From: an uncultured Candidatus Saccharibacteria bacterium
GTDB lineage: Bacteria > Patescibacteriota > Doudnabacteria > UBA920
Direction: 5' to 3'
NCBI GenBank assembly: GCA_964512925.1
Contig: CAZEKH010000005.1
Span: 4,325 to 68,324, forward strand
Length of the DNA stretch: 64,000 nt
Shown: piece after piece, positions 1-64,000 of the stretch
How the letters are laid out: each line of letters begins with the position of its first letter
Numbering within the stretch: the stretch's first letter is position 1
Made by a program: the position numbers and the translations under genes
The notes under the pieces: model-generated
The model's input: the letters and a program-made list of their open reading frames with translations, nothing else
Told to the model about the DNA's origin: nothing
Databases searched by the model: none

Positions 1-864
1 GACGCGCTGGATAAACATCCAACTGTGTTTTCCAATATTTTTGTCAGTATGGTCAGGGTCGGGGATTTGGGCGGTAATTTGGACAAAAGTTTGGAATATT
101 TAAGCATCCAGCTGCACAGGGAAGCGGACTTAAAGAGCAAAGTCAAAGGCGCGATGATTTACCCGTCAGTCATTGTCGGGGCAATGATCGTGATAGGTGT
201 TTTGATGTCAATTTTTGTTTTACCCAACTTAACTTCAGTGTTTAAAGATTTTAAAACAGATTTGCCAGCAACCACCAGGGCGGTGATGGCTTTGGCTGAC
301 TTTATGAGCGCGCACGCGGTTTTGGCGATAGGCTCGATGATTGGAACTTTTGTGGGATTTTTTTTGTTTTTGCGCACCCAGTTGGGCCAGTTGGTTTTTG
401 ACAATGTGATGCTTCGTTTTCCTATCATAAATCCCATAGTAAAAAAAGTAAATTTGGCCAGGTTTTCCCGCATCTTGGGCTCGCTTTTAAAAAGCGGCAT
501 ACCCATTGTGCAGGGTTTGGAAGTATCCGCCGATTCTTTGGGTAATGTTTTGTATAAAAATCATTGCGCCAAGGCCGCTTTAAGCGTTAAGCTGGGAAAA
601 CCATTGGCAGAAAGTTTGGGCAGTAACACTTTGCTGTTTCCAGTTTTGGTATCGCAGATGCTTCAGGTAGGAGAAGAAAGCGGCACAGTGCAGGAAATAT
701 TGGAGCAACTGGCGGTGCACTACGAAGAAGAAGTGGATACGACCCTTCGCAATATGTCTTCCATAATAGAACCTTTGCTTTTGCTGGTCATCGGCGGGGT
801 GGTGGGGATTTTAGCTATGGCTTTGATCGCGCCGATATATAACATCAGCCAGAGCATTCAATAA
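1..864 (+). CDS. pilC: type IV pilus assembly platform protein, PilC/GspF family (5'-partial; frame is open to nt 1)
   Basis: ORF 25..864 continues in-frame to the window edge; polytopic membrane protein with a GspF-like C-terminal repeat; directly followed by pilM/pilN/pilO. Confidence 0.75.
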   Translation, partial: DALDKHPTVFSNIFVSMVRVGDLGGNLDKSLEYLSIQLHREADLKSKVKGAMIYPSVIVGAMIVIGVLMSIFVLPNLTSVFKDFKTDLPATTRAVMALADFMSAHAVLAIGSMIGTFVGFFLFLRTQLGQLVFDNVMLRFPIINPIVKKVNLARFSRILGSLLKSGIPIVQGLEVSADSLGNVLYKNHCAKAALSVKLGKPLAESLGSNTLLFPVLVSQMLQVGEESGTVQEILEQLAVHYEEEVDTTLRNMSSIIEPLLLLVIGGVVGILAMALIAPIYNISQSIQ

Positions 865-885
865 ATTTTGCTATACTAAATACAT

Positions 886-1941
886 ATGCTCTCGTTTTTA
901 AAACCAAATAAAAATATTTTCGGGCTTGATATCAGTCAGGGCTCTTTAAAAATCGTTGAACTTCAAAAGTTTGGAAAAAGCGTGGGCTTGAAGAGTTTTG
1001 CCCGCGCCGAGTTTCCAAAAGGTTTGGTGATTAACGATGTTGTGACGGATAACAAAGTTTTCGCCCATATCTTGTCCCAGACAATGCAGAAACCGCAATA
1101 CGGCAAATTGGATACCAACCGCGCGGTTGTGGGGATCCCGGAGTCCAAGTCTTTTGTCAGGGTTATACAGATCCCGCTTTTGACCGATAAAGAAATTGAG
1201 AACGCGGTCTTGTTTGAAGCTGAGAATTTTATCCCTATGCCGATTGACCAGGTTTATATGGATTGGCAAAAGCTCGGCGAATCTTCCGGCAAGCTGAATA
1301 TTTTGATAATCGCAACGCCAAAAGATTTTGTTGACAAATTGCTTTCGGTTTTAGACGAATGCGGGATCGTGGTGCAAGCTTTGGAGGCTGACTCGCAAAG
1401 CGTCAGGCGTTCGGTTTTAAGCCGTGAAAATAAGGAGACTCTGCTTATAGTTGACATAGAATCCGGGTCAAGCAATTTGGTGATGGTGGAAGACGGGCAT
1501 TTACAATTTACTTCGTCGGTTCCCATTGCCGGCAATAATTTTACCGACAGCATAGCCAAATCCCTTGGCGTGTCTTTTGCCAAAGCCGAAGAGATTAAGC
1601 AAAAAGTGGGAATTGCCAATACGGCGGACTATCCCAACATACAAATAGCTCTGTTGCCGACCTTGGGGAGCCTGACTGAAGAAATAAAAGGAATTTTAAA
1701 ATTTCACCGCGAGCACTATTCGCAAAAACCGGTTTCCAGGCTGGTTTTATGCGGCGGCGGTGCGCGGCTGAAAAATCTGCCCCAATATTTTTCCGAGCAA
1801 TTTTCACAAACAGAAAACATCCGTGTCGAACTCGGTAATCCGTGGATAAATTTTCCGGAAATCAAAAATATTCCCTTGGATAATACCGAAGTTTTGGATT
1901 TTACGGGAGCTATCGGGATGGCGATGAGGAATTTTAAATAA
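886..1941 (+). CDS. pilM: type IV pilus assembly protein PilM (actin-like ATPase fold)
   Basis: 351 aa; N-terminal 'FGLDISQGSLKIVEL' and C-terminal 'LVLCGGGARL' typical of PilM; operon context. Confidence 0.8.
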   Translation: MLSFLKPNKNIFGLDISQGSLKIVELQKFGKSVGLKSFARAEFPKGLVINDVVTDNKVFAHILSQTMQKPQYGKLDTNRAVVGIPESKSFVRVIQIPLLTDKEIENAVLFEAENFIPMPIDQVYMDWQKLGESSGKLNILIIATPKDFVDKLLSVLDECGIVVQALEADSQSVRRSVLSRENKETLLIVDIESGSSNLVMVEDGHLQFTSSVPIAGNNFTDSIAKSLGVSFAKAEEIKQKVGIANTADYPNIQIALLPTLGSLTEEIKGILKFHREHYSQKPVSRLVLCGGGARLKNLPQYFSEQFSQTENIRVELGNPWINFPEIKNIPLDNTEVLDFTGAIGMAMRNFK

Positions 1942-1942
1942 T

Positions 1943-2497
1943 ATGAAAACTATCAATCTGCTGCCAAAAAACCGCCAGGAAGAGCTATTTTACGCAAACA
2001 TTCTTTATGTTTTATATCGCGTGATTTTTGTTTCGTTTTTGTGTTTTTTCGCGGTGCTGTTCAGCCAGCTGGCAACCAAAGTTTATTTATCCCGCCAGGC
2101 GGAGGATTTGAAATCGCAGATAGAATTGCTAAAGCAAAAAGCCGGAGATAGGGATATAACGGTTTTAAAACAAAAAATTCTGGAAGTCAACCAAAACATT
2201 TCCGATTATAAGACTTTGGCGACCACTTTGCCAAAATGGTCAAAGGTCATTGCCAGATTTTCCCAAATGCCTCCGGAAGGACTGCTGGTCAATTCTATGG
2301 CCATAGACGTGAACAGAAAAACCATTACCATCACTGGTTTCAGCCCAACCCGCGAGCTGGTCATTGAGCTGTTTGAAAAAATCAAAGCCGACAAAGAGTA
2401 TTTTATGGATATAAATTATCCGTTTGAAAATGTTGCAAAGGCAACCGAGGTGTCTTTCCACTTTACTTTTTCGGTAAAAGAGGAGGCTTTAAAATAA
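1943..2497 (+). CDS. pilN: PilN-like fimbrial assembly protein
   Basis: 184 aa; starts 'MKTINLLPKNRQ', single N-terminal TM, coiled coil; 1-nt spacing after pilM. Confidence 0.65.
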   Translation: MKTINLLPKNRQEELFYANILYVLYRVIFVSFLCFFAVLFSQLATKVYLSRQAEDLKSQIELLKQKAGDRDITVLKQKILEVNQNISDYKTLATTLPKWSKVIARFSQMPPEGLLVNSMAIDVNRKTITITGFSPTRELVIELFEKIKADKEYFMDINYPFENVAKATEVSFHFTFSVKEEALK

Positions 2498-3049
2498 ATG
2501 AAAAGCATATCTTCTAAAAACAAAATTTTTATTTCTTTAGGCGCGTGGCTTTTAACCTGCTTATTTTTGTTTATGATAGGTTTTAGATATCTGGAAAATT
2601 CCAATACCAGAGCCTTTGAATTTAATGGCGCGCTTTTAAAAGAAGAGCGGCAGCTGAATTTGGAGAAAGAAAGCTACGAAAAAGCCAAAAAAGATTTAAC
2701 TGAGCTGGAAAAAAGACCCATCCAGCCAGAAAACTTTTTTAGTCGCGATACCACGCTTGTCAATGAAATCAAATATTTGGAAGATTTGGGGAAAAATCTA
2801 AATTTGGATTTACAGCTGTCCGGTATCAGCGGCACAATCGGCAACGCCGCAAAATCCGTATCTCACGGCGGGCTCTTGTCTGTTCCTTATAGTATCACTG
2901 CCAAAGGCAGTTTTGCCCAGCTGGCTAAGCTGGCAGAAAATTTGGAAAATATGCCTTTTTTAACCACTATCAACGGTATGACCATATATGCCGCCGAGTT
3001 AGGCAATGTTAATATGACCATCTCGTCTAATTTTTATTTGAAAAAATAA
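2498..3049 (+). CDS. PilO-like pilus assembly protein (bitopic, coiled-coil)
   Basis: 183 aa; N-terminal TM + coiled coil; abuts pilN stop. Confidence 0.45.
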   Translation: MKSISSKNKIFISLGAWLLTCLFLFMIGFRYLENSNTRAFEFNGALLKEERQLNLEKESYEKAKKDLTELEKRPIQPENFFSRDTTLVNEIKYLEDLGKNLNLDLQLSGISGTIGNAAKSVSHGGLLSVPYSITAKGSFAQLAKLAENLENMPFLTTINGMTIYAAELGNVNMTISSNFYLKK

Positions 3050-3051
3050 AT

Positions 3052-3342
3052 ATGCCTTCAATAGTTTTAAAATTTAAAAATTTCTTTTCAACTTCCAATG
3101 GCTTGCAAAAGCAATTAAGCTTGGTGTTTGTGGCTATGCTCTTGGCTGTGATATTTTTCTGCGGTTTTAGTATTAAGAGAAGTGTGGATTTGGTGTTGAA
3201 TGTGCCAGAAGCTCCGGTAGGAAAAAAACCCGGAGTCAGGGTGGATTTTCAGGGTTATGATGCTGTCATAGACAGAATGGAAAAAGTAAAAAAATTTACT
3301 CCGAATATTAAGATAGAACGCAATCCTTTCGGCGTAAAGTAG
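3052..3342 (+). CDS. small membrane protein, last gene of the pilus cluster (PilP-like?)
   Basis: 96 aa, one TM helix; tightly packed after pilO; followed by a terminator. Confidence 0.3.
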   Translation: MPSIVLKFKNFFSTSNGLQKQLSLVFVAMLLAVIFFCGFSIKRSVDLVLNVPEAPVGKKPGVRVDFQGYDAVIDRMEKVKKFTPNIKIERNPFGVK

Positions 3343-3362
3343 GCCTAAAGCCCACTAAATTT

Positions 3363-3392
3363 CCAGCCTTGTGTTTTGGGCTGGTTTTTTTT
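3363..3392 (+). terminator. rho-independent terminator of the pil cluster
   Basis: stem CCAGCC/GGCTGG followed by T8. Confidence 0.55.
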
Positions 3393-3460
3393 ATACTAAG
3401 CATACTGATTTAGTGGTTTTTGTGATTGGAGGTTTGGCTTTTTGCCCCGCTAAATTGTAT

Positions 3461-3537
3461 GTGTCCGTAGCTCATTTGGATAGAGCGCTTGGCTTCGAAC
3501 CAAGAGGTAGTAGGTTCAAATCCTACCGGACACACCA
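3461..3537 (+). tRNA. tRNA-Arg (anticodon TCG), CCA encoded
   Basis: acceptor GTGTCCG/CGGACAC; D arm GCTC..GAGC; anticodon stem CTTGG/CCAAG with loop CTTCGAA; T arm GTAGG-TTCAAAT-CCTAC; ACCA. Confidence 0.8.
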
Positions 3538-3565
3538 TTTTAATTTTCAAATTTAGCGGGGTGAA

Positions 3566-3623
3566 GATAGAGTGTTGGTCTTCGAAACCAGTTATATAGG
3601 TTCGATTCCTACTGAGAGCGCCA
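3566..3623 (+). pseudogene. 5'-truncated tRNA-like fragment (TCG anticodon loop, T arm and ACCA present; no 5' acceptor/D-stem partner)
   Basis: TTGGT-CTTCGAA-ACCAG anticodon arm, TAGG-TTCGATT-CCTA T arm, TGAGAGC-G-CCA 3' end; upstream sequence cannot pair with the 3' acceptor strand. Confidence 0.4.
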
Positions 3624-3698
3624 TAAATTCACACAGTTGGCAGTCGTGTTGTTTTGCCTTGAATATATTTTGAATATGGGCTAAAATACTGCTATTGT

Positions 3699-3774
3699 GG
3701 GCTGGTAGCTCAGTTGGTAGAGCAGTCGGCTCTTAACCGAAAGCGCGTGGGTTCGATCCCCACCCAGCCCACCA
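3699..3774 (+). tRNA. tRNA-Lys (anticodon CTT), CCA encoded
   Basis: GGGCTGG acceptor, GCTCAGTTGGTAGAGC D arm, anticodon loop CTCTTAA, GTGGG-TTCGATC-CCCAC T arm, CCAGCCC-A-CCA. Confidence 0.85.
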
Positions 3775-3921
3775 TAAAAAAATCAGATTTGTTATTTATA
3801 GATAGAATTTTAAAGGTTTTACAAGTCAGACACCATCTGAAAAGTAAAACTTTTTTGTTTTATTTATATGATAAGTGGTGTATAATAATTTTAAAAGTAG
3901 TAAAAATTTCTAGAAAAAAAT

Positions 3922-4575
3922 ATGGATAGAGCAGAATTTTTTCAAAACAGAGTTTATGAATTACCATCCCATATCTCGCAAGCTTATTTTACTGACTTGG
4001 GAAAAAGCTATCCCTACTTACCCGGCCTAAAGCAAGAAGAACCTTCAGTTAAAGTTTATAATGAATTGAGTAGCGGGACTGATATTTTAGCTTGGAAACT
4101 TAGTGAAAACCTAAATCCTGAACATCAGGTACTTGCTATGGAAGGTCCGATAGTTGAAGTAGCGGGACCCACACCTTTGGAATTTGAATATGGAAGTACA
4201 AATGATTTTTATAGCCTTAACATAAATAGTTTAAGGCAGGGTGCCGTAGTTACAAATATTGATGCAGAAGAAGGAGTAGATGTAAGAGCAGATGCGCTGC
4301 GTATGCCTTTTCGTGAGAAATCTGTAAAAGCTCTGGTCTGTTCCAGAATTGGTTTTCAACGAAACCCAAAAAAATTTGAGCAGATGTTTAGAGAAGCCGA
4401 AAGGGTGCTTAAAGAAAAAGGCTTGTTTTTTATACAAGGGATTTATTTTGAAAATTTTAAAAAGTTGCTTCAGAAAACAAACTTACAAATTATATTATAT
4501 GAGCTTAGGATTTCCACGGATAAATATCATAAAAAAACAGTTATGAGTTCTGATGCAGTGTTCCAGAAGCAATAA
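3922..4575 (+). CDS. class I SAM-dependent methyltransferase-like protein
   Basis: 217 aa; 'VLAMEGPIVEVAGPTP' Gly-rich motif and 'ADALRMPFREKSVKALVCSRIGF' methyltransferase post-I/II-like motifs. Confidence 0.45.
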   Translation: MDRAEFFQNRVYELPSHISQAYFTDLGKSYPYLPGLKQEEPSVKVYNELSSGTDILAWKLSENLNPEHQVLAMEGPIVEVAGPTPLEFEYGSTNDFYSLNINSLRQGAVVTNIDAEEGVDVRADALRMPFREKSVKALVCSRIGFQRNPKKFEQMFREAERVLKEKGLFFIQGIYFENFKKLLQKTNLQIILYELRISTDKYHKKTVMSSDAVFQKQ

Positions 4576-4743
4576 ACTTTTATAAATTGTGACTTACCTA
4601 TTTGGCGTCATTTGGGCCTCAGAGCTTAAAAGCTTGTTAGTTTGGTTGTTTGTTTTATAAAAAACATTCCCTTCGCCGTTTGTAGGAGTCGCATCTCCCC
4701 GCCTTTGGCGGGGGAATGACAATTTAAATGCTATATTGTTTGT

Positions 4744-5715
4744 ATGCTGTATTTACTTTTAGGGTCAGATGATTTTACGAAAAAACAATATGTACATAAT
4801 TTGGCTTTAGAAAAAAAGGCTGATTTGGTTGTGTTTGAGGCAGGGGAGGAAGTATCTACCCAAAAGATGCTTGAAACGGATTTGTTTTCCAAGCCTAAGG
4901 TTTTTGTTTTGCCAGCGCTTTTAGGGGTTTTGGAAGAACAAACTTTGGAAAAACTGATTAAATCTCCAAATGTCATAGCAATAAATACTGAAAGTTTGGA
5001 CAAAAGAAAAACTGAGAACAAAAAACTGTTAGAAAGGAAAGATGTTGTTATTCAAAATTTTGTGCTGCCCCACGGTAGAGAGTTGGACGGTTGGATATTA
5101 AAACATTTTAAAGATTTAGGCGGCCATATTTCAGCCGATGGAGCGGATGAATTGGCTAAAAGGCTTGGTCGGGATGAAGCTAAAGAAACTAAAGCGGGAG
5201 GAAAAGTTATAGCTGTGGAAGAAGTTTACAGTCTTTGGCAGGCGGACAGCGAAGTGAAAAAGCTTGTAGCTTTTTGCGGGGATAAAGTTTGTACAGCCGA
5301 AGATGTAAAAAGTTTGGTTGGCTTGGATATTGAAATTGACCCGTTTCGCATCACCAATGCCCTAGCTGACGGGAAGACCGAGGAAGCTTGGGAATATCTG
5401 GAAGGTTTTTTTAAAAACCAGGGATCTAGCGACCGTAAAGCTTTGTGCATTAACCTAAACGCCCTGCTGGCAGAACAGTTTCGTAATGTCTATATGGTTC
5501 AAGGATTTTTGCAGGAAAGGACTTCTGAAGAAGAAATTTTACAGCAAACAGGCTGGAAATCGGGAAGGCTGTTTGTGATGAAAAAGATAGCTGGCAAATT
5601 TAAACCGGAAAAAGTTTTAGAAACTCTTAAAAAACTCTCAGCCCTGGATATTGAGCTAAAAACCGGCTCAATGCCGGAAAGGGTGATGCTGGACTTGATA
5701 CTTGCGCAGTTGTAG
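4744..5715 (+). CDS. holA: DNA polymerase III delta subunit
   Basis: 323 aa; N-terminus 'MLYLLLGSDDF', length and helical C-terminus match HolA. Confidence 0.7.
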   Translation: MLYLLLGSDDFTKKQYVHNLALEKKADLVVFEAGEEVSTQKMLETDLFSKPKVFVLPALLGVLEEQTLEKLIKSPNVIAINTESLDKRKTENKKLLERKDVVIQNFVLPHGRELDGWILKHFKDLGGHISADGADELAKRLGRDEAKETKAGGKVIAVEEVYSLWQADSEVKKLVAFCGDKVCTAEDVKSLVGLDIEIDPFRITNALADGKTEEAWEYLEGFFKNQGSSDRKALCINLNALLAEQFRNVYMVQGFLQERTSEEEILQQTGWKSGRLFVMKKIAGKFKPEKVLETLKKLSALDIELKTGSMPERVMLDLILAQL

Positions 5716-5753
5716 ATATATTGCACAAATTACAAATTATACAAATATTAAAC

Positions 5754-5891
5754 TGTCATCCCGGCCAAAGTTAGACGCGAGCCGGGATCCAGGGTTTGTT
5801 ACTATATTTTTGATTCGATAATCACCTTTGGTCGTTGAAATTCGTAAACCATAACCTCACCCCTAACCCCATCTCCCATATGGGAGAGGGG
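5754..5891 (+). repeat. copy A of a ~140-bp direct repeat (5' hairpin ATCCCGG/CCGGGAT, 3' palindromic element CCTCACCCCTAACC + TCTCCCATATGGGAGA)
   Basis: aligns along its length with 6449..6594. Confidence 0.7.
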
Positions 5892-5938
5892 AAAAAAGGC
5901 ATTTTGAAAGCGCGACCGTACTGTGTCGATCGCGCTGG

Positions 5939-6319
5939 TTATTTTTTGCTTAGGGTTAGGTACACTTCCCATGCCAAATTCTTGATCGTGCAAGTACTTA
6001 AATGTACCTGGATATTTTGCACCCTGAGCGCACGATATAATTGACCATACAATAGGTGGAATTTGACATAATCCATAGAAAGGATTTCGCCTAACAGCGT
6101 ATCACCGGTGAGATCGTCCCACTTTTTTCCACTTACCCGCGACACGCACTCATAAACCGCTTGAACAACCATGAACTCTGTATTTTGAGCACGCAGGTCT
6201 TTGATCGCATCGTACCAGTTTTTAAGGTCTGGTCTGCCGGGGTTTTGGACAGCAATCTGTGCGGCACGCTTAGCTTTCATTATTTCCAGTATTTCCTTTG
6301 TCGGAAGTTTTGTATCCAT
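5939..6319 (-). CDS. hypothetical protein (126 aa) carried between the direct repeats
   Basis: internal ATG of ORF 5939..6334 preceded by GGGAGGAAAAATG Shine-Dalgarno; locally higher GC than surroundings. Confidence 0.45.
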   Translation of the reverse strand: MDTKLPTKEILEIMKAKRAAQIAVQNPGRPDLKNWYDAIKDLRAQNTEFMVVQAVYECVSRVSGKKWDDLTGDTLLGEILSMDYVKFHLLYGQLYRALRVQNIQVHLSTCTIKNLAWEVYLTLSKK

Positions 6320-6448
6320 TTTTCCTCCCATCAAGTGTTCTTAGCCACTCACGGCTAGTGTGTTGCCCGGGGTTCTGCCCGGGCTCAGTACAGTAGATAA
6401 TAGATTTTATAACAAGGGGTGAAAATAGGCAAGAGAGGGTAAAATGTC

Positions 6449-6594
6449 TGTCATCCCGGAATTTTTAAGGGAAGTTAAAAATATCCGGGATCCAGGGTTT
6501 ACTAATTTATTTTTGATTCTATTATTAACTTTGGTCATTGAAATACGGAAGTTATATCCTCACTCCTAACCCCATCTCCTATATGGGAGATTGG
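6449..6594 (+). repeat. copy B of the ~140-bp direct repeat
   Basis: same order of 5' hairpin, conserved core CCGGGATCCAGGGTTT..TTTTTGATTC and 3' CCTCACTCCTAACCCCATCTCCTATATGGGAGA element. Confidence 0.7.
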
Positions 6595-6599
6595 AAAAA

Positions 6600-6630
6600 C
6601 AAAAACCCCGAACTAAATCGGGGTTTTTAA
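6600..6630. terminator. bidirectional rho-independent terminator (AAAACCCCG..CGGGGTTTT) at the 3' end of typA
   Basis: 9-bp GC stem flanked by A-run and T-run. Confidence 0.55.
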
Positions 6631-6636
6631 GTAACA

Positions 6637-8472
6637 TTATCTCGCAGCTCTTTTCCTTTGATTCGGGTCCAGGATTTTTTTGCGGATTCTTATAGACAGG
6701 GGAGTTACTTCCATTAGTTCGTCCGGACCTATATACTCCATCGCAAAGTCCATAGTGACTGGCTTATGCGGGGTTAAGATGATGGCATCGTCTGCGCCTG
6801 AAGATCTCATATTGGTAAGTTTTTTGGTTTTGCAGACATTTAGTTCTATATCTTCGCTTAAAGCGTTTTGCCCGACTACCATACCCTGGTAAACTTCCAC
6901 GGCAGGACCTATAAACAAAGTTCCGCGTTCCTGGGCATTGTTAAGACCGTAAGCGTTCGATGTTCCGCTTTCTGAGGCTATGAGCGATCCGTGGTCGTTG
7001 GCGTGTTCGTCTATCTGGTGAGCTGGTTTGTAGCTGTCAAATAAATTATTCAAAATTACTGTGCCGCGGGTGCGGGTGAGCATCAGGTTTTTAAGGCCAA
7101 TCAGTCCGCGGGTGGGGATCAGATATTCTGCGTGGATTTCTCCGGAAGGAGTGGTTTCCATAGTCTGCAGTTCTCCGCCTCTTTTACCCATTTCTTCTAT
7201 CATCACGCCTTGGTACTCGCTGGGCACATCCACTGTGGCTATTTCATATGGCTCCATCCGCACCCCATTTTCTTCGTGGTAAATAACCTGGGGCTGGGAA
7301 ACCTGGAGTTCAAAGCCTTCACGGCGCATCTGTTCTATAAGAACCGCTAAATGTAGTTCTCCTCGGCCGGAAACTAAAAAGCTTTCCGCGCCTTCGGGCG
7401 ACGGGTCAACTTTCATAGCCACATTGGTTTCCAGCTCCTTGTCCAAGCGGTCGCGGATGTTTCTGGAAGTGACAAACTTTCCTTCGCGGCCCGCAAACGG
7501 GGAAGTGTTTACGCCGAAAGTCATCTTGATGGTAGGCGGCTCTATTTCCACCGGCGGCATAGAAACCGGGTTTTGGATGTCGGTTAAGGTGTCGCCGATA
7601 TGGATGTCGTCAAACCCGCCTATAGAGACAATGTCGCCGGCCACCGCTTCGTCCGCATCCACTTTTTTTAAGCCTTCGTACATCTGGAGGGCGGAAATTT
7701 TACCAGTGGTTTTTTCGCCGTTTGGCTTAACTTGGAGGATATTTTGCGCCTTGCTGATTTTGCCGGAAAATATTTTGCCTATACCCATCCTGCCTTTGTA
7801 GTTGTCGTAAGCCAGAGCTAAGACTTGCAAAGCAAACGGTTTGTCAGTCTCGGCAAAAGGCGCGGGGATGTATTTGATGATAGTTTCAAATAGTGGAGAG
7901 ATGTCAGGGGCAGCAGAATTTTTTATCTTCGCCAACAGGCTTTCCAAATTCAAGTCAGCCAAGCCTTTTACTCCGCTGGCGTAGATGATAGGGAAGTCGG
8001 TCTGTTCGTCATTGGCATTCAGCTTTACGAAGAGGTCAAAAGTTTTATTGATGGTTTCGTCAGGGTTTGAGCCTTCTTTGTCCACTTTGTTTATGACCAC
8101 TATGGCTTTCAGTCCCAGCTGTAAAGCTTTTTTTAAGACGAACTTTGTTTGAGGCATCGGACCTTCTTTGGCGTCAACCAAAAGAAGGACTCCGTCTGCC
8201 ATTTTCAAAGTCCTTTCCACTTCGCCGCCAAAGTCCGCGTGTCCCGGGGTGTCTACAATATTGATCTTTACCCCTTTATACACCAAAGATGCGTTTTTGG
8301 CCTTGATAGTGATCCCGCGTTCTCTTTCCAGATCCATACTGTCCATTATCAAATCCGCGGTGTCGTCATTTTTGACAGTCTGGGTTTGTTTCAGCATAGC
8401 GTCCACCAAAGTGGTTTTGCCGTGGTCAACGTGGGCAATGATGGCGATGTTTCTGATGTTGTCTCTTTTCAT
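6637..8472 (-). CDS. typA: translational GTPase TypA/BipA
   Basis: 611 aa; '[16 protein letters not shown]' G1, DTPGHADF G3, NKVD G4; EF-G-like domain order. Confidence 0.9.
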   Translation of the reverse strand: MKRDNIRNIAIIAHVDHGKTTLVDAMLKQTQTVKNDDTADLIMDSMDLERERGITIKAKNASLVYKGVKINIVDTPGHADFGGEVERTLKMADGVLLLVDAKEGPMPQTKFVLKKALQLGLKAIVVINKVDKEGSNPDETINKTFDLFVKLNANDEQTDFPIIYASGVKGLADLNLESLLAKIKNSAAPDISPLFETIIKYIPAPFAETDKPFALQVLALAYDNYKGRMGIGKIFSGKISKAQNILQVKPNGEKTTGKISALQMYEGLKKVDADEAVAGDIVSIGGFDDIHIGDTLTDIQNPVSMPPVEIEPPTIKMTFGVNTSPFAGREGKFVTSRNIRDRLDKELETNVAMKVDPSPEGAESFLVSGRGELHLAVLIEQMRREGFELQVSQPQVIYHEENGVRMEPYEIATVDVPSEYQGVMIEEMGKRGGELQTMETTPSGEIHAEYLIPTRGLIGLKNLMLTRTRGTVILNNLFDSYKPAHQIDEHANDHGSLIASESGTSNAYGLNNAQERGTLFIGPAVEVYQGMVVGQNALSEDIELNVCKTKKLTNMRSSGADDAIILTPHKPVTMDFAMEYIGPDELMEVTPLSIRIRKKILDPNQRKRAAR

Positions 8473-8490
8473 AGTTTTTCAATATAGTTT

Positions 8491-8528
8491 CCCTCCCCAA
8501 GAGTTGGGGAGGGTCAAGGGAGAGGTTG
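8491..8528. repeat. GC-rich nested palindromic element (CCCTCCCCAAGAGTTGGGGAGGG + TCAAGGGAGAGGTTG)
   Basis: perfect 8-bp inner inverted repeat; same family as 5855, 31889, 32284, 59848. Confidence 0.7.
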
Positions 8529-8728
8529 AATTAAAATTCAAATTTACGAATTAAACAAATTTGCAAATGGTTACAAATATTGAGATTAAAACAATAATAA
8601 TTATTTGTAATCATCTGTAAATTTGTCCACATTTGTATATTTGACCAATTTGTAACAATCAAAAACCCCCGCCTTTGGGGGCAAACTTCCATAATCTTAA
8701 GACATTTTTGGCAAAAAGTCAAATATTT

Positions 8729-8748
8729 TGGTATAATTTTGGTATAAT
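8729..8748 (+). promoter_or_regulatory. tandem extended -10 boxes (TGGTATAAT x2) in the typA / AI-2E divergent intergenic region
   Basis: ttTGGTATAATtttGGTATAATaa. Confidence 0.3.
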
Positions 8749-8817
8749 AAAAATGGATTAAAAGTAAAATTTACATTTTTATAGAATTTTATTATTGAAA
8801 TTAGACCTTGTATTTTT

Positions 8818-9861
8818 ATGTCATATAAAAAACCTCAAATTATCGGGTTCTTTGTTTTAGCTTCTATTGTGGGCTTGGTAGTGGCTATGATGTTTTGGCC
8901 GTTTTGGCAGATGCTGGTTTTAGCCGGCATTATATCCGTGATGTTCAGCCCCTTACACAAAAAACTTTTGGACAAATATCAAAAGCCGATTTTAGCCACT
9001 AGTCTGACCGTGGGCGCGGTTTTGGTGATTTTGATTTTGCCTTTATGGTTAGTTGGCCAGCTGCTCTTTAACGAGTTGGTAAAAGTCTACCAGTCCTTTC
9101 GTTTGGGGAATCTCTCTTTTGCTTCCGAAGCTTTTTCCCAAAGGCTCCCCGAGTCTTTGCAGCATTTGCTGGTAACCTTGAACAATGACTTTTCCAGTAT
9201 GGTTTCCAAATTCAGCAGCAATGCTTTTGACTTCATCTCCAGTATGCTGTCCAATGTAGCGGGATTTTTCTTGTCCCTGTTTTTATTGATATTTATGGTT
9301 TACTATTTTTTACGCGACCGCGAAAGAATCCGGGCTTTAGTTGTAGATTTGTCGCCCATCACTACCGGCGGCTATGAGCATGTGCTTTTAATGCGCTTGG
9401 AGGCTGCGATATCCGGAGTGGTAAAGGGCGCGTTTTTAACCGCTTTGATACAGGGCTTTTGCGCATTTATCGGGTTTTGGATTTTTGGCGTGCCAAGTCC
9501 GGTACTTTGGGGCGCGGTTACGGTTTTGGCAGCCTTGGTGCCAAACGTGGGCACTTCTTTGGCCTTGGTCCCTGCGGTTTTGTATTTGCTTATCTCAGGG
9601 CATACCGGGGCGGGTATTGGGCTTGGTATATATGGCGCTTTGATAGTCGGCACAATTGACAACATTGTGGGACCAAAACTCATAGGCAATCAGGCTAAGC
9701 TTCACCCGTTGTTGGTTTTGTTGTCCGTTTTGGGCGGAATTCAGCTGTTTGGTTTTCTGGGATTTTTGTTTGGCCCGATAATTTTGTCAGTGTTGGTTAC
9801 TTTGGTGGATATATATCGTGGCGACCTAAAACCGCAGATTGACAATAATTTGATTAATTAA
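8818..9861 (+). CDS. AI-2E family transporter (UPF0118/PerM-like permease)
   Basis: 347 aa, ~8 TM helices, family-typical architecture. Confidence 0.7.
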   Translation: MSYKKPQIIGFFVLASIVGLVVAMMFWPFWQMLVLAGIISVMFSPLHKKLLDKYQKPILATSLTVGAVLVILILPLWLVGQLLFNELVKVYQSFRLGNLSFASEAFSQRLPESLQHLLVTLNNDFSSMVSKFSSNAFDFISSMLSNVAGFFLSLFLLIFMVYYFLRDRERIRALVVDLSPITTGGYEHVLLMRLEAAISGVVKGAFLTALIQGFCAFIGFWIFGVPSPVLWGAVTVLAALVPNVGTSLALVPAVLYLLISGHTGAGIGLGIYGALIVGTIDNIVGPKLIGNQAKLHPLLVLLSVLGGIQLFGFLGFLFGPIILSVLVTLVDIYRGDLKPQIDNNLIN

Positions 9862-9879
9862 TTTAACTACTAACAACAG

Positions 9880-12555
9880 ATGTTCTGGCACCAACTTACA
9901 AAAACACAGTTAGAAAATGAACTTAAAACTAATTTTGAAACAGGACTTACTTCTGAAGAAGCGCAGGTTAGGCTTAAAAAATATGGGCTAAATGCTTTGC
10001 CCGAGGCGCCGAGAGAAACTTGGCTGACAGTCTTTTTATCCCAGTTTAAAAGCCCCTTAATATATATGCTAGTGGCTTGTTCACTGGTAGTTTTTTTACT
10101 TGGGGACTCGGCTGATGCCGGGATTATTTTGGTTGTGCTGATAATTAACGCGCTTATAGGCGCGTACCAGGAAGGTAAAAGCGGAAAAATACTGGAATCT
10201 CTAAAAAAATTGTCAAAGGCTGAAGCAACGGTTTTAAGGGATGGGCGCAAAGAAGTGGTGCAAGAGCAGTTGGTGGTGCCCGGCGATATTATGCTTCTCT
10301 CAGAAGGGCAAAAAATTGTAGCTGACGGCAGAGTCATCTTTAGTAGCAGCTTGGGTATGGACGAGTCTATGCTGACAGGGGAGTCCGGTTCAGTGATGAA
10401 AAATGAAGCTGTGTTGGCAGAAGAAGTTTTAAGCGCGGCGCAGAAGCATAATATGGTGTTTAAAGGCACAAATGTGTTAACCGGAGACGGTAAGGCTGTG
10501 GCAGTGGCAACAGGACAAAAAACGGAAATGGGCAAGATAGCCCAAAGTTTGATGCTGCCTCCTGAAGAAATTCCGCTACAAAAAAATATCCGGGCATTTT
10601 CCGAACTTTTGGTAAAAGTGGTTTCCGTGATCGGGGTTTTGGTTTTTGTTTTCGGCTTGCTGATAGGCCGGGATGCAAGGGAAATGTTTTCTTTGGTCGT
10701 GTCGTTGACGGTTTCTACCATTCCCGAAGGGTTGCCTTTGGTTTTAACCGTGATCTTGGCAACGGGCGTGTACAGGATGAGCAAAAAAAATGCTTTGGTA
10801 AAAAAGATGCAGGCTGTAGAAGCCCTGGGCCAGGCGGAAGTTATTGCCGTGGACAAGACCGGGACCATCACCAAAAACGAAATGATAGTAAAAAAACTTT
10901 TTTTAGGCGATAGGATTTATGAGGTTAGCGGGAGCGGCTATGAGCCGCAAGGCGGGGTGATGCTTGCCGGTGAAAGCAAAAATCACGATGAAGATGTTTT
11001 GTGGGCTGCGGTTTTGGGTTCTTTATCAACCAAAGGCGAAGCGATTTTTCAAGAAAACGAGAGTGTTTATAAAGTGGTGGGCGATCCGACCGAGGCGGCT
11101 GTTTCTGTGTTTGGCTCCAAATTGGGCAAAAGCAGAAGAGATCTTTTGACGGTTTTTAAGGAAGTGGAAGAAATACCTTTTGATTATAAAAACAAGTATC
11201 GGGCTGTGTATTTTGAGCACGGCGGAAAATATTTATGCGCGGTTTTGGGCGCCGCAGAAGTTTTGCATAAAAATAGCGACAAATTTTTATCGGCAGGACA
11301 GCAGAAAAAGATTTCCGCTTTGGAAAGTGAAAAAATAATCGCGGCTGAAGAAGAGTTTGCAGGCAGGGGACTAAGGGCAGTTGCTGTGGGGTATAAATGG
11401 TCGGATAAAAAAGATATAGAAAATGGGATTGTTAATCTTACTTTTGCCGGTATTTTTGGCATAGAAGATTCGGTCCGTCCTGAGGCTTTAGAAGCGGTAA
11501 AAAAAGCCAGGGAGCTTGGCGTAAAAATTGTGATGATAACCGGCGATCATAAGCAAACCGCAAGATCGATAGCCAAGGAAGCAGGGATTTTTTTTGAGGG
11601 TGATGAGATTATAACCGGACAAGAACTTGCCGCCGCCAGCGATGCAAATTTAATATCGCGTCTGGAAAAAACCTCGGTGTTTGCCCGCATTACCCCTGAA
11701 GATAAAATGCGAATAATAAATCTTTACAAGCGGGGCGGTAAGATAGTGGCAATGACCGGAGACGGGGTCAATGACGCTCCGTCTTTAGTAGCGGCTGATT
11801 TAGGCGTGGCAATGGGCAGGATTGGGACTGAGGTAGCCAAGGAAGCCGGGGATATCGTGCTTTTAGATGACAATCTGATGAGCATCGTATCTGCTATTTC
11901 CGAGGGTAGAGTTATGTATCGCAATATAAAAAAGACCTTGCAATTTATTTTCTCCACCGCCTCAGCCGCGCTTTTGACTATTGTGGCTTCTCTGGCTTTC
12001 AATATGCCTCTGCCTGTTTTGGCAGTTCAAATTTTGTGGCTCAATTTGGTTACGGATCCGCTTTTAGGTATTGCTTTGGCTACGGAAAAAAGCGAGCACA
12101 ATGCAGAAATGCGCCTTACAAAAGGCTTTTCTAAACATTTTGTGGACAAGCAGATGGCTATACATATGGTGTTGGTTTCAGTGGTGATGGCAGCTGGCAC
12201 TTTGTATTTATTTAACGTGTATAGACCGGTAAACGAAACTCTCGCGAGGTCGGTTGCGTTGACTGCATTGTGCGCTTTTCAGTGGGTAAATGCTTTTAAC
12301 TGCCGGTTTTTAGAACGCAGTATTTTGAGTGTTAGAATTTTCTCAAATAAACTTGTTTGGCTAGCATTTTTTATGAATATCGGCCTGCAGATTTTTGCTT
12401 TACATACCCCGTTTATGCAAAAAATATTAAAAACCCAAGGCCTCGGCAGCAGGGAATGGGTTTTTATAGCAGTTATATCTCTGGTTATAATTATATTGGA
12501 TGAAATTAGAAAATATTTTGTCAGAAGGCCTTACCGCAAAGTCGCGACTGTGTGA
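9880..12555 (+). CDS. cation-transporting P-type ATPase (Ca2+/Mg2+ type IIA-like)
   Basis: 891 aa; DKTGTIT phosphorylation motif, TGDGVNDAPSL hinge motif, 10 TM topology. Confidence 0.85.
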   Translation: MFWHQLTKTQLENELKTNFETGLTSEEAQVRLKKYGLNALPEAPRETWLTVFLSQFKSPLIYMLVACSLVVFLLGDSADAGIILVVLIINALIGAYQEGKSGKILESLKKLSKAEATVLRDGRKEVVQEQLVVPGDIMLLSEGQKIVADGRVIFSSSLGMDESMLTGESGSVMKNEAVLAEEVLSAAQKHNMVFKGTNVLTGDGKAVAVATGQKTEMGKIAQSLMLPPEEIPLQKNIRAFSELLVKVVSVIGVLVFVFGLLIGRDAREMFSLVVSLTVSTIPEGLPLVLTVILATGVYRMSKKNALVKKMQAVEALGQAEVIAVDKTGTITKNEMIVKKLFLGDRIYEVSGSGYEPQGGVMLAGESKNHDEDVLWAAVLGSLSTKGEAIFQENESVYKVVGDPTEAAVSVFGSKLGKSRRDLLTVFKEVEEIPFDYKNKYRAVYFEHGGKYLCAVLGAAEVLHKNSDKFLSAGQQKKISALESEKIIAAEEEFAGRGLRAVAVGYKWSDKKDIENGIVNLTFAGIFGIEDSVRPEALEAVKKARELGVKIVMITGDHKQTARSIAKEAGIFFEGDEIITGQELAAASDANLISRLEKTSVFARITPEDKMRIINLYKRGGKIVAMTGDGVNDAPSLVAADLGVAMGRIGTEVAKEAGDIVLLDDNLMSIVSAISEGRVMYRNIKKTLQFIFSTASAALLTIVASLAFNMPLPVLAVQILWLNLVTDPLLGIALATEKSEHNAEMRLTKGFSKHFVDKQMAIHMVLVSVVMAAGTLYLFNVYRPVNETLARSVALTALCAFQWVNAFNCRFLERSILSVRIFSNKLVWLAFFMNIGLQIFALHTPFMQKILKTQGLGSREWVFIAVISLVIIILDEIRKYFVRRPYRKVATV

Positions 12556-12660
12556 TATGTAGCGCGCCTCTTGTTTCAGAGTAAATGTTCTGTAGTGTTT
12601 CGTACGAGACCTTGTTTCATTTCATTATACTCGGTATGGCAAATAGTTCTTAAGATCTAT

Positions 12661-13218
12661 TTACTTTTTTATTGAGAATTTTTTATTCAGCCAGATTTCG
12701 CCAAGTATCCAAACCACCAAAAAAACACTGATTAAAGGGAGAATGATTTGAAAAGGCGAATTTGGCCAGGAAATGTTATGAGCGATATGGCGGTGGATGA
12801 AGCCGATGAACAAAGCTCCCCACCAGCCCGTTTGGGAGATGGCTGTGGTGAGGAAAATTCTAAATCTGAAAATTTTTGACAAGTTTTCATATTCTGAGGC
12901 TTTGCTCAAGCCTTTTTTTATCAGGTGCAGAAATATGCCATTTAAACCTAAGAGCGCAACTAAGAAAAGTTTAACCCAAGTGAGGTTGTCTATATATCCT
13001 TTAAGATAGATCAGATTAACTCCTGAAACCACCATTCCAAGCCAGCCGGCCCATATGAGGGGTTGGGTGATGGCAGCGGTTTTTTTCACTCTATCCAGTG
13101 AAATTTTTTTCCTCAGCATTAAAATTCCGGTGGCGTCTATAACCATAACTGAACCAAAACCTAAAATCAGGAAAGTTAAGTGGAAAAAAAGCGCGATATA
13201 AAAATGTAAAGAATCCAT
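12661..13218 (-). CDS. hypothetical integral membrane protein
   Basis: 185 aa, 5-6 predicted TM helices; convergent with the ATPase gene. Confidence 0.45.
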   Translation of the reverse strand: MDSLHFYIALFFHLTFLILGFGSVMVIDATGILMLRKKISLDRVKKTAAITQPLIWAGWLGMVVSGVNLIYLKGYIDNLTWVKLFLVALLGLNGIFLHLIKKGLSKASEYENLSKIFRFRIFLTTAISQTGWWGALFIGFIHRHIAHNISWPNSPFQIILPLISVFLVVWILGEIWLNKKFSIKK

Positions 13219-13245
13219 AGTTTATTTTTATTTTTCAGTTAATAA

Positions 13246-13254
13246 TGGTATAAT
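13246..13254 (+). promoter_or_regulatory. extended -10 (TGGTATAAT) 14 nt upstream of the zwf ATG (very short leader)
   Basis: aataaTGGTATAATtataccataaatttATG. Confidence 0.35.
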
Positions 13255-13268
13255 TATACCATAAATTT

Positions 13269-14732
13269 ATGGTTCAATCTGATTTGCATAAAGAAAAAGA
13301 AATATTAGAACCGACTGTACTGACGATTTTTGGCGCGACCGGGGATTTGTCTGCGGACTACTTGATCCCGACTATTTTTCATATGCATATTGAAGGGTTG
13401 TTGCCTAAAGATTTTAGGCTGGTTGCGGTGGGACGGAGAGATTTGACAGCTAAAACTTATCTGGATTTCATACTCAAAAAGTCAGCTGTGTTAAAAAATG
13501 TTACAGAGAAGCAAAAAAAGGCAATTTTAAAATTTTTAGAATACTATCAAGGCGATTTTGAGAAGCCGGAAAGCTTTTCCGGGCTAAATGAAGTTTTGTC
13601 AGCCCGGGAAAAACCGGCGCACAGGTGTTATAACCGACTTTACTATTTTGCCACCAGCCCGCAGCAGTTTTCCGGCATTGTTCATATTTTAAAAAACTTC
13701 GGTTTGTTGACGGCGTGCGCCGGGCACAAGCGGCAGGTTAGGGTTTTGGTTGAAAAGCCTTTTGGGTTTAACTTAAAGTCAGCCCAGGTTTTAAATCAGC
13801 TCCTTTTAAAGTATTTCTCCGAAGACCAAATATACCGCATTGACCACTATTTGGGCAAAGAAACGGTGCAGAATTTGATGGTGGTGAGATTTGCCAACAG
13901 TATTTTTGAACCTTTATGGAACCGTAGCCATATTGACCATATTCAGCTAAGTGTGGTTTATGACGATACGGTCAAAAATCGGGCTGAATATTTTGACCAG
14001 GCCGGGATAGTGCGGGATATTGTGCAAAATCATCTTTTACAAATGCTGGTTTTGATGACAATGGACGAGCCTAGGGAATTAACCGCTTCGCATATACGCG
14101 ATGAAAAACTTAAAATTTTAAACAGTTTAAGATCTTTTACCGGCGAGAGTTTAAAAACCGACTTGGTCAGAGGACAGTACGAAGGCTATATCAAAGATGT
14201 AAAAAATCTCGGAAGTCAAACTGAAACTTTTTTGGCAGCCAAAATGTTTATTGATTCGCCGCGCTGGCAGGATGTGCCTATTTATATAAAAACCGGAATG
14301 GCGATGAAGAAAAAAATCACGGAAATTTCAGTGCATTTTAAAGAACCGGTCAGATGTTTGTTTCAAGGGTGCGCTTCAAATGTGCTAACTTTTCGCATTC
14401 AGCCCGACGAATCTGTACGTTTAAGGCTTAACAACAAAATTCCGGGGTTTGGGATCAAGTTGCACCAAGGAGAGTATGAGTTTGGCTACAAAGAGGCATT
14501 TTTTACGGAAATTCCTCCCGCTTATGAGAGGCTACTTCTAGATTTTATGCAGGGCGATCAACGTTTGTTTATCCGTTCAGACGAAATTGAGGCTGCCTGG
14601 AAGTTTGTAGACAGCATTACGGAAAAATGGCAGTCATTGCCGTTGTATAAATATAAGAAAAAAAGTTCGGGTTTTTCTGAAGCTGAAGAACTAATAAAAA
14701 AAGATTTAAGGGATTGGCATACTAAACTATAA
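13269..14732 (+). CDS. zwf: glucose-6-phosphate 1-dehydrogenase
   Basis: 487 aa; 'IFGATGDLS' NADP-binding motif, 'RIDHYLGKE' active-site motif. Confidence 0.9.
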   Translation: MVQSDLHKEKEILEPTVLTIFGATGDLSADYLIPTIFHMHIEGLLPKDFRLVAVGRRDLTAKTYLDFILKKSAVLKNVTEKQKKAILKFLEYYQGDFEKPESFSGLNEVLSAREKPAHRCYNRLYYFATSPQQFSGIVHILKNFGLLTACAGHKRQVRVLVEKPFGFNLKSAQVLNQLLLKYFSEDQIYRIDHYLGKETVQNLMVVRFANSIFEPLWNRSHIDHIQLSVVYDDTVKNRAEYFDQAGIVRDIVQNHLLQMLVLMTMDEPRELTASHIRDEKLKILNSLRSFTGESLKTDLVRGQYEGYIKDVKNLGSQTETFLAAKMFIDSPRWQDVPIYIKTGMAMKKKITEISVHFKEPVRCLFQGCASNVLTFRIQPDESVRLRLNNKIPGFGIKLHQGEYEFGYKEAFFTEIPPAYERLLLDFMQGDQRLFIRSDEIEAAWKFVDSITEKWQSLPLYKYKKKSSGFSEAEELIKKDLRDWHTKL

Positions 14733-14751
14733 AATATTAATTATAAATCCA

Positions 14752-15945
14752 ATGGATTCACAAAATAACAATGTTTCCTCTGAGATGCAGGTAAATACTA
14801 ATCCGGAAATTGTAGCTCCAAACAAAAGTCGGTCTGTTAAGCTGATTGGAGCTGTGCTACTGCTTTTAGCTTTAGCAGGCGGCGCTTACGCGTATATTTT
14901 TAGTCCAAGCCGGGTTTGGTCAAAATTTGTTGCCGGATCGGCAATGCGGCAGGATTCTATGAAATCCAGTTTTTTGTTTTCATATTCTGATTCAGAAGAT
15001 GAAAAGTCGGAATTAGCAGAACCGGAGGCATCTTGGCTTAAAAATGTGAATTTTTCTTTGGCCGGCAACGGCTATCAGAGTTCCAAGGATTTAAACAATC
15101 CTCAGCTGGATATGAATTTTACATATAAATTGGGTAGTGGAAACAGTAATTTTTCCACGGGTATGAGAGTTTTAATGTTAAATCGGAATATTTATTTAAA
15201 TATCCAAGACAATCCATTGTTTATGGCTTTGGGCGGGATGGCTCAGGATGGAAAAAAATACGATTGGGTAAAAATGGATATTGAAGCGATGCAAAAAATG
15301 GCAGAAGAAGAAAATCCAGACAAGCCAAAAATGGATTTTGATTTTCAAAAGCAGGTTTTGGAATATCAGCAGGTTTTGTCCAAGCATATGCCGGGCGTTG
15401 TAACAACGGAGAAATTTTTAGGTAGAGAAAAAATTTCCGGCGTTCAGACATTGCATTTTAAAAACAAGGTTGATGGGGAAAAAATGCAAAATTTAGTTAA
15501 TGAATTATTTGCCGCTATGCTAAATCAGGTCTCGCAAAATACCGAAGTTTCTGCTGAAGAAAAGGAAAAAGCCAAAAAAACATTTGGCCAGGTGATGCAG
15601 GTGGTGGGTGAAAAGGGAAAAATTTTAAATTTAGAAACCTGGGTTGGGGCTAAAGACGGCAAGTTGTATAAGTTAAAGCTTGAGTCAAACGCCCCGTCTT
15701 TAAAGTCGCTTCTTTCCAGCCAAAACAACAATTCCGACTCCTCTTTGAGTCCCGAAGAGGAAGTTTTAGCGGCATTTAGGGCAGTAGAGTTTTCCGGTAA
15801 ATTCAGTTTTGAACAGGAAAATTCTGAATATGGCATAGAAAGGGAAATAAAAGAGCCTGATAATTTTATGGATTTGGTTGAGGTTTTAAGAAAGCAGCGA
15901 ACTCAATTTCAAGCGCCAGCCGGAGAAGGTTTGAGGGTTAACTGA
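14752..15945 (+). CDS. hypothetical secreted/membrane-anchored protein
   Basis: 397 aa; N-terminal TM/signal anchor (LIGAVLLLLALAGGAYA), Asn/Ser-rich. Confidence 0.45.
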   Translation: MDSQNNNVSSEMQVNTNPEIVAPNKSRSVKLIGAVLLLLALAGGAYAYIFSPSRVWSKFVAGSAMRQDSMKSSFLFSYSDSEDEKSELAEPEASWLKNVNFSLAGNGYQSSKDLNNPQLDMNFTYKLGSGNSNFSTGMRVLMLNRNIYLNIQDNPLFMALGGMAQDGKKYDWVKMDIEAMQKMAEEENPDKPKMDFDFQKQVLEYQQVLSKHMPGVVTTEKFLGREKISGVQTLHFKNKVDGEKMQNLVNELFAAMLNQVSQNTEVSAEEKEKAKKTFGQVMQVVGEKGKILNLETWVGAKDGKLYKLKLESNAPSLKSLLSSQNNNSDSSLSPEEEVLAAFRAVEFSGKFSFEQENSEYGIEREIKEPDNFMDLVEVLRKQRTQFQAPAGEGLRVN

Positions 15946-15950
15946 TTTTT

Positions 15951-16721
15951 ATGAAAATTGACGATACTTCATGGGGCAAAGTCGCAAGTTGGTATGATCA
16001 GCTGGTAGGTGATCCTGATTCCTACCAGGCAAAAGTCATCACGCCTAACTTGTTACGTGTTTTGAGTATAAAAAAGCGCGAAAAATTTTTAGACTTGGGC
16101 TGCGGCCAGGGTTTTTTTGCCAGATTGGCTTCTAAAGAAGGCGCAGAAGTTACAGGAGTGGATATTGCCGCAGAGCTGGTTCAGATAGCAAAAAAAAGCG
16201 CTGGCAAAAATGAAAAATATTTTGTTTCATCTGCGGATCAGCTAGGTTTTTTGCAGGACAAAATATTTGATTGCGCGGCAATTGTTTTAGCTTTGCAAAA
16301 TATAAAAAATTTGTCCGGCGCTTTAGCCGAAGTTTCCCGGGTCCTAAAGCCCGGTGGCAGACTGGCGGTGGTTTTAAACCACCCAACTTTCCGCGTTCCA
16401 GGCAAATCTGCTTGGGGTTTTGACCAGGCCAGAGGCTTGCAATACCGCAGGGTTGACAGTTATCTGTCAGAATTTTCCAAAGAAATAGATATGCATCCGG
16501 GCAAAGACTTGCCGCGTCCAAAAAAATATACCTATTCATTTCATAGGCCTTTGCAGGTGTATTTCAAAGAGTTTGTTAAAAACGGTTTTGTTGTTACAAG
16601 GCTGGAAGAATGGGTTTCCCATAAAAAGTCAGACAGCGGGCCGAAAGCCGCAGCTGAAAATCAAGCCAGAAAAGAGTTTCCTTTGTTTATGTGTTTAGAA
16701 TTAAGAAAAATTAAATTTTAA
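15951..16721 (+). CDS. class I SAM-dependent methyltransferase
   Basis: 256 aa; motif I 'LDLGCGQGFF', motif II/III spacing typical. Confidence 0.7.
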   Translation: MKIDDTSWGKVASWYDQLVGDPDSYQAKVITPNLLRVLSIKKREKFLDLGCGQGFFARLASKEGAEVTGVDIAAELVQIAKKSAGKNEKYFVSSADQLGFLQDKIFDCAAIVLALQNIKNLSGALAEVSRVLKPGGRLAVVLNHPTFRVPGKSAWGFDQARGLQYRRVDSYLSEFSKEIDMHPGKDLPRPKKYTYSFHRPLQVYFKEFVKNGFVVTRLEEWVSHKKSDSGPKAAAENQARKEFPLFMCLELRKIKF

Positions 16722-16734
16722 AGAGTTAACCCAG

Positions 16735-17067
16735 ATGGAAAGTGAAGCATTTGAGAGTACAATATCCCCAGAGCGAATAAAAGAGATTACTAACTTGGCT
16801 GATACAGATTGTAAAAAATTATATCAAGTGGTTTTGTCAAAGCTAAATTTGAAAAAAATGCCTGCTGGAATTTTTGAAAAAATACAGATGGAAAACGGGC
16901 AAGTTGTATTTTTACCAAGTATATACAATGTTAATGTGGATTTTCATCAAACTGCTTTTGGAATAATTTCAGAATCAACAAGATCTATGAATCAGCCCGA
17001 AGCTGCTATGTATATAAATCAATTTAATTATTTTGTGAATTTAGGTTGGCCGAGAAACATTCATTGA
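16735..17067 (+). CDS. hypothetical protein
   Basis: 110-aa ORF, no recognisable motif. Confidence 0.3.
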   Translation: MESEAFESTISPERIKEITNLADTDCKKLYQVVLSKLNLKKMPAGIFEKIQMENGQVVFLPSIYNVNVDFHQTAFGIISESTRSMNQPEAAMYINQFNYFVNLGWPRNIH

Positions 17068-17072
17068 CGAAT

Positions 17073-17354
17073 ATGAATATTGAACAAGAAATTGAAAAAA
17101 TCACTCAGCGGAATAAAAGGGTTGAAGAAGATAAAGCCTGGGAGACCAGTTTTTTTAGACGGGGATTTATAGCGGTTATTACTTATTTAGCTGCCTGGTC
17201 GTGGCTTATGCTGATTCACGAGCCGCTTTCTTTCCTAAAAGCTTTGGTTCCGGTGTTCGGTTTTTTAATTTCCACTTTTTCTTTGCCAATTTTAAAATCC
17301 AGATGGATAAAAAATCAACTTTCCAATTCGCGCGAATTGGAAAGTGAAAGGTAA
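17073..17354 (+). CDS. hypothetical small membrane protein (start chosen at internal Met of ORF 17046..17354)
   Basis: two predicted TM helices. Confidence 0.3.
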   Translation: MNIEQEIEKITQRNKRVEEDKAWETSFFRRGFIAVITYLAAWSWLMLIHEPLSFLKALVPVFGFLISTFSLPILKSRWIKNQLSNSRELESER

Positions 17355-17886
17355 ACCTATGGAAATCGCAGTATTTGGCGGGGGGTGTTTCTGGTGTACG
17401 GAAGCCATTTTTCAAAATCTAAAAGGCGTGTCAAAAGTCTTGCCTGGCTACGCAGGCGGGCAAAAACCCAATCCCACTTATGAAGAAGTCTGTGGCGGGA
17501 ATACCGGGTATGTGGAAGTTATTTATATTGAGTTTGATCCTGAATTTATAACATTTCTGGATCTTTTAAATGTATTTTTTGCCACGCACAATCCTACAAC
17601 TTTAAATAGGCAGGGAAATGATATAGGGGAGCAGTATGCTTCTGTGGTTTTTTACGCTAACGAAATTCAGAAAACAACAGCGGAAGAATATATAAAAAAA
17701 TTAAATCATGAGAAAACTTTTGACCAGGATATAGTGACAACAGTCAGACCTTTGGATAAGTTTTATGAAGCGGAAAATTACCATAAAAATTATTTTTTAC
17801 AAAACCAAAACCAGCCTTACTGCCAGGCAATTATCTCCCCCAAAGTCGCCAAATTCCGCCAAAAATTCACGCATTTGTTGAAATAA
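17344..17886 (+). CDS. msrA: peptide-methionine (S)-S-oxide reductase MsrA (alternative start at 17359, MEIAVFGGGCFW)
   Basis: 'FGGGCFWCTEAIF' catalytic Cys motif. Confidence 0.85.
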   Translation: MKGKPMEIAVFGGGCFWCTEAIFQNLKGVSKVLPGYAGGQKPNPTYEEVCGGNTGYVEVIYIEFDPEFITFLDLLNVFFATHNPTTLNRQGNDIGEQYASVVFYANEIQKTTAEEYIKKLNHEKTFDQDIVTTVRPLDKFYEAENYHKNYFLQNQNQPYCQAIISPKVAKFRQKFTHLLK

Positions 17887-17892
17887 GGAGCA

Positions 17893-17921
17893 TTTACAAA
17901 GTGTTTGAAATAGGGTATAAT
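17893..17921 (+). promoter_or_regulatory. sigma70-like promoter for rpsO (-35 TTTACA, 17-nt spacer, -10 TATAAT)
   Basis: cattTACAaagtgtttgaaatagggTATAATc; followed by a hairpin-forming leader GCGGC..GCCGC. Confidence 0.4.
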
Positions 17922-18011
17922 CTTTAGGTAAAAATTTATTAACTACGGATGAGTCTGTAATGCGGCATACAGAAACTGCGCCGCAATTCATCTCGTAAAA
18001 AGGAATTTGGT

Positions 18012-18287
18012 ATGTTAACACCCAAGGAAAAGAACGCGATCATTAAAAAGTTTCAAACTCATAAGGACGATACTGGCAGCCCGCAGGTTCAGGCAGCCAT
18101 ATTGACCGAAGAAATCGCCCGCGTATCCGAGCATTTAAAAGAACACAGAAAAGACAACCATTCCAGAAGGGGACTTTTGAAAATGGTAGGTAACCGCAGA
18201 CGCTTGCTTCGCTATTTGAAAAACGAAGACGAAAAAGCTTATTTGAAACTTATGGATAAGTTAAAATTAAAAGTAGCGGCTGAATAA
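18012..18287 (+). CDS. rpsO: 30S ribosomal protein S15
   Basis: 91 aa; '[15 protein letters not shown]...[16 protein letters not shown]' S15 signature. Confidence 0.9.
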
Positions 18288-18288
18288 A

Positions 18289-18690
18289 ATGGATTTGCAA
18301 AATATAAATACGGAAAATTTTGAAAAAAAATGGCTGAAGCTTTCAAGGCAAATTTGCCAGGCTATATATGTTAAGCCCGAAGCCCAGGAACTCAAAGCCA
18401 GCCTTCAGAAAAACGGATTTTTAAGCCTTGAAGAAAAAAGCAAATTTATAGATATTTGCGACAAGGTAAAATATGAAGTTATAGAAACCGAGTTTGGCAA
18501 GGAAGGGACTGAAGGCTATGTGGCTTTTAGCGCCGCCTGGAGGGAGTGGTTTCAGGACAAAGGTGTGGAAAGCCAAAAAAACAGAAGCCAGCGCGACAGT
18601 GTGGACCATATAATGTTTGGCAGCACCCCCGACCCGGAACAGTTTCTAATGCATTTTGAACAGGAAATCTTAGGAAGTATGAAAGAATAA
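18289..18690 (+). CDS. hypothetical protein
   Basis: 133 aa; translationally coupled to rpsO (1-nt gap). Confidence 0.4.
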   Translation: MDLQNINTENFEKKWLKLSRQICQAIYVKPEAQELKASLQKNGFLSLEEKSKFIDICDKVKYEVIETEFGKEGTEGYVAFSAAWREWFQDKGVESQKNRSQRDSVDHIMFGSTPDPEQFLMHFEQEILGSMKE

Positions 18691-18720
18691 AAAATTCCCC
18701 TTTAAAGGGGAATTTTATTT
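18691..18720. terminator. rho-independent terminator (AATTCCCCTTTAAAGGGGAATTTT + T-run)
   Basis: perfect 9-bp stem. Confidence 0.6.
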
Positions 18721-18794
18721 TATACACAGACACAAATTTTAGAGACTGTTAAATAATTATTCTGACATTCTTGAGAATGTCAGAATAATGTGGA

Positions 18795-20483
18795 TTATGT
18801 TTTTGGTTGGTCTTTGGTGAGGTCTAGGAGGGTTGTGGCGGTCAGGCCGCTGTTGATGGGGATGCTGAAGGCAAAGGTGGAACCCTTACCTTCGCCTTCG
18901 CTTTCCGCCCAGATTTTTCCTTTATGTTGTTCAATGATGATTTTGGCAACATAGAGTCCAAGTCCAAGACCGGCGCTGTGTTTGACTGATTCTTTGCCGC
19001 GGGAAAATTTTTGGAAAATCGAGGTTTTTTCTTGTTCGCTGACTCCTTTGCCCGAGTCTTTAACAGAAAAAACAATCTGTCCGTTTCTTTCGCAGATCGC
19101 GGCTGTAACCGAACCTTTGGGTGTGTATTTCAAGGCATTGTCGATGAGATTGTTCATAACCTGGCGGATTTTTTCTTTGTCCGCCATTACTTTCGGCAAA
19201 TTTTGTTCCGGTTTGATAAAATTGAAAAGAAGTTTTTTGTCCGTTGCCATCGGGATGAGTTGGTTAAAGGCCAGTTCTGCCAGCTCCAGCATATTGGTTT
19301 CCGTAAACAAAAATTCCATTTTGCCCCGCTCAATGCGCGAGACATTGAGCATATCTTCAATCAATGAAATAAGCCCGTTGTTGGTTTGGTGGATGATGTT
19401 TAGCTGTTTTTTTTGGTCATCGGTAAATGGGCCGTAGTCTCCGGCAAGCAGGGAAGACATATACCACTTGATGGTTGCTGGAGGAGTGCGGAGCTGGTGC
19501 GAGGCAATGGAAATAAATTCCGCTCGCGCCTGGTCCAGTATTTTTAACTGCTCATTGGCGCTTTGTAATTGCCAGGTTAAAAATTGTAATTGTTCTCTTT
19601 GTTTTACTTCGCGTTTTACGCTTTTAATGAGTAGAGAGCCCAAAATTCCAAGAAGTAACAAAGTCAGCACTACAATTATACGAACATTTTCAATGGACCT
19701 AATAAATAAAATACTAACTAAAAAGAACCAAATGGTTCCAACCAACACTTGAGTGCTTAAAACTTTTATGTTAAAACTTTGATACTTTACGACCAAATAT
19801 GATAAAAAGAAAACAAAAATTGGCATACCAATCAGCCCCGCTTGTGCCAATTGCCAGTTATCTGAAAAACTGCCGATAATATTTCCCCAGGAAAAGGCTA
19901 CTAAAAATAGTATTGAACCTGCTGAAAAAGTTTTAATTTCCTGGCTTCTGGAAGTTTTTTTGCTGAAAATGCCGAAAAATAAAATACTTAAAATAATTAT
20001 CAGCTCAATAAAGTATGTAAAATATTTTGCAATAATATTTTCAATCGCAGTGCAGTCCGAAAGGTTGATGCCTATTATGTTCCATTTGGTTGAAAGAAAA
20101 AAAACAATAGGAGCATAGCCCAGTAAAATTAAAATTTTATATTTATCCTTTAAATCTTGCTTTGTACTGAATATATAGGTTAAATAAAAAGTTAAAATGT
20201 AGATTGATGGCTCAATGAGGATTTGCAGTGACCAGAAAAACATAACATCTTTGGGGGAGTTGGTTGCCCATAAAACCAAATCAAAAAGGCTCCAGGCAGA
20301 AAACAGCAAACAGATAGAAAGTAAAATTAAGCTGATTTTTTCTCCTCTGGTTTTTATATAGACAATAGCGCCGGCAAAAATTGCTATGGCTATGGCGGGG
20401 ATATGGGAATAATAAAACAAGCTTGGGGTATTGCTGGAAAAAATAAAGTATTGAGCGGGTTCCCACGGACAAAAAATATCCAT
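18795..20483 (-). CDS. sensor histidine kinase with multi-TM N-terminal sensor domain
   Basis: 562 aa; H-box 'SHQLRTPPATI', G-box 'GLGLGLYVAKIII', N-terminal ~7 TM helices. Confidence 0.8.
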   Translation of the reverse strand: MDIFCPWEPAQYFIFSSNTPSLFYYSHIPAIAIAIFAGAIVYIKTRGEKISLILLSICLLFSAWSLFDLVLWATNSPKDVMFFWSLQILIEPSIYILTFYLTYIFSTKQDLKDKYKILILLGYAPIVFFLSTKWNIIGINLSDCTAIENIIAKYFTYFIELIIILSILFFGIFSKKTSRSQEIKTFSAGSILFLVAFSWGNIIGSFSDNWQLAQAGLIGMPIFVFFLSYLVVKYQSFNIKVLSTQVLVGTIWFFLVSILFIRSIENVRIIVVLTLLLLGILGSLLIKSVKREVKQREQLQFLTWQLQSANEQLKILDQARAEFISIASHQLRTPPATIKWYMSSLLAGDYGPFTDDQKKQLNIIHQTNNGLISLIEDMLNVSRIERGKMEFLFTETNMLELAELAFNQLIPMATDKKLLFNFIKPEQNLPKVMADKEKIRQVMNNLIDNALKYTPKGSVTAAICERNGQIVFSVKDSGKGVSEQEKTSIFQKFSRGKESVKHSAGLGLGLYVAKIIIEQHKGKIWAESEGEGKGSTFAFSIPINSGLTATTLLDLTKDQPKT

Positions 20484-20495
20484 TGATGTGTTTTA

Positions 20496-21428
20496 TTAGT
20501 TAGATAAATATAACAAATATGTGCCAATAATGATGATTCCAACAGAAATGAATTTGTGTAACAGGTGTTTATAAGATATTTTTTCGTTAAATAATTTAGG
20601 CAAGAATTTTGTTAACATAATGCCTTCTAAAAAAACAAATAGCGGTTGATAACTGGAAACCACTGATACAATAGCCACTGGCGCAAGGAGTGTGGCAAAA
20701 CTGTTAGCCAAATTGCCTAAAGTATAAAAACTTTCGCTGATTACATTTAAATACAAAACTTTATGGGATCCATTTTTTACTATGTTTTTAAATTCATCCC
20801 TGGATTTTTTAGATGAAATAAAAAAAATGCTGCCAAAAATAAAAATGCCAAAATACTGCCAAAAAGTGGAAATCCAGAAATTATCCGGAACTGTTGCGAG
20901 TTTGAAGCAGACATCGTTTAAAGCAAAAAGAAAAGATGAAAGAACGGCAAATAGTAAAGACGTGGTTTTGATTTTAAATTTATTTTCTATATCAATTTCA
21001 AAGGAGATAACAATAATGCCCAAAAGAATAATAAGCGAATATAAAATTTGCTGAGACTGAAGGGTTTCATTAAGAATAAAAAAACTTAAAAAATAAGCAA
21101 AAACAGGAGTTAGTTGAAGAAGGGCTACTACTATTGAAGCTTCTTCTATATCCATGGCTTTTAAATAAAAATAGAATGCCGCTGCCCCAAAAAAGCCGGT
21201 TACAATCAATAAAAAAAACTGAGACAAAGATACGCTAAAGATTTGTTGATGGAAAAAAATTGCGATGAAAGGCAGGATTAGCGCGGAAAAAAAAGTTGAA
21301 AACAAAATTATCGCATTTACGCCTTTGCCCGAGGGGAATTTATTTAACAGGTATTTGTCTATGTGATTTATGAAGCTCCAGAGAATTGGGGCAAGAATGG
21401 CGAAAAAAAACCAGTTAGGTTGATACAT
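20496..21428 (-). CDS. DMT-superfamily (EamA-like) transporter
   Basis: 310 aa, 10 TM, two-repeat architecture. Confidence 0.55.
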   Translation of the reverse strand: MYQPNWFFFAILAPILWSFINHIDKYLLNKFPSGKGVNAIILFSTFFSALILPFIAIFFHQQIFSVSLSQFFLLIVTGFFGAAAFYFYLKAMDIEEASIVVALLQLTPVFAYFLSFFILNETLQSQQILYSLIILLGIIVISFEIDIENKFKIKTTSLLFAVLSSFLFALNDVCFKLATVPDNFWISTFWQYFGIFIFGSIFFISSKKSRDEFKNIVKNGSHKVLYLNVISESFYTLGNLANSFATLLAPVAIVSVVSSYQPLFVFLEGIMLTKFLPKLFNEKISYKHLLHKFISVGIIIIGTYLLYLSN

Positions 21429-21849
21429 TGAGAGTGTTTTTAATTGATATATCTTTTAGCAGACTTTTTTCAAAAGTTGCTTTCGTCGCGAAATTTAAGT
21501 ATTTTGAGCGAAAACTTTGAAAAAACGTAAGATATCGGAGTTATCGCTGAGGCTTTTTTCAGAAGTTTGCAGCCAAAATACTTAAATTGCAGTTGAAATG
21601 TACTTTTGAAAGAGGTCTAGTGTAAAGTTTTCGTAACTACTATGGATTTGTTAATTGGGTTTTGATTTTTTACAATTTCAAAATTTTGTAAAATATAAGC
21701 GCGCAAATACAATAAAAAAATTGAAATTATCAAGGTTAAAATGCAAAAAAAATAAACAAGTTTTTTAGTATTTTGTTTCATTAATCCGATATAAAGTAAG
21801 TACAGAAGTATTATACCACTTTTTTTGCCAGGCATACTTTTTAAAAGTA

Positions 21850-21858
21850 TGGTATAAT
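21850..21858 (+). promoter_or_regulatory. extended -10 (TGGTATAAT) 6 nt upstream of the response-regulator ATG (leaderless-type)
   Basis: agtaTGGTATAATtttttt-ATG. Confidence 0.35.
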
Positions 21859-21864
21859 TTTTTT

Positions 21865-22260
21865 ATGTCTGAAAATAGCAAAATTACTATTCTTATAGCT
21901 GAGGATGACTTGGCTATGAGGGATATTTTAACTCATAAGCTGATCTCTAAGGGCTATGAAGTTTTGGCGGCAGAGAATGGCTTATCAGCTTGGGATGTTA
22001 TACAAAAACGGCAGCCGAATCTGGTTTTGACCGATCTGATGATGCCTGAGCTGGATGGCTTTGCGCTTTTAGAAAAAATCCGCAGCCATAAAGATGAACA
22101 TATTTCCAAATTGCCAGTAATTGTACTTTCCAATCTTTGGAGCAATCAGGATATACTGAAGGCTGAAAGTCTTGGGGTAAAGGCTTTTATGATAAAAGCC
22201 TACTTTACGCCGGAAGAGATTTATGCTAAAATCAATGAAGCTTTAGGAAAAGAAAATTAA
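21865..22260 (+). CDS. single-domain response regulator (CheY-like receiver)
   Basis: 131 aa; DD..D54-equivalent 'LVLTDLMMPELDG', K-site. Confidence 0.8.
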   Translation: MSENSKITILIAEDDLAMRDILTHKLISKGYEVLAAENGLSAWDVIQKRQPNLVLTDLMMPELDGFALLEKIRSHKDEHISKLPVIVLSNLWSNQDILKAESLGVKAFMIKAYFTPEEIYAKINEALGKEN

Positions 22261-22367
22261 CAGAATGGTTTGCGGGAACAGCGAAGGATTATGTGCATAG
22301 TCCTCGTCATCACGCAAAATCATTCTGAGAAAAGGATCTAAAAGCTCCAGCTTTTAGATAAACATAA

Positions 22368-24641
22368 ATGAGCAAACAGCAAATCTCATGCAAAGTCGGC
22401 GACAACGACTATGTTTTTGAAATTGGTCAGATAAAAACCCAGGCCAATGCCGGGGTAATAGCCCGTGTTGGCGACACTATGGTTTTAGCCACTACGGTAA
22501 TGTCCGACAAATCAAGAGAGGGAATAGATTTTTTCCCGCTTTTGGTTGATTATGAAGAAAGACTTTACGCCGCAGGAAAGATCAAAGGCAGTCGCTGGAT
22601 AAAAAGAGAAGGCCGGGCTACTGACGACGCTATACTAAAGGGGCGGGTGATTGACAGAACTTTGAGACCAATGTTTCCGGAAGGAATGCGCAATGATGTG
22701 CAGATAGTCGCCACCGTGTTGTCCATTGACGGGGTAAATGAACCAGATATGGTAGCGGTTAACGCGGCTTCTATGGCTTTGACTATTTCCGATGTGCCTT
22801 TTGACGGGCCTGTGGCAGCTGTGAGAGTTGGGAAAGTGGATGGTAAATATATAGTAAATCCGACTCACGAACAGCAGGAGGTTTCTTCTATGGACCTGAT
22901 AGTTTGCGGTACTTCAGACCATATCATAATGGTTGAGATGGGAGCAAAGCTTGTTTCTGAAGAGGAGATAGTGGAAGGAGTAAAGTTTGCCCAAACTCAT
23001 TTGGCTGTTTTGGTTAAATGCCAGTTGGATTTTGCAAAGCAGGTAGGCAAAGCCAAATCTGAGCCAATAATAGTCAAGCCAAATGAACAGGTTTACGAAA
23101 AAGTCAAAAGCTTTTTGACAGAAGAGAAGATTGAAGCCGCAGTTTATGTGCAAAATATGTATGAGCGCGATGAAAAAACCGCAAAGCTTTTTAAAGAAGT
23201 AGCTGAATTTGCCAAAAAGGAATTGGGAAGCATAGAGGGGGTCAGTGTGGAGAAAGAAGCCAATGCGGTAGCGGATAAAATTTTGAAAAAATATCAGCAA
23301 AAACAGATTTTGGAAAAAGAACGGAGAGTTGACGGCAGAAAGCTGACAGAAACCCGTCCGATTTTCTGCGAAGTCGGGGTACTGCCTCGCGTTCACGGTT
23401 CTGCTATCTTTACCCGTGGAGAAACTCAGGCTTTAACTACTGTGACTTTGGGAAGCCCTGGCGACGAACAAATGCTTGACGGAATGGAAGACCCGACAGA
23501 TGGACGTTCCAAGCGCTACATTCACCACTATAACTTTCCTGGCTACAGCGTTGGCGAGGTAGCTCCTTTAAGGGGTCCGGGCAGGCGTGAGGTTGGACAC
23601 GGTATGCTGGCTGAACGGGCTGTGGAAGTGGTGGTGCCGGAAAAAGAAGCTTTTCCTTATACTTTGCGACTGGTTTCAGAAATTATGTCTTCTAACGGGT
23701 CAACTTCAATGGCTTCTACTTGCGGTTCGACTTTGGCGCTTATGGACGCTGGCGTGCCTATCAAGCACATCATCGGCGGGTGCGCTATGGGTTTGGTAAT
23801 GGACGAGTCGGATACCAGTAAATACAAAGTTTTAACCGACATTGCCGGCATTGAGGACTTTAACGGGCATATGGATTTCAAAGTGACCGGTTCTGAAGAA
23901 GGCGTTACCGCCCTCCAGTTGGATATAAAAGTAAAAGGTTTGACTTGGCAGATTTTGGAAAAAGCTTTAGAGCAGGCTAAGCCAGCGCGCAACCATATAA
24001 TCGGGAAAATGAAAGAAGCGCTTCCCGCACCAAGAGCGGAAATGTCTCCTTACGCGCCAAGGATTGTTTCGTTTAAGATTAAGCCTGACAAAATCCGCGA
24101 AGTTATCGGTAGCGGTGGAAAAACTATAAACGAAATTATTGCAAATTGTCCTGGCGTTAAAATTGACATTGAAGATGACGGCTTGGTGATGATTACTTCA
24201 ACTGACTCAGAAAGCAGCAAAAAAGCTGTTGAGTGGGTACAAAATATAGTCAAAGAAGTTCAGCCTGGAGAAATTTATGATGGCAAAGTTACGAGGCTAA
24301 TGGACTTTGGCGCCTTTGTGGAAGTTTTGCCAGGAAAAGAAGGTTTGGTTCATATTTCCCAACTTGCCAATTACCGTGTTGCCAGGGTGGAAGACGTTGT
24401 CAATGTTGGCGATGCGCTGAAAGTCCAAGTTTCAGAGATTGACGAGCAGGGTAGGATCAACCTGACCCACAAACCCTTTGCGCCTGAGCCTACCCCAGAA
24501 CAGCTGGCCAAGTCCCAAAGTGGAGACTTTCATTCCAGCGGTGGTAGTCGTGGCGGTTTTGGTTCAAGACCTGGCGGCCACTCCCGCGGCGGGTTTGGCT
24601 CCCGTCCAAGCGGCCCCAGACCCCCGAGAAGAGACTATTAA
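22368..24641 (+). CDS. pnp: polynucleotide phosphorylase with Gly/Arg-rich C-terminal tail
   Basis: 757 aa; two RNase PH domains, KH and S1 domains; tail SGGSRGGFGSRPGGHSRGGFGSRP. Confidence 0.9.
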   Translation: MSKQQISCKVGDNDYVFEIGQIKTQANAGVIARVGDTMVLATTVMSDKSREGIDFFPLLVDYEERLYAAGKIKGSRWIKREGRATDDAILKGRVIDRTLRPMFPEGMRNDVQIVATVLSIDGVNEPDMVAVNAASMALTISDVPFDGPVAAVRVGKVDGKYIVNPTHEQQEVSSMDLIVCGTSDHIIMVEMGAKLVSEEEIVEGVKFAQTHLAVLVKCQLDFAKQVGKAKSEPIIVKPNEQVYEKVKSFLTEEKIEAAVYVQNMYERDEKTAKLFKEVAEFAKKELGSIEGVSVEKEANAVADKILKKYQQKQILEKERRVDGRKLTETRPIFCEVGVLPRVHGSAIFTRGETQALTTVTLGSPGDEQMLDGMEDPTDGRSKRYIHHYNFPGYSVGEVAPLRGPGRREVGHGMLAERAVEVVVPEKEAFPYTLRLVSEIMSSNGSTSMASTCGSTLALMDAGVPIKHIIGGCAMGLVMDESDTSKYKVLTDIAGIEDFNGHMDFKVTGSEEGVTALQLDIKVKGLTWQILEKALEQAKPARNHIIGKMKEALPAPRAEMSPYAPRIVSFKIKPDKIREVIGSGGKTINEIIANCPGVKIDIEDDGLVMITSTDSESSKKAVEWVQNIVKEVQPGEIYDGKVTRLMDFGAFVEVLPGKEGLVHISQLANYRVARVEDVVNVGDALKVQVSEIDEQGRINLTHKPFAPEPTPEQLAKSQSGDFHSSGGSRGGFGSRPGGHSRGGFGSRPSGPRPPRRDY

Positions 24642-24658
24642 AAAATAAATTTTAAAAA

Positions 24659-24690
24659 CAACCCGATGTAAAATCCGGGTTGTTTTGCTT
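24659..24690 (+). terminator. rho-independent terminator after pnp (CAACCCG..CGGGTTG + TTTT)
   Basis: 7-bp stem, 10-nt loop, T-run. Confidence 0.55.
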
Positions 24691-24725
24691 TATACTTTAT
24701 ACAAAATACTTTATACTATCTTAAT

Positions 24726-26027
24726 ATGCCGTATTTTGAGATTTTGAAAAAAGCAGAACTCACCCCAGTCCTCTCTTTAGAAAATAGAGGGAGTGATATA
24801 TTCCCCCCCTCTTTAAGCAAAGAGGGCGAAGGGGGAGTTTTGGGAGCTAGGACGGGCATCATCCATACCGCGCACGGGGATATAAAGACCCCGGCGTTTT
24901 TGCCTATTGGCACCAAAGGCGCGGTAAAGGCTGTGACGGCGGAGGAGCTGAAGTTTTGGGGCGCGGACATCATCCTTGCCAATACCTACCACCTTTGGCA
25001 GCGTCCGGGCGACGCTCTCATATATAAAGCCGGGGGGCTGCATAAATTTATGAACTGGCAAGGGCCTATCTTTACTGACTCCGGGGGGTTTCAGGTTTTC
25101 TCGCTCGCAAAAATGAGAAAAGTTTTAGAATTGGGCGTGCTGTTTCAGTTTGATTTAGACGGCAGGCAGGAACTTTTGTCGCCGGAAAAATCCGTTGATA
25201 TCCAAGCTAACTTAGGCAGCGACATCTGCCTCATACTGGATGATTTTCCGGGATATCCTTGGACTTATGAGCGAAGCAAAGAATCCATTGAGCTTACAAA
25301 CCGTTGGGCTGAAAGGGCGATAAAGGAGCATAAGAGAATAGTGACTGATGGCGACCCCATTAACCCCGGCCAAAAGCTGTGGGGGATAGTTCAGGGCGCA
25401 TCTTTTCCGGACTTAAGGGAAATGTCGGCTAAAGCAATGGTTCAGTTTGGATTTGAAGGCTTTGCCATTGGCGGCGTGGCCGTGGGCGAACCTCACGAGG
25501 AGATGATGAAAGCTGTGGAGGTTACCATACCGCATTTACCGGAAAATGCCCCAAAACATCTTTTGGGCGTCGGAACGCCTTTTGACATTGTTCAGGCAGT
25601 AGCGCGTGGCTGCGATACTTTTGACTGCGTGATCCCGACTAGGGAAGCTAGGCATGGAAGACTCTATATAAATAACAAATATCAAATTTCAAATAACAAA
25701 GCAGACAACCTCTCCCTTTCTCCCTCCCCTCATGAGGGGAGGGAAGGGGTGGGGTTGCAGTTTGAAGGCTATAGTACCATCAATATCTTCAACGAAAAGT
25801 TTAAAGAAGATTTTTCCACCATAGACGATCAGTGCGATTGCTATTTGTGCCAGAACCATACCAAGTCTTACCTTAGACATTTGTTTCAAACTGGCGAGCC
25901 TTTGGCGACAAGGCTTGCAACTATGCACAACCTGAAATTTTATTTAAACTTAATGGCTAAAATCAGGAAATCCATCCAATATGATTATTTTGATGAGATG
26001 GTCTTAAACTACAAAGAAATTAAATAG
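24726..26027 (+). CDS. tgt: queuine tRNA-ribosyltransferase carrying two inserted palindromic elements
   Basis: 433 aa; 'LANTYHL', 'DSGGFQV', 'GFAIGG', Zn site CxCxxC..H (DDQCDCYLCQNH...HL). Confidence 0.85.
   Translation: MPYFEILKKAELTPVLSLENRGSDIFPPSLSKEGEGGVLGARTGIIHTAHGDIKTPAFLPIGTKGAVKAVTAEELKFWGADIILANTYHLWQRPGDALIYKAGGLHKFMNWQGPIFTDSGGFQVFSLAKMRKVLELGVLFQFDLDGRQELLSPEKSVDIQANLGSDICLILDDFPGYPWTYERSKESIELTNRWAERAIKEHKRIVTDGDPINPGQKLWGIVQGASFPDLREMSAKAMVQFGFEGFAIGGVAVGEPHEEMMKAVEVTIPHLPENAPKHLLGVGTPFDIVQAVARGCDTFDCVIPTREARHGRLYINNKYQISNNKADNLSLSPSPHEGREGVGLQFEGYSTINIFNEKFKEDFSTIDDQCDCYLCQNHTKSYLRHLFQTGEPLATRLATMHNLKFYLNLMAKIRKSIQYDYFDEMVLNYKEIK
24757..24840. repeat. nested palindromic element inside tgt codons ~12-39 (CCCCCCCTCTTTAAGCAAAGAGGGCGAAGGGGGAG with outer arms AACTCACCCC/GGGGGAGTT)
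   Basis: ~84 nt, multiple of 3, encodes LTPVLSLENRGSDIFPPSLSKEGEGGVL absent from Tgt orthologs as remembered. Confidence 0.65.
25706..25757. repeat. nested palindromic element inside tgt (CAACCTCTCCC..CCCTCCCCTCATGAGGGGAGGG..AGGGGTGGGGTTG)
   Basis: perfect 8-bp inner arms, ~11-bp outer arms; lies in a ~36-aa segment extra relative to E. coli Tgt. Confidence 0.65.
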
Positions 26028-26145
26028 TTAAGACCCTGAGTTAATTGAAGGGTAGATAGTCTCGCAAAGCGAGATCGCGCTTTGTATGAAGAGATAAGAA
26101 ATTGGCAAAATTGGCTTATTTTGGTATACTTTTTTATATATTTAT

Positions 26146-26466
26146 ATGGCTGAAAAAATTCATTTGGATTTTTTATTAAAAAAGGATTTAGTTAAAATTC
26201 CAGATCAAAGTTTAAACCCTGAAGAACAGCTCAGAAGAAAACAGATTTTAGAGATGTTAAAAGAAGCCTCTGAAAGAGGACGAATCTCTCAAAGGGAATT
26301 AAAAATTTTACAGCTGTATCATTTAGAGCAGATGAAGCCAGTGGAAATTGCAAGAAGTGAAAATGTGCATAATTCAAAAATTCATGAGATATTAAAACGC
26401 GCTAATCAAAAGCTTCGTGAATATTTTTCAAAAAAAGGGATACAATCCCCAGAAGATATAATATAA
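26146..26466 (+). CDS. small sigma-70 region-4-like HTH protein
   Basis: 106 aa; 'ISQRELKILQLYHLEQMKPVEIARSENVHNSKIHEILKRANQKLR' resembles sigma r4 HTH. Confidence 0.4.
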   Translation: MAEKIHLDFLLKKDLVKIPDQSLNPEEQLRRKQILEMLKEASERGRISQRELKILQLYHLEQMKPVEIARSENVHNSKIHEILKRANQKLREYFSKKGIQSPEDII

Positions 26467-26533
26467 TTTTATAAACAACTCAGATTTGATGGGTCACGTT
26501 AGAAATTTAAAACTAAAAATAGTTAACTAAAAT

Positions 26534-27862
26534 ATGAGTGAAAATTTAAAAAAAAATCCAGGAGATATTTCTAACGGGATGGAAAAAATTGTCAGCCTCT
26601 GCAAGAGGCGGGGATTTGTATATCCGGGAAGTGAAATATACGGCGGGCTTGCTAACTCCTGGGACTACGGCCCCCTTGGAGTGGAACTTAAAAACAACAT
26701 CAAACAGCTGTGGTGGAAAAAGTTTGTCCAACAAAGGGACGACGTTGTGGGCTTGGACGCGGCTTTGATAATGAACCCCAAAGTTTGGGAAGCATCTGGC
26801 CACGTGGGAAATTTCAACGACCCAATGGTTGAGTGTAAAAATTGTCATGAACGGTATAGGGCTGACCATATAGATACTTCAAAGCCTTGCGCGAAATGCG
26901 GCAAAACTGTTTTTACAGAAAGCCAGCAGTTCAATATGATGTTTAAAACAAACCTGGGGCCAGTGGCGGATGAAAAATCTGTTGTTTACCTCCGTCCGGA
27001 AACCGCGCAGGGGATGTTTGTGAACTTTAAAAATGTTTTAAACACTTCCAGAAAGCAGCTGCCGTTTGGGATTGCCCAGATTGGTCCGGCTTTCCGTAAC
27101 GAGATTACGCCTGGAAATTTTATATTCCGCACCCGCGAGTTTGAGCAGATGGAAATTGAATTTTTTGTAAAACCCGAAGACTGGGAAAAGTGGTTTGAGT
27201 ATTGGCTTTCACAGCAAAAAGAGTGGCTTAAGGAATTGGGAATATTTGAGCAAGCTGTTTTTGTGGAAGTACCTGAAGCAGACAGGGCACACTATAGCAA
27301 GCGCAGCATAGACACCGAATACCTCTTTCCTTTTGGCCAGAAAGAACTTTATGGTTTGGCATATAGGACTGACTATGACCTAAAAGCCCATATGGAAAAG
27401 TCCGGTCAGAGTTTGGAGTATGTGGATCCCGTGACAGGGGAAAAAAGTGTACCACATTGCATTGAGCCTACTTGGGGCGTAAACAGAACCCTGCTTGCGG
27501 TTTTGTGTTCAGCTTACGACGAGTCTGACCCCGAAAATATAACTTTAAAACTTCCATACAAACTTGCACCTTACAAAGCCGCGGTTTTTCCACTTTTGAA
27601 AAACAAGCCGGAGTTGGTCTCTAAGGCAAAAGAAATTTACGACAGTTTGCGAAAAGATTTAACGGTTGCCTGGGATGACCGGGGCAACGTGGGAAAACGC
27701 TACTATAGTCAAGACGAAATTGGCACGCCCTTTTGCATAACTGTGGACTTTGACACCATAGAAAAAGACAATATGGTCACAGTTAGAAACCGCGACACCA
27801 AACAGCAGGAGAGGGTGAAGGTTGAGGAATTAAAGGAATATATTGTAAGGGAAATTAAATAA
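26534..27862 (+). CDS. glyQS: glycine--tRNA ligase (class II, alpha2 type)
   Basis: 442 aa; N-terminal 'RRGFVYPGSEIYGG...WDYGPLGVELK' GlyRS signature. Confidence 0.9.
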   Translation: MSENLKKNPGDISNGMEKIVSLCKRRGFVYPGSEIYGGLANSWDYGPLGVELKNNIKQLWWKKFVQQRDDVVGLDAALIMNPKVWEASGHVGNFNDPMVECKNCHERYRADHIDTSKPCAKCGKTVFTESQQFNMMFKTNLGPVADEKSVVYLRPETAQGMFVNFKNVLNTSRKQLPFGIAQIGPAFRNEITPGNFIFRTREFEQMEIEFFVKPEDWEKWFEYWLSQQKEWLKELGIFEQAVFVEVPEADRAHYSKRSIDTEYLFPFGQKELYGLAYRTDYDLKAHMEKSGQSLEYVDPVTGEKSVPHCIEPTWGVNRTLLAVLCSAYDESDPENITLKLPYKLAPYKAAVFPLLKNKPELVSKAKEIYDSLRKDLTVAWDDRGNVGKRYYSQDEIGTPFCITVDFDTIEKDNMVTVRNRDTKQQERVKVEELKEYIVREIK

Positions 27863-27866
27863 TATT

Positions 27867-28136
27867 ATGTTCGCAGAAATTTTACAAAGTACAGAAAAAA
27901 CCACTAATCCTAAAGTTGATTTTTTAGGCAATCAAGTCAGACTTGCTTACTTTACTTATGTTGAAAAGTATGGGGAGTTACCAAAAGATTTAAAAGACAA
28001 TTTAACAGAATTTTATTTAAAACTTGACCTTGCAAATATCGGTCAATATACTTTGGAAGGTTTAAAAAAAGATGCAGAGTTAATTTTAGTTAGTTTGAAT
28101 AAGCCAAACGTCCAGGATACTGCTTATACTGTATAA
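27867..28136 (+). CDS. hypothetical protein
   Basis: 89-aa ORF, 4 nt after glyQS. Confidence 0.3.
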   Translation: MFAEILQSTEKTTNPKVDFLGNQVRLAYFTYVEKYGELPKDLKDNLTEFYLKLDLANIGQYTLEGLKKDAELILVSLNKPNVQDTAYTV

Positions 28137-28161
28137 ATTTAAATTTTAATCTTGAAACATA

Positions 28162-28467
28162 ATGAATGAAGGCAAAAACAAGATAACATCAGAAATTTTT
28201 TGGGAAAGTTTTCAAACCAAAAATCCTGAATTAAAAAAGTGCCTCGCAGACCTTGATGCTTATCTGCAAGTAGTTGATTTTGATCAAGTTTCAGAAATTG
28301 ACAAAGAAAGATTTGTGGAGCTAAAAACTTCCATAAGTCAATTTATTGCAGATAAAGAAATACAACACGATCGGGAGGAGTTTGTTGATACTTGGACAAA
28401 AGAATTTGAAGAATTACAACAAAAATATGGAACACCAAAGGTTGCGGCAACTTCAGCAGGAAATTAA
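28162..28467 (+). CDS. hypothetical protein
   Basis: 101-aa acidic ORF. Confidence 0.3.
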   Translation: MNEGKNKITSEIFWESFQTKNPELKKCLADLDAYLQVVDFDQVSEIDKERFVELKTSISQFIADKEIQHDREEFVDTWTKEFEELQQKYGTPKVAATSAGN

Positions 28468-29635
28468 ATATCCTATTTTAGTAAAGAAAAAAGAAAACCT
28501 GGCCTATTTGACTGGCGAGGTTTTTGATTTGCGGACACAGGAGTATCTTTTGGTAAAACCGCTGAAGTACGCGGATAAACGCGGAAGCTATACAGGGGTT
28601 GTTGGGTTTGGCAGCGGTCTGGAAAAAATTTCCTGGGCGCCAAAGTCGGACACTTTATACAACATCGGAAAATATGTGAAAGGCTATGAGAAGTTAAATC
28701 TTGAATATGGGTTTACTTTGGGGGAACATAAGTACATAAAAAGCAAGATCAAGAATTTGAGATTGCAGGTAAAAGTCCAGCCGGAACATTCTCCGGTGGA
28801 TGAGATAAGGCAGATAAAGACCCCGGATGAAATATTGAAGATTAAAAAATCAATGGAAATAGTTAAACAGGTATACAAGTATACTAGGAAGCAAGCGGTG
28901 AAGAGCGGGATGACGGAAGCAATTTTGGCAAAATACATTGAAAATTTGGGTTTAAAGTTGGGGGCAGGCGAGCTGGCGTTTCCGGCCATAGTAGCAAGCG
29001 GTAAGAACGCGGCAATGCCACACCACGTACCTACGAAAAAAAGGTTGAAGCCGGGTGAAAGCATTATTTTGGATTTTGGTTTTTTGGCCGGAGGCCAATC
29101 CGCCACTGGCGGAAAATCTTCATCTAACTACTGCAGCGATTTTACTCGTACGGTTTTTATCAAAAAAGTTCCAAAAAAGCTGGAAATAGCTTATAATCAG
29201 GTGGAGAAAGCTTATTTAGGGAGTATGGAATACATTAACTCCCCCAACCCCCGCCCGAACGCCGCAGGCGGGCAGGCCTCTTTGAAAAAGAGGGAAAAAT
29301 TCACCATCTCCTCCTCTTTGACAAAGAGGAGGCAGGGAGGAGTTCGTGCAGAGGGTGTTTACCAAAAATCAGTCGAGATTTTAGCCGAAAAAAAACTGGA
29401 TAAATATTTTATCCACTCGCTTGGCCATGGTACCGGCCTTGAGATCCACGAAAGGCCTTATTTGGGTCCAAAGTCAAAAGACATTTTAAAAGAAGGAATG
29501 GTTTTCAGTATAGAACCTGGCGTGTATTTTCCCGAGTATGGAGGGGTTCGGATAGAAGATTTGGTCTATATGGAAAATGGAAAAGTAAAAAAATTTATAG
29601 AAGTACCAACAGATTTAAAGTCTAATATTTTATGA
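28427..29635 (+). CDS. M24 family metallopeptidase (Xaa-Pro aminopeptidase-like) with in-frame palindromic insertion; start uncertain (ORF opens at 28346)
   Basis: 'HSLGHGTGLEIHERP', 'FSIEPGVY', 'VRIEDLV' M24 metal-ligand motifs. Confidence 0.65.
   Translation: MEHQRLRQLQQEIKYPILVKKKENLAYLTGEVFDLRTQEYLLVKPLKYADKRGSYTGVVGFGSGLEKISWAPKSDTLYNIGKYVKGYEKLNLEYGFTLGEHKYIKSKIKNLRLQVKVQPEHSPVDEIRQIKTPDEILKIKKSMEIVKQVYKYTRKQAVKSGMTEAILAKYIENLGLKLGAGELAFPAIVASGKNAAMPHHVPTKKRLKPGESIILDFGFLAGGQSATGGKSSSNYCSDFTRTVFIKKVPKKLEIAYNQVEKAYLGSMEYINSPNPRPNAAGGQASLKKREKFTISSSLTKRRQGGVRAEGVYQKSVEILAEKKLDKYFIHSLGHGTGLEIHERPYLGPKSKDILKEGMVFSIEPGVYFPEYGGVRIEDLVYMENGKVKKFIEVPTDLKSNIL
29237..29344. repeat. composite palindromic element inside the M24 peptidase gene (three hairpins: CCGCCCG..CGGGC, CCTCTTTGAAAAAGAGG, CCTCCTCTTTGACAAAGAGGAGG; outer arms AACTCCCCC/GGGAGGAGTT)
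   Basis: 108 nt (36 codons) encoding NSPNPRPNAAGGQASLKKREKFTISSSLTKRRQGGV. Confidence 0.65.
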
Positions 29636-29949
29636 CACGCAATTTTGAGCAGGGTCCGAATCGGGACAGAACAAATAAAGAATGGCTAAAAGTTTTTTTG
29701 ATTAAACGACAAAATATTTTAGGTTTTGTTAAGCAAATATCGTCAAAAAGAAAGTTATTTGGGGCAGAAGCTGACACGCTTATAGAACAAGGTGTAAAGA
29801 TTTTAAGAACAATCAATGAAATTACCGCCGGTCTTTCGGTAAAAGCGTCTTTGTATCCTGGATTGACTGATTTTGCAACAACATTGAAAGAGTGTGAGCA
29901 GCTAGAACAGAATTTTAGATTGTATATCCACAAACAGTCAGAGATATAA
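29632..29949 (+). CDS. hypothetical protein
   Basis: 105 aa; overlaps the M24 peptidase stop by 4 nt. Confidence 0.3.
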   Translation: MTRNFEQGPNRDRTNKEWLKVFLIKRQNILGFVKQISSKRKLFGAEADTLIEQGVKILRTINEITAGLSVKASLYPGLTDFATTLKECEQLEQNFRLYIHKQSEI

Positions 29950-29970
29950 TTAATAATTAATTGCATTTTT

Positions 29971-30600
29971 ATGCCAGAGACGGATCATAACCACGGAGAG
30001 CAGCCTGCTTTGGATATAGAGACAATTGATACAAGATTGCATTTTTTAACATCGGAATTTAGCGCTTGGATGACTAGTCAAAAGGCAGCTGATCCTGATT
30101 TTTGGGGATCATACACAGATAGTAGAATTTTGGGACTTGTTTTGCAGATTAGGAATATTGAAAAAAATATTCGGGAAAATTCGAATTATCCAAACGAGGA
30201 GACTGTTAGTTTGATAGGAAGACAGATGGAGGCGGTAATGTCTGAATATAAAAAAGTATCAGAACAAAATTTGTCAGACAAAATAACAAGGCAAGAGTTA
30301 ACTAGGGTTTTTGGCGTTGAGTTGAGTTATATGGCAGATTTGGTGTTAAGTTGTTTGAAGAAAATTGACAAATATCATAGCACAGAGAATTCCCTAGGAT
30401 CAAAAACAGCTTGGGCTCAGTTATCTTGGAATCAAATAATGAAAAAAATTAAGCCTGAAAATGTTGAAGGTCCTAAGGCTGAGTTTATAAGCAGTTTGTC
30501 TAAAATAATCAGAATGATTTTAAAATTTAACAAAGAAAAAAAGATTATTTCTCAAAAAATAATCGAAAATCTGACAAGTTTTTTAGCATATAAAAATTAA
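29971..30600 (+). CDS. hypothetical protein
   Basis: 209 aa, no recognised motif. Confidence 0.35.
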   Translation: MPETDHNHGEQPALDIETIDTRLHFLTSEFSAWMTSQKAADPDFWGSYTDSRILGLVLQIRNIEKNIRENSNYPNEETVSLIGRQMEAVMSEYKKVSEQNLSDKITRQELTRVFGVELSYMADLVLSCLKKIDKYHSTENSLGSKTAWAQLSWNQIMKKIKPENVEGPKAEFISSLSKIIRMILKFNKEKKIISQKIIENLTSFLAYKN

Positions 30601-30611
30601 ACATTTTTTAA

Positions 30612-31877
30612 ATGATATTTACGAAAAAAGTTTTACCTAACGGTTTAAAGGTTATCGAAGTGCCGTCTAGTGACGCGGAAAGCGTGGTAGTGGATTTTTT
30701 TGTAAAGACCGGTTCGCGTTCGGAGACAGAAAAAGAAAATGGTATTTCCCATTTTCTTGAACATTTTTTGTTTAAAGGTAGTAAAAAGTATCCGACAGCA
30801 ATGGCTATTTCTTCCTTGGTTGACTCCATAGGCGGGGAAATGAATGCCAACACAGGTAAAGAACATACCCAGTTTTATATCAAAGCTGCCAGTAGGCATT
30901 TTAAACTGATATTTGAAGTTCTGACCGATATGATTCAAAACCCGCTTTTAGACCCAGCAGAATTGGAGCGGGAAAAAGGCGTGATAGTTGAAGAGATAAA
31001 TATGTACAAAGACACGCCAATGTACGAGATAGAAAATATACTGGAAGGGCAGATGTGGCAGGGGGACGCTTTAGGCAGGGACATTGCTGGAACCAAAGAA
31101 ACTGTGACCAAGTTTACCAGGGAAATGTTTTTAGACTATATAAATAGGCACTATCAAACTCCAAATATGCTGCTTGGGGTTTCCGGTAGCTACGATAAAA
31201 AAGTTTTAAATGATTTGATAAGCAAGTATTGGAAAAATTATCCGAAAAATAAATTTCATAATTGGACTAAAGCAGTAGACAGTCAAAATCAATATCGTCT
31301 GAAGGTTCAGTTTAAAGAAACCGAACAGGCGCACTTGGCATTAGGTTTCAAAGGTTTTAAATATGGAGACAAAAGAAACGCGGCGCAGTCTGTTCTTTCA
31401 GCCATACTGGGCGGCGGTATGTCCTCAAGGCTTTTTTCCGAAGTTAGGGAAAAAAGGGGCCTTGCTTACTATGTCCGTGCCAGCGGCGGGTCTTACCAGG
31501 ATACCGGCGTTTTTAACATTGGAGCTGGGGTGCAAATACCTAAAATAGAAGAAGCTATAAAAGTCATTTTAGACGAACTTGAAAAGATAAAAAGCATAAA
31601 AGTAGAAGACGCGGAACTTAAAAAAGCCAAAGAATTTATAAAAGGAAAATCGGCTTTGGCGTTAGAAGACAACCAGGTGCGCTTGGACTGGTTTTTGGAA
31701 GCCGCAGCTTTTAAGCCGGAAATCTTAACCCCCAAAGAAGCCTTTGCAAAAATAGACAAAGTAACTGCCTCAGACGTGCAAAAAGTTGCCAAAGATTTGT
31801 TTCAAAAAGAAAAACTGACTTTAGCGGTCATAGGGCCATATAAGGACGAGAAGGTTTTTGATAAATTAATAAAATAG
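30612..31877 (+). CDS. M16 family zinc peptidase (insulinase-like)
   Basis: 421 aa; inverted zinc motif 'HFLEHFLFKGS' (HxxEH). Confidence 0.8.
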   Translation: MIFTKKVLPNGLKVIEVPSSDAESVVVDFFVKTGSRSETEKENGISHFLEHFLFKGSKKYPTAMAISSLVDSIGGEMNANTGKEHTQFYIKAASRHFKLIFEVLTDMIQNPLLDPAELEREKGVIVEEINMYKDTPMYEIENILEGQMWQGDALGRDIAGTKETVTKFTREMFLDYINRHYQTPNMLLGVSGSYDKKVLNDLISKYWKNYPKNKFHNWTKAVDSQNQYRLKVQFKETEQAHLALGFKGFKYGDKRNAAQSVLSAILGGGMSSRLFSEVREKRGLAYYVRASGGSYQDTGVFNIGAGVQIPKIEEAIKVILDELEKIKSIKVEDAELKKAKEFIKGKSALALEDNQVRLDWFLEAAAFKPEILTPKEAFAKIDKVTASDVQKVAKDLFQKEKLTLAVIGPYKDEKVFDKLIK

Positions 31878-31888
31878 TTGTTAAATTT

Positions 31889-31925
31889 CCTCTCCAAGTT
31901 TGGAGAGGGGTTAGGGGAGAGGTTG
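31889..31925. repeat. nested palindromic element (CCTCTCCAAGTTTGGAGAGG + GGTTAGGGGAGAGGTTG) whose 3' arm supplies the SD for the next gene
   Basis: GGGGAGAGG ends 7 nt before the ATG at 31930. Confidence 0.65.
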
Positions 31926-31929
31926 TTGT

Positions 31930-32277
31930 ATGAAACGCAAGCCATATTTAGTACATAACGCAAAAAATTTAAGAACGCGTTCAACTATATGGGAAACAAA
32001 ACTTTGGCAATATTTGAGAGGCGGTAGATTTTTTGATTATAAATTTAAAAGACAAGTTGCTATAGAAAAGTATATCGTAGATTTTTGTTGCAATGAAAAA
32101 AAGTTGATCATTGAGTTGGATGGGAGTGGATATCAATTTTCAGAAAAAGATAAAATTCGTGATAAATTTTTTGAAGGGCTAGGTTATAAAATCTTACGTA
32201 TTTGGAATAATGATATTGACAATAATTTTGACGGGGTTCCATTAAGAATTAAACAAAATTTCGATGAAAAAAAATAA
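31930..32277 (+). CDS. DUF559/Vsr-like endonuclease-domain protein
   Basis: 115 aa; 'FKRQVAIEKYIVDFCC...LIIELDGSGY...RDKFFEGLGYKILRIWNND' matches the DUF559 restriction-endonuclease-like fold pattern. Confidence 0.6.
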   Translation: MKRKPYLVHNAKNLRTRSTIWETKLWQYLRGGRFFDYKFKRQVAIEKYIVDFCCNEKKLIIELDGSGYQFSEKDKIRDKFFEGLGYKILRIWNNDIDNNFDGVPLRIKQNFDEKK

Positions 32278-32283
32278 ACAAAA

Positions 32284-32329
32284 ACAACCTCTCCAGGCCT
32301 CCGGCCACCCTCCCCAAACTTGGGGAGGG
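32284..32329. repeat. palindromic element (CAACCTCTCCAGGCCTCCGGCCA + CCCTCCCCAAACTTGGGGAGGGG) immediately 5' of nfo
   Basis: GGGGAGGGG arm lies ~9 nt upstream of the ATG giving MAVGCHVSAAGG. Confidence 0.65.
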
Positions 32330-32338
32330 GAAAGCGGT

Positions 32339-33388
32339 ATGGCTGTGGGTTGTCATGTTTCTGCGGCAGGCGGAGTGTGGAATGCGCCGAAGAATGCAAA
32401 GGATTTAAACTGCGAAACTTTCCAGATATTTACCCGTCCGCCTATGGGCGGACCTGCGCCGAAAATAGACCAGGAGGGAGTAGAGAAATTTAAGATGGAG
32501 ATGGAGAAGTATTATTCTTCATTCCATACAGAAGATGCAGAACCCCTCCCAACCTCCCCTTTGGTAAAGGGGAGGGGTAAGGTAGGTTCCCCCTCTTTTT
32601 CAAAGAGGGGGTTAGGGGGAGTTGGTTTTGTTGTTCACTGCCCGTACATTGTAAATTTTGGTTCAGCAAAGAAAACTACTTTTCACGGATCTATTTCTAT
32701 AGTTTCTGAAGAACTAAAAAGGGCTAATTCGCTTGGAGCTCGGTTTGTTATGACTCACTTAGGCAGCTTTAAGGATTTGGGCCAGGAAAAAGGTATGGTG
32801 CAGGCGCAAAAAGGTTTGGAAGAGGTTTTAAAAAAGTACGAAAGTTCTATAAAAAACAAACAGCCCTCCCAATTTCTTTTAGAGATAGCGGCAGGACAAG
32901 GTGAAGTTATAGGTGATACTTTTGAGGAACTGGCCGAGCTTATGGAGCCGCTAAAAAAATACAAAACTTTCGGGGGAATCTGCTTTGACACTCAGCATGC
33001 TTGGTCTTCGGGATATGATATAACCAAAAGCGAATGGGTAAAACAATTTGAGAAGACTATTGGCCTAAAATGGCTGCGGATGAGCCATATAAACGACTCT
33101 AAAGTTGATTTAGGCGGCAAAAAAGACCGTCACGAGCATATTGGCGAGGGGAAGATAGGAGAAAAGGGGATATATAATTTTATTCGAAATTTAAAATTGA
33201 ACCTGCCTGTCGGCAAGGCAGGGATTGAAGATTTAAACACCCTCTCTACCCGAAGCGGGTCCCTTCTCTCCCAGAAGGGAGAGATTAATAATGTTGTCTT
33301 TGACTCTTTTGCCTTGATTTTAGAAACTGAACATGATAAAGTGAAAACAGACATAAAAATCTTAAAAAAATTAAGGGAAAAAATATAA
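32339..33388 (+). CDS. nfo: endonuclease IV (AP endonuclease family 2) with two in-frame palindromic insertions; longer ORF opens at 32264
   Basis: 'VGCHVSAAGGV', 'ICFDTQHAWSSGYD', 'RMSHINDSK..DRHEHIGEGKIG', 'ALILETE' match Nfo metal-ligand blocks. Confidence 0.8.
   Translation: MAVGCHVSAAGGVWNAPKNAKDLNCETFQIFTRPPMGGPAPKIDQEGVEKFKMEMEKYYSSFHTEDAEPLPTSPLVKGRGKVGSPSFSKRGLGGVGFVVHCPYIVNFGSAKKTTFHGSISIVSEELKRANSLGARFVMTHLGSFKDLGQEKGMVQAQKGLEEVLKKYESSIKNKQPSQFLLEIAAGQGEVIGDTFEELAELMEPLKKYKTFGGICFDTQHAWSSGYDITKSEWVKQFEKTIGLKWLRMSHINDSKVDLGGKKDRHEHIGEGKIGEKGIYNFIRNLKLNLPVGKAGIEDLNTLSTRSGSLLSQKGEINNVVFDSFALILETEHDKVKTDIKILKKLREKI
32541..32625. repeat. double-hairpin element inside nfo (CCTCCCCTTTGGTAAAGGGGAGG and CCCCCTCTTTTTCAAAGAGGGGG)
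   Basis: 85 nt encoding PLPTSPLVKGRGKVGSPSFSKRGLGGVG between conserved KY..S and (I/V)xxH..Y(L/I)xN(L/F)G blocks. Confidence 0.7.
33201..33288. repeat. triple-hairpin element inside nfo (CCTGCC..GGCAGG, ACCCGAAGCGGGT, TCTCTCCCAGAAGGGAGAGA)
   Basis: ~88 nt encoding LPVGKAGIEDLNTLSTRSGSLLSQKGEI, extra relative to E. coli Nfo between GEGxIG and ILETI blocks. Confidence 0.6.
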
Positions 33389-33522
33389 AATGGAAACAAA
33401 TAGAGAAATTAGTCCTGCAAGTGTGGAAAATAGCCCTGAAGCTCAATTGCAAAAATTGGAAAACAACAGGCAGACATTGGTATCAGTTATCGAGGGATTG
33501 GAAAGGTCTGGTAACTAATATG

Positions 33523-33723
33523 GATGAAAATTTGAAAAAGGTTATTGCTTTGGTGCAAAAATCCGATCTTGACCAGACAATAAAAGATATCCTGGTTCGC
33601 GACCTTTCACAAGACGGTCTAAATGACTTTATGAAAGAGCAGATAAAAGCTTACTGCTTGTCTGAAATAGAAAAGATAGATGCTGAAATAGAAGAAGTAA
33701 AGAAAATATTAGACGAAAAATAA
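33523..33723 (+). CDS. hypothetical small protein (internal start of ORF 33421..33723)
   Basis: 67 aa acidic helical; region also holds two other <60-aa ORFs (33390, 33727). Confidence 0.25.
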   Translation, partial: DENLKKVIALVQKSDLDQTIKDILVRDLSQDGLNDFMKEQIKAYCLSEIEKIDAEIEEVKKILDEK

Positions 33724-33896
33724 TGTATGAAAGAAAAAGAGTTTTTGGAATTTCAGATTGACCCAGAAACCGAAGCCGTATTAACAGATCCTATACGACT
33801 AAAAGAGCAAAGAAAGAGAGTTGTTGCGACAGGACACGAGCCTTCAGAAGCCAAAATGCTTGGTGAAAAAGGGATGTATGATGAAGATGAGAAATA

Positions 33897-33955
33897 AACA
33901 AAACCCCCTCCTAGCCTCCCCCATTTAGGGGAGGAAGGGTATAGGGGTTTTTGTT
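33897..33955. repeat. long imperfect palindromic element (AAAACCCCCTCCTAGCCTCCCCCATTTAGGGGAGGAAGGGTATAGGGGTTTT) followed by T-run; probable terminator
   Basis: inner CCTCCCCC/GGGGGAGG arms, outer AAAACCCC/GGGGTTTT arms. Confidence 0.55.
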
Positions 33956-34009
33956 TTTTACCTATTATATGGTAAAATTACCATATAATTTGCGGCATTT
34001 GTTTAATTT

Positions 34010-35047
34010 GTGAATAGTGAATATATGAAATATCACGAGCTGGAAAGTTCAACTAAAGTAATTCTAAAGGTGATTTTTGCGGGACTGGCGCTGGCTTTTT
34101 TGTGGCAGATACGAGATATTTTGCTTTTGCTTTTGTTATCCCTTATATTTGCTTCGGCTATGGACCCGATGGTCGGGTATTTTCGGGAAAAAGGCGTACC
34201 CAGGGCTGTTTCCGTGCTTTCAGTTTATGTTTTAGTATTAGGCTTAGGGGGTTTGGTTTTGGCTATGGTGGTACCAGCGGTTTTAGAACAGATAAATTTA
34301 TTTTCCAGTTCTTTGCCAATATATTTAGGGCGGATACAGGAAAGTTTTGGTATAAATCTCAACGGCGATTTCCTTCAAACTATTCAGAATTTTTTTAACA
34401 GCACAAGTCAAGCGGGAGTGGTGAGCGGAACTTTTGGGGTGTTTAGCGGATTTTTTAGCTTTATCACAGTTTTGGTTATCTCGTTTTACCTGGTGGCGGA
34501 AGAGCGGGGGATGAAAAAGTTTGTTTCCGCGCTTTTGCCGGAACATCATCATGAGTTTACTTTAGGACTTTTAGAAAAAGTACAAAAAAAGATGGGGCTC
34601 TGGGTTTTAGGCCAGCTCATACTTAGCCTTTCTATTTTTGCTCTAACTTTGGTGGGGTTGATGTTAGTCGGTGTCATTTATGGAAAGGGTTTTGACAACC
34701 CTATTGTAGCCAATGCTTTGTTTTTAGCTTTGCTGGCAGGAGTTTTAGAGATAGTGCCTTACATTGGTCCATTTGTTTCGGCAATACCGGCTTTGATAAT
34801 TGCTTTTGTCATAAGTCCGGCTTTGGCTTTGGCAGTGGGAATTTTGTATTTGTTTATCCAAAAAATGGAAGGTTATGTTTTGGTGCCTAAAGTTATGGAG
34901 CGTACAGTCGGCACTTCGCCTTTGGCAGTTTTAGTCGCTTTGCTTGTCGGTTTTAAGCTGGCGGGTATTTTGGGGCTTTTGATTTCCATTCCTTTAGTTT
35001 CCGCAGCAACAGTGGTTTTTAACGAATTTATGGCGGAGAGGAAGTAA
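34010..35047 (+). CDS. AI-2E family transporter (second paralog)
   Basis: 345 aa, 8 TM, same family architecture as 8818..9861. Confidence 0.7.
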   Translation: MNSEYMKYHELESSTKVILKVIFAGLALAFLWQIRDILLLLLLSLIFASAMDPMVGYFREKGVPRAVSVLSVYVLVLGLGGLVLAMVVPAVLEQINLFSSSLPIYLGRIQESFGINLNGDFLQTIQNFFNSTSQAGVVSGTFGVFSGFFSFITVLVISFYLVAEERGMKKFVSALLPEHHHEFTLGLLEKVQKKMGLWVLGQLILSLSIFALTLVGLMLVGVIYGKGFDNPIVANALFLALLAGVLEIVPYIGPFVSAIPALIIAFVISPALALAVGILYLFIQKMEGYVLVPKVMERTVGTSPLAVLVALLVGFKLAGILGLLISIPLVSAATVVFNEFMAERK

Positions 35048-35103
35048 AATTTTTTTAAACTAAAATATTAAACCCCATAATTTATGGGAAAGGAACAAAC
35101 AAT

Positions 35104-35478
35104 ATGAATATAGAAAACAATATTGGAAAAGGTGTAGAAATAAAGGGTGAAAAGAGAAAAATGGTTAAATTTTATGTATATACTGTGGATGGAGAGATTG
35201 CTGATATTTGGGCTACTAGCATAAAAGACGCAAGAAGAGAAGCTGATAGAATTTGGGCAGAAAAGGGTAAGATAGATTACGAAAAACTTCCTGAGAGACA
35301 AAAGTTTTTGGCAAGCCAAAAAGATAATTTAATCATTTCAGCGAAACTACAAGACTCTTCTGGGTTTGGAGAATCAGCAGTTGCTGATACCAAGGAATGG
35401 GAGCATTTAATTTGGGGTGAAGGTGGATTTATACATGATGATGGTTCAGTTGAACTTGCTCCTGATAAAGATAGATAA
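35104..35478 (+). CDS. hypothetical protein
   Basis: 124-aa ORF. Confidence 0.3.
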   Translation: MNIENNIGKGVEIKGEKRKMVKFYVYTVDGEIADIWATSIKDARREADRIWAEKGKIDYEKLPERQKFLASQKDNLIISAKLQDSSGFGESAVADTKEWEHLIWGEGGFIHDDGSVELAPDKDR

Positions 35479-35535
35479 GCGTACTTTAATTATTTTTCAG
35501 CATTGCTGATGAGTTAGAATTATTCTAGTGCTAGA

Positions 35536-37131
35536 ATGAATAGATTTTACCTTACAACCACCCTTCCATACGTAAATTCAGACCCTCACTTGGGGTTTGC
35601 TTTGGAAATGGTTTTGGCGGACACAATAGTTCGGTTTCAAAAATTGCAGGGTAAGGAAGTTTTTTTTAATACAGGCACAGACGAGCATGGTCTTAAGATA
35701 TATCAAAAAGCTTTAGAACGAGGTATAAGCCCAAAAGAGTACTGCGACGAATATGCAGAAAAATTTAAACAGCTGATGCCAGCTTTGGGGGTTTTGCCGG
35801 AGATACATTTCATACGCACCACGGACGAACACCATATAAAAGCCTGTCAGGAGTTTTGGAAACTGGTAGATAAAAATGGCTACATAGAAAAGAAAAATTA
35901 TAAGGTCAAATATTGCGTTGGCTGCGAGCTGGAAAAAACTGAAAGCGATCTGTCAGAAGAAGGAAAATGTTTAGTGCACCCGCATTTGGAAATAGAGATT
36001 CGCGAAGAGGAAAATTATTTTTTTAAGTTTAGCGCTTTCCAAAAACCGCTTTTAGAACTTTATGAAAAACAGCCGGATTTTGTTGTGCCGGATTTTCGGT
36101 TTAACGAGATTAGAGAGTTTGTAAAAAATGGACTTTCTGACTTTTCTATCTCGCGGCTTAAAGAAAAAATGCCCTGGGGCGTGCCTGTGCCGGGCGACGA
36201 CAACCACGTTATGTATGTCTGGTTTGACGCGCTTATAAACTATGTTTCAACGTTGGGTTGGCCAGAATACCACCCCTTTAATTCCCCTCCTATTTTAGGA
36301 GGGGAGGGCCAGAATGGCGGGGAGGTTAGTAATTTATTTCAAGAATTCTGGGGGACAAAAGAAAACCCTAACGGAATACAAATTGCAGGCAAGGACAACC
36401 TCCGTCAGCAGTCTGCTATGTGGCAGGCAATGCTTATGGCTGCGGGCCTGCCGAACAGTAAACAAATCATCATCCACGGCTTTATTAACTCCGGGGGGCA
36501 GAAAATGTCCAAATCTTTGGGCAATGTAGCGGATCCTTATAAAATAATTGAAGATTTAAAAATAAAAGGATTGAATAAACAACAGGCGACAGACGCGCTT
36601 CGGTATTATTTACTCAAAGAAATTCCTACTTTTGAAGACGGGGACTACACTTGGGATAGGTTTTTGGAAGTCTATAACTCCGACCTTGCCAACGGCATTG
36701 GCAACCTAACAAGTAGGATTTTGAAAATGAGCATAGCTAATTCAATTTTTCTCTCTCCAGGCGTGGAGAGAGTCCCCGACTCGTCCGCCAAAGCTTTAGC
36801 GGAGGAGGAAGGGGGAGAGAGGTCGCATGATAGTAATTCCCCAAACGATCAAAAAATTAAAGAGTTTATTTCCTCTTACCACTTAAAACTCGCTCTTGAA
36901 GAAATCTGGAAAGATATAAAATTCTGCGATGAATACATTCAAAAAGAAGAACCATTTAAAGTCGTTAAAGTAGACCCGGAAAAAGCAAAAAAGCAGATAG
37001 AGTTTTTACTTGGTAAACTAAAAGAGATAGCAGAAAACCTGCAGCCGTTTTTACCAGACACTTCCCAGCAAATAACAAACAGTTTAAAACCGCTTTCGGG
37101 AGAAATTCCACGGTTGTTTCCGAGGATATAA
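35536..37131 (+). CDS. metG: methionine--tRNA ligase (short form) with two in-frame palindromic insertions
   Basis: 531 aa; 'TTTLPYVNSDPHLG' HIGH-type motif, 'KMSKSLGNV'. Confidence 0.9.
   Translation: MNRFYLTTTLPYVNSDPHLGFALEMVLADTIVRFQKLQGKEVFFNTGTDEHGLKIYQKALERGISPKEYCDEYAEKFKQLMPALGVLPEIHFIRTTDEHHIKACQEFWKLVDKNGYIEKKNYKVKYCVGCELEKTESDLSEEGKCLVHPHLEIEIREEENYFFKFSAFQKPLLELYEKQPDFVVPDFRFNEIREFVKNGLSDFSISRLKEKMPWGVPVPGDDNHVMYVWFDALINYVSTLGWPEYHPFNSPPILGGEGQNGGEVSNLFQEFWGTKENPNGIQIAGKDNLRQQSAMWQAMLMAAGLPNSKQIIIHGFINSGGQKMSKSLGNVADPYKIIEDLKIKGLNKQQATDALRYYLLKEIPTFEDGDYTWDRFLEVYNSDLANGIGNLTSRILKMSIANSIFLSPGVERVPDSSAKALAEEEGGERSHDSNSPNDQKIKEFISSYHLKLALEEIWKDIKFCDEYIQKEEPFKVVKVDPEKAKKQIEFLLGKLKEIAENLQPFLPDTSQQITNSLKPLSGEIPRLFPRI
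36268..36327. repeat. palindromic element inside metG (CCCCTCCTATTTTAGGAGGGG) flanked by 8-bp direct repeat GCCAGAAT
   Basis: encodes FNSPPILGGEGQNGGEVS; GCCAGAAT at ~36261 and ~36309. Confidence 0.6.
36749..36822. repeat. composite element inside metG (CTCTCTCCAGGCGTGGAGAGAG, CCGCCAAAGCTTTAGCGG, G-rich tail AGGAGGAAGGGGGAGAGAGG)
   Basis: 74 nt encoding LSPGVERVPDSSAKALAEEEGGERS. Confidence 0.55.
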
Positions 37132-37134
37132 AAT

Positions 37135-37797
37135 ATGCCTGATAAATATAAAACAATAGATCAAGCAAATTTTGAGCTAACTCAAAAAAAAGATTTAGCA
37201 AAAAAAATAACCAAACCTTTGAAAGCGGCATTTTTAGCATTGATGGATGAGCTTTCTGCAGACTTAAATAAACAGTCGGTGATAAATACAGAAAAACAAA
37301 TTTCTTTATTAAGGGTGGGGAGAAGAGCGGATCGGGATGGTTTAAGAAGTGAATATTTTAAGTTAAATTTTGAAGGGAAAGATTATTTTGTAAAAAAAAT
37401 TTATAAAAATTTTTCCCGATATGGGGGAGGCTCCCAAGAAGTTGAGGGAATGCAAGTGGCTAAAGAACTACTAAAGGATTATCCTTGGATTGAAATTCCA
37501 GACTATCAGCTCGGCTATTTTGACGGAAAAAATTCATACTTAATAAGTTCATGGAATCCTGCACTTGAAATTGATTTGGAGCAGTATTTAAAATATAAAA
37601 TTCCTAAAACAGAAAAAAATTGGAAAACGGTTCATGAAATAAAAAAAAGAGTGGGGTTAGTTTCAGAAAGATTGGAATATAAGTTTTCAGATCTAGAAGA
37701 TTATAATATATCGTATGATCCTAAAACAGATAAGTTAATACTTTTTGACTTAAAGTATTTAAAAAAACCCATTAAGAATTTTCAAACCAGTAAATGA
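37135..37797 (+). CDS. hypothetical protein
   Basis: 220 aa; 4 nt after metG stop. Confidence 0.4.
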   Translation: MPDKYKTIDQANFELTQKKDLAKKITKPLKAAFLALMDELSADLNKQSVINTEKQISLLRVGRRADRDGLRSEYFKLNFEGKDYFVKKIYKNFSRYGGGSQEVEGMQVAKELLKDYPWIEIPDYQLGYFDGKNSYLISSWNPALEIDLEQYLKYKIPKTEKNWKTVHEIKKRVGLVSERLEYKFSDLEDYNISYDPKTDKLILFDLKYLKKPIKNFQTSK

Positions 37798-37873
37798 GCC
37801 TTTGATAAAAAAATCGGCGGAGTCGGTTTGGGCTTGTTGCAACAAAAGCCCGCACCTTCTCCGCCAGGAGCTG

Positions 37874-38128
37874 TCAAATATTTGCGATGTTCTTTTTCGC
37901 TTGTTTTCTTGCTTCCAGCTCCTCCTTTTTGTAAGTTTTGTTCACGCGCATTTTTGGTGCTTTTTTTGCACCTTGAGGGATCCAAATCACTTTCAGACTG
38001 ACCCCGTCTTCTTCCACAACCAGCACTGTTCCGGCTGGCATTCGGTCGGGAACACCATCAAGCATGAAATAAGACACACCCACCTTTATTTTCTGTTTTT
38101 TGATCGACATACACATCCTTTGCCTCAA
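37874..38128 (-). CDS. hypothetical small basic protein
   Basis: 84-aa ORF (alt start MSIKKQKI); divergent from tatD; perfect palindrome GCCTCAAGTTGAGGC just upstream. Confidence 0.3.
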   Translation of the reverse strand: MRQRMCMSIKKQKIKVGVSYFMLDGVPDRMPAGTVLVVEEDGVSLKVIWIPQGAKKAPKMRVNKTYKKEELEARKQAKKNIANI

Positions 38129-38163
38129 GTTGAGGCTGAATAATTATAATTTATAAATTTTTT

Positions 38164-39219
38164 TTGTCAATGCTAATCGACACCCACGCTCACATTAACT
38201 TTAAAGCTTATGAAGACGACGCAGAGGAAGTTTTGCGCAGGGCTTTTGAGAGTGGGGTTATGGTTATAAACGTGGGGACGCAGTTGGACACTTCAGAGCA
38301 GTCTGTTAGGCTTGCTGAGAGGTACTCTAAAAAAAATATCCCTCCTCACTCCTCCCTTAATTTAAGGGAGGAAGCAGCACAATTACCCCCTCTTAAGGTA
38401 AGAGGGGGTCAGGGGGGTGATATTAAGGCGGTTTATTCCGTAGTTGGACTTCATCCCGTTCATACTTACTCCCAGCACGTAGACGAAGAAGAGAGTCATT
38501 TTAAAACGCGGGAAGAAAAGTTTGACTATGAGGCGTATAAAAAATTGGCACAAAATGATTTGGTGGTGGGGATTGGGGAATGTGGACTTGATTATTTTAG
38601 ATTGAAGATTGATGATTTAAGATTGCCAATAGAACAAATTAAAGAAAATCAGAAACAGGCATTTATGCAACAGGTGAGGCTGGCAAAGGAACTAAACAAA
38701 GCTTTGGTCATACACTGTAGGCCTTCGGAGGGGACGAGTGATGCGTATGAAGATATACTGGCAATTCTGGATTCAGAATTGCAAATTTCAAATATCAAAT
38801 TACAAAATTCAACAAACTCCGCTACACCCTCTACCCTAAACCCTAATCCCTTTCGTTTTGAGATCCACTCTTTTACTGGTACCCCCGACATAGTCCAAGA
38901 GTTTTTAAAGCGTGGCGCGTATGTGGGGCTAAATGGTATAATTACATTCGGAGACCGAAAATCAAAAAATATAGCGACGTCCGCCTCGGGCGGAGATAAG
39001 AGTGGAAACATGGACAATGTTTTGAAAACTGTCCCTTTAGACCGTATTGTCCTTGAAACTGACAGCCCGTATCTTACGCCAAAACCAAACCGGGGCAAAA
39101 GAAACGAGCCTTCCTATGTCCGTTTTGTTGCCGAACATATTGCTCAAGTAAAAAATATAGATTTTGCCCAAGTCGAAGAGCAAACCACAAAAAACGCAAT
39201 TAATTTGTTTAAGTTATAA
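38164..39219 (+). CDS. tatD: TatD-family metal-dependent DNase/hydrolase with in-frame palindromic insertion
   Basis: 351 aa; 'IDTHAHIN', 'VGLHP', 'IGECGLDY', 'ALVIHCR', 'LETDSPYL' TatD blocks. Confidence 0.8.
   Translation: MSMLIDTHAHINFKAYEDDAEEVLRRAFESGVMVINVGTQLDTSEQSVRLAERYSKKNIPPHSSLNLREEAAQLPPLKVRGGQGGDIKAVYSVVGLHPVHTYSQHVDEEESHFKTREEKFDYEAYKKLAQNDLVVGIGECGLDYFRLKIDDLRLPIEQIKENQKQAFMQQVRLAKELNKALVIHCRPSEGTSDAYEDILAILDSELQISNIKLQNSTNSATPSTLNPNPFRFEIHSFTGTPDIVQEFLKRGAYVGLNGIITFGDRKSKNIATSASGGDKSGNMDNVLKTVPLDRIVLETDSPYLTPKPNRGKRNEPSYVRFVAEHIAQVKNIDFAQVEEQTTKNAINLFKL
38335..38424. repeat. nested double-hairpin element inside tatD (CTCCCTTAATTTAAGGGAG, CCCCCTCTTAAGGTAAGAGGGGG; outer arms AATATCCCTCC/GGGGGGTGATATT)
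   Basis: 90 nt = 30 codons encoding KKNIPPHSSLNLREEAAQLPPLKVRGGQGGDIKA between RYS and VYSVVGLHP. Confidence 0.7.
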
Positions 39220-39223
39220 ATTT

Positions 39224-39691
39224 ATGGGAGAAAAACCAGATTTTTTAAGGACTGAATTTATGGCTGGGGCTAAAAGTCCAAGAGAACAGATTGAAAGAAC
39301 AATAGAACATCAGAAAGATTTGCTTTATAACATTAGTTTAAAGATTGCTGAAAAATCTGTTGATGGAAATAAAAGTACCTATGAATGGGTTCAAAATAGA
39401 CATAAATTTATATTCGAAAAAGAACTAAAATTAGCAAATACTTTTACACTTACGTCAGGGGATGAGAAATGGGAAAATCATTTAAGTACACCAATTGCTG
39501 GGCAACTTAGAGTTACAACCTTTAAAGGTGGAGAATATGCTCAAGTTGTGTCCTCCTATGGTTTTTTAAAAGTTCTGGATACACACATAACAAATTTAGA
39601 AACAGGAAAAACCGATGAGGAAATTAAAGAATATTTAATTGAAAAAGTTAAGGATATATTGGAGAATTGGGCATTGTTAATGCCAGAATAA
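39224..39691 (+). CDS. hypothetical protein (internal start of ORF 39164..39691, just after tatD stop)
   Basis: 155 aa. Confidence 0.35.
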   Translation: MGEKPDFLRTEFMAGAKSPREQIERTIEHQKDLLYNISLKIAEKSVDGNKSTYEWVQNRHKFIFEKELKLANTFTLTSGDEKWENHLSTPIAGQLRVTTFKGGEYAQVVSSYGFLKVLDTHITNLETGKTDEEIKEYLIEKVKDILENWALLMPE

Positions 39692-39774
39692 TTATAAAGT
39701 TAACTATTCAAAAAAAAATTAAAAACCCACTGCGCTGCGACGTGAAATTTAGGGACAAAACTTTTTTAATAAAA

Positions 39775-42393
39775 ATGTCAAGTAGATATAATCCACAGAA
39801 AATTGAAACTAAGTGGCCCTCCTACGCTAAAGCTACGAAGGGCAGGCAAAAGGTTTCTAAATATAAACCCCAGGAAATTGAACGTAAGTGGCAGTCACTG
39901 TGGTTTAAGAAGAAGCCTTTTTCTGCTGTGGAAAATAAGAGAAAGAAAAAATACATTTTAGTTGAGTTTCCTTACCCTTCGGGAGCGGGTTTACATATGG
40001 GGCACTTAAGGCCGTATGTGGCGGCAGATGTAACTGCTAGGTTTTTGCGCCTTACCGGGCATGAGGTTTTGTTTCCTATGGGCTGGGACGCGTTTGGGCT
40101 GCCGGCGGAAAACTACGCCATAAAAATGGGAGTGCACCCGACCATAACCACCAAGAAAAATGTGGCGAACGCAAAAAAACAAATGTTGTCGTGGGGGCTT
40201 TCTTTTGACTGGAAAAGGGAGATAAACACAACTGACCCTAACTACTACAAATGGACGCAGTGGTTGTTTTTGCAATTTTTCAAAAAAGGTTTGGCGTTTG
40301 AAAAAACCGGACTTATAAACTGGTGTCCAAAAGACAAGACAGGGCTTGCCAACGAAGAAGTAATAGACGGCAAATGCGAACGCTGCGGAACAGTAGTTGA
40401 AAAAAAAGAACTTCGCCAATGGTACCTAAAAATCACAGACTACGCTGAGAAATTATTAGCTGGTCTAAAGGATTTAACCGAATGGCCTGAAGCAGTCAAG
40501 CTTCAGCAGGAAAATTGGATAGGGAAAAAGACGGGCATAAACATTACATATGAGATTGAAGGTAAAAACAAAACAATAACTTGTTTTACCACGCGTCCTG
40601 ATACTAATTTTGGCGCAACTTTTATCGTTATTGGTCCTGAGCATCCTTTGATACAGCAAAATGAACTTGGTATTCAGAACTATGACGAAGTTAAAAGGTA
40701 TATCGAAAAAGCAAAGGAACAGACTGAGCAAGACAGGACTGCGGAGAATCGCAAAAAAACAGGAGTCTTTACTGGGCTATATTGCATAAATACTTTAAAT
40801 AACTACAAGATGCCTTTGTATGTAGCAGATTATGTTCTTGGAAATGTGGGCACAGGGGCTGTGGTCGGGGTGCCTGGGCACGACAAACGGGATTTTGAGT
40901 TTGCGCAAGTTTTTGGTATTGAAGTAAAAAGAGTTGTGCAAAAAAATGTAGACGATACTGGAATTATTGACCATATAGACAAGGTTCAAGAAGAAGAAGG
41001 GAAGATGGTAAATTCCGGTTTCTTAAATGGGCTTGATATTCACGAGGCCACTGAGAAAATAATGGACTATATGGAAAGTGAGGGTTATGGTAAAAGAGTT
41101 ACCAACTACAAACTCCGTGACTGGGTGTTTTCGCGCCAGCGTTACTGGGGAGAGCCGATACCTTTAATTCATTGCGATCCGCCAGCTGGCGGATGTGGCG
41201 TTGTGGCTGTACCGGAAAAAGATTTACCGGTTAAACTTCCAAATGTAAAAAAATACGAACCGACGGGAACAGGAGAGTCGCCGCTGGCTGGCATAGACAA
41301 ATGGGTAAATACCAAATGCCCGAAGTGCAAAGGCCCGGCTAAAAGGGAAACCAACACCATGCCTCAGTGGGCGGGCAGCTCGTGGTATTGGCTTAGGTAT
41401 TTGGACCCTAAAAATACCAAAACTTTTTCCGACATAAAAAAACAGAAATATTGGACACCGGTAGATGTGTATTTTGGCGGGATGGAACACACGACTTTAC
41501 ATTTGCTTTATTCACGTTTTTGGAATTTGTTTTTATACGACCAAAAGCTGGTTACAGAAAAAGAACCTTACAAGAGGCGTTTTCCGCACGGGATAATTTT
41601 GGGCCCAGATGGGGAAAAAATGTCTAAGAGTAGAGGCAACGTGGTGGATCCGCAGAAATTGGTCAAAGAATTTGGCGCTGACGCGGTACGTATGTATCAG
41701 CTGTTTTTAGGTCCTCACGGGGATATGATTGCTTGGAATGACCAGGGGATAGTCGGAGTGAAAAGGTTTTTGGATAGAGTTTGGAGTTGGGCACAGCAAT
41801 TGAATATTGAAGATATAAGATTGAAGATTGTAGACAGTGAGATAGTAGAACGGGAGATAAACAAACTGGTTAAGAAAATCACTGAGGACTTGGAAGCAAT
41901 GCGGTTTAATACCTGTATTTCGGCTTTTATGTCGTTTTTAAATGAAGTCAAAGACGAGCAAGTGTCTTTAGAAACAGTTAGAAAGTTTTTGATTCTTTTG
42001 AGCCCGTTTGCGCCGCATATTGCTGAAGAACTACTTGAGAGAGTTAGAGAGTTAGAGAGTAAGAGGGTGAGTAGATCAGTTAATCAGACAATCAGTAAAT
42101 CAGAAAGTCAGAAAGTCAAAACAAAACTCCCTCCAACCCCCTCTTTGTCAAAGAGGGGGAGCAAGGGGGAGTTCGCAGAGTGGCCTCAGTGGGACGAGAG
42201 TAAAATTTTAGAAGCTACAGCAGAGATCATCGTCCAGGTTAACGGCAAAGTCAAAGGCAAGGTAGTTGTGCCAAACCAAAGCAGTGAAGAAGTGGTAAAA
42301 GAAGCTATGCTGAAACTCCCGCAGTTTTCGTCTCTTGGTGAAATAAAAAGAACAATCTATGTGCCCAATAGACTTATTAACTTAGTTATTTAG
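39775..42393 (+). CDS. leuS: leucine--tRNA ligase; start uncertain (ORF opens at 39667)
   Basis: 'PYPSGAGLHMGHLRPY' HIGH motif, 'GEKMSKSRGNVVDP' KMSKS, CP1 editing domain, C-terminal 'QVNGKVKGKVVV'. Confidence 0.9.
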   Translation: MSSRYNPQKIETKWPSYAKATKGRQKVSKYKPQEIERKWQSLWFKKKPFSAVENKRKKKYILVEFPYPSGAGLHMGHLRPYVAADVTARFLRLTGHEVLFPMGWDAFGLPAENYAIKMGVHPTITTKKNVANAKKQMLSWGLSFDWKREINTTDPNYYKWTQWLFLQFFKKGLAFEKTGLINWCPKDKTGLANEEVIDGKCERCGTVVEKKELRQWYLKITDYAEKLLAGLKDLTEWPEAVKLQQENWIGKKTGINITYEIEGKNKTITCFTTRPDTNFGATFIVIGPEHPLIQQNELGIQNYDEVKRYIEKAKEQTEQDRTAENRKKTGVFTGLYCINTLNNYKMPLYVADYVLGNVGTGAVVGVPGHDKRDFEFAQVFGIEVKRVVQKNVDDTGIIDHIDKVQEEEGKMVNSGFLNGLDIHEATEKIMDYMESEGYGKRVTNYKLRDWVFSRQRYWGEPIPLIHCDPPAGGCGVVAVPEKDLPVKLPNVKKYEPTGTGESPLAGIDKWVNTKCPKCKGPAKRETNTMPQWAGSSWYWLRYLDPKNTKTFSDIKKQKYWTPVDVYFGGMEHTTLHLLYSRFWNLFLYDQKLVTEKEPYKRRFPHGIILGPDGEKMSKSRGNVVDPQKLVKEFGADAVRMYQLFLGPHGDMIAWNDQGIVGVKRFLDRVWSWAQQLNIEDIRLKIVDSEIVEREINKLVKKITEDLEAMRFNTCISAFMSFLNEVKDEQVSLETVRKFLILLSPFAPHIAEELLERVRELESKRVSRSVNQTISKSESQKVKTKLPPTPSLSKRGSKGEFAEWPQWDESKILEATAEIIVQVNGKVKGKVVVPNQSSEEVVKEAMLKLPQFSSLGEIKRTIYVPNRLINLVI
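42036..42173. repeat. composite insertion in leuS 3' region: tandem GAGAGTTA and AATCAG/AAGTCAG repeats followed by nested palindrome AACTCCCTCC..CCCCCTCTTTGTCAAAGAGGGGG..GGGGGAGTT
   Basis: encodes ERVRELESKRVSRSVNQTISKSESQKVKTKLPPTPSLSKRGSKGE between conserved APHIAEEL and WPxWDE blocks. Confidence 0.65.
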
Positions 42394-42486
42394 GTTTTTG
42401 ATTTTAGTATCGAACAAAAACAAATACAATGACAAACTTAAGAAATAAATCTTTCAATCTTAAATCATTAAATCATAAATTTTAAA

Positions 42487-43635
42487 GTGCTTCTAAATTT
42501 CCATCTTCCATCCTATTTCACCAAAAGCGTAAAAAAAGAAATTGGCGAACTTTATGCCCATAGCGCCATACTAAATATGGCATCTTCAATGATGCTTTTG
42601 TTTGAACCGATTTTTTTGTACGCGGTTTTGGGTTTTTCCATAAACCAGGTAATGCTGTTTACCGCTATCGTCTACGGGGTTTATATTGTTTTTATCCCTT
42701 GGGGAGGAAAAATCGCTTCCTTTTACGGGTACAAACACGCCATAGCATTAAGCGTGCCGTTCCAAATCATCTACTGGGCAATGCTTATAGCTTCGCAGGA
42801 TGCGAGCCATCTGGCTTTTGCCGCGGGCATATTTTACGGACTTTCCAAATCTTTATATTGGCCTGGATTTCATAGCCTGATGGCCAGGTATGCTGACCAG
42901 GGACAAGTGGGACGCGAGTTTGGCGTGGTTTACGCGCTTATAAGCATCACTCATATAGCCGGGCCGTTTTTGGCCGGATATATATCCCAAAATTTTGGCT
43001 TTACTGCCAGCTTTATAATCGTAATGATACTTCAAGCAGGAAGCCTTTTGCCTTTATTTAAGGCAAAGGAAGTTTTTTTGCCAAAGGTATATAGCTATAG
43101 TCAGACTTTGGCTTTGTATCGGCAGTTTCCGAAAAAAGCATTGGGCTACTTGGGTTTTGGGGAAGAAATGCTGGTCTTAAACATTTGGCCGATATTCATA
43201 TACATTGTAGTGAAAAACTACGAAGAAGCTGGACTTTTGGCCACTGGCTCAAGCCTTGTCGCCGCGCTCTTGGCTTTAATAGTTGGAAAAATTACGGACC
43301 AATACTCAAAAAGAATTCTCATAAAACTAGGAGCTTTTTTTACAGCAATGATTTGGATTGCAAGATACATAGCCAATTCCGCAGGTACTGTTTTTGCAAC
43401 TGACACCATGTCACGCGCCAGTAAGGAGATGGCTTTCATACCGATTTCCACTGCCACCTACATCCGCGCGGAAAATACCCACGTGGTGCCGTATGTGGTA
43501 TTCTTTGAACAGAGTTTGGCAATTGGCAAACTCCTTGCCTGTATCCTTGGCATAATTATATTCTCGCTTACTGGCAGTTTTATGGCTTTGTTTGTGCTCG
43601 GTGCTTTGTTTAGTTTGCTTTATATGTTTATTTAA
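42487..43635 (+). CDS. MFS-type transporter
   Basis: 382 aa, ~12 TM helices. Confidence 0.5.
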   Translation: MLLNFHLPSYFTKSVKKEIGELYAHSAILNMASSMMLLFEPIFLYAVLGFSINQVMLFTAIVYGVYIVFIPWGGKIASFYGYKHAIALSVPFQIIYWAMLIASQDASHLAFAAGIFYGLSKSLYWPGFHSLMARYADQGQVGREFGVVYALISITHIAGPFLAGYISQNFGFTASFIIVMILQAGSLLPLFKAKEVFLPKVYSYSQTLALYRQFPKKALGYLGFGEEMLVLNIWPIFIYIVVKNYEEAGLLATGSSLVAALLALIVGKITDQYSKRILIKLGAFFTAMIWIARYIANSAGTVFATDTMSRASKEMAFIPISTATYIRAENTHVVPYVVFFEQSLAIGKLLACILGIIIFSLTGSFMALFVLGALFSLLYMFI

Positions 43636-43697
43636 TAGCAGTTAGTAAGTAGTGGTTAGGGGTTAGGCTAGAATGATAGAAAATAGAGTTAAAAAAT

Positions 43698-44510
43698 ATG
43701 AAAGAAAAATCAAGATTAAAACCAAATGAATTATTTTTTTCTGAAAGAAGTGCGGTTGCCAGGGAGATTTTAGCTTCAAGAAATCTTGAAAGAAGTTATT
43801 CAAAAACCAATAATGAGTTTGAAATTTACAGGGATGCAATTGATTATATTGTGGGCATGGGTGGTTTAAGTCATGCGTTAAAACAAGCAAAAGATGTAGA
43901 AGGTTTGAATGTTTTAGACTTGGGTGCTGGATCAACTAAAGCAATATCGCAGTTTAGAGATTCAGAGTTTGGCAAGGGTTTAAATTTCTACGCCACAACT
44001 TTATCGCATAACTCGGCTATTTCTGAGAATTTGGGGAATGAAAATACAGCTATAACATCTATAGAATCTTTTAGATCAAAAAATATTCCTATGTCGGGTT
44101 ATGGATTGGTAATGAGTAATCATGGATTTGGCTATTCCGATAAACTAGGTCTGGCTACAGGAAATTTAAAAAACTTATTAGTTGATGGGGGGGTGTTTAA
44201 AGCAAGTATGCCTTACGATTATATAGTTAGAAAAGAAACTAGGTATGGTGATTTAATTCATAAAGAACCTGAAGTAATATATAAAATTTTACAAGAAGCA
44301 GGATTTGATGTTTTTTTGGCTAAACACGTTTTTGATGGTAATGATAATTTTGCAGTTATCACAGCTGTTAAAAATGGTAATAGCGGTTCCGCGAGAGTTA
44401 TTTATGAGGCAGATCTTTCTGACTATCTCAATCAGGCTAGAAAATTAGCTGTATCCCAGAAAGATATTGAATTTTTAGATAATCTGATAAGCCAAAACCA
44501 ACCTAATTAA
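43698..44510 (+). CDS. putative SAM-dependent methyltransferase
   Basis: 270 aa; 'LNVLDLGAGSTKA' motif I-like. Confidence 0.4.
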   Translation: MKEKSRLKPNELFFSERSAVAREILASRNLERSYSKTNNEFEIYRDAIDYIVGMGGLSHALKQAKDVEGLNVLDLGAGSTKAISQFRDSEFGKGLNFYATTLSHNSAISENLGNENTAITSIESFRSKNIPMSGYGLVMSNHGFGYSDKLGLATGNLKNLLVDGGVFKASMPYDYIVRKETRYGDLIHKEPEVIYKILQEAGFDVFLAKHVFDGNDNFAVITAVKNGNSGSARVIYEADLSDYLNQARKLAVSQKDIEFLDNLISQNQPN

Positions 44511-44595
44511 ATGAAAAAAAATAAATTCCAAATTAAATATCAGAGCATGGAGTGGTAGTTTTTGTTTGGCTTAAAGTTTTAGGCATAACATTAAG

Positions 44596-44618
44596 ATTCC
44601 CGTTTTCACGGGAATGAC
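44596..44618. repeat. TCCCG/CGGGA hairpin element (GATTCCCGTTTTCACGGGAATGAC) in the glyA leader
   Basis: same GGGAATGAC family as 4712, 48621, 49393. Confidence 0.5.
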
Positions 44619-44629
44619 AATAAGGACAT

Positions 44630-45880
44630 ATGAATTATCCAAACATCAAAAACCAAGATCCCAAACTTTACGAAATAATCAAACGCGAAGAGCAGAGGCA
44701 GAAAGAAGGTATAGAGCTTATCGCTTCGGAAAATTATGTTTCTCCGGCAGTTTTGGAAGCTATGGGCAGTATACTAACCAACAAATATTCAGAAGGCTAC
44801 CCGGGAAAAAGATATTATGGCGGCAATGAAGTTATAGACGAGGCGGAAAATTTGGCCATAGAAAGAGCTAAGCAGCTATTTCAGGCAGAGCATATAAACG
44901 TCCAGCCGCTGTCCGGCAGTCCCGCAAACCTCGCAGTTTATATGGCGCTTTTAAATCCTGGCGACAAAGTATTAGGCTTTTCCTTAGATCAGGGAGGGCA
45001 CTTGTCCCACGGACATCCTATGAATTTTTCCGGAAAGTTATATACCATAATCCCGTATTTTGTAAAAAAAGAAACTGAAGTCATAGATATGGACGAAGTG
45101 GAAGCAATAGCTTTACGCGAAAAACCGAAGATGATCTTGGCGGGTTTTTCTGCCTACTCACGTTCTTTGGATTGGAAAAGGTTTAGGGAAATAGCGGACA
45201 AGGTTGGAGCGTACTTATTTGCCGACATAGCGCACATAGCCGGGCTGATTGCCGGAAAGCAGCTTGAAAATCCTGTTCCTTACTGCGATGTGGTTTCTAC
45301 AACTACTCATAAAACTTTGCGTGGGCCAAGAGGGGCGATGATTATGTGTAAAGAAAAATTTGCATCAGCTATCGATAAAGCAGTTTTTCCGGGAGTGCAA
45401 GGCGGACCGCACGACCATATAAACGCAGCTAAAGCAGTTTCTTTTTTGGAAGCCTTAAGACCGGAATTTCAGGAGTATTCCAAACAAGTAATTTTGAACG
45501 CTCAGGCTTTGTCGTCAGTGCTTATTGGTAAAGGTTATAAAATTATTTCTGGCGGTACAGACAACCACCTGATGCTTGTGGATTTATTCGGCTCAAAAGG
45601 CATAACCGGAAAAGAAGGGGAGAAGGCTTTAGAAAGTGTTGGTATTTCCATAAACAAAAATATGGTTCCTTACGACACAAGAAAGCCTCTAGATCCTTCT
45701 GGTATTCGGCTTGGCACACCTGCGCTTACCACCCGCGGATGCAAAGAAGAAGATATAAAAATTGTTGCGGAGTTGATAGATAAGAGTTTAATGAACAAAG
45801 ATAATGCAGAAAAACTGAAATCCATAAAACAGGAAGTTAAGGAATTTTCACTTAAATTTCCTGTTCCCGCGATAGATTAA
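44630..45880 (+). CDS. glyA: serine hydroxymethyltransferase
   Basis: 416 aa; 'ELIASENY', PLP-Lys region '[12 protein letters not shown]'. Confidence 0.9.
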
Positions 45881-45989
45881 GGTTAAATACTACCATACCA
45901 CATAGTATTGTAGTATTTAACGAATAAAAAAATATATTAAATAATTTAAATCCGATATATTTAGTATTTGAAAAGTATGTCGCTGTTTT

Positions 45990-46796
45990 ATGGTCAATAA
46001 TTTATTTCAAAGTTTTATTTTAGGAGCGGTTCAGGGGCTTGGTGAGTTTTTGCCTATTTCTTCTTCCGGGCATTTGGTGCTTGTCCATGCGTTGTTTAAA
46101 AAAGATTTAGGTCTGGGTTTTGACGTTATGCTCCACTTAGGAACTCTTATTGCAGTCGTCTTTTATTTCAGGCAAGATATTTTAAACATGGCCCGCGGGT
46201 TTTGGCACAGTCTTTTTAGAAAGACAAGAGATTTAAGTAGTATTTACCAAAAATTACCCATAATGGTTCTAGTCGCCACACTGCCGGCGGTTATTTTTGG
46301 AATAATCTTAAAACCATACGCGGAAACAATATTTAGAAACCCGGTTTTAGTAGCCCTTTCTTTAGCTGTTTTTGGTATTGTGATTTGGCTTTCTGAAAAA
46401 TTCGGTAAAAAAAGTTTAGATTTAAACAGCATTACTTTGAAGAGCGCTTTGGTTATTGGTTGGTTTCAGGCTTTGGCAATTGTTCCCGGAGTTTCCAGAA
46501 GCGGCGCAACTATTGCGGCCGCTATGTTTTTGGCATATAAACGGCCAGACGCAGCGCGCTTTAGTTTTTTGCTTTCATTGCCAATAATTTTTGGCGCTGT
46601 GCTTGTTGAAGCTAATAATATTGAGCTTTCTGAAATAAATTTAGAATTAGCAGTAGGTTTTATTAGCTCCCTGTTTTTTGGTTTTTTTGCTATTAAATAT
46701 TTACTTAAATATATTTCAAAAAACAGCTTCAATGTTTTTGTCTGGTATAGGCTCGCTTTGTCAGGTTTGATTTTATTGGTATATTATTTAAAATAA
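45990..46796 (+). CDS. uppP: undecaprenyl-diphosphate phosphatase
   Basis: 268 aa; 'GLGEFLPISSSGHL' and 'PGVSRSGATI' BacA motifs. Confidence 0.85.
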   Translation: MVNNLFQSFILGAVQGLGEFLPISSSGHLVLVHALFKKDLGLGFDVMLHLGTLIAVVFYFRQDILNMARGFWHSLFRKTRDLSSIYQKLPIMVLVATLPAVIFGIILKPYAETIFRNPVLVALSLAVFGIVIWLSEKFGKKSLDLNSITLKSALVIGWFQALAIVPGVSRSGATIAAAMFLAYKRPDAARFSFLLSLPIIFGAVLVEANNIELSEINLELAVGFISSLFFGFFAIKYLLKYISKNSFNVFVWYRLALSGLILLVYYLK

Positions 46797-46813
46797 TCAC
46801 CTTAAAAAGATTG

Positions 46814-46849
46814 CTGTCAATCGTAACACATATGTGTCATAGTTGACAG
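46814..46849. promoter_or_regulatory. nested palindrome CTGTCAA..ACACATATGTGT..TTGACAG upstream of the PAP2 gene
   Basis: shares GTCAA-N-CACATATGTG-N-TTGAC architecture with 50263..50294. Confidence 0.35.
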
Positions 46850-46882
46850 GAATTTGTTTTGATGGGAATTTGAATTGAAATT

Positions 46883-47413
46883 ATGAACATTGATTTTTCA
46901 GATCAACAATATTTAGCCTGGCAGGGGAGACTGAAATCGGATAAAATTTTCCGATTGTTTTGGACTTTTTGCGCGGTGTACTTGGTAGGAGTGTTTTATC
47001 TGTCGGCGATATTTTTACTTTTTCAAGAACATAGGCGGATGCTGGTTCTGTCTGTTATTTCTTTTGTTCTGGCTAGGCTGATTTTTTCTGAGATCGTATA
47101 TCTGTTTTACAAAAGACAAAGGCCTTTTCAGCGTCTTGGGTTTTTGCCTCCCTTTTCGCCTTTGTTTTTGAGCGTGAATTTAAAACGTCCCGACAGTATG
47201 CCTTCTGGCCACGCTGCCAGTTTGGTTGCTGTGAGTTTGGTTTGCTGGTATTTTTTCCCTATTGTCGGAAGTTTGGGGTTCATTGCCTCAGTTTTAAATT
47301 CTATGGGTAGAGTGGTGTGGGGATATCATTATAACTCTGACATTTTAGCTGGTTGGGTTTTGGGCTTTTTAACCAGCGGTTTTGTGCTTTACCTAATGGA
47401 AAGAATTTGGTAA
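46883..47413 (+). CDS. PAP2-family phosphatase (type 2 phosphatidic acid/undecaprenyl-PP phosphatase fold)
   Basis: 176 aa; 'PSGHAA' and 'YHYNSD' PAP2 motifs. Confidence 0.7.
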   Translation: MNIDFSDQQYLAWQGRLKSDKIFRLFWTFCAVYLVGVFYLSAIFLLFQEHRRMLVLSVISFVLARLIFSEIVYLFYKRQRPFQRLGFLPPFSPLFLSVNLKRPDSMPSGHAASLVAVSLVCWYFFPIVGSLGFIASVLNSMGRVVWGYHYNSDILAGWVLGFLTSGFVLYLMERIW

Positions 47414-47429
47414 AATAAGGTTTAGTTTG

Positions 47430-47513
47430 GGCCGAGTGGTGGAATGGCAGACACAAACGACTCAAAATCGTTCGCTTAACGGCATGAGGGTTCGACTCCC
47501 TCCTCGGCCACCA
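47430..47513 (+). tRNA. tRNA-Leu (anticodon CAA), long variable arm, CCA encoded
   Basis: GGCCGAG acceptor, anticodon arm AACGA-CTCAAAA-TCGTT, variable arm CGCTTAACGGCATG, T arm GAGGG-TTCGACT-CCCTC. Confidence 0.85.
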
Positions 47514-47533
47514 AAATTATTTAAAATAAACAG

Positions 47534-48538
47534 ATGGACAGTGTTATTCCTGTTACACAAATACCACAAAATTCTACTAACGAATCTTCGAATTCGCTTG
47601 TTCCTTCAGGATACCCTGGAACTGCTACAACGCAGGATTTTTTAGCAAATGACAACCCGTTTCAGCCCCAAGTTCCTAATGCGCTTAAAGCGGAAGAAAA
47701 AAATCTTTCTGAAGACAGAGTTTCTTACGCTGACGCAAAAATCCAGGAAATTGAAGTTTCTAAAATAGTTGCCAACCCTTTCCAGCCAAGAAAAACTTTT
47801 AACCCGGAGGCTTTAAAGGAGTTGGCTGATTCTATCCGCGAACACGGGGTGATTCAGCCTTTGGTGGTTACCGAAACACCAAATGGTTATGAAATTGTGG
47901 TAGGGGAAAGGCGTTTTCGGGCAAGCCAGCTGGCTGGTCTTTTGAAAGTTCCAGCTATCGTAAAAAGCCAGATGGTGGACCAGACTAAGCTGGAAGTAGC
48001 GCTCATAGAAAACATCCAAAGGCAGGAGTTAAATCCTATAGAAGAAGCGATGGCCTATGACAGGCTAATGAAGACTTTTGACTTGACCCAAGACCAGGTG
48101 GCAAAGAAAGTTGGAAAGTCGAGGCCCGCAGTTGCCAACACTGTCAGGCTCTTAAACCTGCCTGCGGAAATCCAAAGAGCTTTGATAGAAGGCAAAATCA
48201 CCGAAGGGCACGCCAGGGCGCTTTTGGGGCTCATAGACAAAGACAAGATGCTTTTAATGTTTCAGAAGATCCAGGAAGAAGGTTTAAATGTGCGCCAGGT
48301 GGAGCTGAAAGTCCGCGAGCTTTCCATCCGCAGGCGGATGGACGCGGCAATGCCCGACCCAAAGCTGATGGCGCTTGAAACCGAGCTTCGCGGCCGTTTG
48401 GGCACCCAGGTGAAGATCCAAAAACAAGGCACCGGCGGCAGGATCACTATAGAATATTTTTCCGAAGACGAGCTAAATGAGATCATCCATAAAATGGCAG
48501 AAAATAAAAATCAGGATAGCCAATATTTAACGGTTTAA
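47534..48538 (+). CDS. parB: ParB/Spo0J chromosome partitioning protein with ~60-aa low-complexity N-terminal extension
   Basis: 'IVANPFQPRKTF', 'GVIQPLVVTE..YEIVVGERRFRA' ParB box, HTH 'QVAKKVGKSRPAVANTVRLL'. Confidence 0.85.
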   Translation: MDSVIPVTQIPQNSTNESSNSLVPSGYPGTATTQDFLANDNPFQPQVPNALKAEEKNLSEDRVSYADAKIQEIEVSKIVANPFQPRKTFNPEALKELADSIREHGVIQPLVVTETPNGYEIVVGERRFRASQLAGLLKVPAIVKSQMVDQTKLEVALIENIQRQELNPIEEAMAYDRLMKTFDLTQDQVAKKVGKSRPAVANTVRLLNLPAEIQRALIEGKITEGHARALLGLIDKDKMLLMFQKIQEEGLNVRQVELKVRELSIRRRMDAAMPDPKLMALETELRGRLGTQVKIQKQGTGGRITIEYFSEDELNEIIHKMAENKNQDSQYLTV

Positions 48539-48620
48539 AACATATATCCTTGGCCTTTGATTTTTAAGCTTTTTCAGATTTTACCTATTTTTTTAAGTGC
48601 TTTTTATCTCAGTCTCTGTT

Positions 48621-48644
48621 GTCATTCCCGCGAAAGCGGGAATC
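48621..48644. repeat. TCCCG/CGGGA hairpin element (GTCATTCCCGCGAAAGCGGGAATC)
   Basis: 8-bp perfect stem. Confidence 0.5.
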
Positions 48645-48704
48645 TAAGTTTGAGAGAATTTTCGGTACTAACAGATATAAACTGTTTTTCTGTGGAAAAC
48701 TGCA

Positions 48705-48733
48705 TTTGACAAGTTTTTGCTAGGGGTATAATA
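48705..48733 (+). promoter_or_regulatory. near-consensus sigma70 promoter (TTGACA-N15/17-TATAAT)
   Basis: gcatTTGACAagtttttgctaggggTATAATat. Confidence 0.55.
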
Positions 48734-48739
48734 TATATA

Positions 48740-48893
48740 AAATCTATGCAAAGAAATTTTTCCCACAACCTCATTATTTCTCTCCCGGTCGTCAAGACCT
48801 GGGTGTTTAAAATGCGGGGTAGTGTGGGAAAGAAAAGATAACAGTAGTATAAGTAAAGTTTCCACACCATACCCCGCAAAGAGCGGGTTTTTT
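48740..48893 (+). ncRNA. candidate ~150-nt small RNA between the consensus promoter and an intrinsic terminator (identity unknown)
   Basis: no credible ORF or SD; TTTCCCACAACC pairs GGTAGTGTGGGAAA with alternative partner TTTCCACACC; terminator CCCCGC-AAAGA-GCGGG + T7 at 48871..48893. Confidence 0.35.
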
Positions 48894-49010
48894 TCTGGGT
48901 AAGAGAAACTTAGAGAAATAGAATGTTAGAGAATTAGAGAGATAGAGTGTTAGAGAGGAAGAAAGTTAGCAAAGTAGATAAAATGAACTTTAAAAATTTT
49001 TTGTAGTTTT

Positions 49011-49128
49011 ACCCCCTCTCCCGTGTGGGAGAGGGTTGGGGTGAGGTTTCAGCGATGGTAATAAAACCAAGGTTTGTTATTATCAAACATTATTACCTCA
49101 CCCTAGCCCTCTCCGTGATCGGAGAGGG
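49011..49128. repeat. symmetric composite of two palindromic elements in opposite orientation around an AT-rich inner hairpin
   Basis: CCCTCTCCCGTGTGGGAGAGGG+TTGGGGTGAGGT ... ACCTCACCCTAGC+CCTCTCCGTGATCGGAGAGG. Confidence 0.65.
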
Positions 49129-49475
49129 AATCTGAAAAAGGCTTGAAATATTTATTATTTGTTCTTTAAAACTTAACACCAACCGCCCACAAAAGTTTTT
49201 CCAACAATTGATTTACTGATTATCAGATATTCTGATCAACTTGGAACTTCTTTTGTGTGCAGTCCGTTTGTTTTTATTTCTTTTCCTCCCGCTGGTCGGG
49301 ACGGACACAAGATGGAATCTCATTCCAAAGCACATAAAAACAAAAAAGGCACACGAAAGTTTGGGCAGATCTTGGCTTACCAGCCACTAAAAAATCCCGT
49401 TTTCAAAATTCGGGATTCTGCCCATAGCTATCCGGGCCGCGCAATTTGCTGGCCCATTCGTTCGAGGAGGAAAAA

Positions 49476-49679
49476 GTGGATAGACCAAAGGCATCCACGG
49501 GTGTTGGTCAAAAATTTTGTCAAAGTTGTCGTAGAACTTCAACTTTCATCACCGTGCAAGGTGACGGACATGAGATTGAAGTTTGTGAAAACTGTTTGAC
49601 AAACGGCGAACCAATATCTAGATTCAACGATCCGGATTATGCTTCGGATGTATCGGCCATGAGACTAATCATGGTCTAA
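49476..49679 (+). CDS. hypothetical small zinc-ribbon protein (GTG start after GGAGG SD)
   Basis: 67 aa; CQSC..(17)..CENC; locally GC-rich patch. Confidence 0.3.
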   Translation: MDRPKASTGVGQKFCQSCRRTSTFITVQGDGHEIEVCENCLTNGEPISRFNDPDYASDVSAMRLIMV

Positions 49680-49808
49680 CCAGCAACAGACTTAAAGAGC
49701 AAGTACTTGGGTAGTACCCTGCAATTATACCGCTCTTCAGGTCTTAACCCCGGGGTTCACCAGCTGACCACCATCGGCTAGTGGATCCCGGGCCACTCAA
49801 TTTTTTCT

Positions 49809-49846
49809 TCCTCTCCGTTATCGGAGAGGGTAGGGTGAGGTAACGG
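49809..49846. repeat. palindromic element (CCTCTCCGTTATCGGAGAGG + GTAGGGTGAGGTAACGG)
   Basis: same family, reverse orientation. Confidence 0.65.
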
Positions 49847-50013
49847 ACTCAAAATTCAAATCAGATTTATAAATCATTTAAACTTAAAATCCCCATTTTG
49901 GTTGGGAATGACGGAAAAAACATAAAAATTTCATACCCCCAAAAACCTATTAAATTTTTTGATAAGTTCTTGGGCGCATGAAAGCGCTCGATATTGGTTT
50001 TGTTGGAGGAACA

Positions 50014-50169
50014 ATGAGTGACACTAAACCGCAGGAGCCTGCAATTCGCGCCACAAATAAGGGTCTTAAAAAACCCCGACCACATTACGAGGTCGTAGTA
50101 CACCCGGAAACCCGGAGTGTGGATGTGATCCTAAAACCGTGCGAAGAATGCAAAACCTGCAAGACCTGA
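50014..50169 (+). CDS. hypothetical small Cys-rich protein (C-terminal CEECKTCKT)
   Basis: 51 aa from internal ATG with GGAGGAACAATG SD; followed by strong terminator. Confidence 0.35.
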   Translation: MSDTKPQEPAIRATNKGLKKPRPHYEVVVHPETRSVDVILKPCEECKTCKT

Positions 50170-50179
50170 CAGGTTTTTA

Positions 50180-50252
50180 GGCAGAGCCGCTACTAATTTA
50201 GTCTTTCTTAGACTTTTTTAGCAGAGGCTCTGCCACTATTTTTTTTATTTTT
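50180..50252 (+). terminator. long nested hairpin GGCAGAGCC..AGTCTTTCTTAGACT..GGCTCTGCC followed by T-rich run
   Basis: 9-bp outer stem + inner palindrome + TTTTTTTTATTTTT. Confidence 0.55.
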
Positions 50253-50262
50253 AAATTCGGGT

Positions 50263-50294
50263 GTCAAACTAGTCACATATGTGACTAGTTTGAC
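50263..50294. promoter_or_regulatory. perfect 32-bp palindrome GTCAAACTAGTCACATATGTGACTAGTTTGAC
   Basis: fully self-complementary; architecture shared with 46814..46849. Confidence 0.4.
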
Positions 50295-50308
50295 AGAGGT
50301 TGGGTTTT

Positions 50309-50330
50309 TGGTTGGGATGCTTTGGAATCC
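50309..50330 (-). pseudogene. degenerate copy of the tRNA-Pro 3' terminus
   Basis: TTTTTGGTTGGGATGCTTTGGAATCC vs tRNA TTTCTATGGTCGGGATGCTGGGAATCG. Confidence 0.4.
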
Positions 50331-50452
50331 TTTTCGCTGCGACTCGTAGCCGGGGCGTTATACTCAAGCATTCCAAATAGTCGTGCTTTTCTCATGCACT
50401 TCGATTCCAATAATTTTTATACCAAATAAAAAATACCGAAATTATTTCGGTA

Positions 50453-50473
50453 TTTTTTATTTGGTCGGGATGC
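50453..50473 (-). pseudogene. copy of the tRNA-Pro 3' terminus (acceptor 3' strand + CCA + flanking T-run), 20/21 identical
   Basis: TTTTTTATTTGGTCGGGATGC vs TTTTTTCTATGGTCGGGATGC at 50560..50580; then a non-tRNA hairpin CCCCGAC..GTCGGGG. Confidence 0.5.
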
Positions 50474-50568
50474 CCCGACGACCACTTCGTGATGTCGGGG
50501 TAAACTGGGTATTTCCAACAACCTATAACCATAGAAAAAAGCGCGACACAAGAACACACTTTTTTCTA

Positions 50569-50642
50569 TGGTCGGGATGCTGGGAATCGAACCCAGACTA
50601 CATCCACCCCATGGACGCGTACTACCACTATACTACATCCCG
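50569..50642 (-). tRNA. tRNA-Pro (anticodon GGG), CCA encoded
   Basis: reverse complement: CGGGATG acceptor, D arm GTAT-AGTGGTA-GTAC, anticodon arm CGTCC-ATGGGGT-GGATG, T arm CTGGG-TTCGATT-CCCAG, CATCCCG-A-CCA. Confidence 0.8.
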
Positions 50643-50720
50643 ATTTAAACCTTAGATTAACGATGACTTATAAACTATTTTGTTCAGGTGCTTGTCCGCC
50701 GAAGCCTCGGCGAAGGAGGA

Positions 50721-50744
50721 TACTACCACTATACTACATCCCGA
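50721..50744 (-). pseudogene. 24-nt exact copy of the tRNA-Pro 5' portion (acceptor + D arm), no T arm
   Basis: TACTACCACTATACTACATCCCGA identical to 50620..50643; then hairpin CGCCGAAGCCTCGGCG. Confidence 0.5.
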
Positions 50745-50793
50745 ATTGCAAAACAGATAATATTCTAACAAAACTTAAAGTTATGGGCAAATG

Positions 50794-50802
50794 TGGTATA
50801 AT
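50794..50802 (+). promoter_or_regulatory. extended -10 (TGGTATAAT) 6 nt before the maf ATG (leaderless-type)
   Basis: aaatgTGGTATAATttttct-ATG. Confidence 0.35.
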
Positions 50803-50808
50803 TTTTCT

Positions 50809-51384
50809 ATGCCAAAACAACTGGTTTTAGCTTCAGCCTCGCAGACCCGCAAAGAAATGCTTGATATTTTGGGTCTAAAATATAAAGTCATCCCCAGCAA
50901 GTTTGAGGAGGATTTGTCTTTAAAAATGCCGGCAGAACAGCTGGCAGTATTTTTAGCTAAAGGCAAGGCTATGGAAGTAGCTTATAGGGTGAAAAATGCG
51001 GTAGTAGTTGGAGCGGATACTTTGGCATCGTTTCGGGGAAAAGTTTTAGGCAAGCCCCACACGCCTAAAAAAGCCTTTGAAATGCTAAAAATGCTTTCAG
51101 GGCAAACTCATTTTGCCATAACAGGGCTTTGCCTAGTTGATACAGAAAATAAAAAAACATTTGCCAAAGCTTATACAGTAAAAGTTACTTTTAGGGAGTT
51201 AAGCGACAGCGAGATAAAAAGTTATATAAAAACCAAACAGCCTCTGGACAAAGCCGGAGCTTATGAGATCCGCGGTCGGGGCGCTGCATTTGTCCAAAGG
51301 TTGGAAGGGGAATACACCACAGCTGCGGGCATGCCTTTGTCCGCTTTTTGCGAAGAAGTAAAAAAGTTTGGGGTAAAACCATAG
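50809..51384 (+). CDS. maf: Maf-like nucleoside-triphosphate pyrophosphatase (start at second Met of ORF 50791..51384)
   Basis: 'LVLASASQTRKEML', 'VVGADTL', Maf fold motifs. Confidence 0.8.
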   Translation: MPKQLVLASASQTRKEMLDILGLKYKVIPSKFEEDLSLKMPAEQLAVFLAKGKAMEVAYRVKNAVVVGADTLASFRGKVLGKPHTPKKAFEMLKMLSGQTHFAITGLCLVDTENKKTFAKAYTVKVTFRELSDSEIKSYIKTKQPLDKAGAYEIRGRGAAFVQRLEGEYTTAAGMPLSAFCEEVKKFGVKP

Positions 51385-51430
51385 CTCTTTACGGAGTACG
51401 GATTGGCACGAATAGCGGATTATTATTAGG
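51385..51430. repeat. post-stop repeat TCTTTACGGAGTACGGATTGGCACGAATAGCGGATTATTATT
   Basis: second copy at 52823..52870 directly after another TAG stop. Confidence 0.55.
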
Positions 51431-51470
51431 ACTTTCGCTTATAATTGGATCCTATAAGTAATAAAAAATT

Positions 51471-52286
51471 ATGAGAAGATTGGCAACACAGACATTTGAA
51501 GCTTTATATCCAGGCCTGAAGGATAGTTTGGCAAGGGAATCCCTTAGGTCAATGTTAGAGTTAAGCAAGAAAAGCGGCGATAGGGCTCTTGATGTATATC
51601 CAAAAATATTTTGGGATAAATGGAATATAAGGCCTGAAATAAACATTGGAGATGAGGATAAAAAAAGATTATTGAAGGAAAAAGGTGTTATAATTTCCAA
51701 TCATCCGGGAATTTTGGATGTGCCTTTAATTCTTGAAGCTTTAAAGGATGAGAGTGGGAAAGTCAGAAGAAATGTGAAAATATTTATTAACTCAGAAAAC
51801 TACCCTATTTTTTCTGAGTATTTAGGTAAAGAATATTTTTTGGAAGCAAAAAGAGATTATCCTGACGCCAAAGCTCAATTGGATATAGCCATAGATTTTG
51901 TGCGGGACGGTGGAATATTCTTGATTTTTCCCAGCGGAGGTAATGAGCAGTTAAACAATGATCCTTTAGAGTTTAGATCGGGTTTTTCCTATTTGGTGGA
52001 TAAGTTAGATTCTGACACTATGATATTTGGTTTTAAGATAAACACTGACGACTTCAGGCGATTATCCTTCAAAGGAGGCGGTATGTTGCCTAGAAGCGTT
52101 GTTGCAGGGATGCATATGGTAAAAGGAACTCCAAACATAAATATGTTTAGAGGCAAAAAGCGAATCAGGATGGAAGGAAAATATTCTAAGGCTTTTGAGT
52201 GGAAAGAGGTTGTAAGGGGCAAAAATTTGATGGTAGATAAAAACCAGTCACACACTCAGCATTATCAGGAAAAATTTAAAATATGA
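51471..52286 (+). CDS. putative lysophospholipid acyltransferase-family protein
   Basis: 271 aa; 'NHPGILD' (HX4D) and 'FPSGG' motifs. Confidence 0.45.
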   Translation: MRRLATQTFEALYPGLKDSLARESLRSMLELSKKSGDRALDVYPKIFWDKWNIRPEINIGDEDKKRLLKEKGVIISNHPGILDVPLILEALKDESGKVRRNVKIFINSENYPIFSEYLGKEYFLEAKRDYPDAKAQLDIAIDFVRDGGIFLIFPSGGNEQLNNDPLEFRSGFSYLVDKLDSDTMIFGFKINTDDFRRLSFKGGGMLPRSVVAGMHMVKGTPNINMFRGKKRIRMEGKYSKAFEWKEVVRGKNLMVDKNQSHTQHYQEKFKI

Positions 52287-52822
52287 TAATAAAAGGAAAA
52301 AAGGTAAATCTGAGAACTGTGAGACTGTCAGATGCGGAGAATTTCGTAAAGTGGTTTAACGATCCCGAAGTGAACAAGTTTGTGTTTGTGCGGCAAATGA
52401 ATTTAAAAGAAGAAAAGAAGTTCATCAGAGAAAGGCTAAAAGGCAAAACCAAACAAAACCAGGTATTTTTTTGCATTGATACCAAAGACGGCGTACATAT
52501 CGGCAGTACTTCGCTGGAAATAAAAAGCCAAAGGTTAAAAGTGGCGGGTTTTGGGATAATCGTCGGCGATAAGAATTATTGGAACCAAGGCTATGGCACT
52601 GAAGCGGCCAGGCTGATTTTGGATTATGGGTTTACAAATTTGAAACTGCATCGGGTGGACTTGGATGTTTATGATTACAATAAGAGAGCCTTAAAAGTTT
52701 ACAAAAAATTGGGTTTTAAGGTTGAAGGCAGAAAAAGAGAAACGAATTTGTATAATGGCAAGTATTATGATGCTATATATATGGGAATGCTGAGTAGGGA
52801 ATGGAATGGGATTAAAACATAG
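52283..52822 (+). CDS. GNAT-family N-acetyltransferase (RimJ/RimL-like)
   Basis: 179 aa; 'VNLRTVRLSDAE' N-terminus, 'QGYGTEAARLILDYGF' motif A. Confidence 0.75.
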   Translation: MIIKGKKVNLRTVRLSDAENFVKWFNDPEVNKFVFVRQMNLKEEKKFIRERLKGKTKQNQVFFCIDTKDGVHIGSTSLEIKSQRLKVAGFGIIVGDKNYWNQGYGTEAARLILDYGFTNLKLHRVDLDVYDYNKRALKVYKKLGFKVEGRKRETNLYNGKYYDAIYMGMLSREWNGIKT

Positions 52823-52870
52823 GTCTTTACGGAGTACGGATTTGTACGGATATACGGATTATTATTTTAG
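52823..52870. repeat. post-stop repeat, copy 2 (TCTTTACGGAGTACGGATTTGTACGGATATACGGATTATTATT)
   Basis: aligns with 51385..51430 including preceding AAAACATAG. Confidence 0.55.
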
Positions 52871-52962
52871 ATATTAGGCGTAAGTCTTTAGTGATATTGC
52901 TAATTATGAGCGCGTGGCATAGCAGGTGGACATTCGTCGGGTAAAAATATATAATAAGCTCT

Positions 52963-54252
52963 ATGTTAGAGCATTTGTTTACCAACATAAAAGTCGGTTT
53001 TTTTCTTAGCCTTAGGCAGATAAAAAGATCCAGCAAAGGTACGACTTTGCTGATCATTTTTATAATGACTTTGACTTTTTTAAACCTGGTCGTGGTCAAT
53101 GGTATTTTGGTTGGGCTTTTAACCGGTTCTTTTAACCAGTTTCGCGCCAGGTATTCAGGGGACATCTTGGTTACTGCGCAGGATCGTTTGGAATACATAG
53201 AAAAAAGCCAGCAACTTATAACTTTAGCAAAAGCGCAAAAAGGCGTTTTGGCAGTTTCGGAACGAACTGTGGTCAACGGCAAAATCCGCGCGGACTTAAG
53301 TAAAAACCCCTCTGGCAAGGAAAGCCCGAACGAAAACGGCGGCTCCATAGTTGGTATAAATCCTGACGATGAAGACCAGGTAACTGGCCTTTCCCAGCTG
53401 ATGCTTAAAGGCGAGGCGCTTAGGCCGGGCGATGAAGGTTATATACTCATAGGCGCTAGTTTGATCAAAGAATATTCCAGCTTTGCGGATGCCAATTTTC
53501 CGGGTTTTACTATTTTGCGCGGCATAAAAGTGGGGGACAAAGTCAGGTTGACGGTTAATATAAAAACTTTGGAAGGCCTTCAAACAGCCAGTAAAGAGTT
53601 GGTGGTTAAGGGAATTGTTAAAAGCAAGGTAGACCAGGTTTCCCAGAGATCTTTTGTGCTAAATTCCGAACTTAGAAAAATCCTTTCCAATTCAGATTTG
53701 AACGTGCAGGAGATTGCCATAAAAACTTTGCCTGAAAATACCCAAGAAGTTTTAGCTTCGCTGAAAGCCTCTTCAGATCTTTCAAAGGTGAGAGTTCAGC
53801 TTTCAGCTGAGGCTGTACCGTCATTTCTTAGGCAGATTGCCCAGACTTTCGGCATCCTGGGCAATGTGATAGGCGGCATTGCTTTGGTGGTGGCATCCAT
53901 CACAATTTTTATTGTTATTTTTATCAATGCCGTAACCAGAAAAAAATATATCGGCATATTAAAAGGAATCGGTATTGAATCTTCAGCTATACAGATCGCT
54001 TACGTTTTCCAGGCTTTATTTTATGGATTTTTAGGCAGTTTGTTTGGTTTTTTGACTGTGTTTTTATGGCTTAGGCCGTTTTTTGACAAACATCCTTTGG
54101 ACTTTCCTTTTTCGGACGGGATTTTGGAAGCAACTGTCCCAGGCGCCCTTATCCGCGCTGGCATCCTGATGCTGATTACTTTGTTTGCCGGGCTTATACC
54201 CGCCAGGATAATTGTAAAGAAAAATACTTTAGATTCGATATTAGGAAGATAA
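52963..54252 (+). CDS. ABC transporter permease, FtsX-like (MacB/LolE type)
   Basis: 429 aa; N-terminal TM, large periplasmic domain, 3 C-terminal TM. Confidence 0.75.
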   Translation: MLEHLFTNIKVGFFLSLRQIKRSSKGTTLLIIFIMTLTFLNLVVVNGILVGLLTGSFNQFRARYSGDILVTAQDRLEYIEKSQQLITLAKAQKGVLAVSERTVVNGKIRADLSKNPSGKESPNENGGSIVGINPDDEDQVTGLSQLMLKGEALRPGDEGYILIGASLIKEYSSFADANFPGFTILRGIKVGDKVRLTVNIKTLEGLQTASKELVVKGIVKSKVDQVSQRSFVLNSELRKILSNSDLNVQEIAIKTLPENTQEVLASLKASSDLSKVRVQLSAEAVPSFLRQIAQTFGILGNVIGGIALVVASITIFIVIFINAVTRKKYIGILKGIGIESSAIQIAYVFQALFYGFLGSLFGFLTVFLWLRPFFDKHPLDFPFSDGILEATVPGALIRAGILMLITLFAGLIPARIIVKKNTLDSILGR

Positions 54253-54321
54253 AAGTTTGTATATTGTATTTTGTATTAAGTATAATGCAAAATACATAAT
54301 ACTTTATACTCTATACTAGTT

Positions 54322-54996
54322 ATGATCAAAGCAACCAACATTATAAAAACTTATGTGTCAGGAGAAGTGGTCACTCCGGTTTTAAAAGGAGTGTCTTTGG
54401 AAATTTCCGGAGGGGAGTTTGTGGCGATCATCGGACCTTCTGGCGCGGGCAAATCAACTTTGATGTACCAGTTGGGTCTTTTGGACCACCCTACTTCAGG
54501 CGAAATATATATTGATTCAGTTGAAGTAACTTCCAAAGAAAGTTCGGAGCGAACTAAGTTTCGCTTAAATTACCTGGGTTATGTGTTCCAGGACTATGCG
54601 CTGATGCCTGAGCTGACAGCTATTGAAAATGTAGCAGTCCCGATGCTGATGCAGGGTATGGAAAAATACGAGGCATATGAAAAGTCAACAATTTACCTAA
54701 AAAAAGTGGGTTTAGAGGGTAAGGAAAACAGCTTGCCGAACCAGTTGTCCGGCGGACAACAGCAGAGGGTTTCCATTGCCCGCGCCATAGCTCACGAACC
54801 CAAGATTTTGTTTGCGGACGAGCCGACAGCCAATCTTGATACCCAGACTTCCAGGGAAGTTTTAAAAGTATTTTTAGAGCTTCATAAAACAGGACAGACC
54901 ATCGTAATGGTGACGCACGAACAGGAGTTTGCCGAAATGGCCGGACGTATCATTGAACTTAAAGATGGTAATATAGTTTCTGATCGGAAGAAATAG
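54322..54996 (+). CDS. ABC transporter ATP-binding protein (MacB/LolD type)
   Basis: 'GPSGAGKST' Walker A, 'LSGGQQQRVSIARA' signature, 'ILFADEPT' Walker B. Confidence 0.85.
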   Translation: MIKATNIIKTYVSGEVVTPVLKGVSLEISGGEFVAIIGPSGAGKSTLMYQLGLLDHPTSGEIYIDSVEVTSKESSERTKFRLNYLGYVFQDYALMPELTAIENVAVPMLMQGMEKYEAYEKSTIYLKKVGLEGKENSLPNQLSGGQQQRVSIARAIAHEPKILFADEPTANLDTQTSREVLKVFLELHKTGQTIVMVTHEQEFAEMAGRIIELKDGNIVSDRKK

Positions 54997-55080
54997 ACAT
55001 ATTAACAAGGAATCTGCAGGTGTGTTATACTATTGAGTGCGAGAAAAGGTCGATAAGTTATATTAACTTTTTGAAAAAAA

Positions 55081-55446
55081 ATGACAAAAAAATTAGCAAT
55101 GGTTTTCGGGGTAGTTTTTGTGCTTGTTGGTTTGTTGGGATTTGTTTCCAATCCGATAGTCGGAGAAGGAAAAATTTTTCACACCAACCTTGCTCATAAC
55201 TTGGTGCACATTCTTTTAGGAGCAGTTTTGTTGTTAGGTATGAACAAGGGCGCTATGGTTTTGAAAGTTGTTGGCGCAGTGTACCTTTTAGTTGCCGTTT
55301 TGGGTTTTGTGATGGGCGGAGATATGCTTTTGGGACTGGTTGAGATAAACAGCGCGGATAACTGGCTTCATTTGGTTTTGGGTGTTGTGCTTTTTGCCTC
55401 CTCATTTGCAGGAGAATCAAATAGTTCTGCAGCACCACAAATTTAG
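55081..55446 (+). CDS. small membrane protein (DUF4383-like)
   Basis: 121 aa, 4 TM, 'GLLGF' motif. Confidence 0.45.
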   Translation: MTKKLAMVFGVVFVLVGLLGFVSNPIVGEGKIFHTNLAHNLVHILLGAVLLLGMNKGAMVLKVVGAVYLLVAVLGFVMGGDMLLGLVEINSADNWLHLVLGVVLFASSFAGESNSSAAPQI

Positions 55447-55454
55447 TTTTTAAA

Positions 55455-55487
55455 CAAAACCCCGCGAAAAATGCGGGGTTTTGTTGT
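55455..55487 (+). terminator. rho-independent terminator (AAAACCCCGCGAAAAATGCGGGGTTTT)
   Basis: 8-bp GC stem + T-run. Confidence 0.6.
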
Positions 55488-55496
55488 TTACAATCT

Positions 55497-56528
55497 ATGG
55501 GAATTTTTTTTAAAAAATATTTAATTTATATAATCCTGGTTTTTTTAGCGATTTTGTTTGTTTCAAAAGTCGTAGTTTTAAGGCAACCCAAAGAAAGTAT
55601 CGCGCCTGTCGGGCAAGTAGAAAAAAAATTTTATTCCATAAATGGACTGGAAGTTTCCAAAGAAGTATCCGTAAAAAGGCCTTTTGCTGTGATGGTGGAA
55701 AACCATCCGGACTCTCGCCCTCAGTCTGGGTTGTCAGCGGCGGATGTGGTCTATGAGACTTTGGCAGAAGGCGGTATAACCAGATTTTTAGCCCTTTACC
55801 AATCCGAAAATGCTGCGGAAATTGGACCTGTTAGAAGCGCGCGGGACTATTTTGCCGAGATTGCGGATGAGTGGGGCGCGGTATATGCCCACGTGGGTGG
55901 GAGTAATGAAGTTATCGCTGAACTAAAAGCAGGGAAGTATAAAAATGTATTTGACTTAAATGAATATTTTAGCGGCCAATATTTTTTTCGAAAAGAAGGG
56001 GTTCAGGCTCCCCACAATGTTTTTACTACTTCTAAACTTTTAGAAAAGGCTCGTGAAGAAAAGAAAATTTCCGATTTGCTTGAAAACCGGAAATTTTGGA
56101 AATTTAAAGCTGATTTTACTTCTGCCAGCAGCACAGTTTCAAAAATCCAAGTGGATTTCTCCAGACCAGGGTATGAAGTTTTATGGCATTACGATCAAAA
56201 CGCCAATAGTTATCTGAGGGATATATATTTTGAGCCTGATATAGATTTGGTCAACAAGAAAAGAATTGAAGCAAAAAATGTGATTGTTATGTTGGTTGAA
56301 GCAAAACAAGTACCTAAAGATCCTTTACTTAGAATAAATATGGATTTGTTTTCCGGCGGCAAGGCCTTGGTATTTTTAGACGGCCAAGTACAAATAGGGC
56401 AGTGGAAGAAAGAAAATGGCAAGACTGTTTTTTTAGATGAAAAAGGATTGGAGTTTAACTTGAACAGGGGTAAGATTTGGATTGAAGTTTTGCCGAAAGA
56501 CAGAGAAAAATATTTGGTTTGGGAGTAG
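55497..56528 (+). CDS. DUF3048-domain lipoprotein-like protein (YerB-like)
   Basis: 343 aa; 'RPFAVMVENHPDSRPQSGLSAADVVYETLAEGGITRF' matches the DUF3048 core. Confidence 0.55.
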   Translation: MGIFFKKYLIYIILVFLAILFVSKVVVLRQPKESIAPVGQVEKKFYSINGLEVSKEVSVKRPFAVMVENHPDSRPQSGLSAADVVYETLAEGGITRFLALYQSENAAEIGPVRSARDYFAEIADEWGAVYAHVGGSNEVIAELKAGKYKNVFDLNEYFSGQYFFRKEGVQAPHNVFTTSKLLEKAREEKKISDLLENRKFWKFKADFTSASSTVSKIQVDFSRPGYEVLWHYDQNANSYLRDIYFEPDIDLVNKKRIEAKNVIVMLVEAKQVPKDPLLRINMDLFSGGKALVFLDGQVQIGQWKKENGKTVFLDEKGLEFNLNRGKIWIEVLPKDREKYLVWE

Positions 56529-56576
56529 CATTTATATGTTATAATATAAATCTTTAAGCATTAACATAAATATAAA

Positions 56577-56759
56577 ATGCCACAACTTTCTTGCAAAACA
56601 ATGGGCGTGTCCGGGTGCGATTTTACAGCCCACGGAGAAACAGACGAAGAAGTAGTTTCAAATCTGATCAGCCACGCCAGAGAGGCTCATGCTGATATTG
56701 TTTCCGAAAAAGACGACGAAACGCTTTCCGGCGAAATGATGCCTAACATCAGCGAATAA
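56577..56759 (+). CDS. DUF1059-family small protein
   Basis: 60 aa; 'LSCKTMGVSGCDFTAHGETDEE...HAREAHA'. Confidence 0.5.
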   Translation: MPQLSCKTMGVSGCDFTAHGETDEEVVSNLISHAREAHADIVSEKDDETLSGEMMPNISE

Positions 56760-56770
56760 AATCGCATAAA

Positions 56771-56797
56771 AAAATTCCTCCTAAAGGAGGAATTTTT
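56771..56797. terminator. bidirectional rho-independent terminator (AAATTCCTCCTAAAGGAGGAATTTTTT)
   Basis: 9-bp stem flanked by A- and T-runs; convergent genes. Confidence 0.6.
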
Positions 56798-56814
56798 TGA
56801 AGTGAAATGAGAAT

Positions 56815-56988
56815 TTATTTAGCTTTAGCCTTGGTTTTGATGCATCTTGTGCAGGCTTTGACTCTTTTTCCGTCAAATATCGCGTATTGGAGGTTTGGCA
56901 GGAGTCTTCTTATGGAAGGCCTCATAGAGTGGGAACGTTTGATGGTTCGGCTATAGATTTTACCGCAGACTGCGCACATTCTTGGCAT
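56815..56988 (-). CDS. rpmB: 50S ribosomal protein L28 (start MPRMCAVCGK within ORF 56815..57051)
   Basis: 'CAVCGK..RSHS...RRLLPNLQ' L28 signature. Confidence 0.7.
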   Translation of the reverse strand: MPRMCAVCGKIYSRTIKRSHSMRPSIRRLLPNLQYAIFDGKRVKACTRCIKTKAKAK

Positions 56989-57005
56989 AAAGTTATTGAA
57001 AATTT

Positions 57006-57037
57006 TCCGCCAGAGGCGGATCCCGCCTTGCGGGAAA
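57006..57037. repeat. double hairpin TCCGCCAGAGGCGGA + TCCCGCCTTGCGGGA + A-run (GGATCCCGCYTTGCGGGAAAA motif, copy 1)
   Basis: motif recurs twice in tandem at 59762..59809. Confidence 0.5.
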
Positions 57038-57105
57038 AAATTAAAAATCAAAATGTAAAATTATTACTTTGTATAGATTAACATAGTTTGGTATAATGGT
57101 CAAGG

Positions 57106-57216
57106 TTTAGGCAATTGACCTAATTATTCTAATTACCCTAATTGACCTAAACAATCCCCAATGTTCAAAGTATTATTTGTTTAGAATAATTAGGTGAATT
57201 AGAAATTAGGAATTTA
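57106..57216. repeat. ~110-bp AT-rich inverted-repeat element (CTAATTATTCTAATT..CTAATTGACCTAAACAATCC..TTAGAATAATTAGG..AGAAATTAGG) in 5' leader of the M50 protease gene
   Basis: second copy at 62381..62476. Confidence 0.55.
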
Positions 57217-57251
57217 CAGTAAAAATTTTTTATAAAATCTAATATTTATAA

Positions 57252-57884
57252 ATGGATCTAATCATCACTTTCGCTATCCTTTTGTTTTCCGCCATCGTGC
57301 ATGAGGTCTCGCACGGGCTGATGGCTGAATATTTGGGCGACCCGACAGCCAGGCAGGAGGGCAGGATAACCCTAAACCCAATCTCCCACATAGACCCTTT
57401 TGGTAGCATAATTTTGCCCGCGCTTTTGTATTTTGGTTCCGCGGGATTTGCGCCTTCTCAGCGCGTTGTTTTTGGCTATGCCAAACCCGTGCCCGTGGAT
57501 ATGTACAGGCTTACAAGGTTTAAAAGCCGGCAGTGGGGGTTTGCTTTGGTCAGTTTTGCCGGACCTTTTTCAAACCTAGTGTTAGCTGTGTTTTTTGCTT
57601 TGCTTATAAAAATAGGACTGGTGAACGAAATTTCCGCCCCGATCTTAGTGTCCGCTATTGTTATAAACCTCTCTTTAGCTATTTTTAACCTCATCCCTAT
57701 ACCACCTTTGGATGGCAGTAAAATTCTACTGGCTTTTTTGCCCTATGAATCTTGGTATGTAAAGGCTTTGCAGTTTGAACGTTTCGGATTTATTTTAATA
57801 TATGTTTTCATTAGTAGTGGAATAATGGATCGCATCCTTTGGCCTGTGGTAGACGCGTTTTTCCGGTTTTTTGGACTAGGTTGA
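57252..57884 (+). CDS. site-2 protease family (M50) zinc metalloprotease
   Basis: 210 aa; 'HEVSHG' HExxH in TM1, 'LNPISHIDPFG', LDG motif. Confidence 0.7.
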   Translation: MDLIITFAILLFSAIVHEVSHGLMAEYLGDPTARQEGRITLNPISHIDPFGSIILPALLYFGSAGFAPSQRVVFGYAKPVPVDMYRLTRFKSRQWGFALVSFAGPFSNLVLAVFFALLIKIGLVNEISAPILVSAIVINLSLAIFNLIPIPPLDGSKILLAFLPYESWYVKALQFERFGFILIYVFISSGIMDRILWPVVDAFFRFFGLG

Positions 57885-58039
57885 CATTTTAAAGAAAAAA
57901 GTTATAATATAGGTAACTAAATACAGAAACCATTCACAGATCACAGATAGGTTCAGATAGCACAGATCAAAAAGATTTGTAAAATTTGCTCCAATTTGTG
58001 TATTTGTGAATAATAACCTTATTTAGTCGAGTTTTTGGG

Positions 58040-58105
58040 AATACCACCCCGCCCTGCGGGCACCCCTCCTATATTTAGGCGGGGAAAATCCGAAAGGTTT
58101 CCGGA
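58040..58105. repeat. hairpin cluster in rpsL leader (CCCGCCCTGCGGG, CCCCTCCTATATTTAGGCGGGG, ATCCGAAAGGTTTCCGGAT)
   Basis: CCCCTCCTAT(A)TTTAGG core identical to metG element at 36281. Confidence 0.45.
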
Positions 58106-58189
58106 TAGTACCAAAAAAGCGAAGTAGACAAGAACTGATTGTCGATCAGTTTTTATTGTGTCAATAGACTTAACATTTAAGGAAAAACT

Positions 58190-58603
58190 ATGCCAACAAT
58201 CAACCAGTTAGTCAGGCGAGGACGAAGCCCGCTTAAAGCCAAGAGAAAGTCTCCGGCTTTGCAGTTTCGTATGAACCTTTTAAAAAACAGGGAAGTGCCG
58301 ATGAAAACAGGAATTCCGTTTATGCGCGGAGTGTGCCTGAAAGTGTATACCACTACGCCAAAAAAGCCGAACTCGGCTTTGCGTAAAGTTGCCAAGGTCA
58401 AACTGACCAATGGAATGGAAGTTATCGCGTACATCCCAGGGGTTGGCCACAACCTCCAGGAACACTCAGTGGTAATGATCCGCGGCGGACGCGTTAAAGA
58501 TTTGCCTGGTGTCAGGTACCATATTGTTCGCGGAAAACTAGATACTCTCGGAGTCGACGGGAGAAAGAGATCAAGAAGCAAATACGGAACCAAAAGAAAG
58601 TAA
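58190..58603 (+). CDS. rpsL: 30S ribosomal protein S12 with ~15-aa insertion after the PAL motif
   Basis: 'PTINQLVR', '[16 protein letters not shown]', '[25 protein letters not shown]'. Confidence 0.9.
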
Positions 58604-58684
58604 ATCAGTAAAATCAGATATTAGTAAATCAGATCATTTTTTACTGATCTACTGATAAACTGACAAACTGATAACTAAAAACTT

Positions 58685-59269
58685 ATGCCAAGAAAATCAC
58701 GAAATTACGACAAACATGTGCCAGAACCGGATCCGAAATACGGGTCGGTTAAATATGCCAAGTTTATCAATTACATCATGGAGCGCGGAAAGAAAAATGT
58801 TGCGCGCAAGATTTTTTACGATGCTTTGGATATAGTGGAAGAGAAAGTTAAAGCTTTGCAGCCGCAGGGCGGGGCTAAAACAGGTGCCCCTGCAAAAGCC
58901 GGCGCAGATAAAACCGGAGAAAAACCGGCAAAAGAAGAAAAGACTGTGGCTTTGGACGGCCGCCAAGTTTTTGATATTGCTTTGAAGAATGTGGGCCCCT
59001 TGATGGAACTAAAAAGCCGCCGCGTAGGCGGAGCTAACTACCAGGTTCCTATGGAAGTTGTTGAACCAAGAAGAACAGTTCTCGCTATGCGCTGGATACT
59101 GGCTTCCTGCCGCGCCAAAAAAGGCGTGCCAATGGCAATGAGACTGGCTACTGAAATTGTGGATGCTTACCAGAAACAGGGAGCTTCCATCAAAAAGCGT
59201 GAAGATGTGCACCGTATGGCAGAAGCCAACAAAGCCTTTGCCCACTTTGCAAGGTTTAACCGCAGATAA
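58685..59269 (+). CDS. rpsG: 30S ribosomal protein S7 with ~32-aa Ala/Lys/Gly/Pro-rich insertion
   Basis: 'KSRRVGGANYQVP', 'ALAMRWI', 'KKREDVHRMAEANKAFAHF'. Confidence 0.9.
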   Translation: MPRKSRNYDKHVPEPDPKYGSVKYAKFINYIMERGKKNVARKIFYDALDIVEEKVKALQPQGGAKTGAPAKAGADKTGEKPAKEEKTVALDGRQVFDIALKNVGPLMELKSRRVGGANYQVPMEVVEPRRTVLAMRWILASCRAKKGVPMAMRLATEIVDAYQKQGASIKKREDVHRMAEANKAFAHFARFNRR

Positions 59270-59485
59270 ACTACAGAACTACGAATTTGGAAACACTACA
59301 GATACCTACAGAAGTAAAGGAAGTATTTAGATATAGTGTTCGAATTTACGAATAGGACGAATCTGCGAATGATTGCGAATAAGATTTTCTTGATGATACT
59401 TTGATGAAAAGTATGAAAAAATAATAAAAAAAGTCCCACACCCGTCCGTTGAGTGAAACGAGTGTGGGGGCAGGAAAAGTGGTTT

Positions 59486-59635
59486 CTATAGAAAATCTGC
59501 TAGATATCGTGCCACGCCATAGGATGCTAGTACCTTGAAGGTCCATACAGCGACGGTTATCGGTTTTTCCTTCCAGCAGACGACGGTTATTATCACACCG
59601 TAAAACAAACCTGACTGGATGTAGTTTGGGTCCAT
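59486..59635 (-). CDS. hypothetical 50-aa membrane peptide with AAGGAG SD
   Basis: internal Met of ORF 59486..59710; preceded by CTTTACAAAACTCTCTCTCTGATATTTTT box shared with gene 62104..62316. Confidence 0.35.
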   Translation of the reverse strand: MDPNYIQSGLFYGVIITVVCWKEKPITVAVWTFKVLASYGVARYLADFL

Positions 59636-59761
59636 TAAATACTCCTTTTCAGGAGTAAAAATATCAGAGAGAGAGTTTTGTAAAGGCTGGTAGGAAATTT
59701 TGAACAACAAATTTTAAATCAAATTTGAATTTCAAAATTCATTGAAAATTGTCCGGCAAAG

Positions 59762-59809
59762 TCGGATCCCGCTTTGCGGGAAAATCGGATCCCGCTTTGC
59801 GGGAAAAAT
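59762..59809. repeat. tandem 24-bp direct repeat (TCGGATCCCGCTTTGCGGGAAAA x2), each a TCCCGC/GCGGGA hairpin
   Basis: two adjacent identical units; related single unit at 57021..57037. Confidence 0.65.
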
Positions 59810-59847
59810 TGTAAAATTAAAAAATTGAAAATTAATTAAATACTTAT

Positions 59848-59884
59848 CAACCTCTCCCTGGCCCTCCCCAGGTCTTGGGGAGGG
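59848..59884. repeat. nested palindromic element (CAACCTCTCCCTGG + CCCTCCCCAGGTCTTGGGGAGGG) 18 nt upstream of fusA
   Basis: perfect 8-bp inner inverted repeat. Confidence 0.7.
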
Positions 59885-59902
59885 AAACTATAAAGCAAAT
59901 CT

Positions 59903-62026
59903 ATGGCACGCGAATATTCTATTGAAGTTACTAGAAATATTGGTATCATTGCGCACATTGATGCTGGTAAAACCACTACTACGGAAGGTGTGCTTTTTAA
60001 CACTGGGCAAAAACACAAGATCGGAGCGGTGCACGAAGGCGAAACCACGACTGACTGGATGGAGCAGGAAAAAGAGCGCGGTATAACCATCACCGCGGCT
60101 GCTATCACCTGTTACTGGACCCCTCAGCACGTAAAGCTGGCTCCGGAAACTAAATATAAGATCAACATCATTGACACTCCGGGTCACGTGGATTTTACCG
60201 TGGAAGTGGAACGCAGTTTACGAGTTTTGGACGGCGCAGTTACCGTGTTTGACGGAAAAATGGGCGTGGAGCCGCAATCTGAAACTGTGTGGAGGCAGGC
60301 TGACAAATACGGCGTGCCGCGCATTTGCTCTATCAACAAAATCAACCAAACCGGCGGGGACTTTTACAAGTCTTTGGATTCTATCCATAAACGACTGTCT
60401 CCCAATGCAATGCCAATACAAATCCCGGTTGGGTTTGAAAAAGACATTTGCGGCGTGGTGGATTTGATCCAGATGAAGTCTTACACCTATAAGGATTACA
60501 CGGATAAGCAATTTATAGTCGGCGAAATACCGGCAGATATGTTGGAAAAAGCAAAAGAATGGAGAAATAAACTGGTTGAAAAAGTGGTTGAGTACGACGA
60601 TGCGATGATGGAAAAGTATCTAAGCGGAGTTGAGCTGACTGAAAACGAGCTTTTAACCACCATTCGCAAAGCCACCCAGTCCGGCCAGTTTTTCCCGGTA
60701 ATCGGCGGCGACAACCGCGGTATCATCGTGCAGATGATGCTGGACGCGGTGGTAAACTTCCTTCCAAGCCCGGTAGACCGTGGCCCAGTGAAGGGCGTAA
60801 ATCCGGATACCGAAGCTGAAGAAATAAGAAAGCCGTCTGACGACGAGCCGTTTTCAGCTCTGGCTTTTAAAATCGCCACCGATCCTTTTGTGGGACGACT
60901 GGCTTTCTTCCGCGTATACTCCGGCCATTTGGAAGCTGGAAACTATATTTTGAACGCAACCACCGGCAACAAAGAGCGCGTGGGACGTATCGTGCGGATG
61001 CGCGCCAACGAAAGAGATGAAGTAAAAGAAGTTTTTGCCGGCGACATCTGCGCTTTAGTCGGACCTAAAGATACATTGACAAGCCACACTTTGTGCGACG
61101 AAAAGCATCCTATACTTTTGGGCGCTATCAAATTTGCTGATCCGGTTATCTCTATGTCTATTGAACCGAAGACCAAGGCTGACCAGGAAAAGATGGGTAT
61201 TGCGATGCAGAAGCTGGCGGAAGAAGATCCGACTTTTAAAGTCTCTACCAACGAAGAAACCCAGCAGACTATCATCGCGGGTATGGGCGAACTGCACCTA
61301 GAAATTTTAGTGGACAGGATGCGCCGCGAGTTTAAGGTGGAAGCCAATGTCGGGGAGCCGGAAGTGGCATATAAAGAAACTATCAAAAAGACCGCAGAAG
61401 CTGAAAGCAAATACATCCGCCAGTCTGGCGGACGCGGACAGTACGGCCACGTATACCTTCGCATTGAACCTCAGGAACGCGGCAAGGGGTATGAATTCTT
61501 GGACGAGATCGTGGGCGGTGTGATCCCGAAAGAATACATCAAGCCAATAGATAAAGGCATCCAGGAGTCTGCGGCCAACGGCGTTATTGCCGGATATCCT
61601 TTGGTTGACTTTAAGATCGCTTGTTATGACGGAAGCTACCACGAAGTTGACTCTTCGGAAATGGCTTTCAAAATCGCGGCGTCCAAGGGACTTCAGGAAG
61701 TTGCTAAGAGGGCAGACCCCATCCTTCTTGAGCCAATTATGAAAGTGGAAGTTATTACCCCGGAAGCCAATATGGGAGATGTTATAGGCGACCTAAACGC
61801 CAAACGCGCAAAAATAGACGAGATGACTGACAGAATGCATCTTAAAGTCATCAAAGCTCAGGTGCCTTTGGCTGAAATGTTCGGTTATGCTACAACCTTG
61901 AGAAGCATGACTCAGGGACAAGCTTCCTATACTATGGAATTTGACCACTACGAAGAAGTAGGAAAAAATATCACTGCCAAAATAGTAGAAAAGAGGCAGG
62001 GGATAAATGTGAGAAAGGGCATGTAA
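59903..62026 (+). CDS. fusA: elongation factor G
   Basis: 707 aa; 'AHIDAGKTT', 'DTPGHVDF', 'NKID' (as NKIN), domains II-V. Confidence 0.92.
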
Positions 62027-62103
62027 ATAGCAGGGGGTAGGGTTTAGGATGTATTAAAAAAACGGGCCAGGTAACTACCGGACCCGCGTTGGGAACGACA
62101 CCG

Positions 62104-62316
62104 TTATAATTCGATGTCATAGAGCACAATGGCATTTCGTGAACCAACCTGTCCGATATCACGCACAACCGTAGTTTGATCTAGCATTTTGGCCAATGCT
62201 TTGCGTGCGAGTTTGGGTGACTTGCCCGGTATTAAAGCTATTGTTGCTGTTGTACTTTTTCTTTTTCTTTGTTTTCTTTGTCCCACAGTTGTAAACAAGA
62301 AAATGTAAAGAGGCAT
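62104..62316 (-). CDS. hypothetical small basic protein antisense within the fusA-tuf spacer
   Basis: 70 aa; AAGGAGTTCGC-ATG SD; upstream CTTTACAAAACCCCTCTCTCTGATATTTTT box; T-run after hairpin downstream. Confidence 0.4.
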   Translation of the reverse strand: MPLYIFLFTTVGQRKQRKRKSTTATIALIPGKSPKLARKALAKMLDQTTVVRDIGQVGSRNAIVLYDIEL

Positions 62317-62380
62317 GCGAACTCCTTTTCTCGATCATTCTAAAAATATCAGAGAGAGGGGTTTTGTAAAGACTTTGTTG

Positions 62381-62476
62381 AATTATTCTAATTATTCTAA
62401 TTGACCTAAACAAATCCTAAAATTGGAGTTTAGAAATTATTTAGAATAATCAGAAATTAGGTCAATTAGAAATTTA
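62381..62476. repeat. ~95-bp AT-rich inverted-repeat element, copy 2 (CTAATTGACCTAAACAAATCC ... TTAGGTCAATTAG) ending 5 nt before the ATG at 62482
   Basis: terminal 13-bp inverted repeat; aligns with 57106..57216. Confidence 0.55.
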
Positions 62477-62481
62477 CTTTT

Positions 62482-62841
62482 ATGTCCTCACTTCAAGACA
62501 TCATCAAAATAGCTAAGACTGAAAAAGGGAAGTTTTTTGTGATGGATGAAAAGGGCGAGGCAAAACTAGTTATACTGCCTTTTGAGGAGTACCAAAAGCT
62601 GTTGTTAGGAAAGTTAAAAGAACAGGTGCAGGATGTGGAAAAGATCAACGAAGAGATAACCAAAGCTCAGATAGAAAGCGGACAGGTCAATGTGGAAAGG
62701 TATTTGGTTTCAAAGCCAAAGGTTCAAGAAAACTTTCGGGCGTTTACTCAGCCCAAAGTTGAAACTGCGGACTTGCGCGAGGAAGTCATAGACCCCAGTT
62801 TTGACTTCGAAGCCCCGAAAATGGACTTGGACAGTTTTTGA
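62482..62841 (+). CDS. hypothetical protein
   Basis: 119 aa acidic ORF. Confidence 0.4.
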   Translation: MSSLQDIIKIAKTEKGKFFVMDEKGEAKLVILPFEEYQKLLLGKLKEQVQDVEKINEEITKAQIESGQVNVERYLVSKPKVQENFRAFTQPKVETADLREEVIDPSFDFEAPKMDLDSF

Positions 62842-63053
62842 CAGAATGCGGAAAATATTTTAAAATTCATTTGTAAAAATTAATTAATTCTACTTTAAAA
62901 ATCTAAACGGATTTTGTTCCTGGATTCGTCCCGATGTACATCGGGATAAAAAAGAGATCCCCTTGGCACTGCTGCCCAATCGATAGGCGGTGGTGACTAG
63001 GGAATCTCGGACAGAGCCTGAAAAAGATTTTAAAATTAGACCAAAGGAAAAAA

Positions 63054-64000
63054 ATGGCAGACAAGTTTGATAGAAGCAAAGTGCACGTCAACGTCGGAAC
63101 CATCGGTCACGTTGACCACGGAAAAACCACTTTGACAGCCGCGATCACTTCCGTGCTCGCAAGAAAGTATTCCGACATTAAGACCAAAGCTTACGACCAG
63201 ATCGACAACGCTCCGGAAGAAAAAGCCCGCGGTATTACCATCAACACCGCTCACGTCGAGTACCACTCTGAAAAGAGACACTATGCCCACGTGGACTGTC
63301 CTGGTCACGCTGACTATATCAAGAACATGATCACCGGCGCCGCCCAGATGGACGGAGCTATCTTGGTTGTTTCAGCAACAGACGGACCAATGCCTCAGAC
63401 CCGCGAACACATCTTGCTCGCTCGTCAGGTGGGCGTGCCTTATATCGTGGTGTTTATGAACAAATGCGATATGGTGCAGGACAAAGAGCTTTTGGACTTG
63501 GTTGAGGAAGAAATCCGCGACCTTTTGACCAAATACGAATTCCCAGGCAAAGACACCCCGATCATCAGGGGATCTGCTTTGAAAGCTTTGGAAGGCGACA
63601 CTTCTGAAATGGGCGAAGGCGCTATTATGAAGCTGGTTGAAGCTTTGGATACTTTCATCCCGGATCCGGTTCGCGACACTGAAAAGCCATATTTGATGCC
63701 TATTGAAGACATCTTCTCCATAGAAGGACGCGGCACAGTGGTAACAGGAAGAATAGAACGCGGTACAGTCAATGTCGGCGATGAAATCGAAATCGTCGGT
63801 ATAAGGCCAACTTCCAAAACCGTAGTTACCGGTATTGAAATGTTTAACAAACAGTTAGACTCTGGTATGGCGGGGGACAACGCAGGAGTACTGCTTCGCG
63901 GCACTAAAAAAGAAGAAGTTGAGCGCGGCCAGGTTTTGGCCAAGCCAGGTTCTATCACCCCGCATACTGATTTTGAAGCTGAAATCTATGTTTTGACCAA
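63054..64000 (+). CDS. tuf: elongation factor Tu (3'-partial, runs off window end)
   Basis: '[32 protein letters not shown]', 'DCPGHADY', 'NKCD' G-motifs; no stop in frame before nt 64000. Confidence 0.92.

Follow-up and report, generated by a model that had tools for sequence, protein, structure and literature searches.

Repeats of the BoxC/PIT/TMECO type ('intrastrand triplex motif') have been described from E. coli, other Proteobacteria and Cyanobacteria (Holder et al. 2015, PMC4666352; earlier Bachellier et al. and Hoyne et al., as cited there). In E. coli they have been recognised for some 30 years, and in that time neither a function nor a way of spreading has been established; there they are described as strictly intergenic, TMECO copies being 'always intergenic' in MG1655 (PMC4666352). 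The repeat pattern, the paired inverted copies and triplex formation in vitro have been described, and no evidence was found for a triplex in vivo (PMC4666352). According to the accounts of Ogata et al. (2000, 2002) given in PMC10969869, the Rickettsia palindromic elements (RPEs) are selfish palindromic repeats that lie in frame in many unrelated housekeeping genes; in these accounts they are 100–150 bp long, AT-rich and restricted to Rickettsia, encode a conserved peptide and are translated into additional surface segments that protein fold and function can accommodate. REP/REPIN sequences are mobilised by RAYT transposases (Bertels and Rainey 2011, PMC3116915). REPs are imperfect palindromes of about 35 nt, dispersed and non-autonomous, often paired in inverted orientation as a long hairpin and without a target-site duplication (TSD); they lie outside genes, have a conserved 5' tetranucleotide of the GTAG type and are found together with a RAYT gene. 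The small dispersed repeats (SDRs) of Nostoc (Elhai et al. 2008, cited in PMC3116915 and PMC5861425) are reportedly very small hairpin elements that appear to be mobile. Like yeast mitochondrial GC clusters, SDRs measure 20–50 nt and stand out from AT-rich surroundings by their high GC content; some are nested, and some lie in coding sequence.

Here we analysed 64,000 nucleotides (64 kb; the window) of a CPR/Patescibacteria genome with 40% GC, in which metG carries two in-frame insertions. Both are very likely copies of a very small, GC-rich, structure-forming repeat family of the BoxC/PIT/TMECO type. The kind of repeat is known; what is new is its setting, in that the host is a CPR bacterium, copies are inserted in frame within essential genes, and the second loop of the unit can hold an additional hairpin. 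Our literature search found no paper on such elements in CPR and none containing the element sequences. Like RPEs, the elements lie in frame in many unrelated genes (here those of MetRS, LeuRS, Tgt, TatD, Nfo and an M24 peptidase), and the MetRS inserts fall in low-confidence loops of the AF2 model. Unlike RPEs, they are 36–75 nt long and GC-rich, with a mirror tail, varied peptides and no sequence similarity to RPEs. They behave like RPEs but are not members of that family. They share with REPs/REPINs the palindromic form, inverted pairing, dispersed and non-autonomous occurrence and lack of a TSD, but no GTAG-type head was present in alignments A2–A4 and no Y1/HUH protein among the 31 scanned ORFs of the window. 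SDRs and GC clusters are likewise tiny, GC-rich, apparently mobile hairpins, although of different sequence families and hosts, and to our knowledge a mirror (triplex) tail has not been described for either.

The metG gene and its two insertions

The host gene and its insertions comprise the following features:
35536–37131, + strand: metG, methionyl-tRNA synthetase (MetRS) ORF, 531 aa, intact, with two in-frame repeat insertions (Pfam PF09334, E = 1.5e-90)
36269–36325, + strand: element 1, 57-nt in-frame insertion (19 codons)
36283–36305: hairpin H1 of element 1, perfect 10-bp stem TCCCCTCCTA / TAGGAGGGGA with a 3-nt loop
36319–36327, + strand: mirror tail (third arm) of element 1, GGGGAGGTT, the reverse of the purine arm TAGGAGGGG
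36751–36823, + strand: element 2, in-frame insertion of about 73 nt (about 24–26 codons)

The best non-self homologues of this MetRS were 68% identical, the named ones being assigned to Candidatus Doudnabacteria or Patescibacteria, and the genome probably stands near Doudnabacteria. The KMSKS motif and other invariant MetRS columns were retained, and all catalytic motifs were intact despite both inserts, which added 19 (element 1) and about 25 (element 2) codons. At site 1, the spacer from LGW to AGKDN was 41 aa long, compared with 16 or 22 aa in most of about 45 readable CPR loci; at site 2, the segment measured 81 aa, with a mode of 58 among relatives and 55 in the closest ones. From these spacings, both stretches are insertions relative to the homologues. 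Deletion of the 57 nt of element 1 left GWPE-FSNL-FQEFWGT and restored the canonical 22-aa spacer PE-xxxx-F-xx-FWGT. A scan of genome contigs for a closer MetRS relative with an empty site returned none above 67% identity; the protein cluster was single-member, and the one further contig was identical in sequence. Because the closest MetRS is only 68% identical and provides no empty-site allele, the insertion boundaries were drawn from protein spacing and sister copies. Both sites are hypervariable in relatives, and other Doudnabacteria have unrelated palindromic-looking inserts there (e.g., MKHEAGNMKQDGMLHVSSS). AF2 pLDDT was < 50 at residues 240–243 and 248–262 (element 1 region), and confidence was low at residues 410–432 (element 2; block means of 50 and 45, pLDDT < 50 at 421–423 and 425–432). 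The structural model thus places both inserts in low-confidence surface loops.

Element 1 consists, in order, of ACCACCCC, TTTAAT, the hairpin H1, a 13-nt loop 2 with a mini-hairpin (GCCA-GAA-TGGC, 36308–36318) and GGGGAGG. The position of the mini-hairpin is that of the mini-hairpins in the sister copies at 58040–58084, L045 and L053. The palindrome CCCCTCCTATTTTAGGAGGGG, which the initial annotation had correctly recognised but placed at 36281–36301, lies at 36284–36304; it occurs once in the window (0 expected by chance) and extends into the 10-bp stem of H1. The predicted fold holds H1 and the mini-hairpin within an outer stem (−32.1 kcal/mol, z = −2.4), and a covariance model matched the element with E = 0.013. 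In element 2, likewise recognised at the outset as a second composite element, H1 (CTCTCTCCA-GGCG-TGGAGAGAG, 36751–36772) is followed by a long loop 2 (42 nt) holding the hairpin/palindrome H2 (36780–36807) and by the G-rich mirror tail GAGAGAGGT (36815–36823), with a predicted fold of −38.5 kcal/mol (z = −2.3). The peptides quoted initially for both elements were correct.

Architecture of the repeat unit

The unit of the family runs from a 5' pyrimidine arm through loop 1 to a purine arm and then through loop 2 to a tail that mirrors the purine arm. Loop 2 sometimes holds an extra mini-hairpin, as in one subfamily that includes both metG copies, and in many copies, termed 'two-tailed' and about 49 nt long, both strands show the motif. 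The tail mirrored the purine arm of its own copy with a score of 7.88, against 5.76 ± 0.25 in permutations (0/2000 reached it) and 5.42 in direct orientation, although these permutation statistics are somewhat inflated since copies of one subfamily are not independent. At least seven mirror triads were counted in 19 of 30 hairpin strands in the window, compared with 11 in the direct-orientation control. An origin of the tail by nested self-insertion was rejected; it predicts direct rather than mirror similarity, and the direct control equalled the permutation baseline.

In a single strand, the first two arms would form a Watson–Crick hairpin, on whose purine arm the third arm could lie antiparallel via G.G-C, A.A-T and T.A-T triads. 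Under the class II purine-motif criterion (at least 8 triads, at most 1 mismatch), both metG copies qualified, with 9 mirror triads and 0 mismatches in element 2 and the same score on each strand of element 1. Triplex formation by the metG elements is predicted from sequence symmetry, the computed folds covering Watson–Crick pairs only. Purine-motif triplexes do not form in RNA. A G-quadruplex was rejected as a general feature, four G-runs being read only in the copy at 25734–25754.

Copies in the window

About 23 loci of the family were found in the 64-kb window, 13 genic and 10 intergenic, and the covariance model R1 recovered about 21 loci. Perfect GC-rich hairpins numbered 16, against 0.6 in shuffles, and hairpins with pyrimidine and purine arms numbered 10, against 0. 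Apart from metG, the copies are as follows:
5854–5902, − strand: intergenic copy (covariance model)
6557–6595, − strand: intergenic copy (covariance model)
8491–8526, + strand: intergenic copy (covariance model)
24757–24840: two copies in the N-terminal extension of Tgt
25708–25756: two-tailed 49-nt copy in frame in Tgt, within a 34-aa insertion (residues 317–350); fold z = −4.9
29297–29344: copy in frame in the M24 peptidase, splitting the Pfam domain
31888–31923, + strand: intergenic copy, its tail GGAGAGG 9 nt upstream of the ATG of a DUF559 ORF (31930)
32297–32623: at least four copies in frame in endonuclease IV (Nfo), at 32297–32342, 32541–32588 and 32589–32623, with a weak further copy at 33262–33297
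33902–33946, − strand: intergenic copy followed by a T-run, terminator-like
38337–38421: two adjacent copies in frame in TatD (PPHSSLNLREEAAQLPPLKVRGGQGG); fold z = −5.4; insertion relative to PDB TatD
42124–42172: two-tailed 49-nt copy in frame in LeuRS (LPPTPSLSKRGSKGE); −30.2 kcal/mol, z = −4.3; insertion relative to PDB LeuRS
49014–49046, + strand: intergenic copy with the exact TMECO/BoxC pattern, CCCTCTCCC GTGT GGGAGAGGG TTG GGGTGAGG
49095–49130, − strand: inverted partner of the 49014 copy, forming a 'palindromic TM' pair as in E. coli
49807–49842, + strand: intergenic copy (covariance model)
58040–58084, − strand: intergenic sister of element 1, AATACCACCCC, mini-hairpin GCCC-TGC-GGGC, CCCCTCCTATATTTAGGCGGGG (alignment A3)
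59849–59884, − strand: intergenic copy upstream of fusA (covariance model)

The genic copies were all frame-keeping and stop-free and lay at places where homologues have short variable loops, the PDB homologues of LeuRS, Tgt and Nfo being too distant for protein alignments to fix the insertion lengths. In one subfamily, all four genic copies occupied the same frame, though all three frames were open. Unlinked copies in four genes had CCCCCTCTTT-NNN-AAAGAGGGGG and GGGGGAGTT in common, and the arms varied across the family (CCCCCTC, CCTCCCC, CCCCTCC and CTCTCTCC). The initial reading of the metG inserts as discrete insertions rather than slippage products was borne out. The family is dispersed over many unlinked genes and intergenic spacers of this genome and also occurs in other genomes. 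The DUF559 ORF at 31930 is endonuclease-like, and no evidence links it to the repeats. At the gathering threshold, Rfam returned only four tRNAs in the window. A 5' TT flank seen in the window copies was discarded as a conserved feature since it was not common to copies in other genomes.

Relationship to BoxC/PIT/TMECO repeats and occurrence in other genomes

The copy at 49014–49046 fitted the strict published pattern CCCTCNCCC N3-6 GGGNGAGGG N3 GGGNGAGG with 0 mismatches, against 0 expected matches; the pattern is also given with the third arm as GGGNGAGGG, i.e. CCCTCNCCC N3-6 GGGNGAGGG N3 GGGNGAGGG. Its surroundings (49005–49135) matched 5414 of 5426 E. coli genomes at a median of five places per genome, in unannotated sites. 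The best E. coli matches were mostly 80–90% identical, for example in the flgG–flgH spacer, with CCTCACCCTAGCCCTCTCC in common. The metG copies did not fit the strict pattern, as their arms are TCCCCTCCTA and CTCTCTCCA and their second loops 13 and 42 nt instead of 3; they are variants and not canonical TMECO.

The window family agrees with BoxC/PIT/TMECO repeats in its C-rich arm, G-rich arm and mirror G-rich arm (class II purine motif), in a length of about 35–37 nt per unit, in paired inverted ('palindromic') copies, in having no TSD and no known transposase, and in an abundance that is patchy by strain and lineage. It differs in its host, a CPR genome, and in its location, 13 of about 23 loci (both metG copies included) lying inside ORFs and in frame, among them those of essential aminoacyl-tRNA synthetases. 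It also differs in that the arms vary and that loop 2 can hold an extra hairpin of 11–28 nt.

Among CPR genomes the distribution was patchy, even among close lineages: 70 of 80 CPR MetRS loci had no copy, whereas copy numbers were high in L045, L053 (at least 11 loci) and L069 (4–5). Distant genomes carried the same subfamily in different genes; the loops TTAAGGTAA and TTAATTTAA occurred in different genes of different genomes, and the TatD hairpins of the window recurred in an RsmI-like gene of L068 and the IleRS gene of L031. L053 also contained within-genome clusters of near-identical elements at unrelated sites. The same architecture was present in IMG/VR contigs, one of which matched Haemophilus phage SuMu (a phage of H. 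parasuis). For three repeat-bearing viral loci, Rfam gave one chance-level miRNA match (E = 0.022, 30 bits compared with a gathering score of 95) and no relevant family.

Origin and possible function

We propose that the copies arrived by insertion events that would leave no long target duplication, most likely through single-stranded DNA at the replication fork or in repair. Insertion could be structure-dependent, or an enzyme that recognises hairpins could act in trans, as it does for REP/RAYT or IS200/IS605. No transposase, RAYT or Y1/HUH enzyme was detected among the 31 of 63 window ORFs scanned, and none has been reported for BoxC. Within genes, the copies would be translated as disordered loops rich in Pro/Ser to Gly/Glu/Arg. 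Spacers hold about 4 times as many copies per unit length as coding DNA, and the persistence of copies in genes probably reflects survivorship of nearly neutral insertions.

Alternatively, the hairpins might arise locally and independently in hypervariable loops, via replication slippage or opposite-strand template switching, rather than by spread. The hypervariability of both metG sites, with their unrelated inserts in other Doudnabacteria, would fit such an origin, as would the perfect stems, which template switching is expected to produce, and BoxC-type sites have been reported to be locally unstable (PMC4666352). However, unlinked copies have stems, loops and tails in common across genes and genomes, copies occur in spacers too, the sequence likeness to E. 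coli BoxC is mostly 80–90%, and no templated copying can yield a mirror-image tail. The clusters of near-identical elements at unrelated sites in L053 also speak against it. We therefore consider a local origin improbable.

The inserts could also be selected functional modules, such as adaptive protein loops, Shine–Dalgarno (SD)-like GGAGG pausing sites masked by CCUCC, or triplex or hairpin roadblocks on replication, transcription or translation. Both the purine arms and the tails resemble SD sequences; start codons follow some intergenic copies at a distance of 6–13 nt (31888–31923 before 31930, and copies in L053 and L069); the copy at 33902–33946 resembles a terminator; stems remain perfect within coding DNA; and the shared frame of the four genic copies noted above points in the same direction. 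Selection for such a role nevertheless appears unlikely. The same elements are found in either orientation, in proteins unrelated to one another and also in spacers; most orthologues lack the insert regions, for which disorder is predicted; and the distribution is patchy among close lineages. Published tests of PIT/BoxC likewise showed no promoter, terminator or expression effect (PMC4666352).

The direct repeat at element 1

The initial annotation had described an 8-bp direct repeat flanking the metG palindrome and regarded it as a possible TSD. Two copies do exist, and the repeat, GGCCAGAAT, is 9 bp long:
36260–36268, + strand: first copy of GGCCAGAAT, comprising host codons W-P-E and the first bases of the element consensus
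36307–36315, + strand: second copy of GGCCAGAAT, in loop 2 of element 1, comprising the 5' arm and loop of the mini-hairpin GCCA-GAA-TGGC

Under classical cut-and-paste or MITE-type transposition with an 8–9-bp TSD, the element would be the 38 nt between these copies. The 9-mer is exact and rare, these being its only two copies in the window (0.57 expected; two or more in 9/100 shuffles). Moreover, the conserved sister-copy core (alignment A3) stops at ...GGAGGGGAG, immediately before the second copy, and element 2 is flanked on both sides by GGAGAGAG. However, GGAGAGAG is merely an arm and its mirror tail, and the second GGCCAGAAT copy is internal to the inserted block, 10 nt short of its right end. 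The GGCGGGGAGGTT that follows this copy is an element-type mirror tail (9 triads) missing from homologues. The first copy codes for the conserved G-W-P-E, and its last 3–5 bases (AAT, possibly AGAAT) belong to the element consensus. The copies are spaced 47 nt apart, which is no multiple of 3, and removing one of them with the intervening DNA gave WRGG and then stop codons.

The flanks of the other copies were also unfavourable to a TSD. For a 23-nt site, with 40 nt considered to the left and to the right, 0.7% of random positions had a flanking repeat of at least 9 nt (a per-site P of about 0.007), corresponding to a chance of about 0.16 for at least one among 23 copies; for at least 8 nt, the family-wise chance was 0.57. 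The GGCCAGAAT repeat is real, yet not clearly beyond chance. Flanking repeats at the other 22 copies measured 4–8 nt, the same as in random controls, and the lone 8-mer consisted of the arm and tail of the element itself. In L053 and L069, nearly identical copies of 50 nt showed no long TSD; their ends were sharp, with T or TT repeated at most. A search for the same duplication around other copies, proposed initially as a check, thus yielded nothing beyond controls, essentially the outcome named in advance as counting against a TSD. A fixed-length TSD at each copy, as in MITEs, was therefore not found; as for the terminal inverted repeats of a transposase-bearing IS, the elements are palindromic, and no transposase was present among the 31 of 63 ORFs scanned with Pfam. 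Transposition of this type is very improbable and, on the sequence evidence, the GGCCAGAAT repeat is neither a TSD nor a transposon footprint. It may have arisen by chance or as a local templated-repair scar beside a structure-forming repeat.

Ribosomal bypassing (of the T4 gene 60 or mitochondrial 'byp' type) or RNA-level removal, with the direct repeat as take-off and landing sites, can be dismissed: byp elements are GC-rich hairpins flanked by a direct repeat in an AT-rich gene, which the metG locus superficially resembles, but a ribosome hopping from one GGCCAGAAT copy to the other would enter a frame that ends at TAG 4 codons later, and no frame-shifting or stop-containing genic copies were seen in the window, a frame constraint unexpected if inserts were skipped.

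Implications

With the BoxC/PIT/TMECO-type assignment, this class of repeats now extends to a very distant phylum (CPR), where its members would be tolerable as translated surface loops. Such repeats would explain many odd Pro/Gly-rich low-complexity insertions and length differences in CPR proteins, which matters for the annotation, alignment and phylogeny of CPR genomes. Insertion boundaries are also much better constrained by coding frames than by spacers, an advantage for elucidating how insertion takes place. A broader reading, which we offer only tentatively, is that BoxC/triplex-type repeats form an active class of ultra-small mobile DNA, spanning phyla and colonising essential CPR genes in frame. 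If this is true, Patescibacteria would be the second lineage after Rickettsia with 'protein-coding palindromes'. Given the sharp boundaries (57 nt in metG) and the lack of a long TSD, the in-frame copies could then give the first direct handle on BoxC insertion, probably by a structure-dependent single-strand mechanism, and could show whether such repeats remodel the surface loops of core enzymes.

Two insertions in metG

The ORF at 35536–37131 (+ strand) encodes a methionyl-tRNA synthetase (MetRS) of 531 aa (Pfam PF09334, E = 1.5e-90) with its catalytic motifs kept, KMSKS among them. The top non-self homologues shared 68% identity, and those named belonged to Candidatus Doudnabacteria or other Patescibacteria (CPR); therefore, the host of the window (GC content ca. 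40%) is a CPR bacterium. Two stretches of the gene stood out:

36269–36325, within metG: element 1 (57 nt, site 1)
36751–36823, within metG: element 2 (73 nt, site 2)

At site 1, the LGW-to-AGKDN spacer comprised 41 aa, whereas most of the ca. 45 readable CPR MetRS loci had a spacer of 16 or 22 aa. Deletion of element 1 (ACCACCCC...GGGGAGG) gave GWPE-FSNL-FQEFWGTKENPNGIQI, which matches the 22-aa spacer form PE-xxxx-F-xx-FWGT exactly. The palindrome CCCCTCCTATTTTAGGAGGGG within it, noticed in the initial annotation, is real and unique in the window but lies at 36284–36304, 3 nt from where it had been placed. At site 2, the segment measured 81 aa versus a mode of 58 (closest relatives: 55), and the excess of ca. 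25 codons agreed with the 73-nt composite, whose proposed structure was borne out (hairpin 36751–36772, palindrome 36780–36807 and a G-rich tail).

In the AlphaFold2 model of MetRS (mean pLDDT 78.5), both insertion regions had the lowest confidence, with pLDDT < 50 at residues 240–243, 248–262, 421–423 and 425–432 and 10-residue block means of 80, 50 and 45 across residues 401–430. Alignment of 31 Doudnabacteria-type MetRS showed hypervariable lengths at both sites. Elements 1 and 2 were each inserted into a variable loop at the protein surface. Different palindrome-like inserts, such as MKHEAGNMKQDGMLHVSSS and a 40-aa insert with PLLDKEG, occupied these two loops and a C-terminal site in other Doudnabacteria MetRS (alignment A1: P0005, P0017, P0019, P0059, P0071, P0054, P0022 and P0006); these are recurrent landing or tolerance sites.

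A dispersed repeat family in the window

The window contained 16 perfect GC-rich hairpins (stem ≥ 8 bp) versus 0.6 ± 0.7 in dinucleotide shuffles, and 10 of the 16 combined a pyrimidine 5′ arm with a purine 3′ arm, an arrangement found in none of the shuffles. Comparison of the flanks revealed G-rich tails (e.g., GGGGTGAGGTT, GGGGGAGTT or GGGAGAGGTT), set off by short spacers, on one side of each hairpin or on both. Twenty copies served to build a covariance model, which matched ca. 21 window loci; with the second metG element and 58040–58084 the total was ca. 23. Thirteen were located in ORFs (MetRS, two; LeuRS, one; Tgt, three; M24 peptidase, one; endonuclease IV (Nfo), four; TatD, two) and 10 were intergenic; since 86% of the window is coding, repeat density is ca. 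4-fold higher in the spacers. All genic copies kept the reading frame and lacked stop codons, and they sat in segments missing from homologues.

Repeat-bearing segments in alignments to solved structures
Tgt: residues 317–350, absent from homologues
TatD: residues 55–111, absent from homologues
LeuRS: extra segment, 47 residues versus 11
Nfo: residues 83–120, absent from homologues

Genic copies of the CCCCCTCTTT-NNN-AAAGAGGGGG subfamily (24805, 29310, 32589 and 42137) shared one frame (P/S-S-L-S/T-K-R/E-G) in four of four cases, although all three frames are stop-free (P ca. 0.04), a hint that the encoded peptide is under selection. Among the rival readings considered were also that the inserts are selected functional modules and that they are bypassed in translation.

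The purine arms and tails resemble Shine-Dalgarno sequences (GGAGG) and the pyrimidine arms anti-SD sequences (CCUCC). Several intergenic copies ended 6–13 nt 5′ of an ATG (e.g., 31888–31923 before the DUF559 ORF at 31930), as did L053 11495–11541 and 11903–11949 and L069 11931–11978 (loci of other CPR genomes); copies so placed may supply ribosome-binding sites. A two-tailed intergenic copy in the region 33902–33950, followed by GGGGTTTTTGTTTTTT, looks like a putative intrinsic terminator of the upstream ORF.

Mirror tails and relationship to BoxC

The repeat unit consists of a pyrimidine arm, loop 1, a purine arm (together the H1 hairpin), loop 2 and the tail, or third arm. Across 40 subfamily representatives, the tail mirrored the purine arm of the copy it belongs to, being its reverse and not its complement, with a score of 7.88 versus 5.76 ± 0.25 when tails were permuted among copies (observed value reached in 0 of 2000) and 5.42 in the direct-orientation control; an unbiased copy set gave the same result. 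Templated copying cannot be the source of a mirror repeat. The mirror tail is the sequence signature of a predicted purine-motif intramolecular triplex, in which a third purine strand would join the pyrimidine and purine arms in antiparallel orientation (G.G-C, A.A-T and T.A-T triads). Both metG elements gave nine triads with no mismatches: element 1 with H1 TCCCCTCCTA / TAGGAGGGGA, a 13-nt loop 2 and third arm GGGGAGGTT, and element 2 with H1 CTCTCTCCA / TGGAGAGAG, third arm GAGAGAGGT and a 42-nt loop 2 holding its palindrome. Because the opposite strand of element 1 also has a third arm (ACCACCCC read as GGGGTGGT, beyond a 5-nt loop), this copy is "two-tailed". In its RNA-type fold (−32.1 kcal/mol, z = −2.4), an outer stem enclosed both H1 and the mini-hairpin GCCA-GAA-TGGC. 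Such loop-2 mini-hairpins are a subfamily trait, found at the same position in the sister copy 58040–58084, in 32297–32342, and in L045 and L053.

A wholly new hairpin family was considered and rejected, as the design has already been described. Holder et al. (2015; PMC4666352) defined "intrastrand triplex motifs", including the abundant TMECO motif (5′-CCCTCNCCC N3–6 GGGNGAGGG N3 GGGNGAGGG), formerly named BoxC or PIT elements. E. coli MG1655 has 23 TMECO copies, "always located intergenically", sometimes as inverted pairs and without a link to transposons; the motif goes with local genomic instability, and its single-stranded DNA makes a triplex in vitro, which has not been demonstrated in vivo (PMC4666352). 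In the window, 49014–49046 fits the published pattern exactly, and chromosomal sites without annotation matched the inverted pair at 49005–49135 in 5414 of the 5426 complete E. coli genomes (e.g., the flgG-flgH spacer, with CCTCACCCTAGCCCTCTCC in common). The metG copies share the architecture that defines the triplex class and depart from the strict TMECO pattern.

The direct repeat beside element 1

The initial annotation had described an 8-bp direct repeat around element 1 as a possible target-site duplication (TSD). The repeat, GGCCAGAAT, does exist (36260–36268 and 36307–36315) but is 9 bp long. It occurred only twice in the window (0.57 expected; at least two copies in 9 of 100 shuffles). 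The spacing between the two copies, 47 nt, is not divisible by three, and removal of one copy with the DNA between them yielded WRGG and then two stop codons; a metG ancestor of such form would therefore have been non-functional. The second copy lies inside element 1, 10 nt short of the right end of the 57-nt block, and makes up most of the loop-2 mini-hairpin. Since the element consensus begins (AG)AAT-ACCACCCC in the alignment of sister copies (A3), the final 3–5 bases of the first copy are element and not target sequence.

A comparable duplication was sought in the 40-nt flanks of 23 copies, where the mean longest shared repeat was 5.5 nt versus 5.3 nt at 3000 random sites. The longest repeat was 4–7 nt except in two cases: the 9-mer, and the 8-mer GGAGAGAG around H2 of element 2, which is simply a purine arm plus its mirror tail. 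A repeat of ≥ 9 nt has P = 0.007 per site (ca. 0.16 for at least one among 23) and one of ≥ 8 nt P = 0.036 (ca. 0.57 family-wise). The ends of the near-identical 50-nt copies from L053 and L069 were sharp, with T or TT at most on both sides; no long TSDs were found at these or the 23 window copies. Frame, position inside the element, flanks of other copies and chance odds thus all argue against a TSD, and classical transposition with TSD is not supported. The repeat is either due to chance or a small templated-repair scar beside a structure-forming repeat; a scar would agree with reports that BoxC sites are locally unstable.

Distribution in other genomes

Sequence surrounding MetRS in 80 other CPR genomes (1.34 Mb in all) contained no copy at 70 of the 80 loci, and copies were concentrated in L053 (Nomurabacteria, at least 11 loci), L069 (4–5) and L045 (3), some of them in frame within long ORFs. 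The TatD hairpins of the window recurred nearly unchanged in different genes of distant genomes: loop TTAAGGTAA (PPLKVRGG) in an RsmI-like methyltransferase of L068 and loop TTAATTTAA (SLNLRE) in IleRS of L031, genomes whose MetRS is only ca. 50% identical to that of the window. The hairpin-plus-tail design was also found in IMG/VR contigs of 41%–72% GC. Local de novo origin of the hairpins was considered, but their near identity in different genes of distant genomes stands against it, and the patchy cross-genome pattern favours dispersal.

The top-scoring hairpin-plus-tail copies (CCCCCTCTTTGACAAAGAGGGGGTTAGGGGGAGATT) were in L133 (IMGVR_UViG_2554235432_000007, 4586–4621) and the related loci L123, L127 and L145. 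L133 matched Haemophilus phage SuMu, whose host is Haemophilus parasuis (93% identity over 39% of the 4-kb query), and phage or prophage DNA can therefore carry such repeats, whereas BoxC is stated to have no link to phages (PMC4666352). L053 19075–19135, a 50-nt copy with a second hairpin (CCCTCCTGAAAAAAGGGAGG) in its inner-hairpin loop, is a nested or hybrid element.

Second hairpin family and neighbouring features

Short GC hairpins of a second family (TCCGCC-N3–4-GGCGGA, TCCCGC-TTT-GCGGGA) were located at:

29099–29113
32436–32453
36780–36807 (loop 2 of metG element 2)
38980–38994
41177–41194
48323–48342
57006–57035
59767–59804

Compared with a PDB homologue, TatD has a 15-aa insertion that includes its copy (peptide SASGGD), and similar peptides (SFAKASADK, SAEALAKADK) are inserts in other Doudnabacteria MetRS. 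Ribosomal protein S7 (58685–59269, 194 aa) covers the whole 148-position Pfam profile with residues 6–183 and thus has ca. 30 extra residues; GC-rich hairpin-like stretches occur within the gene (58858–58893 and 59016–59045), and the extra residues may represent a further in-frame insertion. A DUF559 ORF (Vsr-like endonuclease fold, 31930–32277) lies directly 5′ of the endonuclease IV gene with slight overlap; the latter has the most repeat copies of any gene in the window. GC skew was positive in all 2-kb bins (1–64000) and the + strand holds 55 of 63 ORFs of ≥ 90 aa; the whole window probably belongs to a single replichore, its genes running in the direction of replication. Two AI-2E transporter paralogues were present (8818–9861 and 34010–35047).

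Mode of insertion and implications

The proposal of insertion rather than slippage held as regards discrete, dispersed insertions and is not supported as regards TSD-type duplication. No transposase was found among the 31 window ORFs scanned, and the literature searched offered no mechanism for BoxC either. Insertion would probably proceed via single-stranded DNA with a folded hairpin or triplex, at replication or repair, and could do so alone or with a hairpin-recognising enzyme in trans. The genic copies would be translated as disordered loops and would be the survivors of far more numerous insertions.

In the literature, which was incompletely searchable, no description was found of a CPR host, of in-frame residence in essential genes or of an extra-hairpin subfamily. 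CPR as hosts of BoxC-type repeats and a BoxC-type subfamily with an extra loop-2 hairpin thus appear to be new, as does frequent in-frame residence of such repeats in essential genes. Whereas BoxC/TMECO is exclusively intergenic in MG1655, 13 of ca. 23 window copies lie within ORFs, a behaviour of the type known from Rickettsia palindromic elements, in which in-frame gene residence is carried to unusually high frequency (PMC10969869).

Follow-up and report, generated by a model that had tools for sequence, protein, structure and literature searches.

A double-hairpin insert in an intact tatD gene

Sequence comparison indicates that a 90-nt (30-codon) insert in tatD (38335–38424, + strand) of the window, the whole 64-kb stretch of DNA analysed here, belongs to a small palindromic repeat family with copies dispersed in this genome, in its relatives and in some phages. 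We consider it probably a non-autonomous selfish element, resembling REP dimers and the RPEs of Rickettsia, that reached tatD by insertion or by copying and was kept because it is harmless.

The host gene (38170–39219, + strand) is an intact tatD/ycfH-type metal-dependent nuclease gene of 349 codons; the MLIDTHAH with which homologues begin points to ATG 38170 as its likely start. Profile, catalytic residues and fold all place the product among the TatD/YcfH metal-dependent nucleases (PF01026). The Pfam match covers the whole TIM-barrel domain in two stretches (E = 1.2e-63), the catalytic motifs are all intact despite the insert, with the invariant H6, H8, E137, H182, H233 and D298 retained in alignment A1, and the AF2 model compares with solved TatD structures at a target-normalised TM of 0.84–0.88 (6l25, 2gzx, 1xwy). 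Two Logan contigs that were assembled independently and one NCBI record encode exactly this 349-aa protein, and the insert is thus no assembly artefact. At least two further small inserts are present in tatD, unrelated to the element at 38335–38424.

The first-pass annotation had described a double hairpin at this position, and the sequence bears this out: two perfect 11-bp hairpins lie between complementary outer arms. The arms, AATATCCCTCC (38335–38345) and GGGGTGATATT (38414–38424), are 82% complementary and are flanked by ...TACTCTAAAAAA on the 5' side and AAGGCGGTTTATTCC on the 3' side. Hairpin 1 (38350–38372) reads TCCTCCCTTAA t TTAAGGGAGGA and hairpin 2 (38385–38409) reads ACCCCCTCTTA agg TAAGAGGGGGT. 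The whole can be divided into two inverted units of ~39 nt with hairpins inward and tags outward. On the + strand the left unit (38336–38374, − strand) consists of a C-rich tag followed by hairpin 1, and the right unit (38384–38422, + strand) of hairpin 2 followed by the G-rich tag GGGGGGTGATATT; the 9-nt spacer between them (38375–38383) has counterparts of 9–10 nt in other dimers. Because the units are inverted, the two tags form the outer stem and enclose both hairpins. Folded with its surroundings as a 110-nt RNA, the insert reaches −46.7 kcal/mol (z = −4.6, with 0 of 200 shuffles equally good), and as DNA its z-score is −4.4.

The reading frame given by that annotation also holds, the tatD ORF reading ...AERYSKKNIPPHSSLNLREEAAQLPPLKVRGGQGGDIKAVYSVVGLHP... 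with NIPPHSSLNLREEAAQLPPLKVRGGQGGDIK encoded across the insert region. Since position 38335 opens codon 56 counted from ATG 38170, the insert amounts to 30 in-frame codons, and only one of its six frames is open, the one actually used. The wording 'exactly 30 codons' is correct for the length of the palindrome but not as an indel boundary: the TatD protein exceeds its shortest homologues by ~32–33 residues, so the figure describes the palindrome and not a provable boundary of the indel.

Evidence for a derived insertion in the TatD loop

Homologue alignment, the Pfam split, the PDB alignment and the AF2 model all support the proposed in-frame palindromic insertion in a TatD loop, and together they indicate that the insert is a derived state. 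The first-pass annotation takes RYS and VYSVVGLHP, which flank it here, to be contiguous as QYSSCWSTAGVHP in E. coli TatD. Closer homologues are better witnesses: in many Patescibacteria TatD proteins the alpha-2 helix runs directly into 'G-VYAVVGLHP'. The Pfam match splits at profile position 53/54, and the PDB sequence alignment with S. aureus TatD breaks at residue 53/54. Structure mapping, which had been suggested as a check, places the insert in the TIM-barrel loop that joins alpha-2 to beta-3, where the model has a low-confidence loop between helix 39–53 and strand 88–92 (pLDDT < 50 for residues 58–82) and the remaining fold matches TatD structures.

The insertion reading would have been in difficulty had relatives contained the same residues without palindromic DNA, and the outcome of this comparison favours insertion. 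Homologues that lack the palindrome also lack the extra residues (P0002, P0005, P0011, P0016 and others, together with L003–L005); these include the closest TatD homologue, P0002 (69%), which has no insert in alignment A1. The protein database searched contained no relative between 69% and 100% identity that would give a clean comparison of a filled with an empty site. Four syntenic relatives have extra loop residues, and all of these are encoded by similar nested hairpin DNA. The length and sequence of the loop element differ in every relative, and in one of them (L085) a different mini-repeat is nested within a hairpin arm. In the relatives the 3' tag overlaps the native G-V-Y-A codons (GGAGTTTATGC), and the window's own junction differs; the overlap hints, speculatively, at microhomology-guided insertion in those genomes.

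A family of hairpin-plus-tag units

The basic repeat unit of ~39 nt comprises a 23-nt hairpin with a C/T-rich 5' arm, 2–5 nt, and a G-rich tag (GGGRGRGTT-like). Across 18–30 units in alignments A3/A4 and 131 instances the tag consensus is G-rich, either GGGGAGTT(ATGA) or GGGAGAGGTT, and is preceded by a variable NYAG. The conserved block, assessed over 131 unique instances, has sharp edges and random flanks and ends in GGGGAGTTATGA; the tatD copy carries a decayed tag, with GATATT where the consensus has GTTATG. There are several sub-families, each with different stems. An earlier RNAalifold run on unit alignment A2, in which the hairpin was confounded with an alternative arm–tag pairing, was superseded by the gapless seed A4.

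We built covariance model R1 from seed A4 with the tatD copies excluded. Both tatD units, though outside the seed, are recognised by it, the left at 36.5 bits (E = 1.3e-6) and the right at 45.4 bits (E = 1.1e-8). On the 64-kb window R1 gives 21 full-length matches at E < 0.01, corresponding to ~20 hairpins; seven in-frame elements lie in six housekeeping genes and the others in spacers. Seven dimers match the 90 nt of tatD end to end: those in nfo and tgt, one in an aaRS gene of L085, one that is intergenic in L129, an 81–88-nt dimer in frame in the LeuRS gene of the unrelated metagenome locus L109, and two that lie between genes on the IMG/VR viral contig L100, again at 81–88 nt. The terminal tags of the other dimers have the consensus CATAACCCCTCC...GGGGAGTTATG. 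In L129 the units additionally form clusters, and a ~101-nt stretch of them is duplicated in tandem.

The in-frame copies in the window are all on the + strand. An 87-nt dimer in the endonuclease IV-like gene nfo (32539–32625; R1 E = 5e-8 and 2e-9), a dimer near the N-terminus of tgt (24755–24842; E = 1e-4 and 4e-4) and a single hairpin with both tags further into tgt (25708–25757; E = 4e-6 and 2e-4) are each absent from the L084 orthologue. An element in metG (36267–36325; E = 7e-6) and a 51-nt element in leuS that consists of one hairpin and both tags (42123–42173; E = 8e-9 and 4e-6) are absent from 4/4 orthologues. The methionine aminopeptidase gene map has an element at 29277–29346 (E = 2e-8 and 1e-5), with other versions at the same loop in its orthologues, and each of the four closest syntenic relatives has some version of the element in its tatD loop. 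Over the four syntenic genomes the orthologues of tgt, map, nfo, metG, tatD and leuS form a presence/absence mosaic. Among the spacer copies are units in the leaders of bipA (8489–8527, + strand; E = 3e-7) and fusA (EF-G; 59848–59886, − strand; E = 1.5e-7), which have in common a ~60-nt leader with a unit, and two units 43 nt apart with tags facing (49012–49130; E = 2e-6 and 1.5e-5).

None of the nine palindromic segments tabulated within ORFs has a stop codon in the frame in which it is read; one, nfo_N (32294–32343), was later reclassified as intergenic. The chance of all being open under random frames is ~0.004, the product of the open-frame fractions in the frame table; nfo_N contributes a factor of 1.0 and leaves the product unchanged. 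A rule that in-gene copies have both tags and spacer copies one, which is true in the window, was dropped on finding single-tag in-gene copies in L085 and L086. Inspection by eye of nine complete elements found no consistent direct repeat indicative of target-site duplication, and a recurrent GCAG beside some elements was considered as such a duplication and proved inconsistent.

Spread in metagenomes and phages

R1 has 42 matches in a 1.36-Mb sample, all in Patescibacteria-type loci and none in ~40 other bacterial loci, and unit density is ~0.3–0.8 per kb. A 19-nt core of the right tatD unit, CCCTCTTAAGGTAAGAGGG, is found exactly in 16 IMG/VR viral contigs. A 32-nt family-consensus pattern (hairpin CCCCTCTTAAGGTAAGAGGGG, NNN, tag GGGGAGTT; 29 specified bases), which includes the 19-nt core and omits tatD's own diverged tag, occurs in >120 metagenome stretches. 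An ATG directly follows 71 of 82 exact-pattern copies elsewhere, on phage and metagenome contigs, and only ~5 of 145 are within long open frames; the unit may therefore itself function as a hairpin-plus-ribosome-binding-site module.

A BLAST search of GenBank phages with the 37-nt module returned no match, for which the low-complexity filter may be the cause, and the capsid of a unit-bearing phage has only distant (<60%) matches, to phages of unrelated hosts. At the gathering score Rfam finds only tRNAs in the window and no family for the insert. Permissive Rfam searches of four phage loci rich in units gave no match at E ≤ 1; around the insert they gave chance-level noise, and in the ORF-poor stretch at 48.4–50.9 kb nothing.

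A DUF559 endonuclease gene between matching units

One gene in the window is bracketed by repeats. It encodes a 115-aa DUF559 (Vsr-like PD-(D/E)XK) endonuclease (31930–32277, + strand; PF04480, E = 1.7e-33). A unit lies directly upstream (31886–31925, + strand; R1 E = 0.00097), its G-rich tag 7 nt before the ATG, and a C-tag plus hairpin directly downstream (32294–32343, the C-tag/hairpin itself spanning 32294–32331; E = 0.025 and 0.12). Judging from the sequence, the alignment of orthologues and the Pfam match, nfo most likely starts at ATG 32339 and not at 32264, which would make this downstream segment intergenic.

The association is not confined to the window. In the loci selected for tatD, all six DUF559 genes or fragments adjoin units, and in 80 viral loci selected for DUF559, the gene is no more than 200 nt away from 20 of 27 unit matches (P = 6e-12; per locus 4e-7). 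DUF559 was the only gene found between matching units, and no transposase, RAYT or integrase was present among the window ORFs of ≥120 aa that were scanned. A literature search found no paper linking DUF559 with repeats. The small endonuclease is the best candidate for the mobilising activity, and it may act on the units.

These observations allow a broader scheme, which we put forward tentatively and which could well be wrong. The tatD insert might be the gene-less miniature of an undescribed selfish class whose autonomous form is a DUF559 gene of ~115–120 aa bracketed by inverted hairpin-plus-tag units, in effect a 'REPtron' with another nuclease fold at its core, common to CPR bacteria, phages and bacteria of higher G+C content. 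At gene starts its units would have a second role as hairpin/ribosome-binding-site modules, and its spread would be among the chief origins of the additional loops that make CPR housekeeping proteins longer.

Tolerance of the insert and alternative explanations

The most reasonable explanation of the tatD insert is that copies of the repeat multiply within genomes and move between sites, and that the insertions seen in genes are those compatible with frame and structure. The tatD element would be tolerated because its length is divisible by three, because the frame in use is the only one of six without a stop, and because it falls in a surface loop; the predicted product is a disordered 30-residue loop, Pro/Ser...Gly/Arg-rich, that is probably translated.

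It is unlikely, though worth weighing, that the hairpins are instead a selected nucleic-acid signal in the tatD–leuS transcript, acting in RNase processing or stability, as a pause, or in internal ribosome loading, with the peptide a by-product. Ribosome loading comes into question because the G-rich tags resemble Shine-Dalgarno sequences, and a nucleic-acid signal would fit the placement of most units on phage and metagenome contigs just upstream of a start codon, the block end GGGGAGTTATGA and the common bipA and fusA leader. The filling of the tatD loop in 4/4 relatives could likewise mean selection at the site rather than mere tolerance. The units, however, occur in either orientation and at unrelated positions in six housekeeping genes, are present in some orthologues and absent from others, and are missing from the closest TatD homologue. 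The stems contain G-U pairs in only 3 of 341 cells and are otherwise Watson–Crick, which is unusual for RNA-level constraint, and in tatD itself the tag has decayed.

Could the protein loop be what is selected? P/S...G/E/R-rich peptides do occupy the same loop in several related TatDs, as they might if a 30-residue Pro/Gly-rich loop were an adaptive feature of TatD in this lineage, such as an interaction surface, and the palindrome incidental. We regard this as very unlikely: the loop varies between relatives as described, it is predicted to be disordered, and the peptide is unconserved while the DNA complementarity is perfect. Moreover, very similar peptides (PSLSKRG and PPLKVRG, for example) recur in tgt, nfo, leuS, map and a foreign LeuRS.

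Stems that are perfect and purely Watson–Crick are also what fold-back synthesis would leave, yet an origin of the palindrome on the spot by replication slippage or template switching, not as a copy of a dispersed repeat, is scarcely credible given that both halves match a model made from other copies, that unrelated contigs carry the 19-nt core unchanged and that the whole dimer aligns with dimers of other genes and genomes. The chances are slimmer still that the segment goes untranslated, through excision from the mRNA or a ribosomal bypass (compare the phage T4 gene 60 hop and mitochondrial 'byp'). The insert does form a strong, self-contained structure whose outer stem would juxtapose the flanks, but the tabulated segments keep frame and avoid stops, for which a skipped sequence would have no need; the insert borders lack matching take-off and landing codons, and Rfam gives no intron or ribozyme match. 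Just as improbable is a role for the units as DNA-uptake signals for the competence machinery of a DNA-scavenging bacterium, for although they are dense, occur within genes and share the window with type IV pilus genes, they fall into sub-families with differing stems, enter genes by insertion and not substitution, abound on phage contigs and are linked to an endonuclease gene.

Selfish spread thus remains our preferred reading. Palindromes read in frame within genes have long been known as an oddity of Rickettsia and some other bacteria. We now find the same process at work in the genome of a member of the Patescibacteria (CPR), in six housekeeping genes within 64 kb, and the repeat offers a concrete DNA-level source for the odd low-complexity loops of CPR proteins. 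This calls for caution in the annotation, alignment and structure prediction of such proteins, and ORF starts can be over-called across units, as in nfo and one DUF559 gene. With the 29-specified-base module in so many metagenome stretches and its core on phage contigs, the repeat is very widespread and unnamed. The bracketing of DUF559 gives a large 'unknown function' family a testable role; if the nuclease does act on the hairpins, it would represent a second, independent solution to the propagation of REP-type repeats.

Comparison with known repeat systems

Our literature search yielded no paper that connects CPR bacteria to repeats of the REP, MITE or RPE type. The element resembles each of several described systems in part. 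RPEs (Ogata et al. 2000, 2002, as summarised in PMC10969869 and PMC3733652) form Rickettsia-specific families, of ~100–150 bp according to the review. They are short palindromes that lie in spacers and also, in frame, within unrelated, intact housekeeping genes, which is also the situation in tgt (two elements), map, nfo, metG, tatD and leuS. RPEs insert at fold-compatible surface positions, as does the tatD element with its pLDDT < 50 loop. The present repeat differs in its 39-nt unit, its 81–88-nt dimer, its CPR host and its presence on phage contigs; membership in the described RPE families is unlikely, judged by unit length and host.

Like MITEs, the element is small, non-coding and non-autonomous in appearance and has terminal inverted repeats, here the two tags with their 11-nt arms, and in-frame fusions are known for MITEs. 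No consistent target-site duplication was seen by eye at nine complete elements, and no parent insertion sequence with a transposase was found. Unlike typical MITEs (70–300 bp), the units are far shorter. The double-hairpin elements (DHEs) of mitochondria of the fungus Allomyces are G+C-rich hairpin pairs. Such mitochondrial DHEs and the repetitive hairpin elements (RHEs) of sponge mitochondria (PMC2800124) are similar in that G+C-rich hairpin pairs spread in an A+T-richer genome, but they are organellar and not bacterial, and we claim no sequence relation.

For the nuclease, the closest parallels are the VSR/DUF559/DUF2726 clade (PMC3424549) and I-Bth0305I, an intron-encoded Vsr-like homing endonuclease (PMC3239194), which illustrate that nucleases of this clade can be selfish and promote mobility (PMC3239194, PMC3424549). 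In contrast to I-Bth0305I, the DUF559 gene of the window, a predicted endonuclease gene, is free-standing and bracketed by hairpin repeats.

REPs and REPINs likewise share features with our element. As in a REPtron, one small nuclease-type gene is bracketed by repeats, but it is a DUF559 PD-(D/E)XK endonuclease and not an IS200/IS605-type tyrosine (HUH) transposase, no RAYT having been found among the scanned window ORFs. The G-rich, Shine-Dalgarno-like tag has neither the GTAG nor the CGTC tetranucleotide. The combination of a small imperfect palindrome with a conserved tag is the same (PMC3733652, PMC3116915, PMC3337134), the unit is short and multi-copy (20–40 nt for REPs; ~20 hairpins in 64 kb here), and it occurs as singlets, clusters and inverted short-spacer dimers, the dimer architecture of tatD (with a 9-nt gap in that copy) recurring in seven others. 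REPs are typically extragenic, whereas the tatD copy and six other elements of the window lie in ORFs; published intragenic REP dimers nevertheless encode 20–30 residues, so that an extragenic location is not absolute (PMC3733652).

Structure and reading frame of the tatD insert

The tatD segment at window positions 38335-38424 contains the two inner hairpins described in the first-pass annotation, with perfect 11-bp stems at 38350-38372 and 38385-38409, and the outer arms are 11 nt each and 82% complementary. It begins at codon 56 of a 349-codon ORF starting at ATG 38170 and is exactly 30 codons long, as that annotation had proposed. A 110-nt stretch around it has a folding energy of -46.7 kcal/mol as RNA (z = -4.6); for DNA the value is -22.3 kcal/mol (z = -4.4). 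No shuffle out of 200 folded equally well. Since two independent Logan assemblies and one NCBI record encode the identical TatD protein, the insert is not an assembly artefact.

Stops close five of the element's six frames, and the tatD ORF runs through the only open one. Each of the nine in-ORF palindromic segments that we tabulated in the window likewise has an open reading frame; multiplying their individual open-frame chances by hand from the frame table gives ~0.004, and one of the nine, nfo_N (32294-32343), was later reclassed as intergenic with a factor of 1.0 that leaves the product unchanged. This usage fits translation combined with a survivorship filter and argues against splicing or ribosomal bypass of the insert.

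Insertion into a predicted disordered loop

That the segment is an insertion, and hence the derived state, is borne out by the alignment of 36 Patescibacteria homologues, many of which read '...AEKY(S/E)(E)-G-VYAVVGLHP' without intervening residues, including the closest (P0002, 69%); the insert is missing as well from the three nearest species-representative genomes, which carry the labels Doudnabacteria or 'Saccharibacteria'. The Pfam TatD_DNase match (E = 1.2e-63) falls into two stretches, the second restarting at residue 87 (profile position 54), and the structure-sequence alignment with S. aureus TatD ends at residue 53/54. Structure mapping agrees with the annotated position: the insert forms part of a loop that is predicted to be disordered, the enzyme being intact elsewhere, as residues 58-82 of the AlphaFold model (mean pLDDT 77, pTM 0.81) have pLDDT < 50 and no secondary structure between a helix (39-53) and a strand (88-92). 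The remainder of the model matches solved TatD structures with a target-normalised TM of 0.84-0.88, and all invariant family residues are retained.

Two more low-confidence segments (211-224 and 261-278) coincide with further inserts of other kinds, because of which, besides the palindromic one, the protein exceeds the shortest homologues by ~70 residues. A third kind of insert in tatD is A+T-rich low-complexity sequence of the 'CAAATTTCAAATATCAAAT' type (38782-38815), which encodes ISN.K/QISNNK peptides; similar peptides occur at the corresponding site in some homologues, and a stretch of this type in tgt (25676-25700) adjoins a hairpin unit. There is also a second, smaller palindrome family, TCCGCC-N3-5-GGCGGA, encoding 'SA.GG'-type peptides, with copies at 38980-38994 (tatD), 29099-29113 (map), 41178-41193 (leuS), 57006-57020 and 61416-61432 (fusA). 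The tatD copy belongs to a GDRKSKN..TSASGGDK insert that is patchy among orthologues, and the leuS copy coincides with a 4-residue insert (DPPAGGCG).

The repeat unit and its dimers

Scans of the window demanding perfect stems found 19 hairpins whose 5' arm is rich in C and T; mirror-type hairpins were not found. The unit spans ~39 nt and consists of two pyrimidines, a 23-nt hairpin (CCCYCYYYNN, loop, NNRRRGRGGG), a linker of 2-5 nt that is often TTA, CTA or TCA, and a G-rich tag (GGGAGAGGTT, GGGGGAGTT or GGGTGAGGT). We built a covariance model, R1, from 18 units of the window, its relatives and phage contigs, with both tatD units excluded from the seed. Run with filters off, R1 gave 21 full-length matches at E < 0.01 in the window, representing ~20 hairpins, the E-values being rough because calibration was shortened. 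Both halves of the tatD insert were matched, at 38384-38422 on the plus strand (45.4 bits, E = 1.1e-8) and 38336-38374 on the minus strand (36.5 bits, E = 1.3e-6); judged by these matches, the insert is therefore a dimer of this multi-copy palindromic unit, two inverted units separated by 9 nt, the hairpins facing each other and the tags lying outermost.

Dimers with a 9-10-nt gap also occur in nfo (32539-32625), in tgt (24755-24842), in the aaRS gene of the syntenic relative L085, in metagenome locus L129 and, in frame, in the LeuRS gene of metagenome locus L109 (...NPSPPPLTLRGGDETVTPLKVRGARGVM...), and the viral contig L100 from IMG/VR has two intergenic dimers with a 3-nt gap. Eight dimers align end to end with a mean column identity of 70%. 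Dimers canonically measure 87 nt and single hairpins bearing both tags 51 nt, both divisible by three. In the R1-derived alignment of window matches, 98.2% of stem cells pair and 81 have changes on both sides. Stem variation consists of paired C-G to T-A changes, G-T/G-U occurring in only 3 of 341 cells; these figures are biased toward Watson-Crick pairing by a seed whose stems had such pairs only. Even so, the near absence of G-U pairs suggests that the constraint acts on both strands of a DNA palindrome and not on an RNA.

Copies in the window and in syntenic relatives

Seven R1-supported in-frame elements lie in six housekeeping genes (two in tgt and one each in map, nfo, metG, tatD and leuS), and other window units are located in spacers. 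We compared four syntenic relatives (L083-L086) gene by gene along the order tgt-aaRS-map-M16-nfo-...-metG-tatD-leuS, and element presence in their orthologues is a mosaic: none of the four has the leuS element or the first metG element, L084 lacks the tgt elements, and versions of the nfo, map and tatD loops differ between genomes. At the tatD loop all four carry nested hairpins of their own, with outer arms of the AACTCCCCC...GGGGGAGTT type, so the same residues without palindromic DNA, the finding that would have told against the annotated insertion, were not seen there. In L085 a different mini-repeat is nested within one hairpin arm.

In L083-L086 (~10195-10222) the insert's 3' tag GGGGGAGTT leads directly into the native G-V-Y-A motif (GGAGTTTATGC) and encodes part of it. 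The motif's sequence resembles the module's end GGGGAGTTATG; this may be a microhomology through which the loop becomes a hot spot. The window's LeuRS (39784-42393) has no counterpart of the ~150-residue alpha/beta-hydrolase-like domain found inside the enzyme in all four relatives. The nfo ORF is over-extended 5' across a repeat unit (32264-32338), and orthologues and sequence indicate ATG 32339 as its probable start; the N-terminus called for the L085 DUF559 gene, 'MSLSSPFEERIKERLQ', also stems from translation of a unit. The leaders of fusA (EF-G; 59846-59905) and bipA (8470-8531, minus strand) are near-identical over ~60 nt, with a C-tag, a hairpin CCCTCCCCA..TGGGGAGGG and then AAACTATA...CTATG, and apart from this unit no Shine-Dalgarno-like sequence was found near either start codon. 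An ORF-poor stretch of 2.2 kb (48540-50790) with no Rfam match holds three repeat units, small Cys-rich ORFs and a tRNA-Pro, a 22-nt piece of which (CTACCACTATACTACATCCCGA) is found again at 50622 and 50723; the stretch may be a scar that an integrated element left behind.

Distribution beyond the window

Among 84 loci (1.36 Mb) selected solely for encoding a TatD relative, R1 gave 42 matches at E < 0.01, all in ten Patescibacteria-type loci, and none in ~40 loci of other phyla; the apparent restriction to CPR rests on those 84 loci, and matches in high-G+C viral contigs selected for DUF559 place the wider family beyond CPR. Exact copies of the 19-nt core of tatD hairpin 2 are present on 16 IMG/VR contigs, on which R1 has 53 matches in 126 kb. 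Two of these viral contigs, L092 and L093, are tailed-phage fragments by PHROGs matches to portal and major head proteins; phage genes were checked in these two, and IMG/VR 'viral' calls may contain cellular DNA.

A pattern of 32 nt with 29 specified bases, CCCCTCTTAAGGTAAGAGGGGNNNGGGGAGTT, which we derived from the consensus, occurs without mismatch in more than 120 metagenome stretches among the matches listed. Across 131 unique instances among these matches conservation starts and stops abruptly at the block TY-hairpin-NNA-GGGGAGTTATGA, beyond which the flanks are random. An ATG directly follows the unit in 71 of 82 copies, and only ~5 of 145 lie within long open frames, again among the matches listed; outside this lineage the unit is thus mainly an intergenic hairpin plus Shine-Dalgarno-like module at gene starts, and the in-gene copies are a surviving minority. 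Units also form dense clusters resembling enterobacterial REP clusters (BIMEs), with up to ~15 units within 1.6 kb, in L129 (3526-5143, including a ~101-nt tandem duplication), L113 (1458-3287), L194 and L146.

Association with DUF559 endonucleases

The gene between the unit clusters of L129 encodes a DUF559 protein (PF04480, Vsr-like PD-(D/E)XK fold). By tblastn, DUF559 genes or fragments occur in the window and in L004, L023, L035, L084, L085, L120, L123 and L166, and no more than a few tens of bases separate any of them from a unit, most having units on either side. The window gene (31930-32277, Pfam E = 1.7e-33) is bracketed by units at 31886-31925 and 32294-32343, and this bracketing is consistent; other examples lie in L023 (6145-6581), L084 (2817-3250), L085 (2318-2900), L129 (3526-4476) and L227 (1335-1913). 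The arrangement is either [tag-hairpin]..gene..[hairpin-tag] or dimer-gene-dimer. In 80 viral loci selected solely for DUF559 homology, 20 of 27 distinct R1 matches fall within 200 nt of a DUF559 gene, a zone comprising 14.6% of the sequence (binomial P 6e-12; conservative per-locus P 4e-7).

The cassette lies between M16 and nfo in the window and between the aaRS gene and map in L084 and L085, and it is absent from the syntenic region in L083 and L086; because position and presence differ among syntenic genomes, it is itself mobile or is lost piecemeal. DUF559 is thus a candidate partner of the repeat, and it may move the units, home into them or just use them for its expression. Published work groups DUF559 in one clade with Vsr, which nicks DNA at T/G mismatches, and with a homing endonuclease (PMC3424549, PMC3239194). 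The scarcity of G-T stem intermediates is intriguing beside this kinship.

Discussion

The repeat family shows presence/absence variation, nesting, clustering and spread across genomes, and the tatD insert is, in our judgement, quite probably a tolerated selfish repeat. Copies would arise through a process that works on hairpins or cruciforms at the DNA level, possibly mediated by the DUF559 nuclease; insertions into genes would persist only if they preserve the frame and are structurally harmless, and the inserted peptide would have no function of its own. In rival readings selection maintains the insert as an RNA or DNA signal or the loop is adaptive; a local origin, an uptake signal and the bypass that frame usage argues against are the other rivals.

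In the literature searched we found no link between DUF559 and repeats, and as far as searchable literature shows, the unit family, its range across CPR and phages, its Shine-Dalgarno-like tag and its DUF559 association are undescribed. The repeat has no match among Rfam families, and neither a consistent MITE-type target duplication nor a parent insertion sequence was found. The GTAG/CGTC REP tag is absent from the unit family, which rules out membership of either REP super-family, and we saw no RAYT among the scanned window ORFs of at least 120 aa. The phenomenon of in-frame palindromic repeats is itself already known: the window's repeat works like the Rickettsia RPEs, and its dimer works like the REP dimers found inside genes, for which a coding length of 20-30 residues is reported (PMC3733652). 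The unit-flanked DUF559 genes mirror the REP-flanked RAYT genes, although the nuclease fold differs.

Follow-up and report, generated by a model that had tools for sequence, protein, structure and literature searches.

In-frame repeat DNA in the leuS hinge of a Patescibacteria contig

We found that the leuS gene in the window (the whole stretch of DNA analysed, 64,000 nt) carries a 49-codon linker composed of two octamer arrays and a nested palindrome at a hinge where orthologues have 14 codons. In our judgement this is probably selfish or slippage-prone repeat DNA that has been tolerated in a permissive hinge of leucyl-tRNA synthetase (LeuRS) as a lineage-specific expansion. Judged from its sequence, the insert is presumably translated and looks like real, tolerated hinge material in a gene that is not broken. 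The contig assembly across the insert is probably correct.

The leuS gene and its hinge

The leuS gene (leucine--tRNA ligase; 39775..42393, + strand) encodes 872 aa from a probable start at ATG 39775. The mechanical ORF begins at 39667, and this single ORF (39667-42393) encloses the repeat segment in frame. The gene is intact, with the editing domain, the HMGH and KMSKS motifs and the C-terminal domain all present (Pfam PF00133, PF13603, PF08264). Its product is identical to P0001, and the best homologues are LeuRS of Patescibacteria/Doudnabacteria with ~70% identity. A scan of metagenome contigs with a 22-nt anchor for a second leuS from the same species gave a single leuS, which was unrelated.

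The linker (42034..42180, + strand; LERVRELESKRVSRSVNQTISKSESQKVKTKLPPTPSLSKRGSKGEFAE) lies between ...APHIAEEL and WPQWDE and joins the anticodon-binding domain to the C-terminal tRNA-binding domain. The ORF and the ortholog alignment bear out the placement of the extra segment given in the earlier note, which had counted ~45 extra residues. Repeat DNA makes up 46 codons and the linker from APHIAEEL to WP has 49 residues, and the net gain is ~35 residues because the orthologue linker already has 14. Across 42028-42176 the leuS frame alone is open, and the other five frames contain 2-6 stops. Solved LeuRS structures have no counterpart for 37 of the hinge residues: PDB alignments leave 42058-42168 unmatched, with residue 559 of Mycoplasma mobile 3ziu joined directly to 561 and the Thermus thermophilus 1h3n alignment passing from residue 790 to 802 over the insert. 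An AlphaFold2 model of modest quality (mean pLDDT 65, alignment of 18 sequences) prolongs the preceding helix through approximately the first 20 linker residues and assigns low confidence to the rest (pLDDT <50 at P0001 residues 809-835); roughly the C-terminal half of the linker is thus predicted to be disordered. The linker is rich in Ser and Lys, and the C-terminal domain of LeuRS is described as flexibly linked in an excerpt of PMC3561953.

Direct reading bore out the two micro-repeat arrays and the palindrome that had been proposed for the segment, and Tandem Repeats Finder called both arrays. The first array, (AGAGAGTT)x3.5 at 42036..42069 (+ strand), encodes ERVRELESKRV and was called by the program as x3.5 at 42038-42065 with 95% matches. 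Its third unit reads GAGAGTAA, not GAGAGTTA; the A in place of T at 42061 turns a would-be in-frame TAG (42061-42063) into AAG. The second array, (A/G)TCAGNNN x5-6 at 42075..42122 (+ strand), encodes (R)SVNQTISKSESQKVK and was called as AATCAGAA x4.6 at 42082-42118 (86%) or, alternatively, as a 16-nt unit x2.3 from 42075. ATCAG/GTCAG starts fall at 42075, 42083, 42091, 42099 and 42107, and a GTCAA comes next, at 42115.

The nested palindrome AACTCCCTCC..CCCCCTCTTTG-T-CAAAGAGGGGG..GGGGGAGTT (42125..42173, + strand) encodes KLPPTPSLSKRGSKGEF. The inner arms, of 11 nt each (42137-42147 and 42149-42159), are 100% complementary around a loop of 1 nt, and the outer arms lie at 42125-42134 (AACTCCCTCC) and 42165-42173 (GGGGGAGTT). 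As ssDNA, a 59-nt piece with the palindrome folds at -16.2 kcal/mol (z = -4.4; 0/200 shuffles match). The 166-nt region around it is not unusually structured overall (z = -1.9). Three sites in the window hold the 23-nt hairpin core, which turned up in none of 100 shuffles. Two further strings are likewise enriched in the window, namely ATCAGNNNATCAGNNNATCAG (8 matches vs 0.05 expected) and TTAGAGAGTTAGAGAG (7 vs 0.45 expected, among them 48926-48965).

Linker length varied among homologues. The linker has 14 residues in 65 of 106 scorable homologues and is longer in the other 41, several of which have linkers built of ATCAG octamers; the 49 residues found here are the longest. The whole hinge segment is absent from 17/17 aligned orthologues and from every one of the best 120 homologues, and reading or model searches of six related loci (L121-L123 and L125-L127) showed no palindrome in their leuS. 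The uniqueness implied by the earlier note therefore holds for the segment as a whole; it fails for the octamer array, which occurs as (A/G)TCAGNNN in the same hinge of the more distant homologues L125/P0017, L126/P0023 and L127/P0020, in each case beginning at native AAT CAG codons. A different dispersed element lies in the hinge of L121 and L125, and other small hairpins in that of L122 and L123. On sequence comparison, the hinge of leuS is a hot spot for insertions, and the (A/G)TCAGNNN array is a clade-level feature of it. Gene order near leuS is syntenic in at least five independent assemblies.

Three other stretches of leuS are also repeat-derived. A heptamer array, (ATTGAAG)x5.1 at 41799..41834 (+ strand), encodes NIEDIRLKIV; L122 has the identical heptamer at this site, and L121 and L123 have different heptamer arrays there. 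An 18-nt perfect palindrome, ATCCGCCAGCTGGCGGAT (41177..41194, + strand), adds the four residues PPAG, which are missing in all 17 aligned orthologues, and belongs to a second mini-hairpin family (TCCGCC-loop-GGCGGA). Finally, an N-terminal insertion (39784..39846, + strand) contains a duplicated motif (RYNPQKIETKW / KYKPQEIERKWQ) that surrounds a third dispersed element (SYAKATKGR; ...cctacgctaaagctacgaagggcagg). A relative of this element, cttcgccaaggctacgtcggacaggtc, sits in the leuS hinge of L121 and L125.

Hairpin elements and tandem arrays across the window

In the hinge palindrome, a dispersed 'head + hairpin' family takes its complete symmetric form; the family has the consensus AACYYCNCCC - CCCTCYCC..loop..GGRGAGGG and the observed heads AACTCC/AACCTC. 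The window has 23 pyrimidine/purine hairpins, compared with 0-3 in shuffled sequence. Twenty oriented units, the leuS copy included, align with a conserved head, and stem pairs counted on this alignment show compensatory changes in 7 of 8 consensus pairs (both sides changed, pairing kept). The family was defined by a covariance model, R1 (head AACYYCNCCC, spacer of 2-5 nt, pyrimidine-rich arm, loop of 0-9 nt, complementary purine-rich arm). R1 recovered ~18 distinct sites in the 64-kb window, with 25 oriented matches at E <0.01, five of them non-seed. Two of its seed sequences lie in the leuS copy, the + unit at 42120-42163 (37.0 bits, E 7e-07) and the - unit at 42135-42178 (25.1 bits). In 82 kb of six related loci, R1 gave 10 non-seed matches, none in leuS; matches in the relatives sit in tatD, pepP, the AP-endonuclease gene and spacers.

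About half of the ~18 sites are in frame within tgt, pepP, an AP-endonuclease-like gene, metS, tatD and leuS. The repeats are no peculiarity of leuS: the families are genome-wide and stand in frame in at least five other genes. The insertions in these six genes match gaps in syntenic orthologues, and the relatives bear inserts of their own at the same gene sites. The element is translated in all three frames (PSLSKRGSKGE / PLFxKEGxGGV / PPLxERGG). Only 12 of 22 hairpins lie within ORFs, though ORFs occupy 86% of the window; this ~fivefold depletion in genes would be expected if the majority of genic insertions were purged. Many copies are half-units or degenerate.

In tgt, a family unit is in frame at 24801..24844 (N-terminal PPSLSKEGEGGV), and at 25666..25761 the leuS layout recurs, with a heptamer array (ATATCAA)x5 followed directly by a complete family palindrome, LSLSPSPHEGREGVG (R1 42.4 bits). 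The M24 peptidase gene pepP has a long in-frame copy (29237..29349) in common with L121, the copy here containing an additional nested CCCGCC..GGCGGG hairpin. Three family hairpins (32308, 32553, 32589) were found in the AP_endonuc_2 gene at 32281..32628; L121 has one at the same site, and L122 and L123 have none. The metS hairpin (36264..36332) lies inside a variable loop, and the gene has a second repeat-derived insert at 36751-36849. In tatD, two family hairpins (38332..38426) form a 32-residue insertion missing in L121-L123, with heptamer arrays at the higher coordinates 38599 and 38772.

Intergenic copies were also identified. The earlier note's report that the GTTAGAGA-type repeat recurs between genes is correct: an array of (TTAGAGAG)x7.5 occupies 48910..48969 (+ strand), with the same octamer as leuS 42036-42069. 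It is followed by an inverted, REPIN-like doublet of family units at 49010..49132 (R1 38.1 + 38.2 bits; hairpin+GGGGTGAGGTT ... TACCTCACCC+hairpin) and then, at 49208-49236 on the minus strand, by an array of ATCAG octamers. In the rpsL-rpsG spacer, two inverted ATCAG-type octamer arrays (58599..58674) fold as a single long hairpin (-22.1 kcal/mol, z = -5.0).

The window contains 12 tandem arrays of period 7-9 (at least 3 copies, score >=38), where 30 shuffles average 0.07; 6 of the 12 are genic. Those with heptamer units start at 24688, 25666, 38599, 38772 and 41799. L121 and L123 contain seven arrays of period 7-9 each, nearly all heptamers. Three of the 12 arrays lie <=60 nt from hairpins, and 93 of 5000 random placements did equally well (p ~0.02), so an association between arrays and hairpins is suggestive only.

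The same hairpin and head were found in more than 120 loci from many phyla, against ~1 expected by chance on a back-of-envelope estimate. The head stands on one side or the other of the hairpin in 101 of 129 cross-phylum loci and on both sides in 10; for 26 of the 129, the surrounding stretch is free of stops over >=200 codons, and the frame PSLxKRGxGE(F/L) is frequent among them. Rfam searches of the whole window at gathering score returned no family for the palindrome or the arrays, giving tRNAs and chance-level matches only, and searches of 41900-42500 and 48540-50800 at a relaxed E-value again returned no family for either. None of the papers covered by a literature search describes such elements in CPR, and the single sequence-level match was a 46-bp repeat of Actinobacillus pleuropneumoniae (PMC6008488). 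Pfam scans of 20 of the ~60 window ORFs detected no transposase, RAYT or other mobilising enzyme. By eye, no consistent direct repeat, as in a target-site duplication, borders the window copies, and for this reason we infer mobility of the element from its distribution only.

Origin of the hinge insert

If the insert is tolerated repeat DNA, the 8-nt arrays would have arisen by slippage, with the (A/G)TCAGNNN array apparently seeded by the native AAT CAG codons and recurring at the leuS hinge within the clade. The hairpin element would have spread through the genome, into spacers and into genes at sites that the protein tolerates. Selection would have acted as a filter only, such that surviving insertions are in frame, stop-free and in a permissive loop or hinge. 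The 49-residue linker probably leaves aminoacylation intact and may be near-neutral. A benefit is possible because the insert is net basic (12 K/R vs 6 E) and adjoins the tRNA-binding domain.

Such a benefit could even be the reason for the insert, the repeats having been recruited since a longer basic, flexible tether or an mRNA hairpin improves LeuRS. Examples would be a translational pause aiding folding of the C-terminal domain, or extra non-specific tRNA affinity, to which the lysine-rich appendages of eukaryotic synthetases are analogous. The composition of the insert (7 K + 5 R vs 6 E) agrees with this, as do the stability of the RNA hairpin in the predicted fold, the lengthened hinge in 41/106 homologues and the position immediately N-terminal to the domain in contact with the elbow and long variable arm of tRNA-Leu (excerpt of PMC3561953). 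We nevertheless consider adaptive recruitment unlikely: the inserts are wholly different among relatives, each translating whichever repeat landed, the peptide is conserved no further than the DNA repeat dictates, and the closest orthologues function with 14 residues. The same elements are also present in unrelated enzymes and spacers, and the 166-nt region lacks unusual structure. More improbable still is a purely local origin, in which replication slippage and template switching built arrays and palindrome without transposition and the likeness to other copies reflects convergent simple sequence or gene conversion. The growth of the ATCAG array from native codons in several lineages, the many half-units and degenerate copies, and the failure to find a transposase (20 ORFs scanned) or target-site duplication would all be accommodated, but a non-palindromic head (AACTCC.CCC) and its spacing are common to ~18 other sites, to 10 in relatives and to loci in many phyla. 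For the 23-nt core alone the expected number of occurrences is 0, and it is very unlikely that one and the same 49-nt nested structure originated independently in place.

That a repeat-induced chimera or mis-join in assembly or binning placed repeat DNA in leuS is hardly plausible, even though the source is evidently a metagenome-assembled contig, 105.9 kb long, the exact protein is in a single record, and dispersed repeats make mis-joins conceivable. The repeat blocks are 30-50 nt each, far shorter than reads, and are flanked on both sides by the correct neighbouring parts of leuS. The arrays measure 30-45 nt, and nothing in the sequence itself backs the earlier note's worry about a collapsed or mis-assembled repeat. 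The frame is kept through 49 stop-free codons with the would-be TAG avoided, against 2-6 stops in the other frames, and the syntenic assemblies contain analogous in-frame inserts too. Scarcely credible is the proposal that the segment never reaches the finished protein (as an intron, intein or translational bypass) or acts as an internal terminator splitting leuS. A stable hairpin does lie within the coding region, and natural split LeuRS genes exist, as in Aquifex, but the reading frame runs through the segment and a stop is visibly avoided. Group I/II introns and inteins are far larger than its 147 nt / 49 aa, the conserved splicing motifs are lacking, and Rfam gave no intron match; we rejected intein and self-splicing intron on these grounds. 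The hairpin is not followed by a T-run, and a terminator and promoter scan showed no such site there, which argues against an internal terminator. CRISPR, TIGR arrays and a DGR variable region were dropped for want of a regular spacer-repeat array or a template repeat.

A broader reading, which we regard as doubtful, is that the hairpins form a hitherto undescribed class of tiny elements, each a head and a pyrimidine/purine hairpin, that is very widespread and, together with 7-8-nt tandem arrays, actively colonises hinges and loops of essential genes in streamlined Patescibacteria. The head shared by this class, AACTCCCCC / AAATCTCCCCC, would range from Pasteurellaceae to Dehalococcoidia to CPR. 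If so, new disordered, basic protein segments would arise at reusable hot spots, and protein evolution of the kind known for Rickettsia palindromic elements (RPEs) would extend across phyla and imply a common mobilising mechanism, of which the octamer arrays might be landing pads or footprints.

Comparison with known repeat systems

CPR/Patescibacteria genomes are ~1 Mb in size and are regarded as highly streamlined. The 64-kb stretch analysed here nevertheless has ~18 sites of the hairpin element and a dozen arrays of 7-9 nt, of which half lie within, and are presumably translated as part of, the essential enzymes LeuRS, MetRS, Tgt, TatD and PepP. If this is general, it would account for many odd low-complexity inserts and length differences in CPR proteins, alert annotation and structure prediction to the repeat origin of such segments, and serve as a natural guide to where conserved enzymes permit insertions. 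The RPE paradigm, in which selfish repeats give rise to new peptide segments, would be extended to another reduced-genome lineage and possibly across phyla.

REP and REPIN elements, which are mobilised by RAYT (IS200/IS605-type Y1) transposases, share with the family described here a short conserved head, an imperfect palindrome, strong over-representation and units that are single in either orientation or inverted doublets (49010-49132). REPs are extragenic by definition and have a GTAG or CGTC head (PMC3733652), whereas the head here is AACYYCNCCC, half of the copies are intragenic (12/22 hairpins in ORFs) and no RAYT was found among the 20 window ORFs scanned. Bacterial MITEs (e.g. Correia, ERIC, Nezha, QMITE) are similar in being small and non-autonomous-looking with terminal inverted repeats in the complete form; the leuS copy has AACTCCCTCC / GGGGGAGTT as such termini, and most copies elsewhere have a one-sided head. 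MITEs occasionally fuse in frame with host ORFs (excerpt of PMC10969869). The element here is far shorter and shows no target-site duplication on inspection, and no partner insertion sequence with matching ends was identified in the 64 kb.

The A. pleuropneumoniae 46-bp inverted repeat flanks capsule loci, and its core and head (CAAATCTCCCC..CCTCTTTACTAAAGAGGGG) are essentially those of the cross-phylum matches (PMC6008488). That paper presents it only as an intergenic sequence that might be a rho-independent terminator or a site of recombination and, unlike the element here, never as dispersed or coding (PMC6008488). Translated inverted repeats within protein-coding genes are also found in Nematomorpha mitochondria; as described in the excerpt of PMC6649704, these are long (up to 284 bp) and perfect, both arms encode conserved protein, and there is no dispersed family.

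For cyanobacteria, Mazel (in 1990) and Elhai (in 2008) are said to have described STRRs, which are tandem arrays of a heptanucleotide, together with dispersed hairpin repeats that are very small and insert within other sequences. The 7-nt-unit arrays scattered through the genome here are similar, the leuS hinge arrays having an 8-nt unit, but phylum and unit sequences differ and the arrays lie repeatedly within coding regions, stop-free.

RPEs are ~100-150 bp long and form defined Rickettsia sequence families with a conserved encoded peptide. The element here is 35-50 nt, consists of a head and one GC-rich pyrimidine/purine hairpin, is read in all three frames without a conserved peptide, and by inspection has no sequence relation to RPEs. 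It occurs in Patescibacteria, with its type in many phyla, and is accompanied by 7-8-nt tandem arrays. RPEs are dispersed palindromic repeats found in frame in unrelated housekeeping genes at fold-compatible sites and also between genes (excerpt of PMC10969869). In the same way, the leuS-type element lies in frame in unrelated genes of a small-genome bacterium, adds peptide and has intergenic copies too. By analogy, the case resembles the Rickettsia palindromic elements, but in a CPR lineage.

Repeat anatomy and putative translation of the leuS hinge

The whole segment lies within the leuS ORF (39667-42393), whose ATG at 39775 starts an 872-residue leucine--tRNA ligase (LeuRS) with catalytic, editing and anticodon-binding domains identified by Pfam; the G+C content of the window is 40.5%. 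Searching 5.8 billion protein clusters, we found a single identical match for this protein, from an NCBI contig 105.9 kb long. The next-best homologues were ~55-78% identical, and those carrying names were from Patescibacteria or Candidatus Doudnabacteria. Many Doudnabacteria-type homologues (proteins P0002, P0006, P0009 and others) have 990-1025 aa and an alpha/beta-hydrolase domain (PF00561/PF06821/PF12146) listed ahead of the editing domain, and this long form is also encoded at related loci L125 (1270-4317) and L127 (3001-6039). These long proteins are LeuRS-hydrolase fusions, and the window's protein has no such fusion. In P0039, the part that follows the anticodon-binding domain, C-terminal domain included, aligned poorly, with unrelated sequence in its place.

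We read positions 41700-42500 directly and found the anatomy exactly as the earlier note had described it, with two micro-repeat arrays and then a palindrome, all within leuS. An octamer array of (AGAGAGTT) begins after GCT GAA GAA CTA (AEEL) and spans 42036-42069. It is followed by units of (A/G)TCAG plus three variable bases; ATCAG or GTCAG occurs at 42075, 42083, 42091, 42099 and 42107, and GTCAA at 42115. The palindrome AACTCCCTCC-AA-CCCCCTCTTTG-T-CAAAGAGGGGG-AGCAA-GGGGGAGTT comes next, at 42125-42173. Tandem Repeats Finder assigned the arrays copy numbers of 3.5 (95% matches) and 4.6 (86%). The palindrome was found by a repeat finder to have a perfect 11-nt inner stem with a 1-nt loop, besides its outer arms. 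As DNA, a 59-nt piece folded into a nested hairpin (-16.2 kcal/mol, z = -4.4); the RNA prediction formed this nested hairpin likewise, with no structure contributed by the arrays. In the window, the core hairpin occurs at 3 sites (0 in 100 shuffles), the ATCAG-octamer pattern has 8 matches (0.05 expected), and arrays of period 7-9 number 12 (0.07 in shuffles). The TTAGAGAG dimer has 7 matches against 0.45 expected, including the intergenic stretch 48926-48965, in agreement with the claim that a hinge-type repeat recurs between genes.

The segment is open solely in the leuS frame, the other five frames having 2-6 stops each. A perfect (GAGAGTTA)n would give ...GAG AGT TAG; the actual third unit, GAGAGTAA, gives AGT AAG. 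No T-run follows the leuS hairpin and a terminator scan called no terminator-like site. Rfam gave no match for the segment, either in the whole window at gathering score or in 41900-42500 at relaxed E-value. Together, the open frame, the avoided stop and the lack of a terminator-like site or Rfam match point to an insert, putatively translated, that survived filtering for frame and for stops. By these same features, including avoidance of TAG, the segment is unlike an intron, intein or split gene.

Insertions in the LeuRS linker and elsewhere in leuS

The stretch from APHIAEEL to WPxxDE typically reads xxxLGGKKSLQxE in 17 close homologues and was found by alignment to comprise 49 residues in the window protein, numbered 754-802 in the 872-residue form and 790-838 in P0001. 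Among the 106 scorable proteins of the best 120 homologues, the linker has 14 residues in 65 and 15-38 in 41, and that of the window is the longest, which bears out the extra segment placed here by the earlier note. The 37 residues encoded by 42058-42168 have no counterpart in solved LeuRS structures: the structure alignment passes directly from residue 559 to 561 in Mycoplasma mobile LeuRS (3ziu) and from 790 to 802 in that of Thermus thermophilus (1h3n). The insert site falls where the anticodon-binding domain meets the C-terminal domain. The latter is described as having a flexible attachment and as making contact with tRNA-Leu at its tertiary pairs and its long variable arm (PMC3561953). 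The AlphaFold2 model was mediocre (overall pLDDT 65). It predicted that the preceding helix is prolonged through ERVRELESKRV, and gave the remainder of the insert, residues 809-835 of the window's LeuRS (P0001), a pLDDT < 50.

The hinge DNA of related loci L125, L126 and L127 was also found to be made up of (A/G)TCAGNNN units spaced strictly 8 nt apart, with arrays beginning at the native AAT CAG (Asn-Gln) directly after EEL, e.g. aATCAGctcGTCAGctcGTCAGctaATCAG. Within the ATCAG-type hinge array of L121 and L125 lies another dispersed element, ...CGCCAAGGCTA..GGACARGTC, read in two frames as FAKATSDRS or RRQGYKGQV. The hinge carries a CCTGCC-TTAT-AGGCAGG hairpin in L122 and a CCCCTCGGCTTCGCTCGGG element in L123. 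The earlier note named orthologues that share the segment as a refutation; with ATCAG arrays in L125-L127 and different elements in L121-L123, sharing thus extends only to the array type, and neither the (AGAGAGTT) array nor the palindrome nor the complete segment is shared. The leuS hinge is a hot spot for insertions, its ATCAG array being a trait of the clade.

Another leuS site, 41799-41834, holds a heptamer array in the window and likewise in L122; the heptamer arrays found there in L121 and L123 are different ones. At this site, several homologues (L121 11927-12082, L123 11912-12064; proteins P0039 and P0056) have EI(A/I)EAPH(S/A)K followed by the heptamer-array peptides KLQVTSDKLQV and KYQVASIK. 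KYQVASIK is also found in metS of L123; the same heptamer array has therefore landed twice in one genome, each time in a synthetase gene. Near the N-terminus, an insertion at 39784-39846 contains a duplicated motif (RYNPQKIETKW ... KYKPQEIERKWQ; DNA identity ~76% by our own count), and between the two copies a 30-nt element encodes PSYAKATKGR. L121 has a related element (cttcgccaaggctacg..ggacaggtc) both in its leuS hinge and at its pepP N-terminus, and L125 has it in its leuS hinge, with different reading frames in use; this looks like a third dispersed family. Just past the leuS stop, in the spacer before an MFS transporter gene (42446-42486), is a 7-8-nt array, TAAATCAT x4.6.

A dispersed palindrome family in the window, its relatives and beyond

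GC-rich hairpins with a stem >= 8 number 53 in the window versus 17-28 in shuffles, and those with a pyrimidine arm and then a purine arm number 23 versus 0-3. Members of the family share an architecture in which a short spacer separates a head (AACCTCNCCC or AACTCCNCCC) from the CCCTCYCC-loop-GGRGAGGG that follows. They bear a head at one side, in either orientation, or at each side, and leuS carries a complete, nearly perfect two-headed form. Twenty oriented units aligned well, with compensatory double changes in 7 of 8 consensus stem pairs. The covariance model built from the family, R1, found 25 oriented matches (E < 0.01; 5 non-seed) at ~18 distinct window sites. Twelve of 22 hairpins lie inside ORFs: tgt (2 sites), pepP, the AP_endonuc_2 gene (3 or 4), metS (2), tatD (2) and leuS. 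Since ORFs make up 86% of the window, genes are about fivefold depleted in hairpins compared with spacers.

All three components of the leuS hinge recur in the spacer 48910-49236, where (TTAGAGAG)n is accompanied by two family units forming an inverted doublet and, on the opposite strand, by an ATCAG array. A heptamer array adjoins a complete palindrome in tgt and a degenerate one in tatD. Three of the 12 arrays lie <= 60 nt from a hairpin (p ~0.02), a proximity that is statistically no more than suggestive. Two inverted ATCAG-type octamer arrays form a 70-nt hairpin (-22.1 kcal/mol, z = -5.0) in the spacer 58599-58674 between rpsL and rpsG, ribosomal protein genes of one operon. At 48700-48900 we observed a near-consensus promoter (TTGACA, 17 nt, TATAAT; ~48707-48735) and, ~140 nt past it, a GC hairpin with a T-run (CCCCGCAAAGAGCGGGTTTTTTT, ~48872-48896); this stretch has no ORF or Rfam match and is a candidate small RNA gene. 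A second mini-palindrome family, (A/G)TCCGCC-loop-GGCGGA(T/C), lies chiefly within genes, at 29085-29113, 32436-32453, 36784-36803, 38970-38998, 41177-41194, 48323-48342, 50695-50714, 57004-57036, 59015-59039 and 61414-61434. Its pepP copy encodes LAGGQSATGGK, absent from three orthologues, and its leuS copy (41177-41194) is an 18-nt perfect palindrome giving the four-residue insertion PPAG.

We compared three related contigs (L121, L122 and L123), which have the gene order pepP-M16-APendo-AI2E-metS-tatD-leuS-... in common with the window. In the alignments, the repeat-bearing stretches of the window face gaps or other inserts. A 32-residue two-hairpin insertion in tatD is absent from all three relatives. 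The pepP element is common to the window and L121, with an extra nested CCCGCC..GGCGGG hairpin in the window only, and the AP-endonuclease site has two hairpins in the window and a single one in L121; L122 and L123 lack hairpins there. In the M16 peptidase, all four are free of inserts. In 82 kb of six related loci, R1 found 10 more units, all non-seed and none in leuS. With units at differing sites in relatives, the family is clade-wide with lineage-specific sites, which indirectly suggests that it may be mobile. A DUF559 gene (115 aa, Vsr-like endonuclease fold) also varies in position among these otherwise syntenic loci (window 31930-32277; L121 2642-2992; L122 1746-2102; L123 9602-9949), which suggests a small mobile or selfish gene. 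The relatives also contain 23S_rRNA_IVP/bAvd-like and GIY-YIG minigenes.

Scanning one genome per species with the pattern CCCCCTCTTTNNNAAAGAGGGGG uncovered at least 120 loci, versus ~1 expected by chance on our own estimate, which takes into account how large the collection and how long the pattern is. Taxa among the matches listed include Pasteurellaceae, Methylococcaceae, Omnitrophota, Nitrospirota, Dehalococcoidia, Planctomycetes, Saccharibacteria, other Patescibacteria and more. Of the 129 matches listed, 101 show the AACTCC/AATCTCC head, or the complement of it, at one side and just 10 at both; 26 fall within stretches that run for 200 codons or more without a stop, and several of these use the PSLxKRGxGE(F/L) frame, as leuS does. 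The Actinobacillus version has been described as a 46-bp inverted repeat and possible terminator (PMC6008488), and our literature search found no description of such elements in CPR (Patescibacteria). In a Dehalococcoidia MAG (CAZDMY010000225.1; L008 27-300), three copies of the hairpin element with head AACGCCCCC, spaced ~90 nt apart, alternate with (TTGGAAYT)-type short tandem repeats, a pairing of palindrome and microrepeat in a distant phylum.

Origin of the segment and comparison with known elements

The best-supported reading is a permissive hinge filled by repeat DNA. Octamer arrays would arise by slippage, one array type being recurrent at the leuS hinge itself; one copy of the dispersed head-plus-hairpin element would join them; and the repeat DNA would persist by virtue of keeping the frame and having no stops. 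An adaptive role, for either a basic linker or an mRNA hairpin, is not favoured, since hinge content varies freely among relatives. On internal grounds, an assembly artefact is unlikely. The observation of the earlier note is thus real. By itself the leuS locus is probably ordinary tolerated hinge material, and it is one locus of a broader phenomenon.

Among 20 window ORFs scanned against Pfam, we found no transposase and no RAYT, the transposase mobilising REP/REPIN, and inspection of printed family copies by eye found no target duplication at their borders. REP/REPIN are nearest to the family in anatomy, but the family has neither the REP-defining GTAG/CGTC head nor their extragenic location. 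In behaviour, the nearest analogue is the Rickettsia palindromic element (RPE) (PMC10969869), and the broader phenomenon would be that essential genes of a streamlined CPR lineage are colonised in RPE-like fashion, with hot spots reused.
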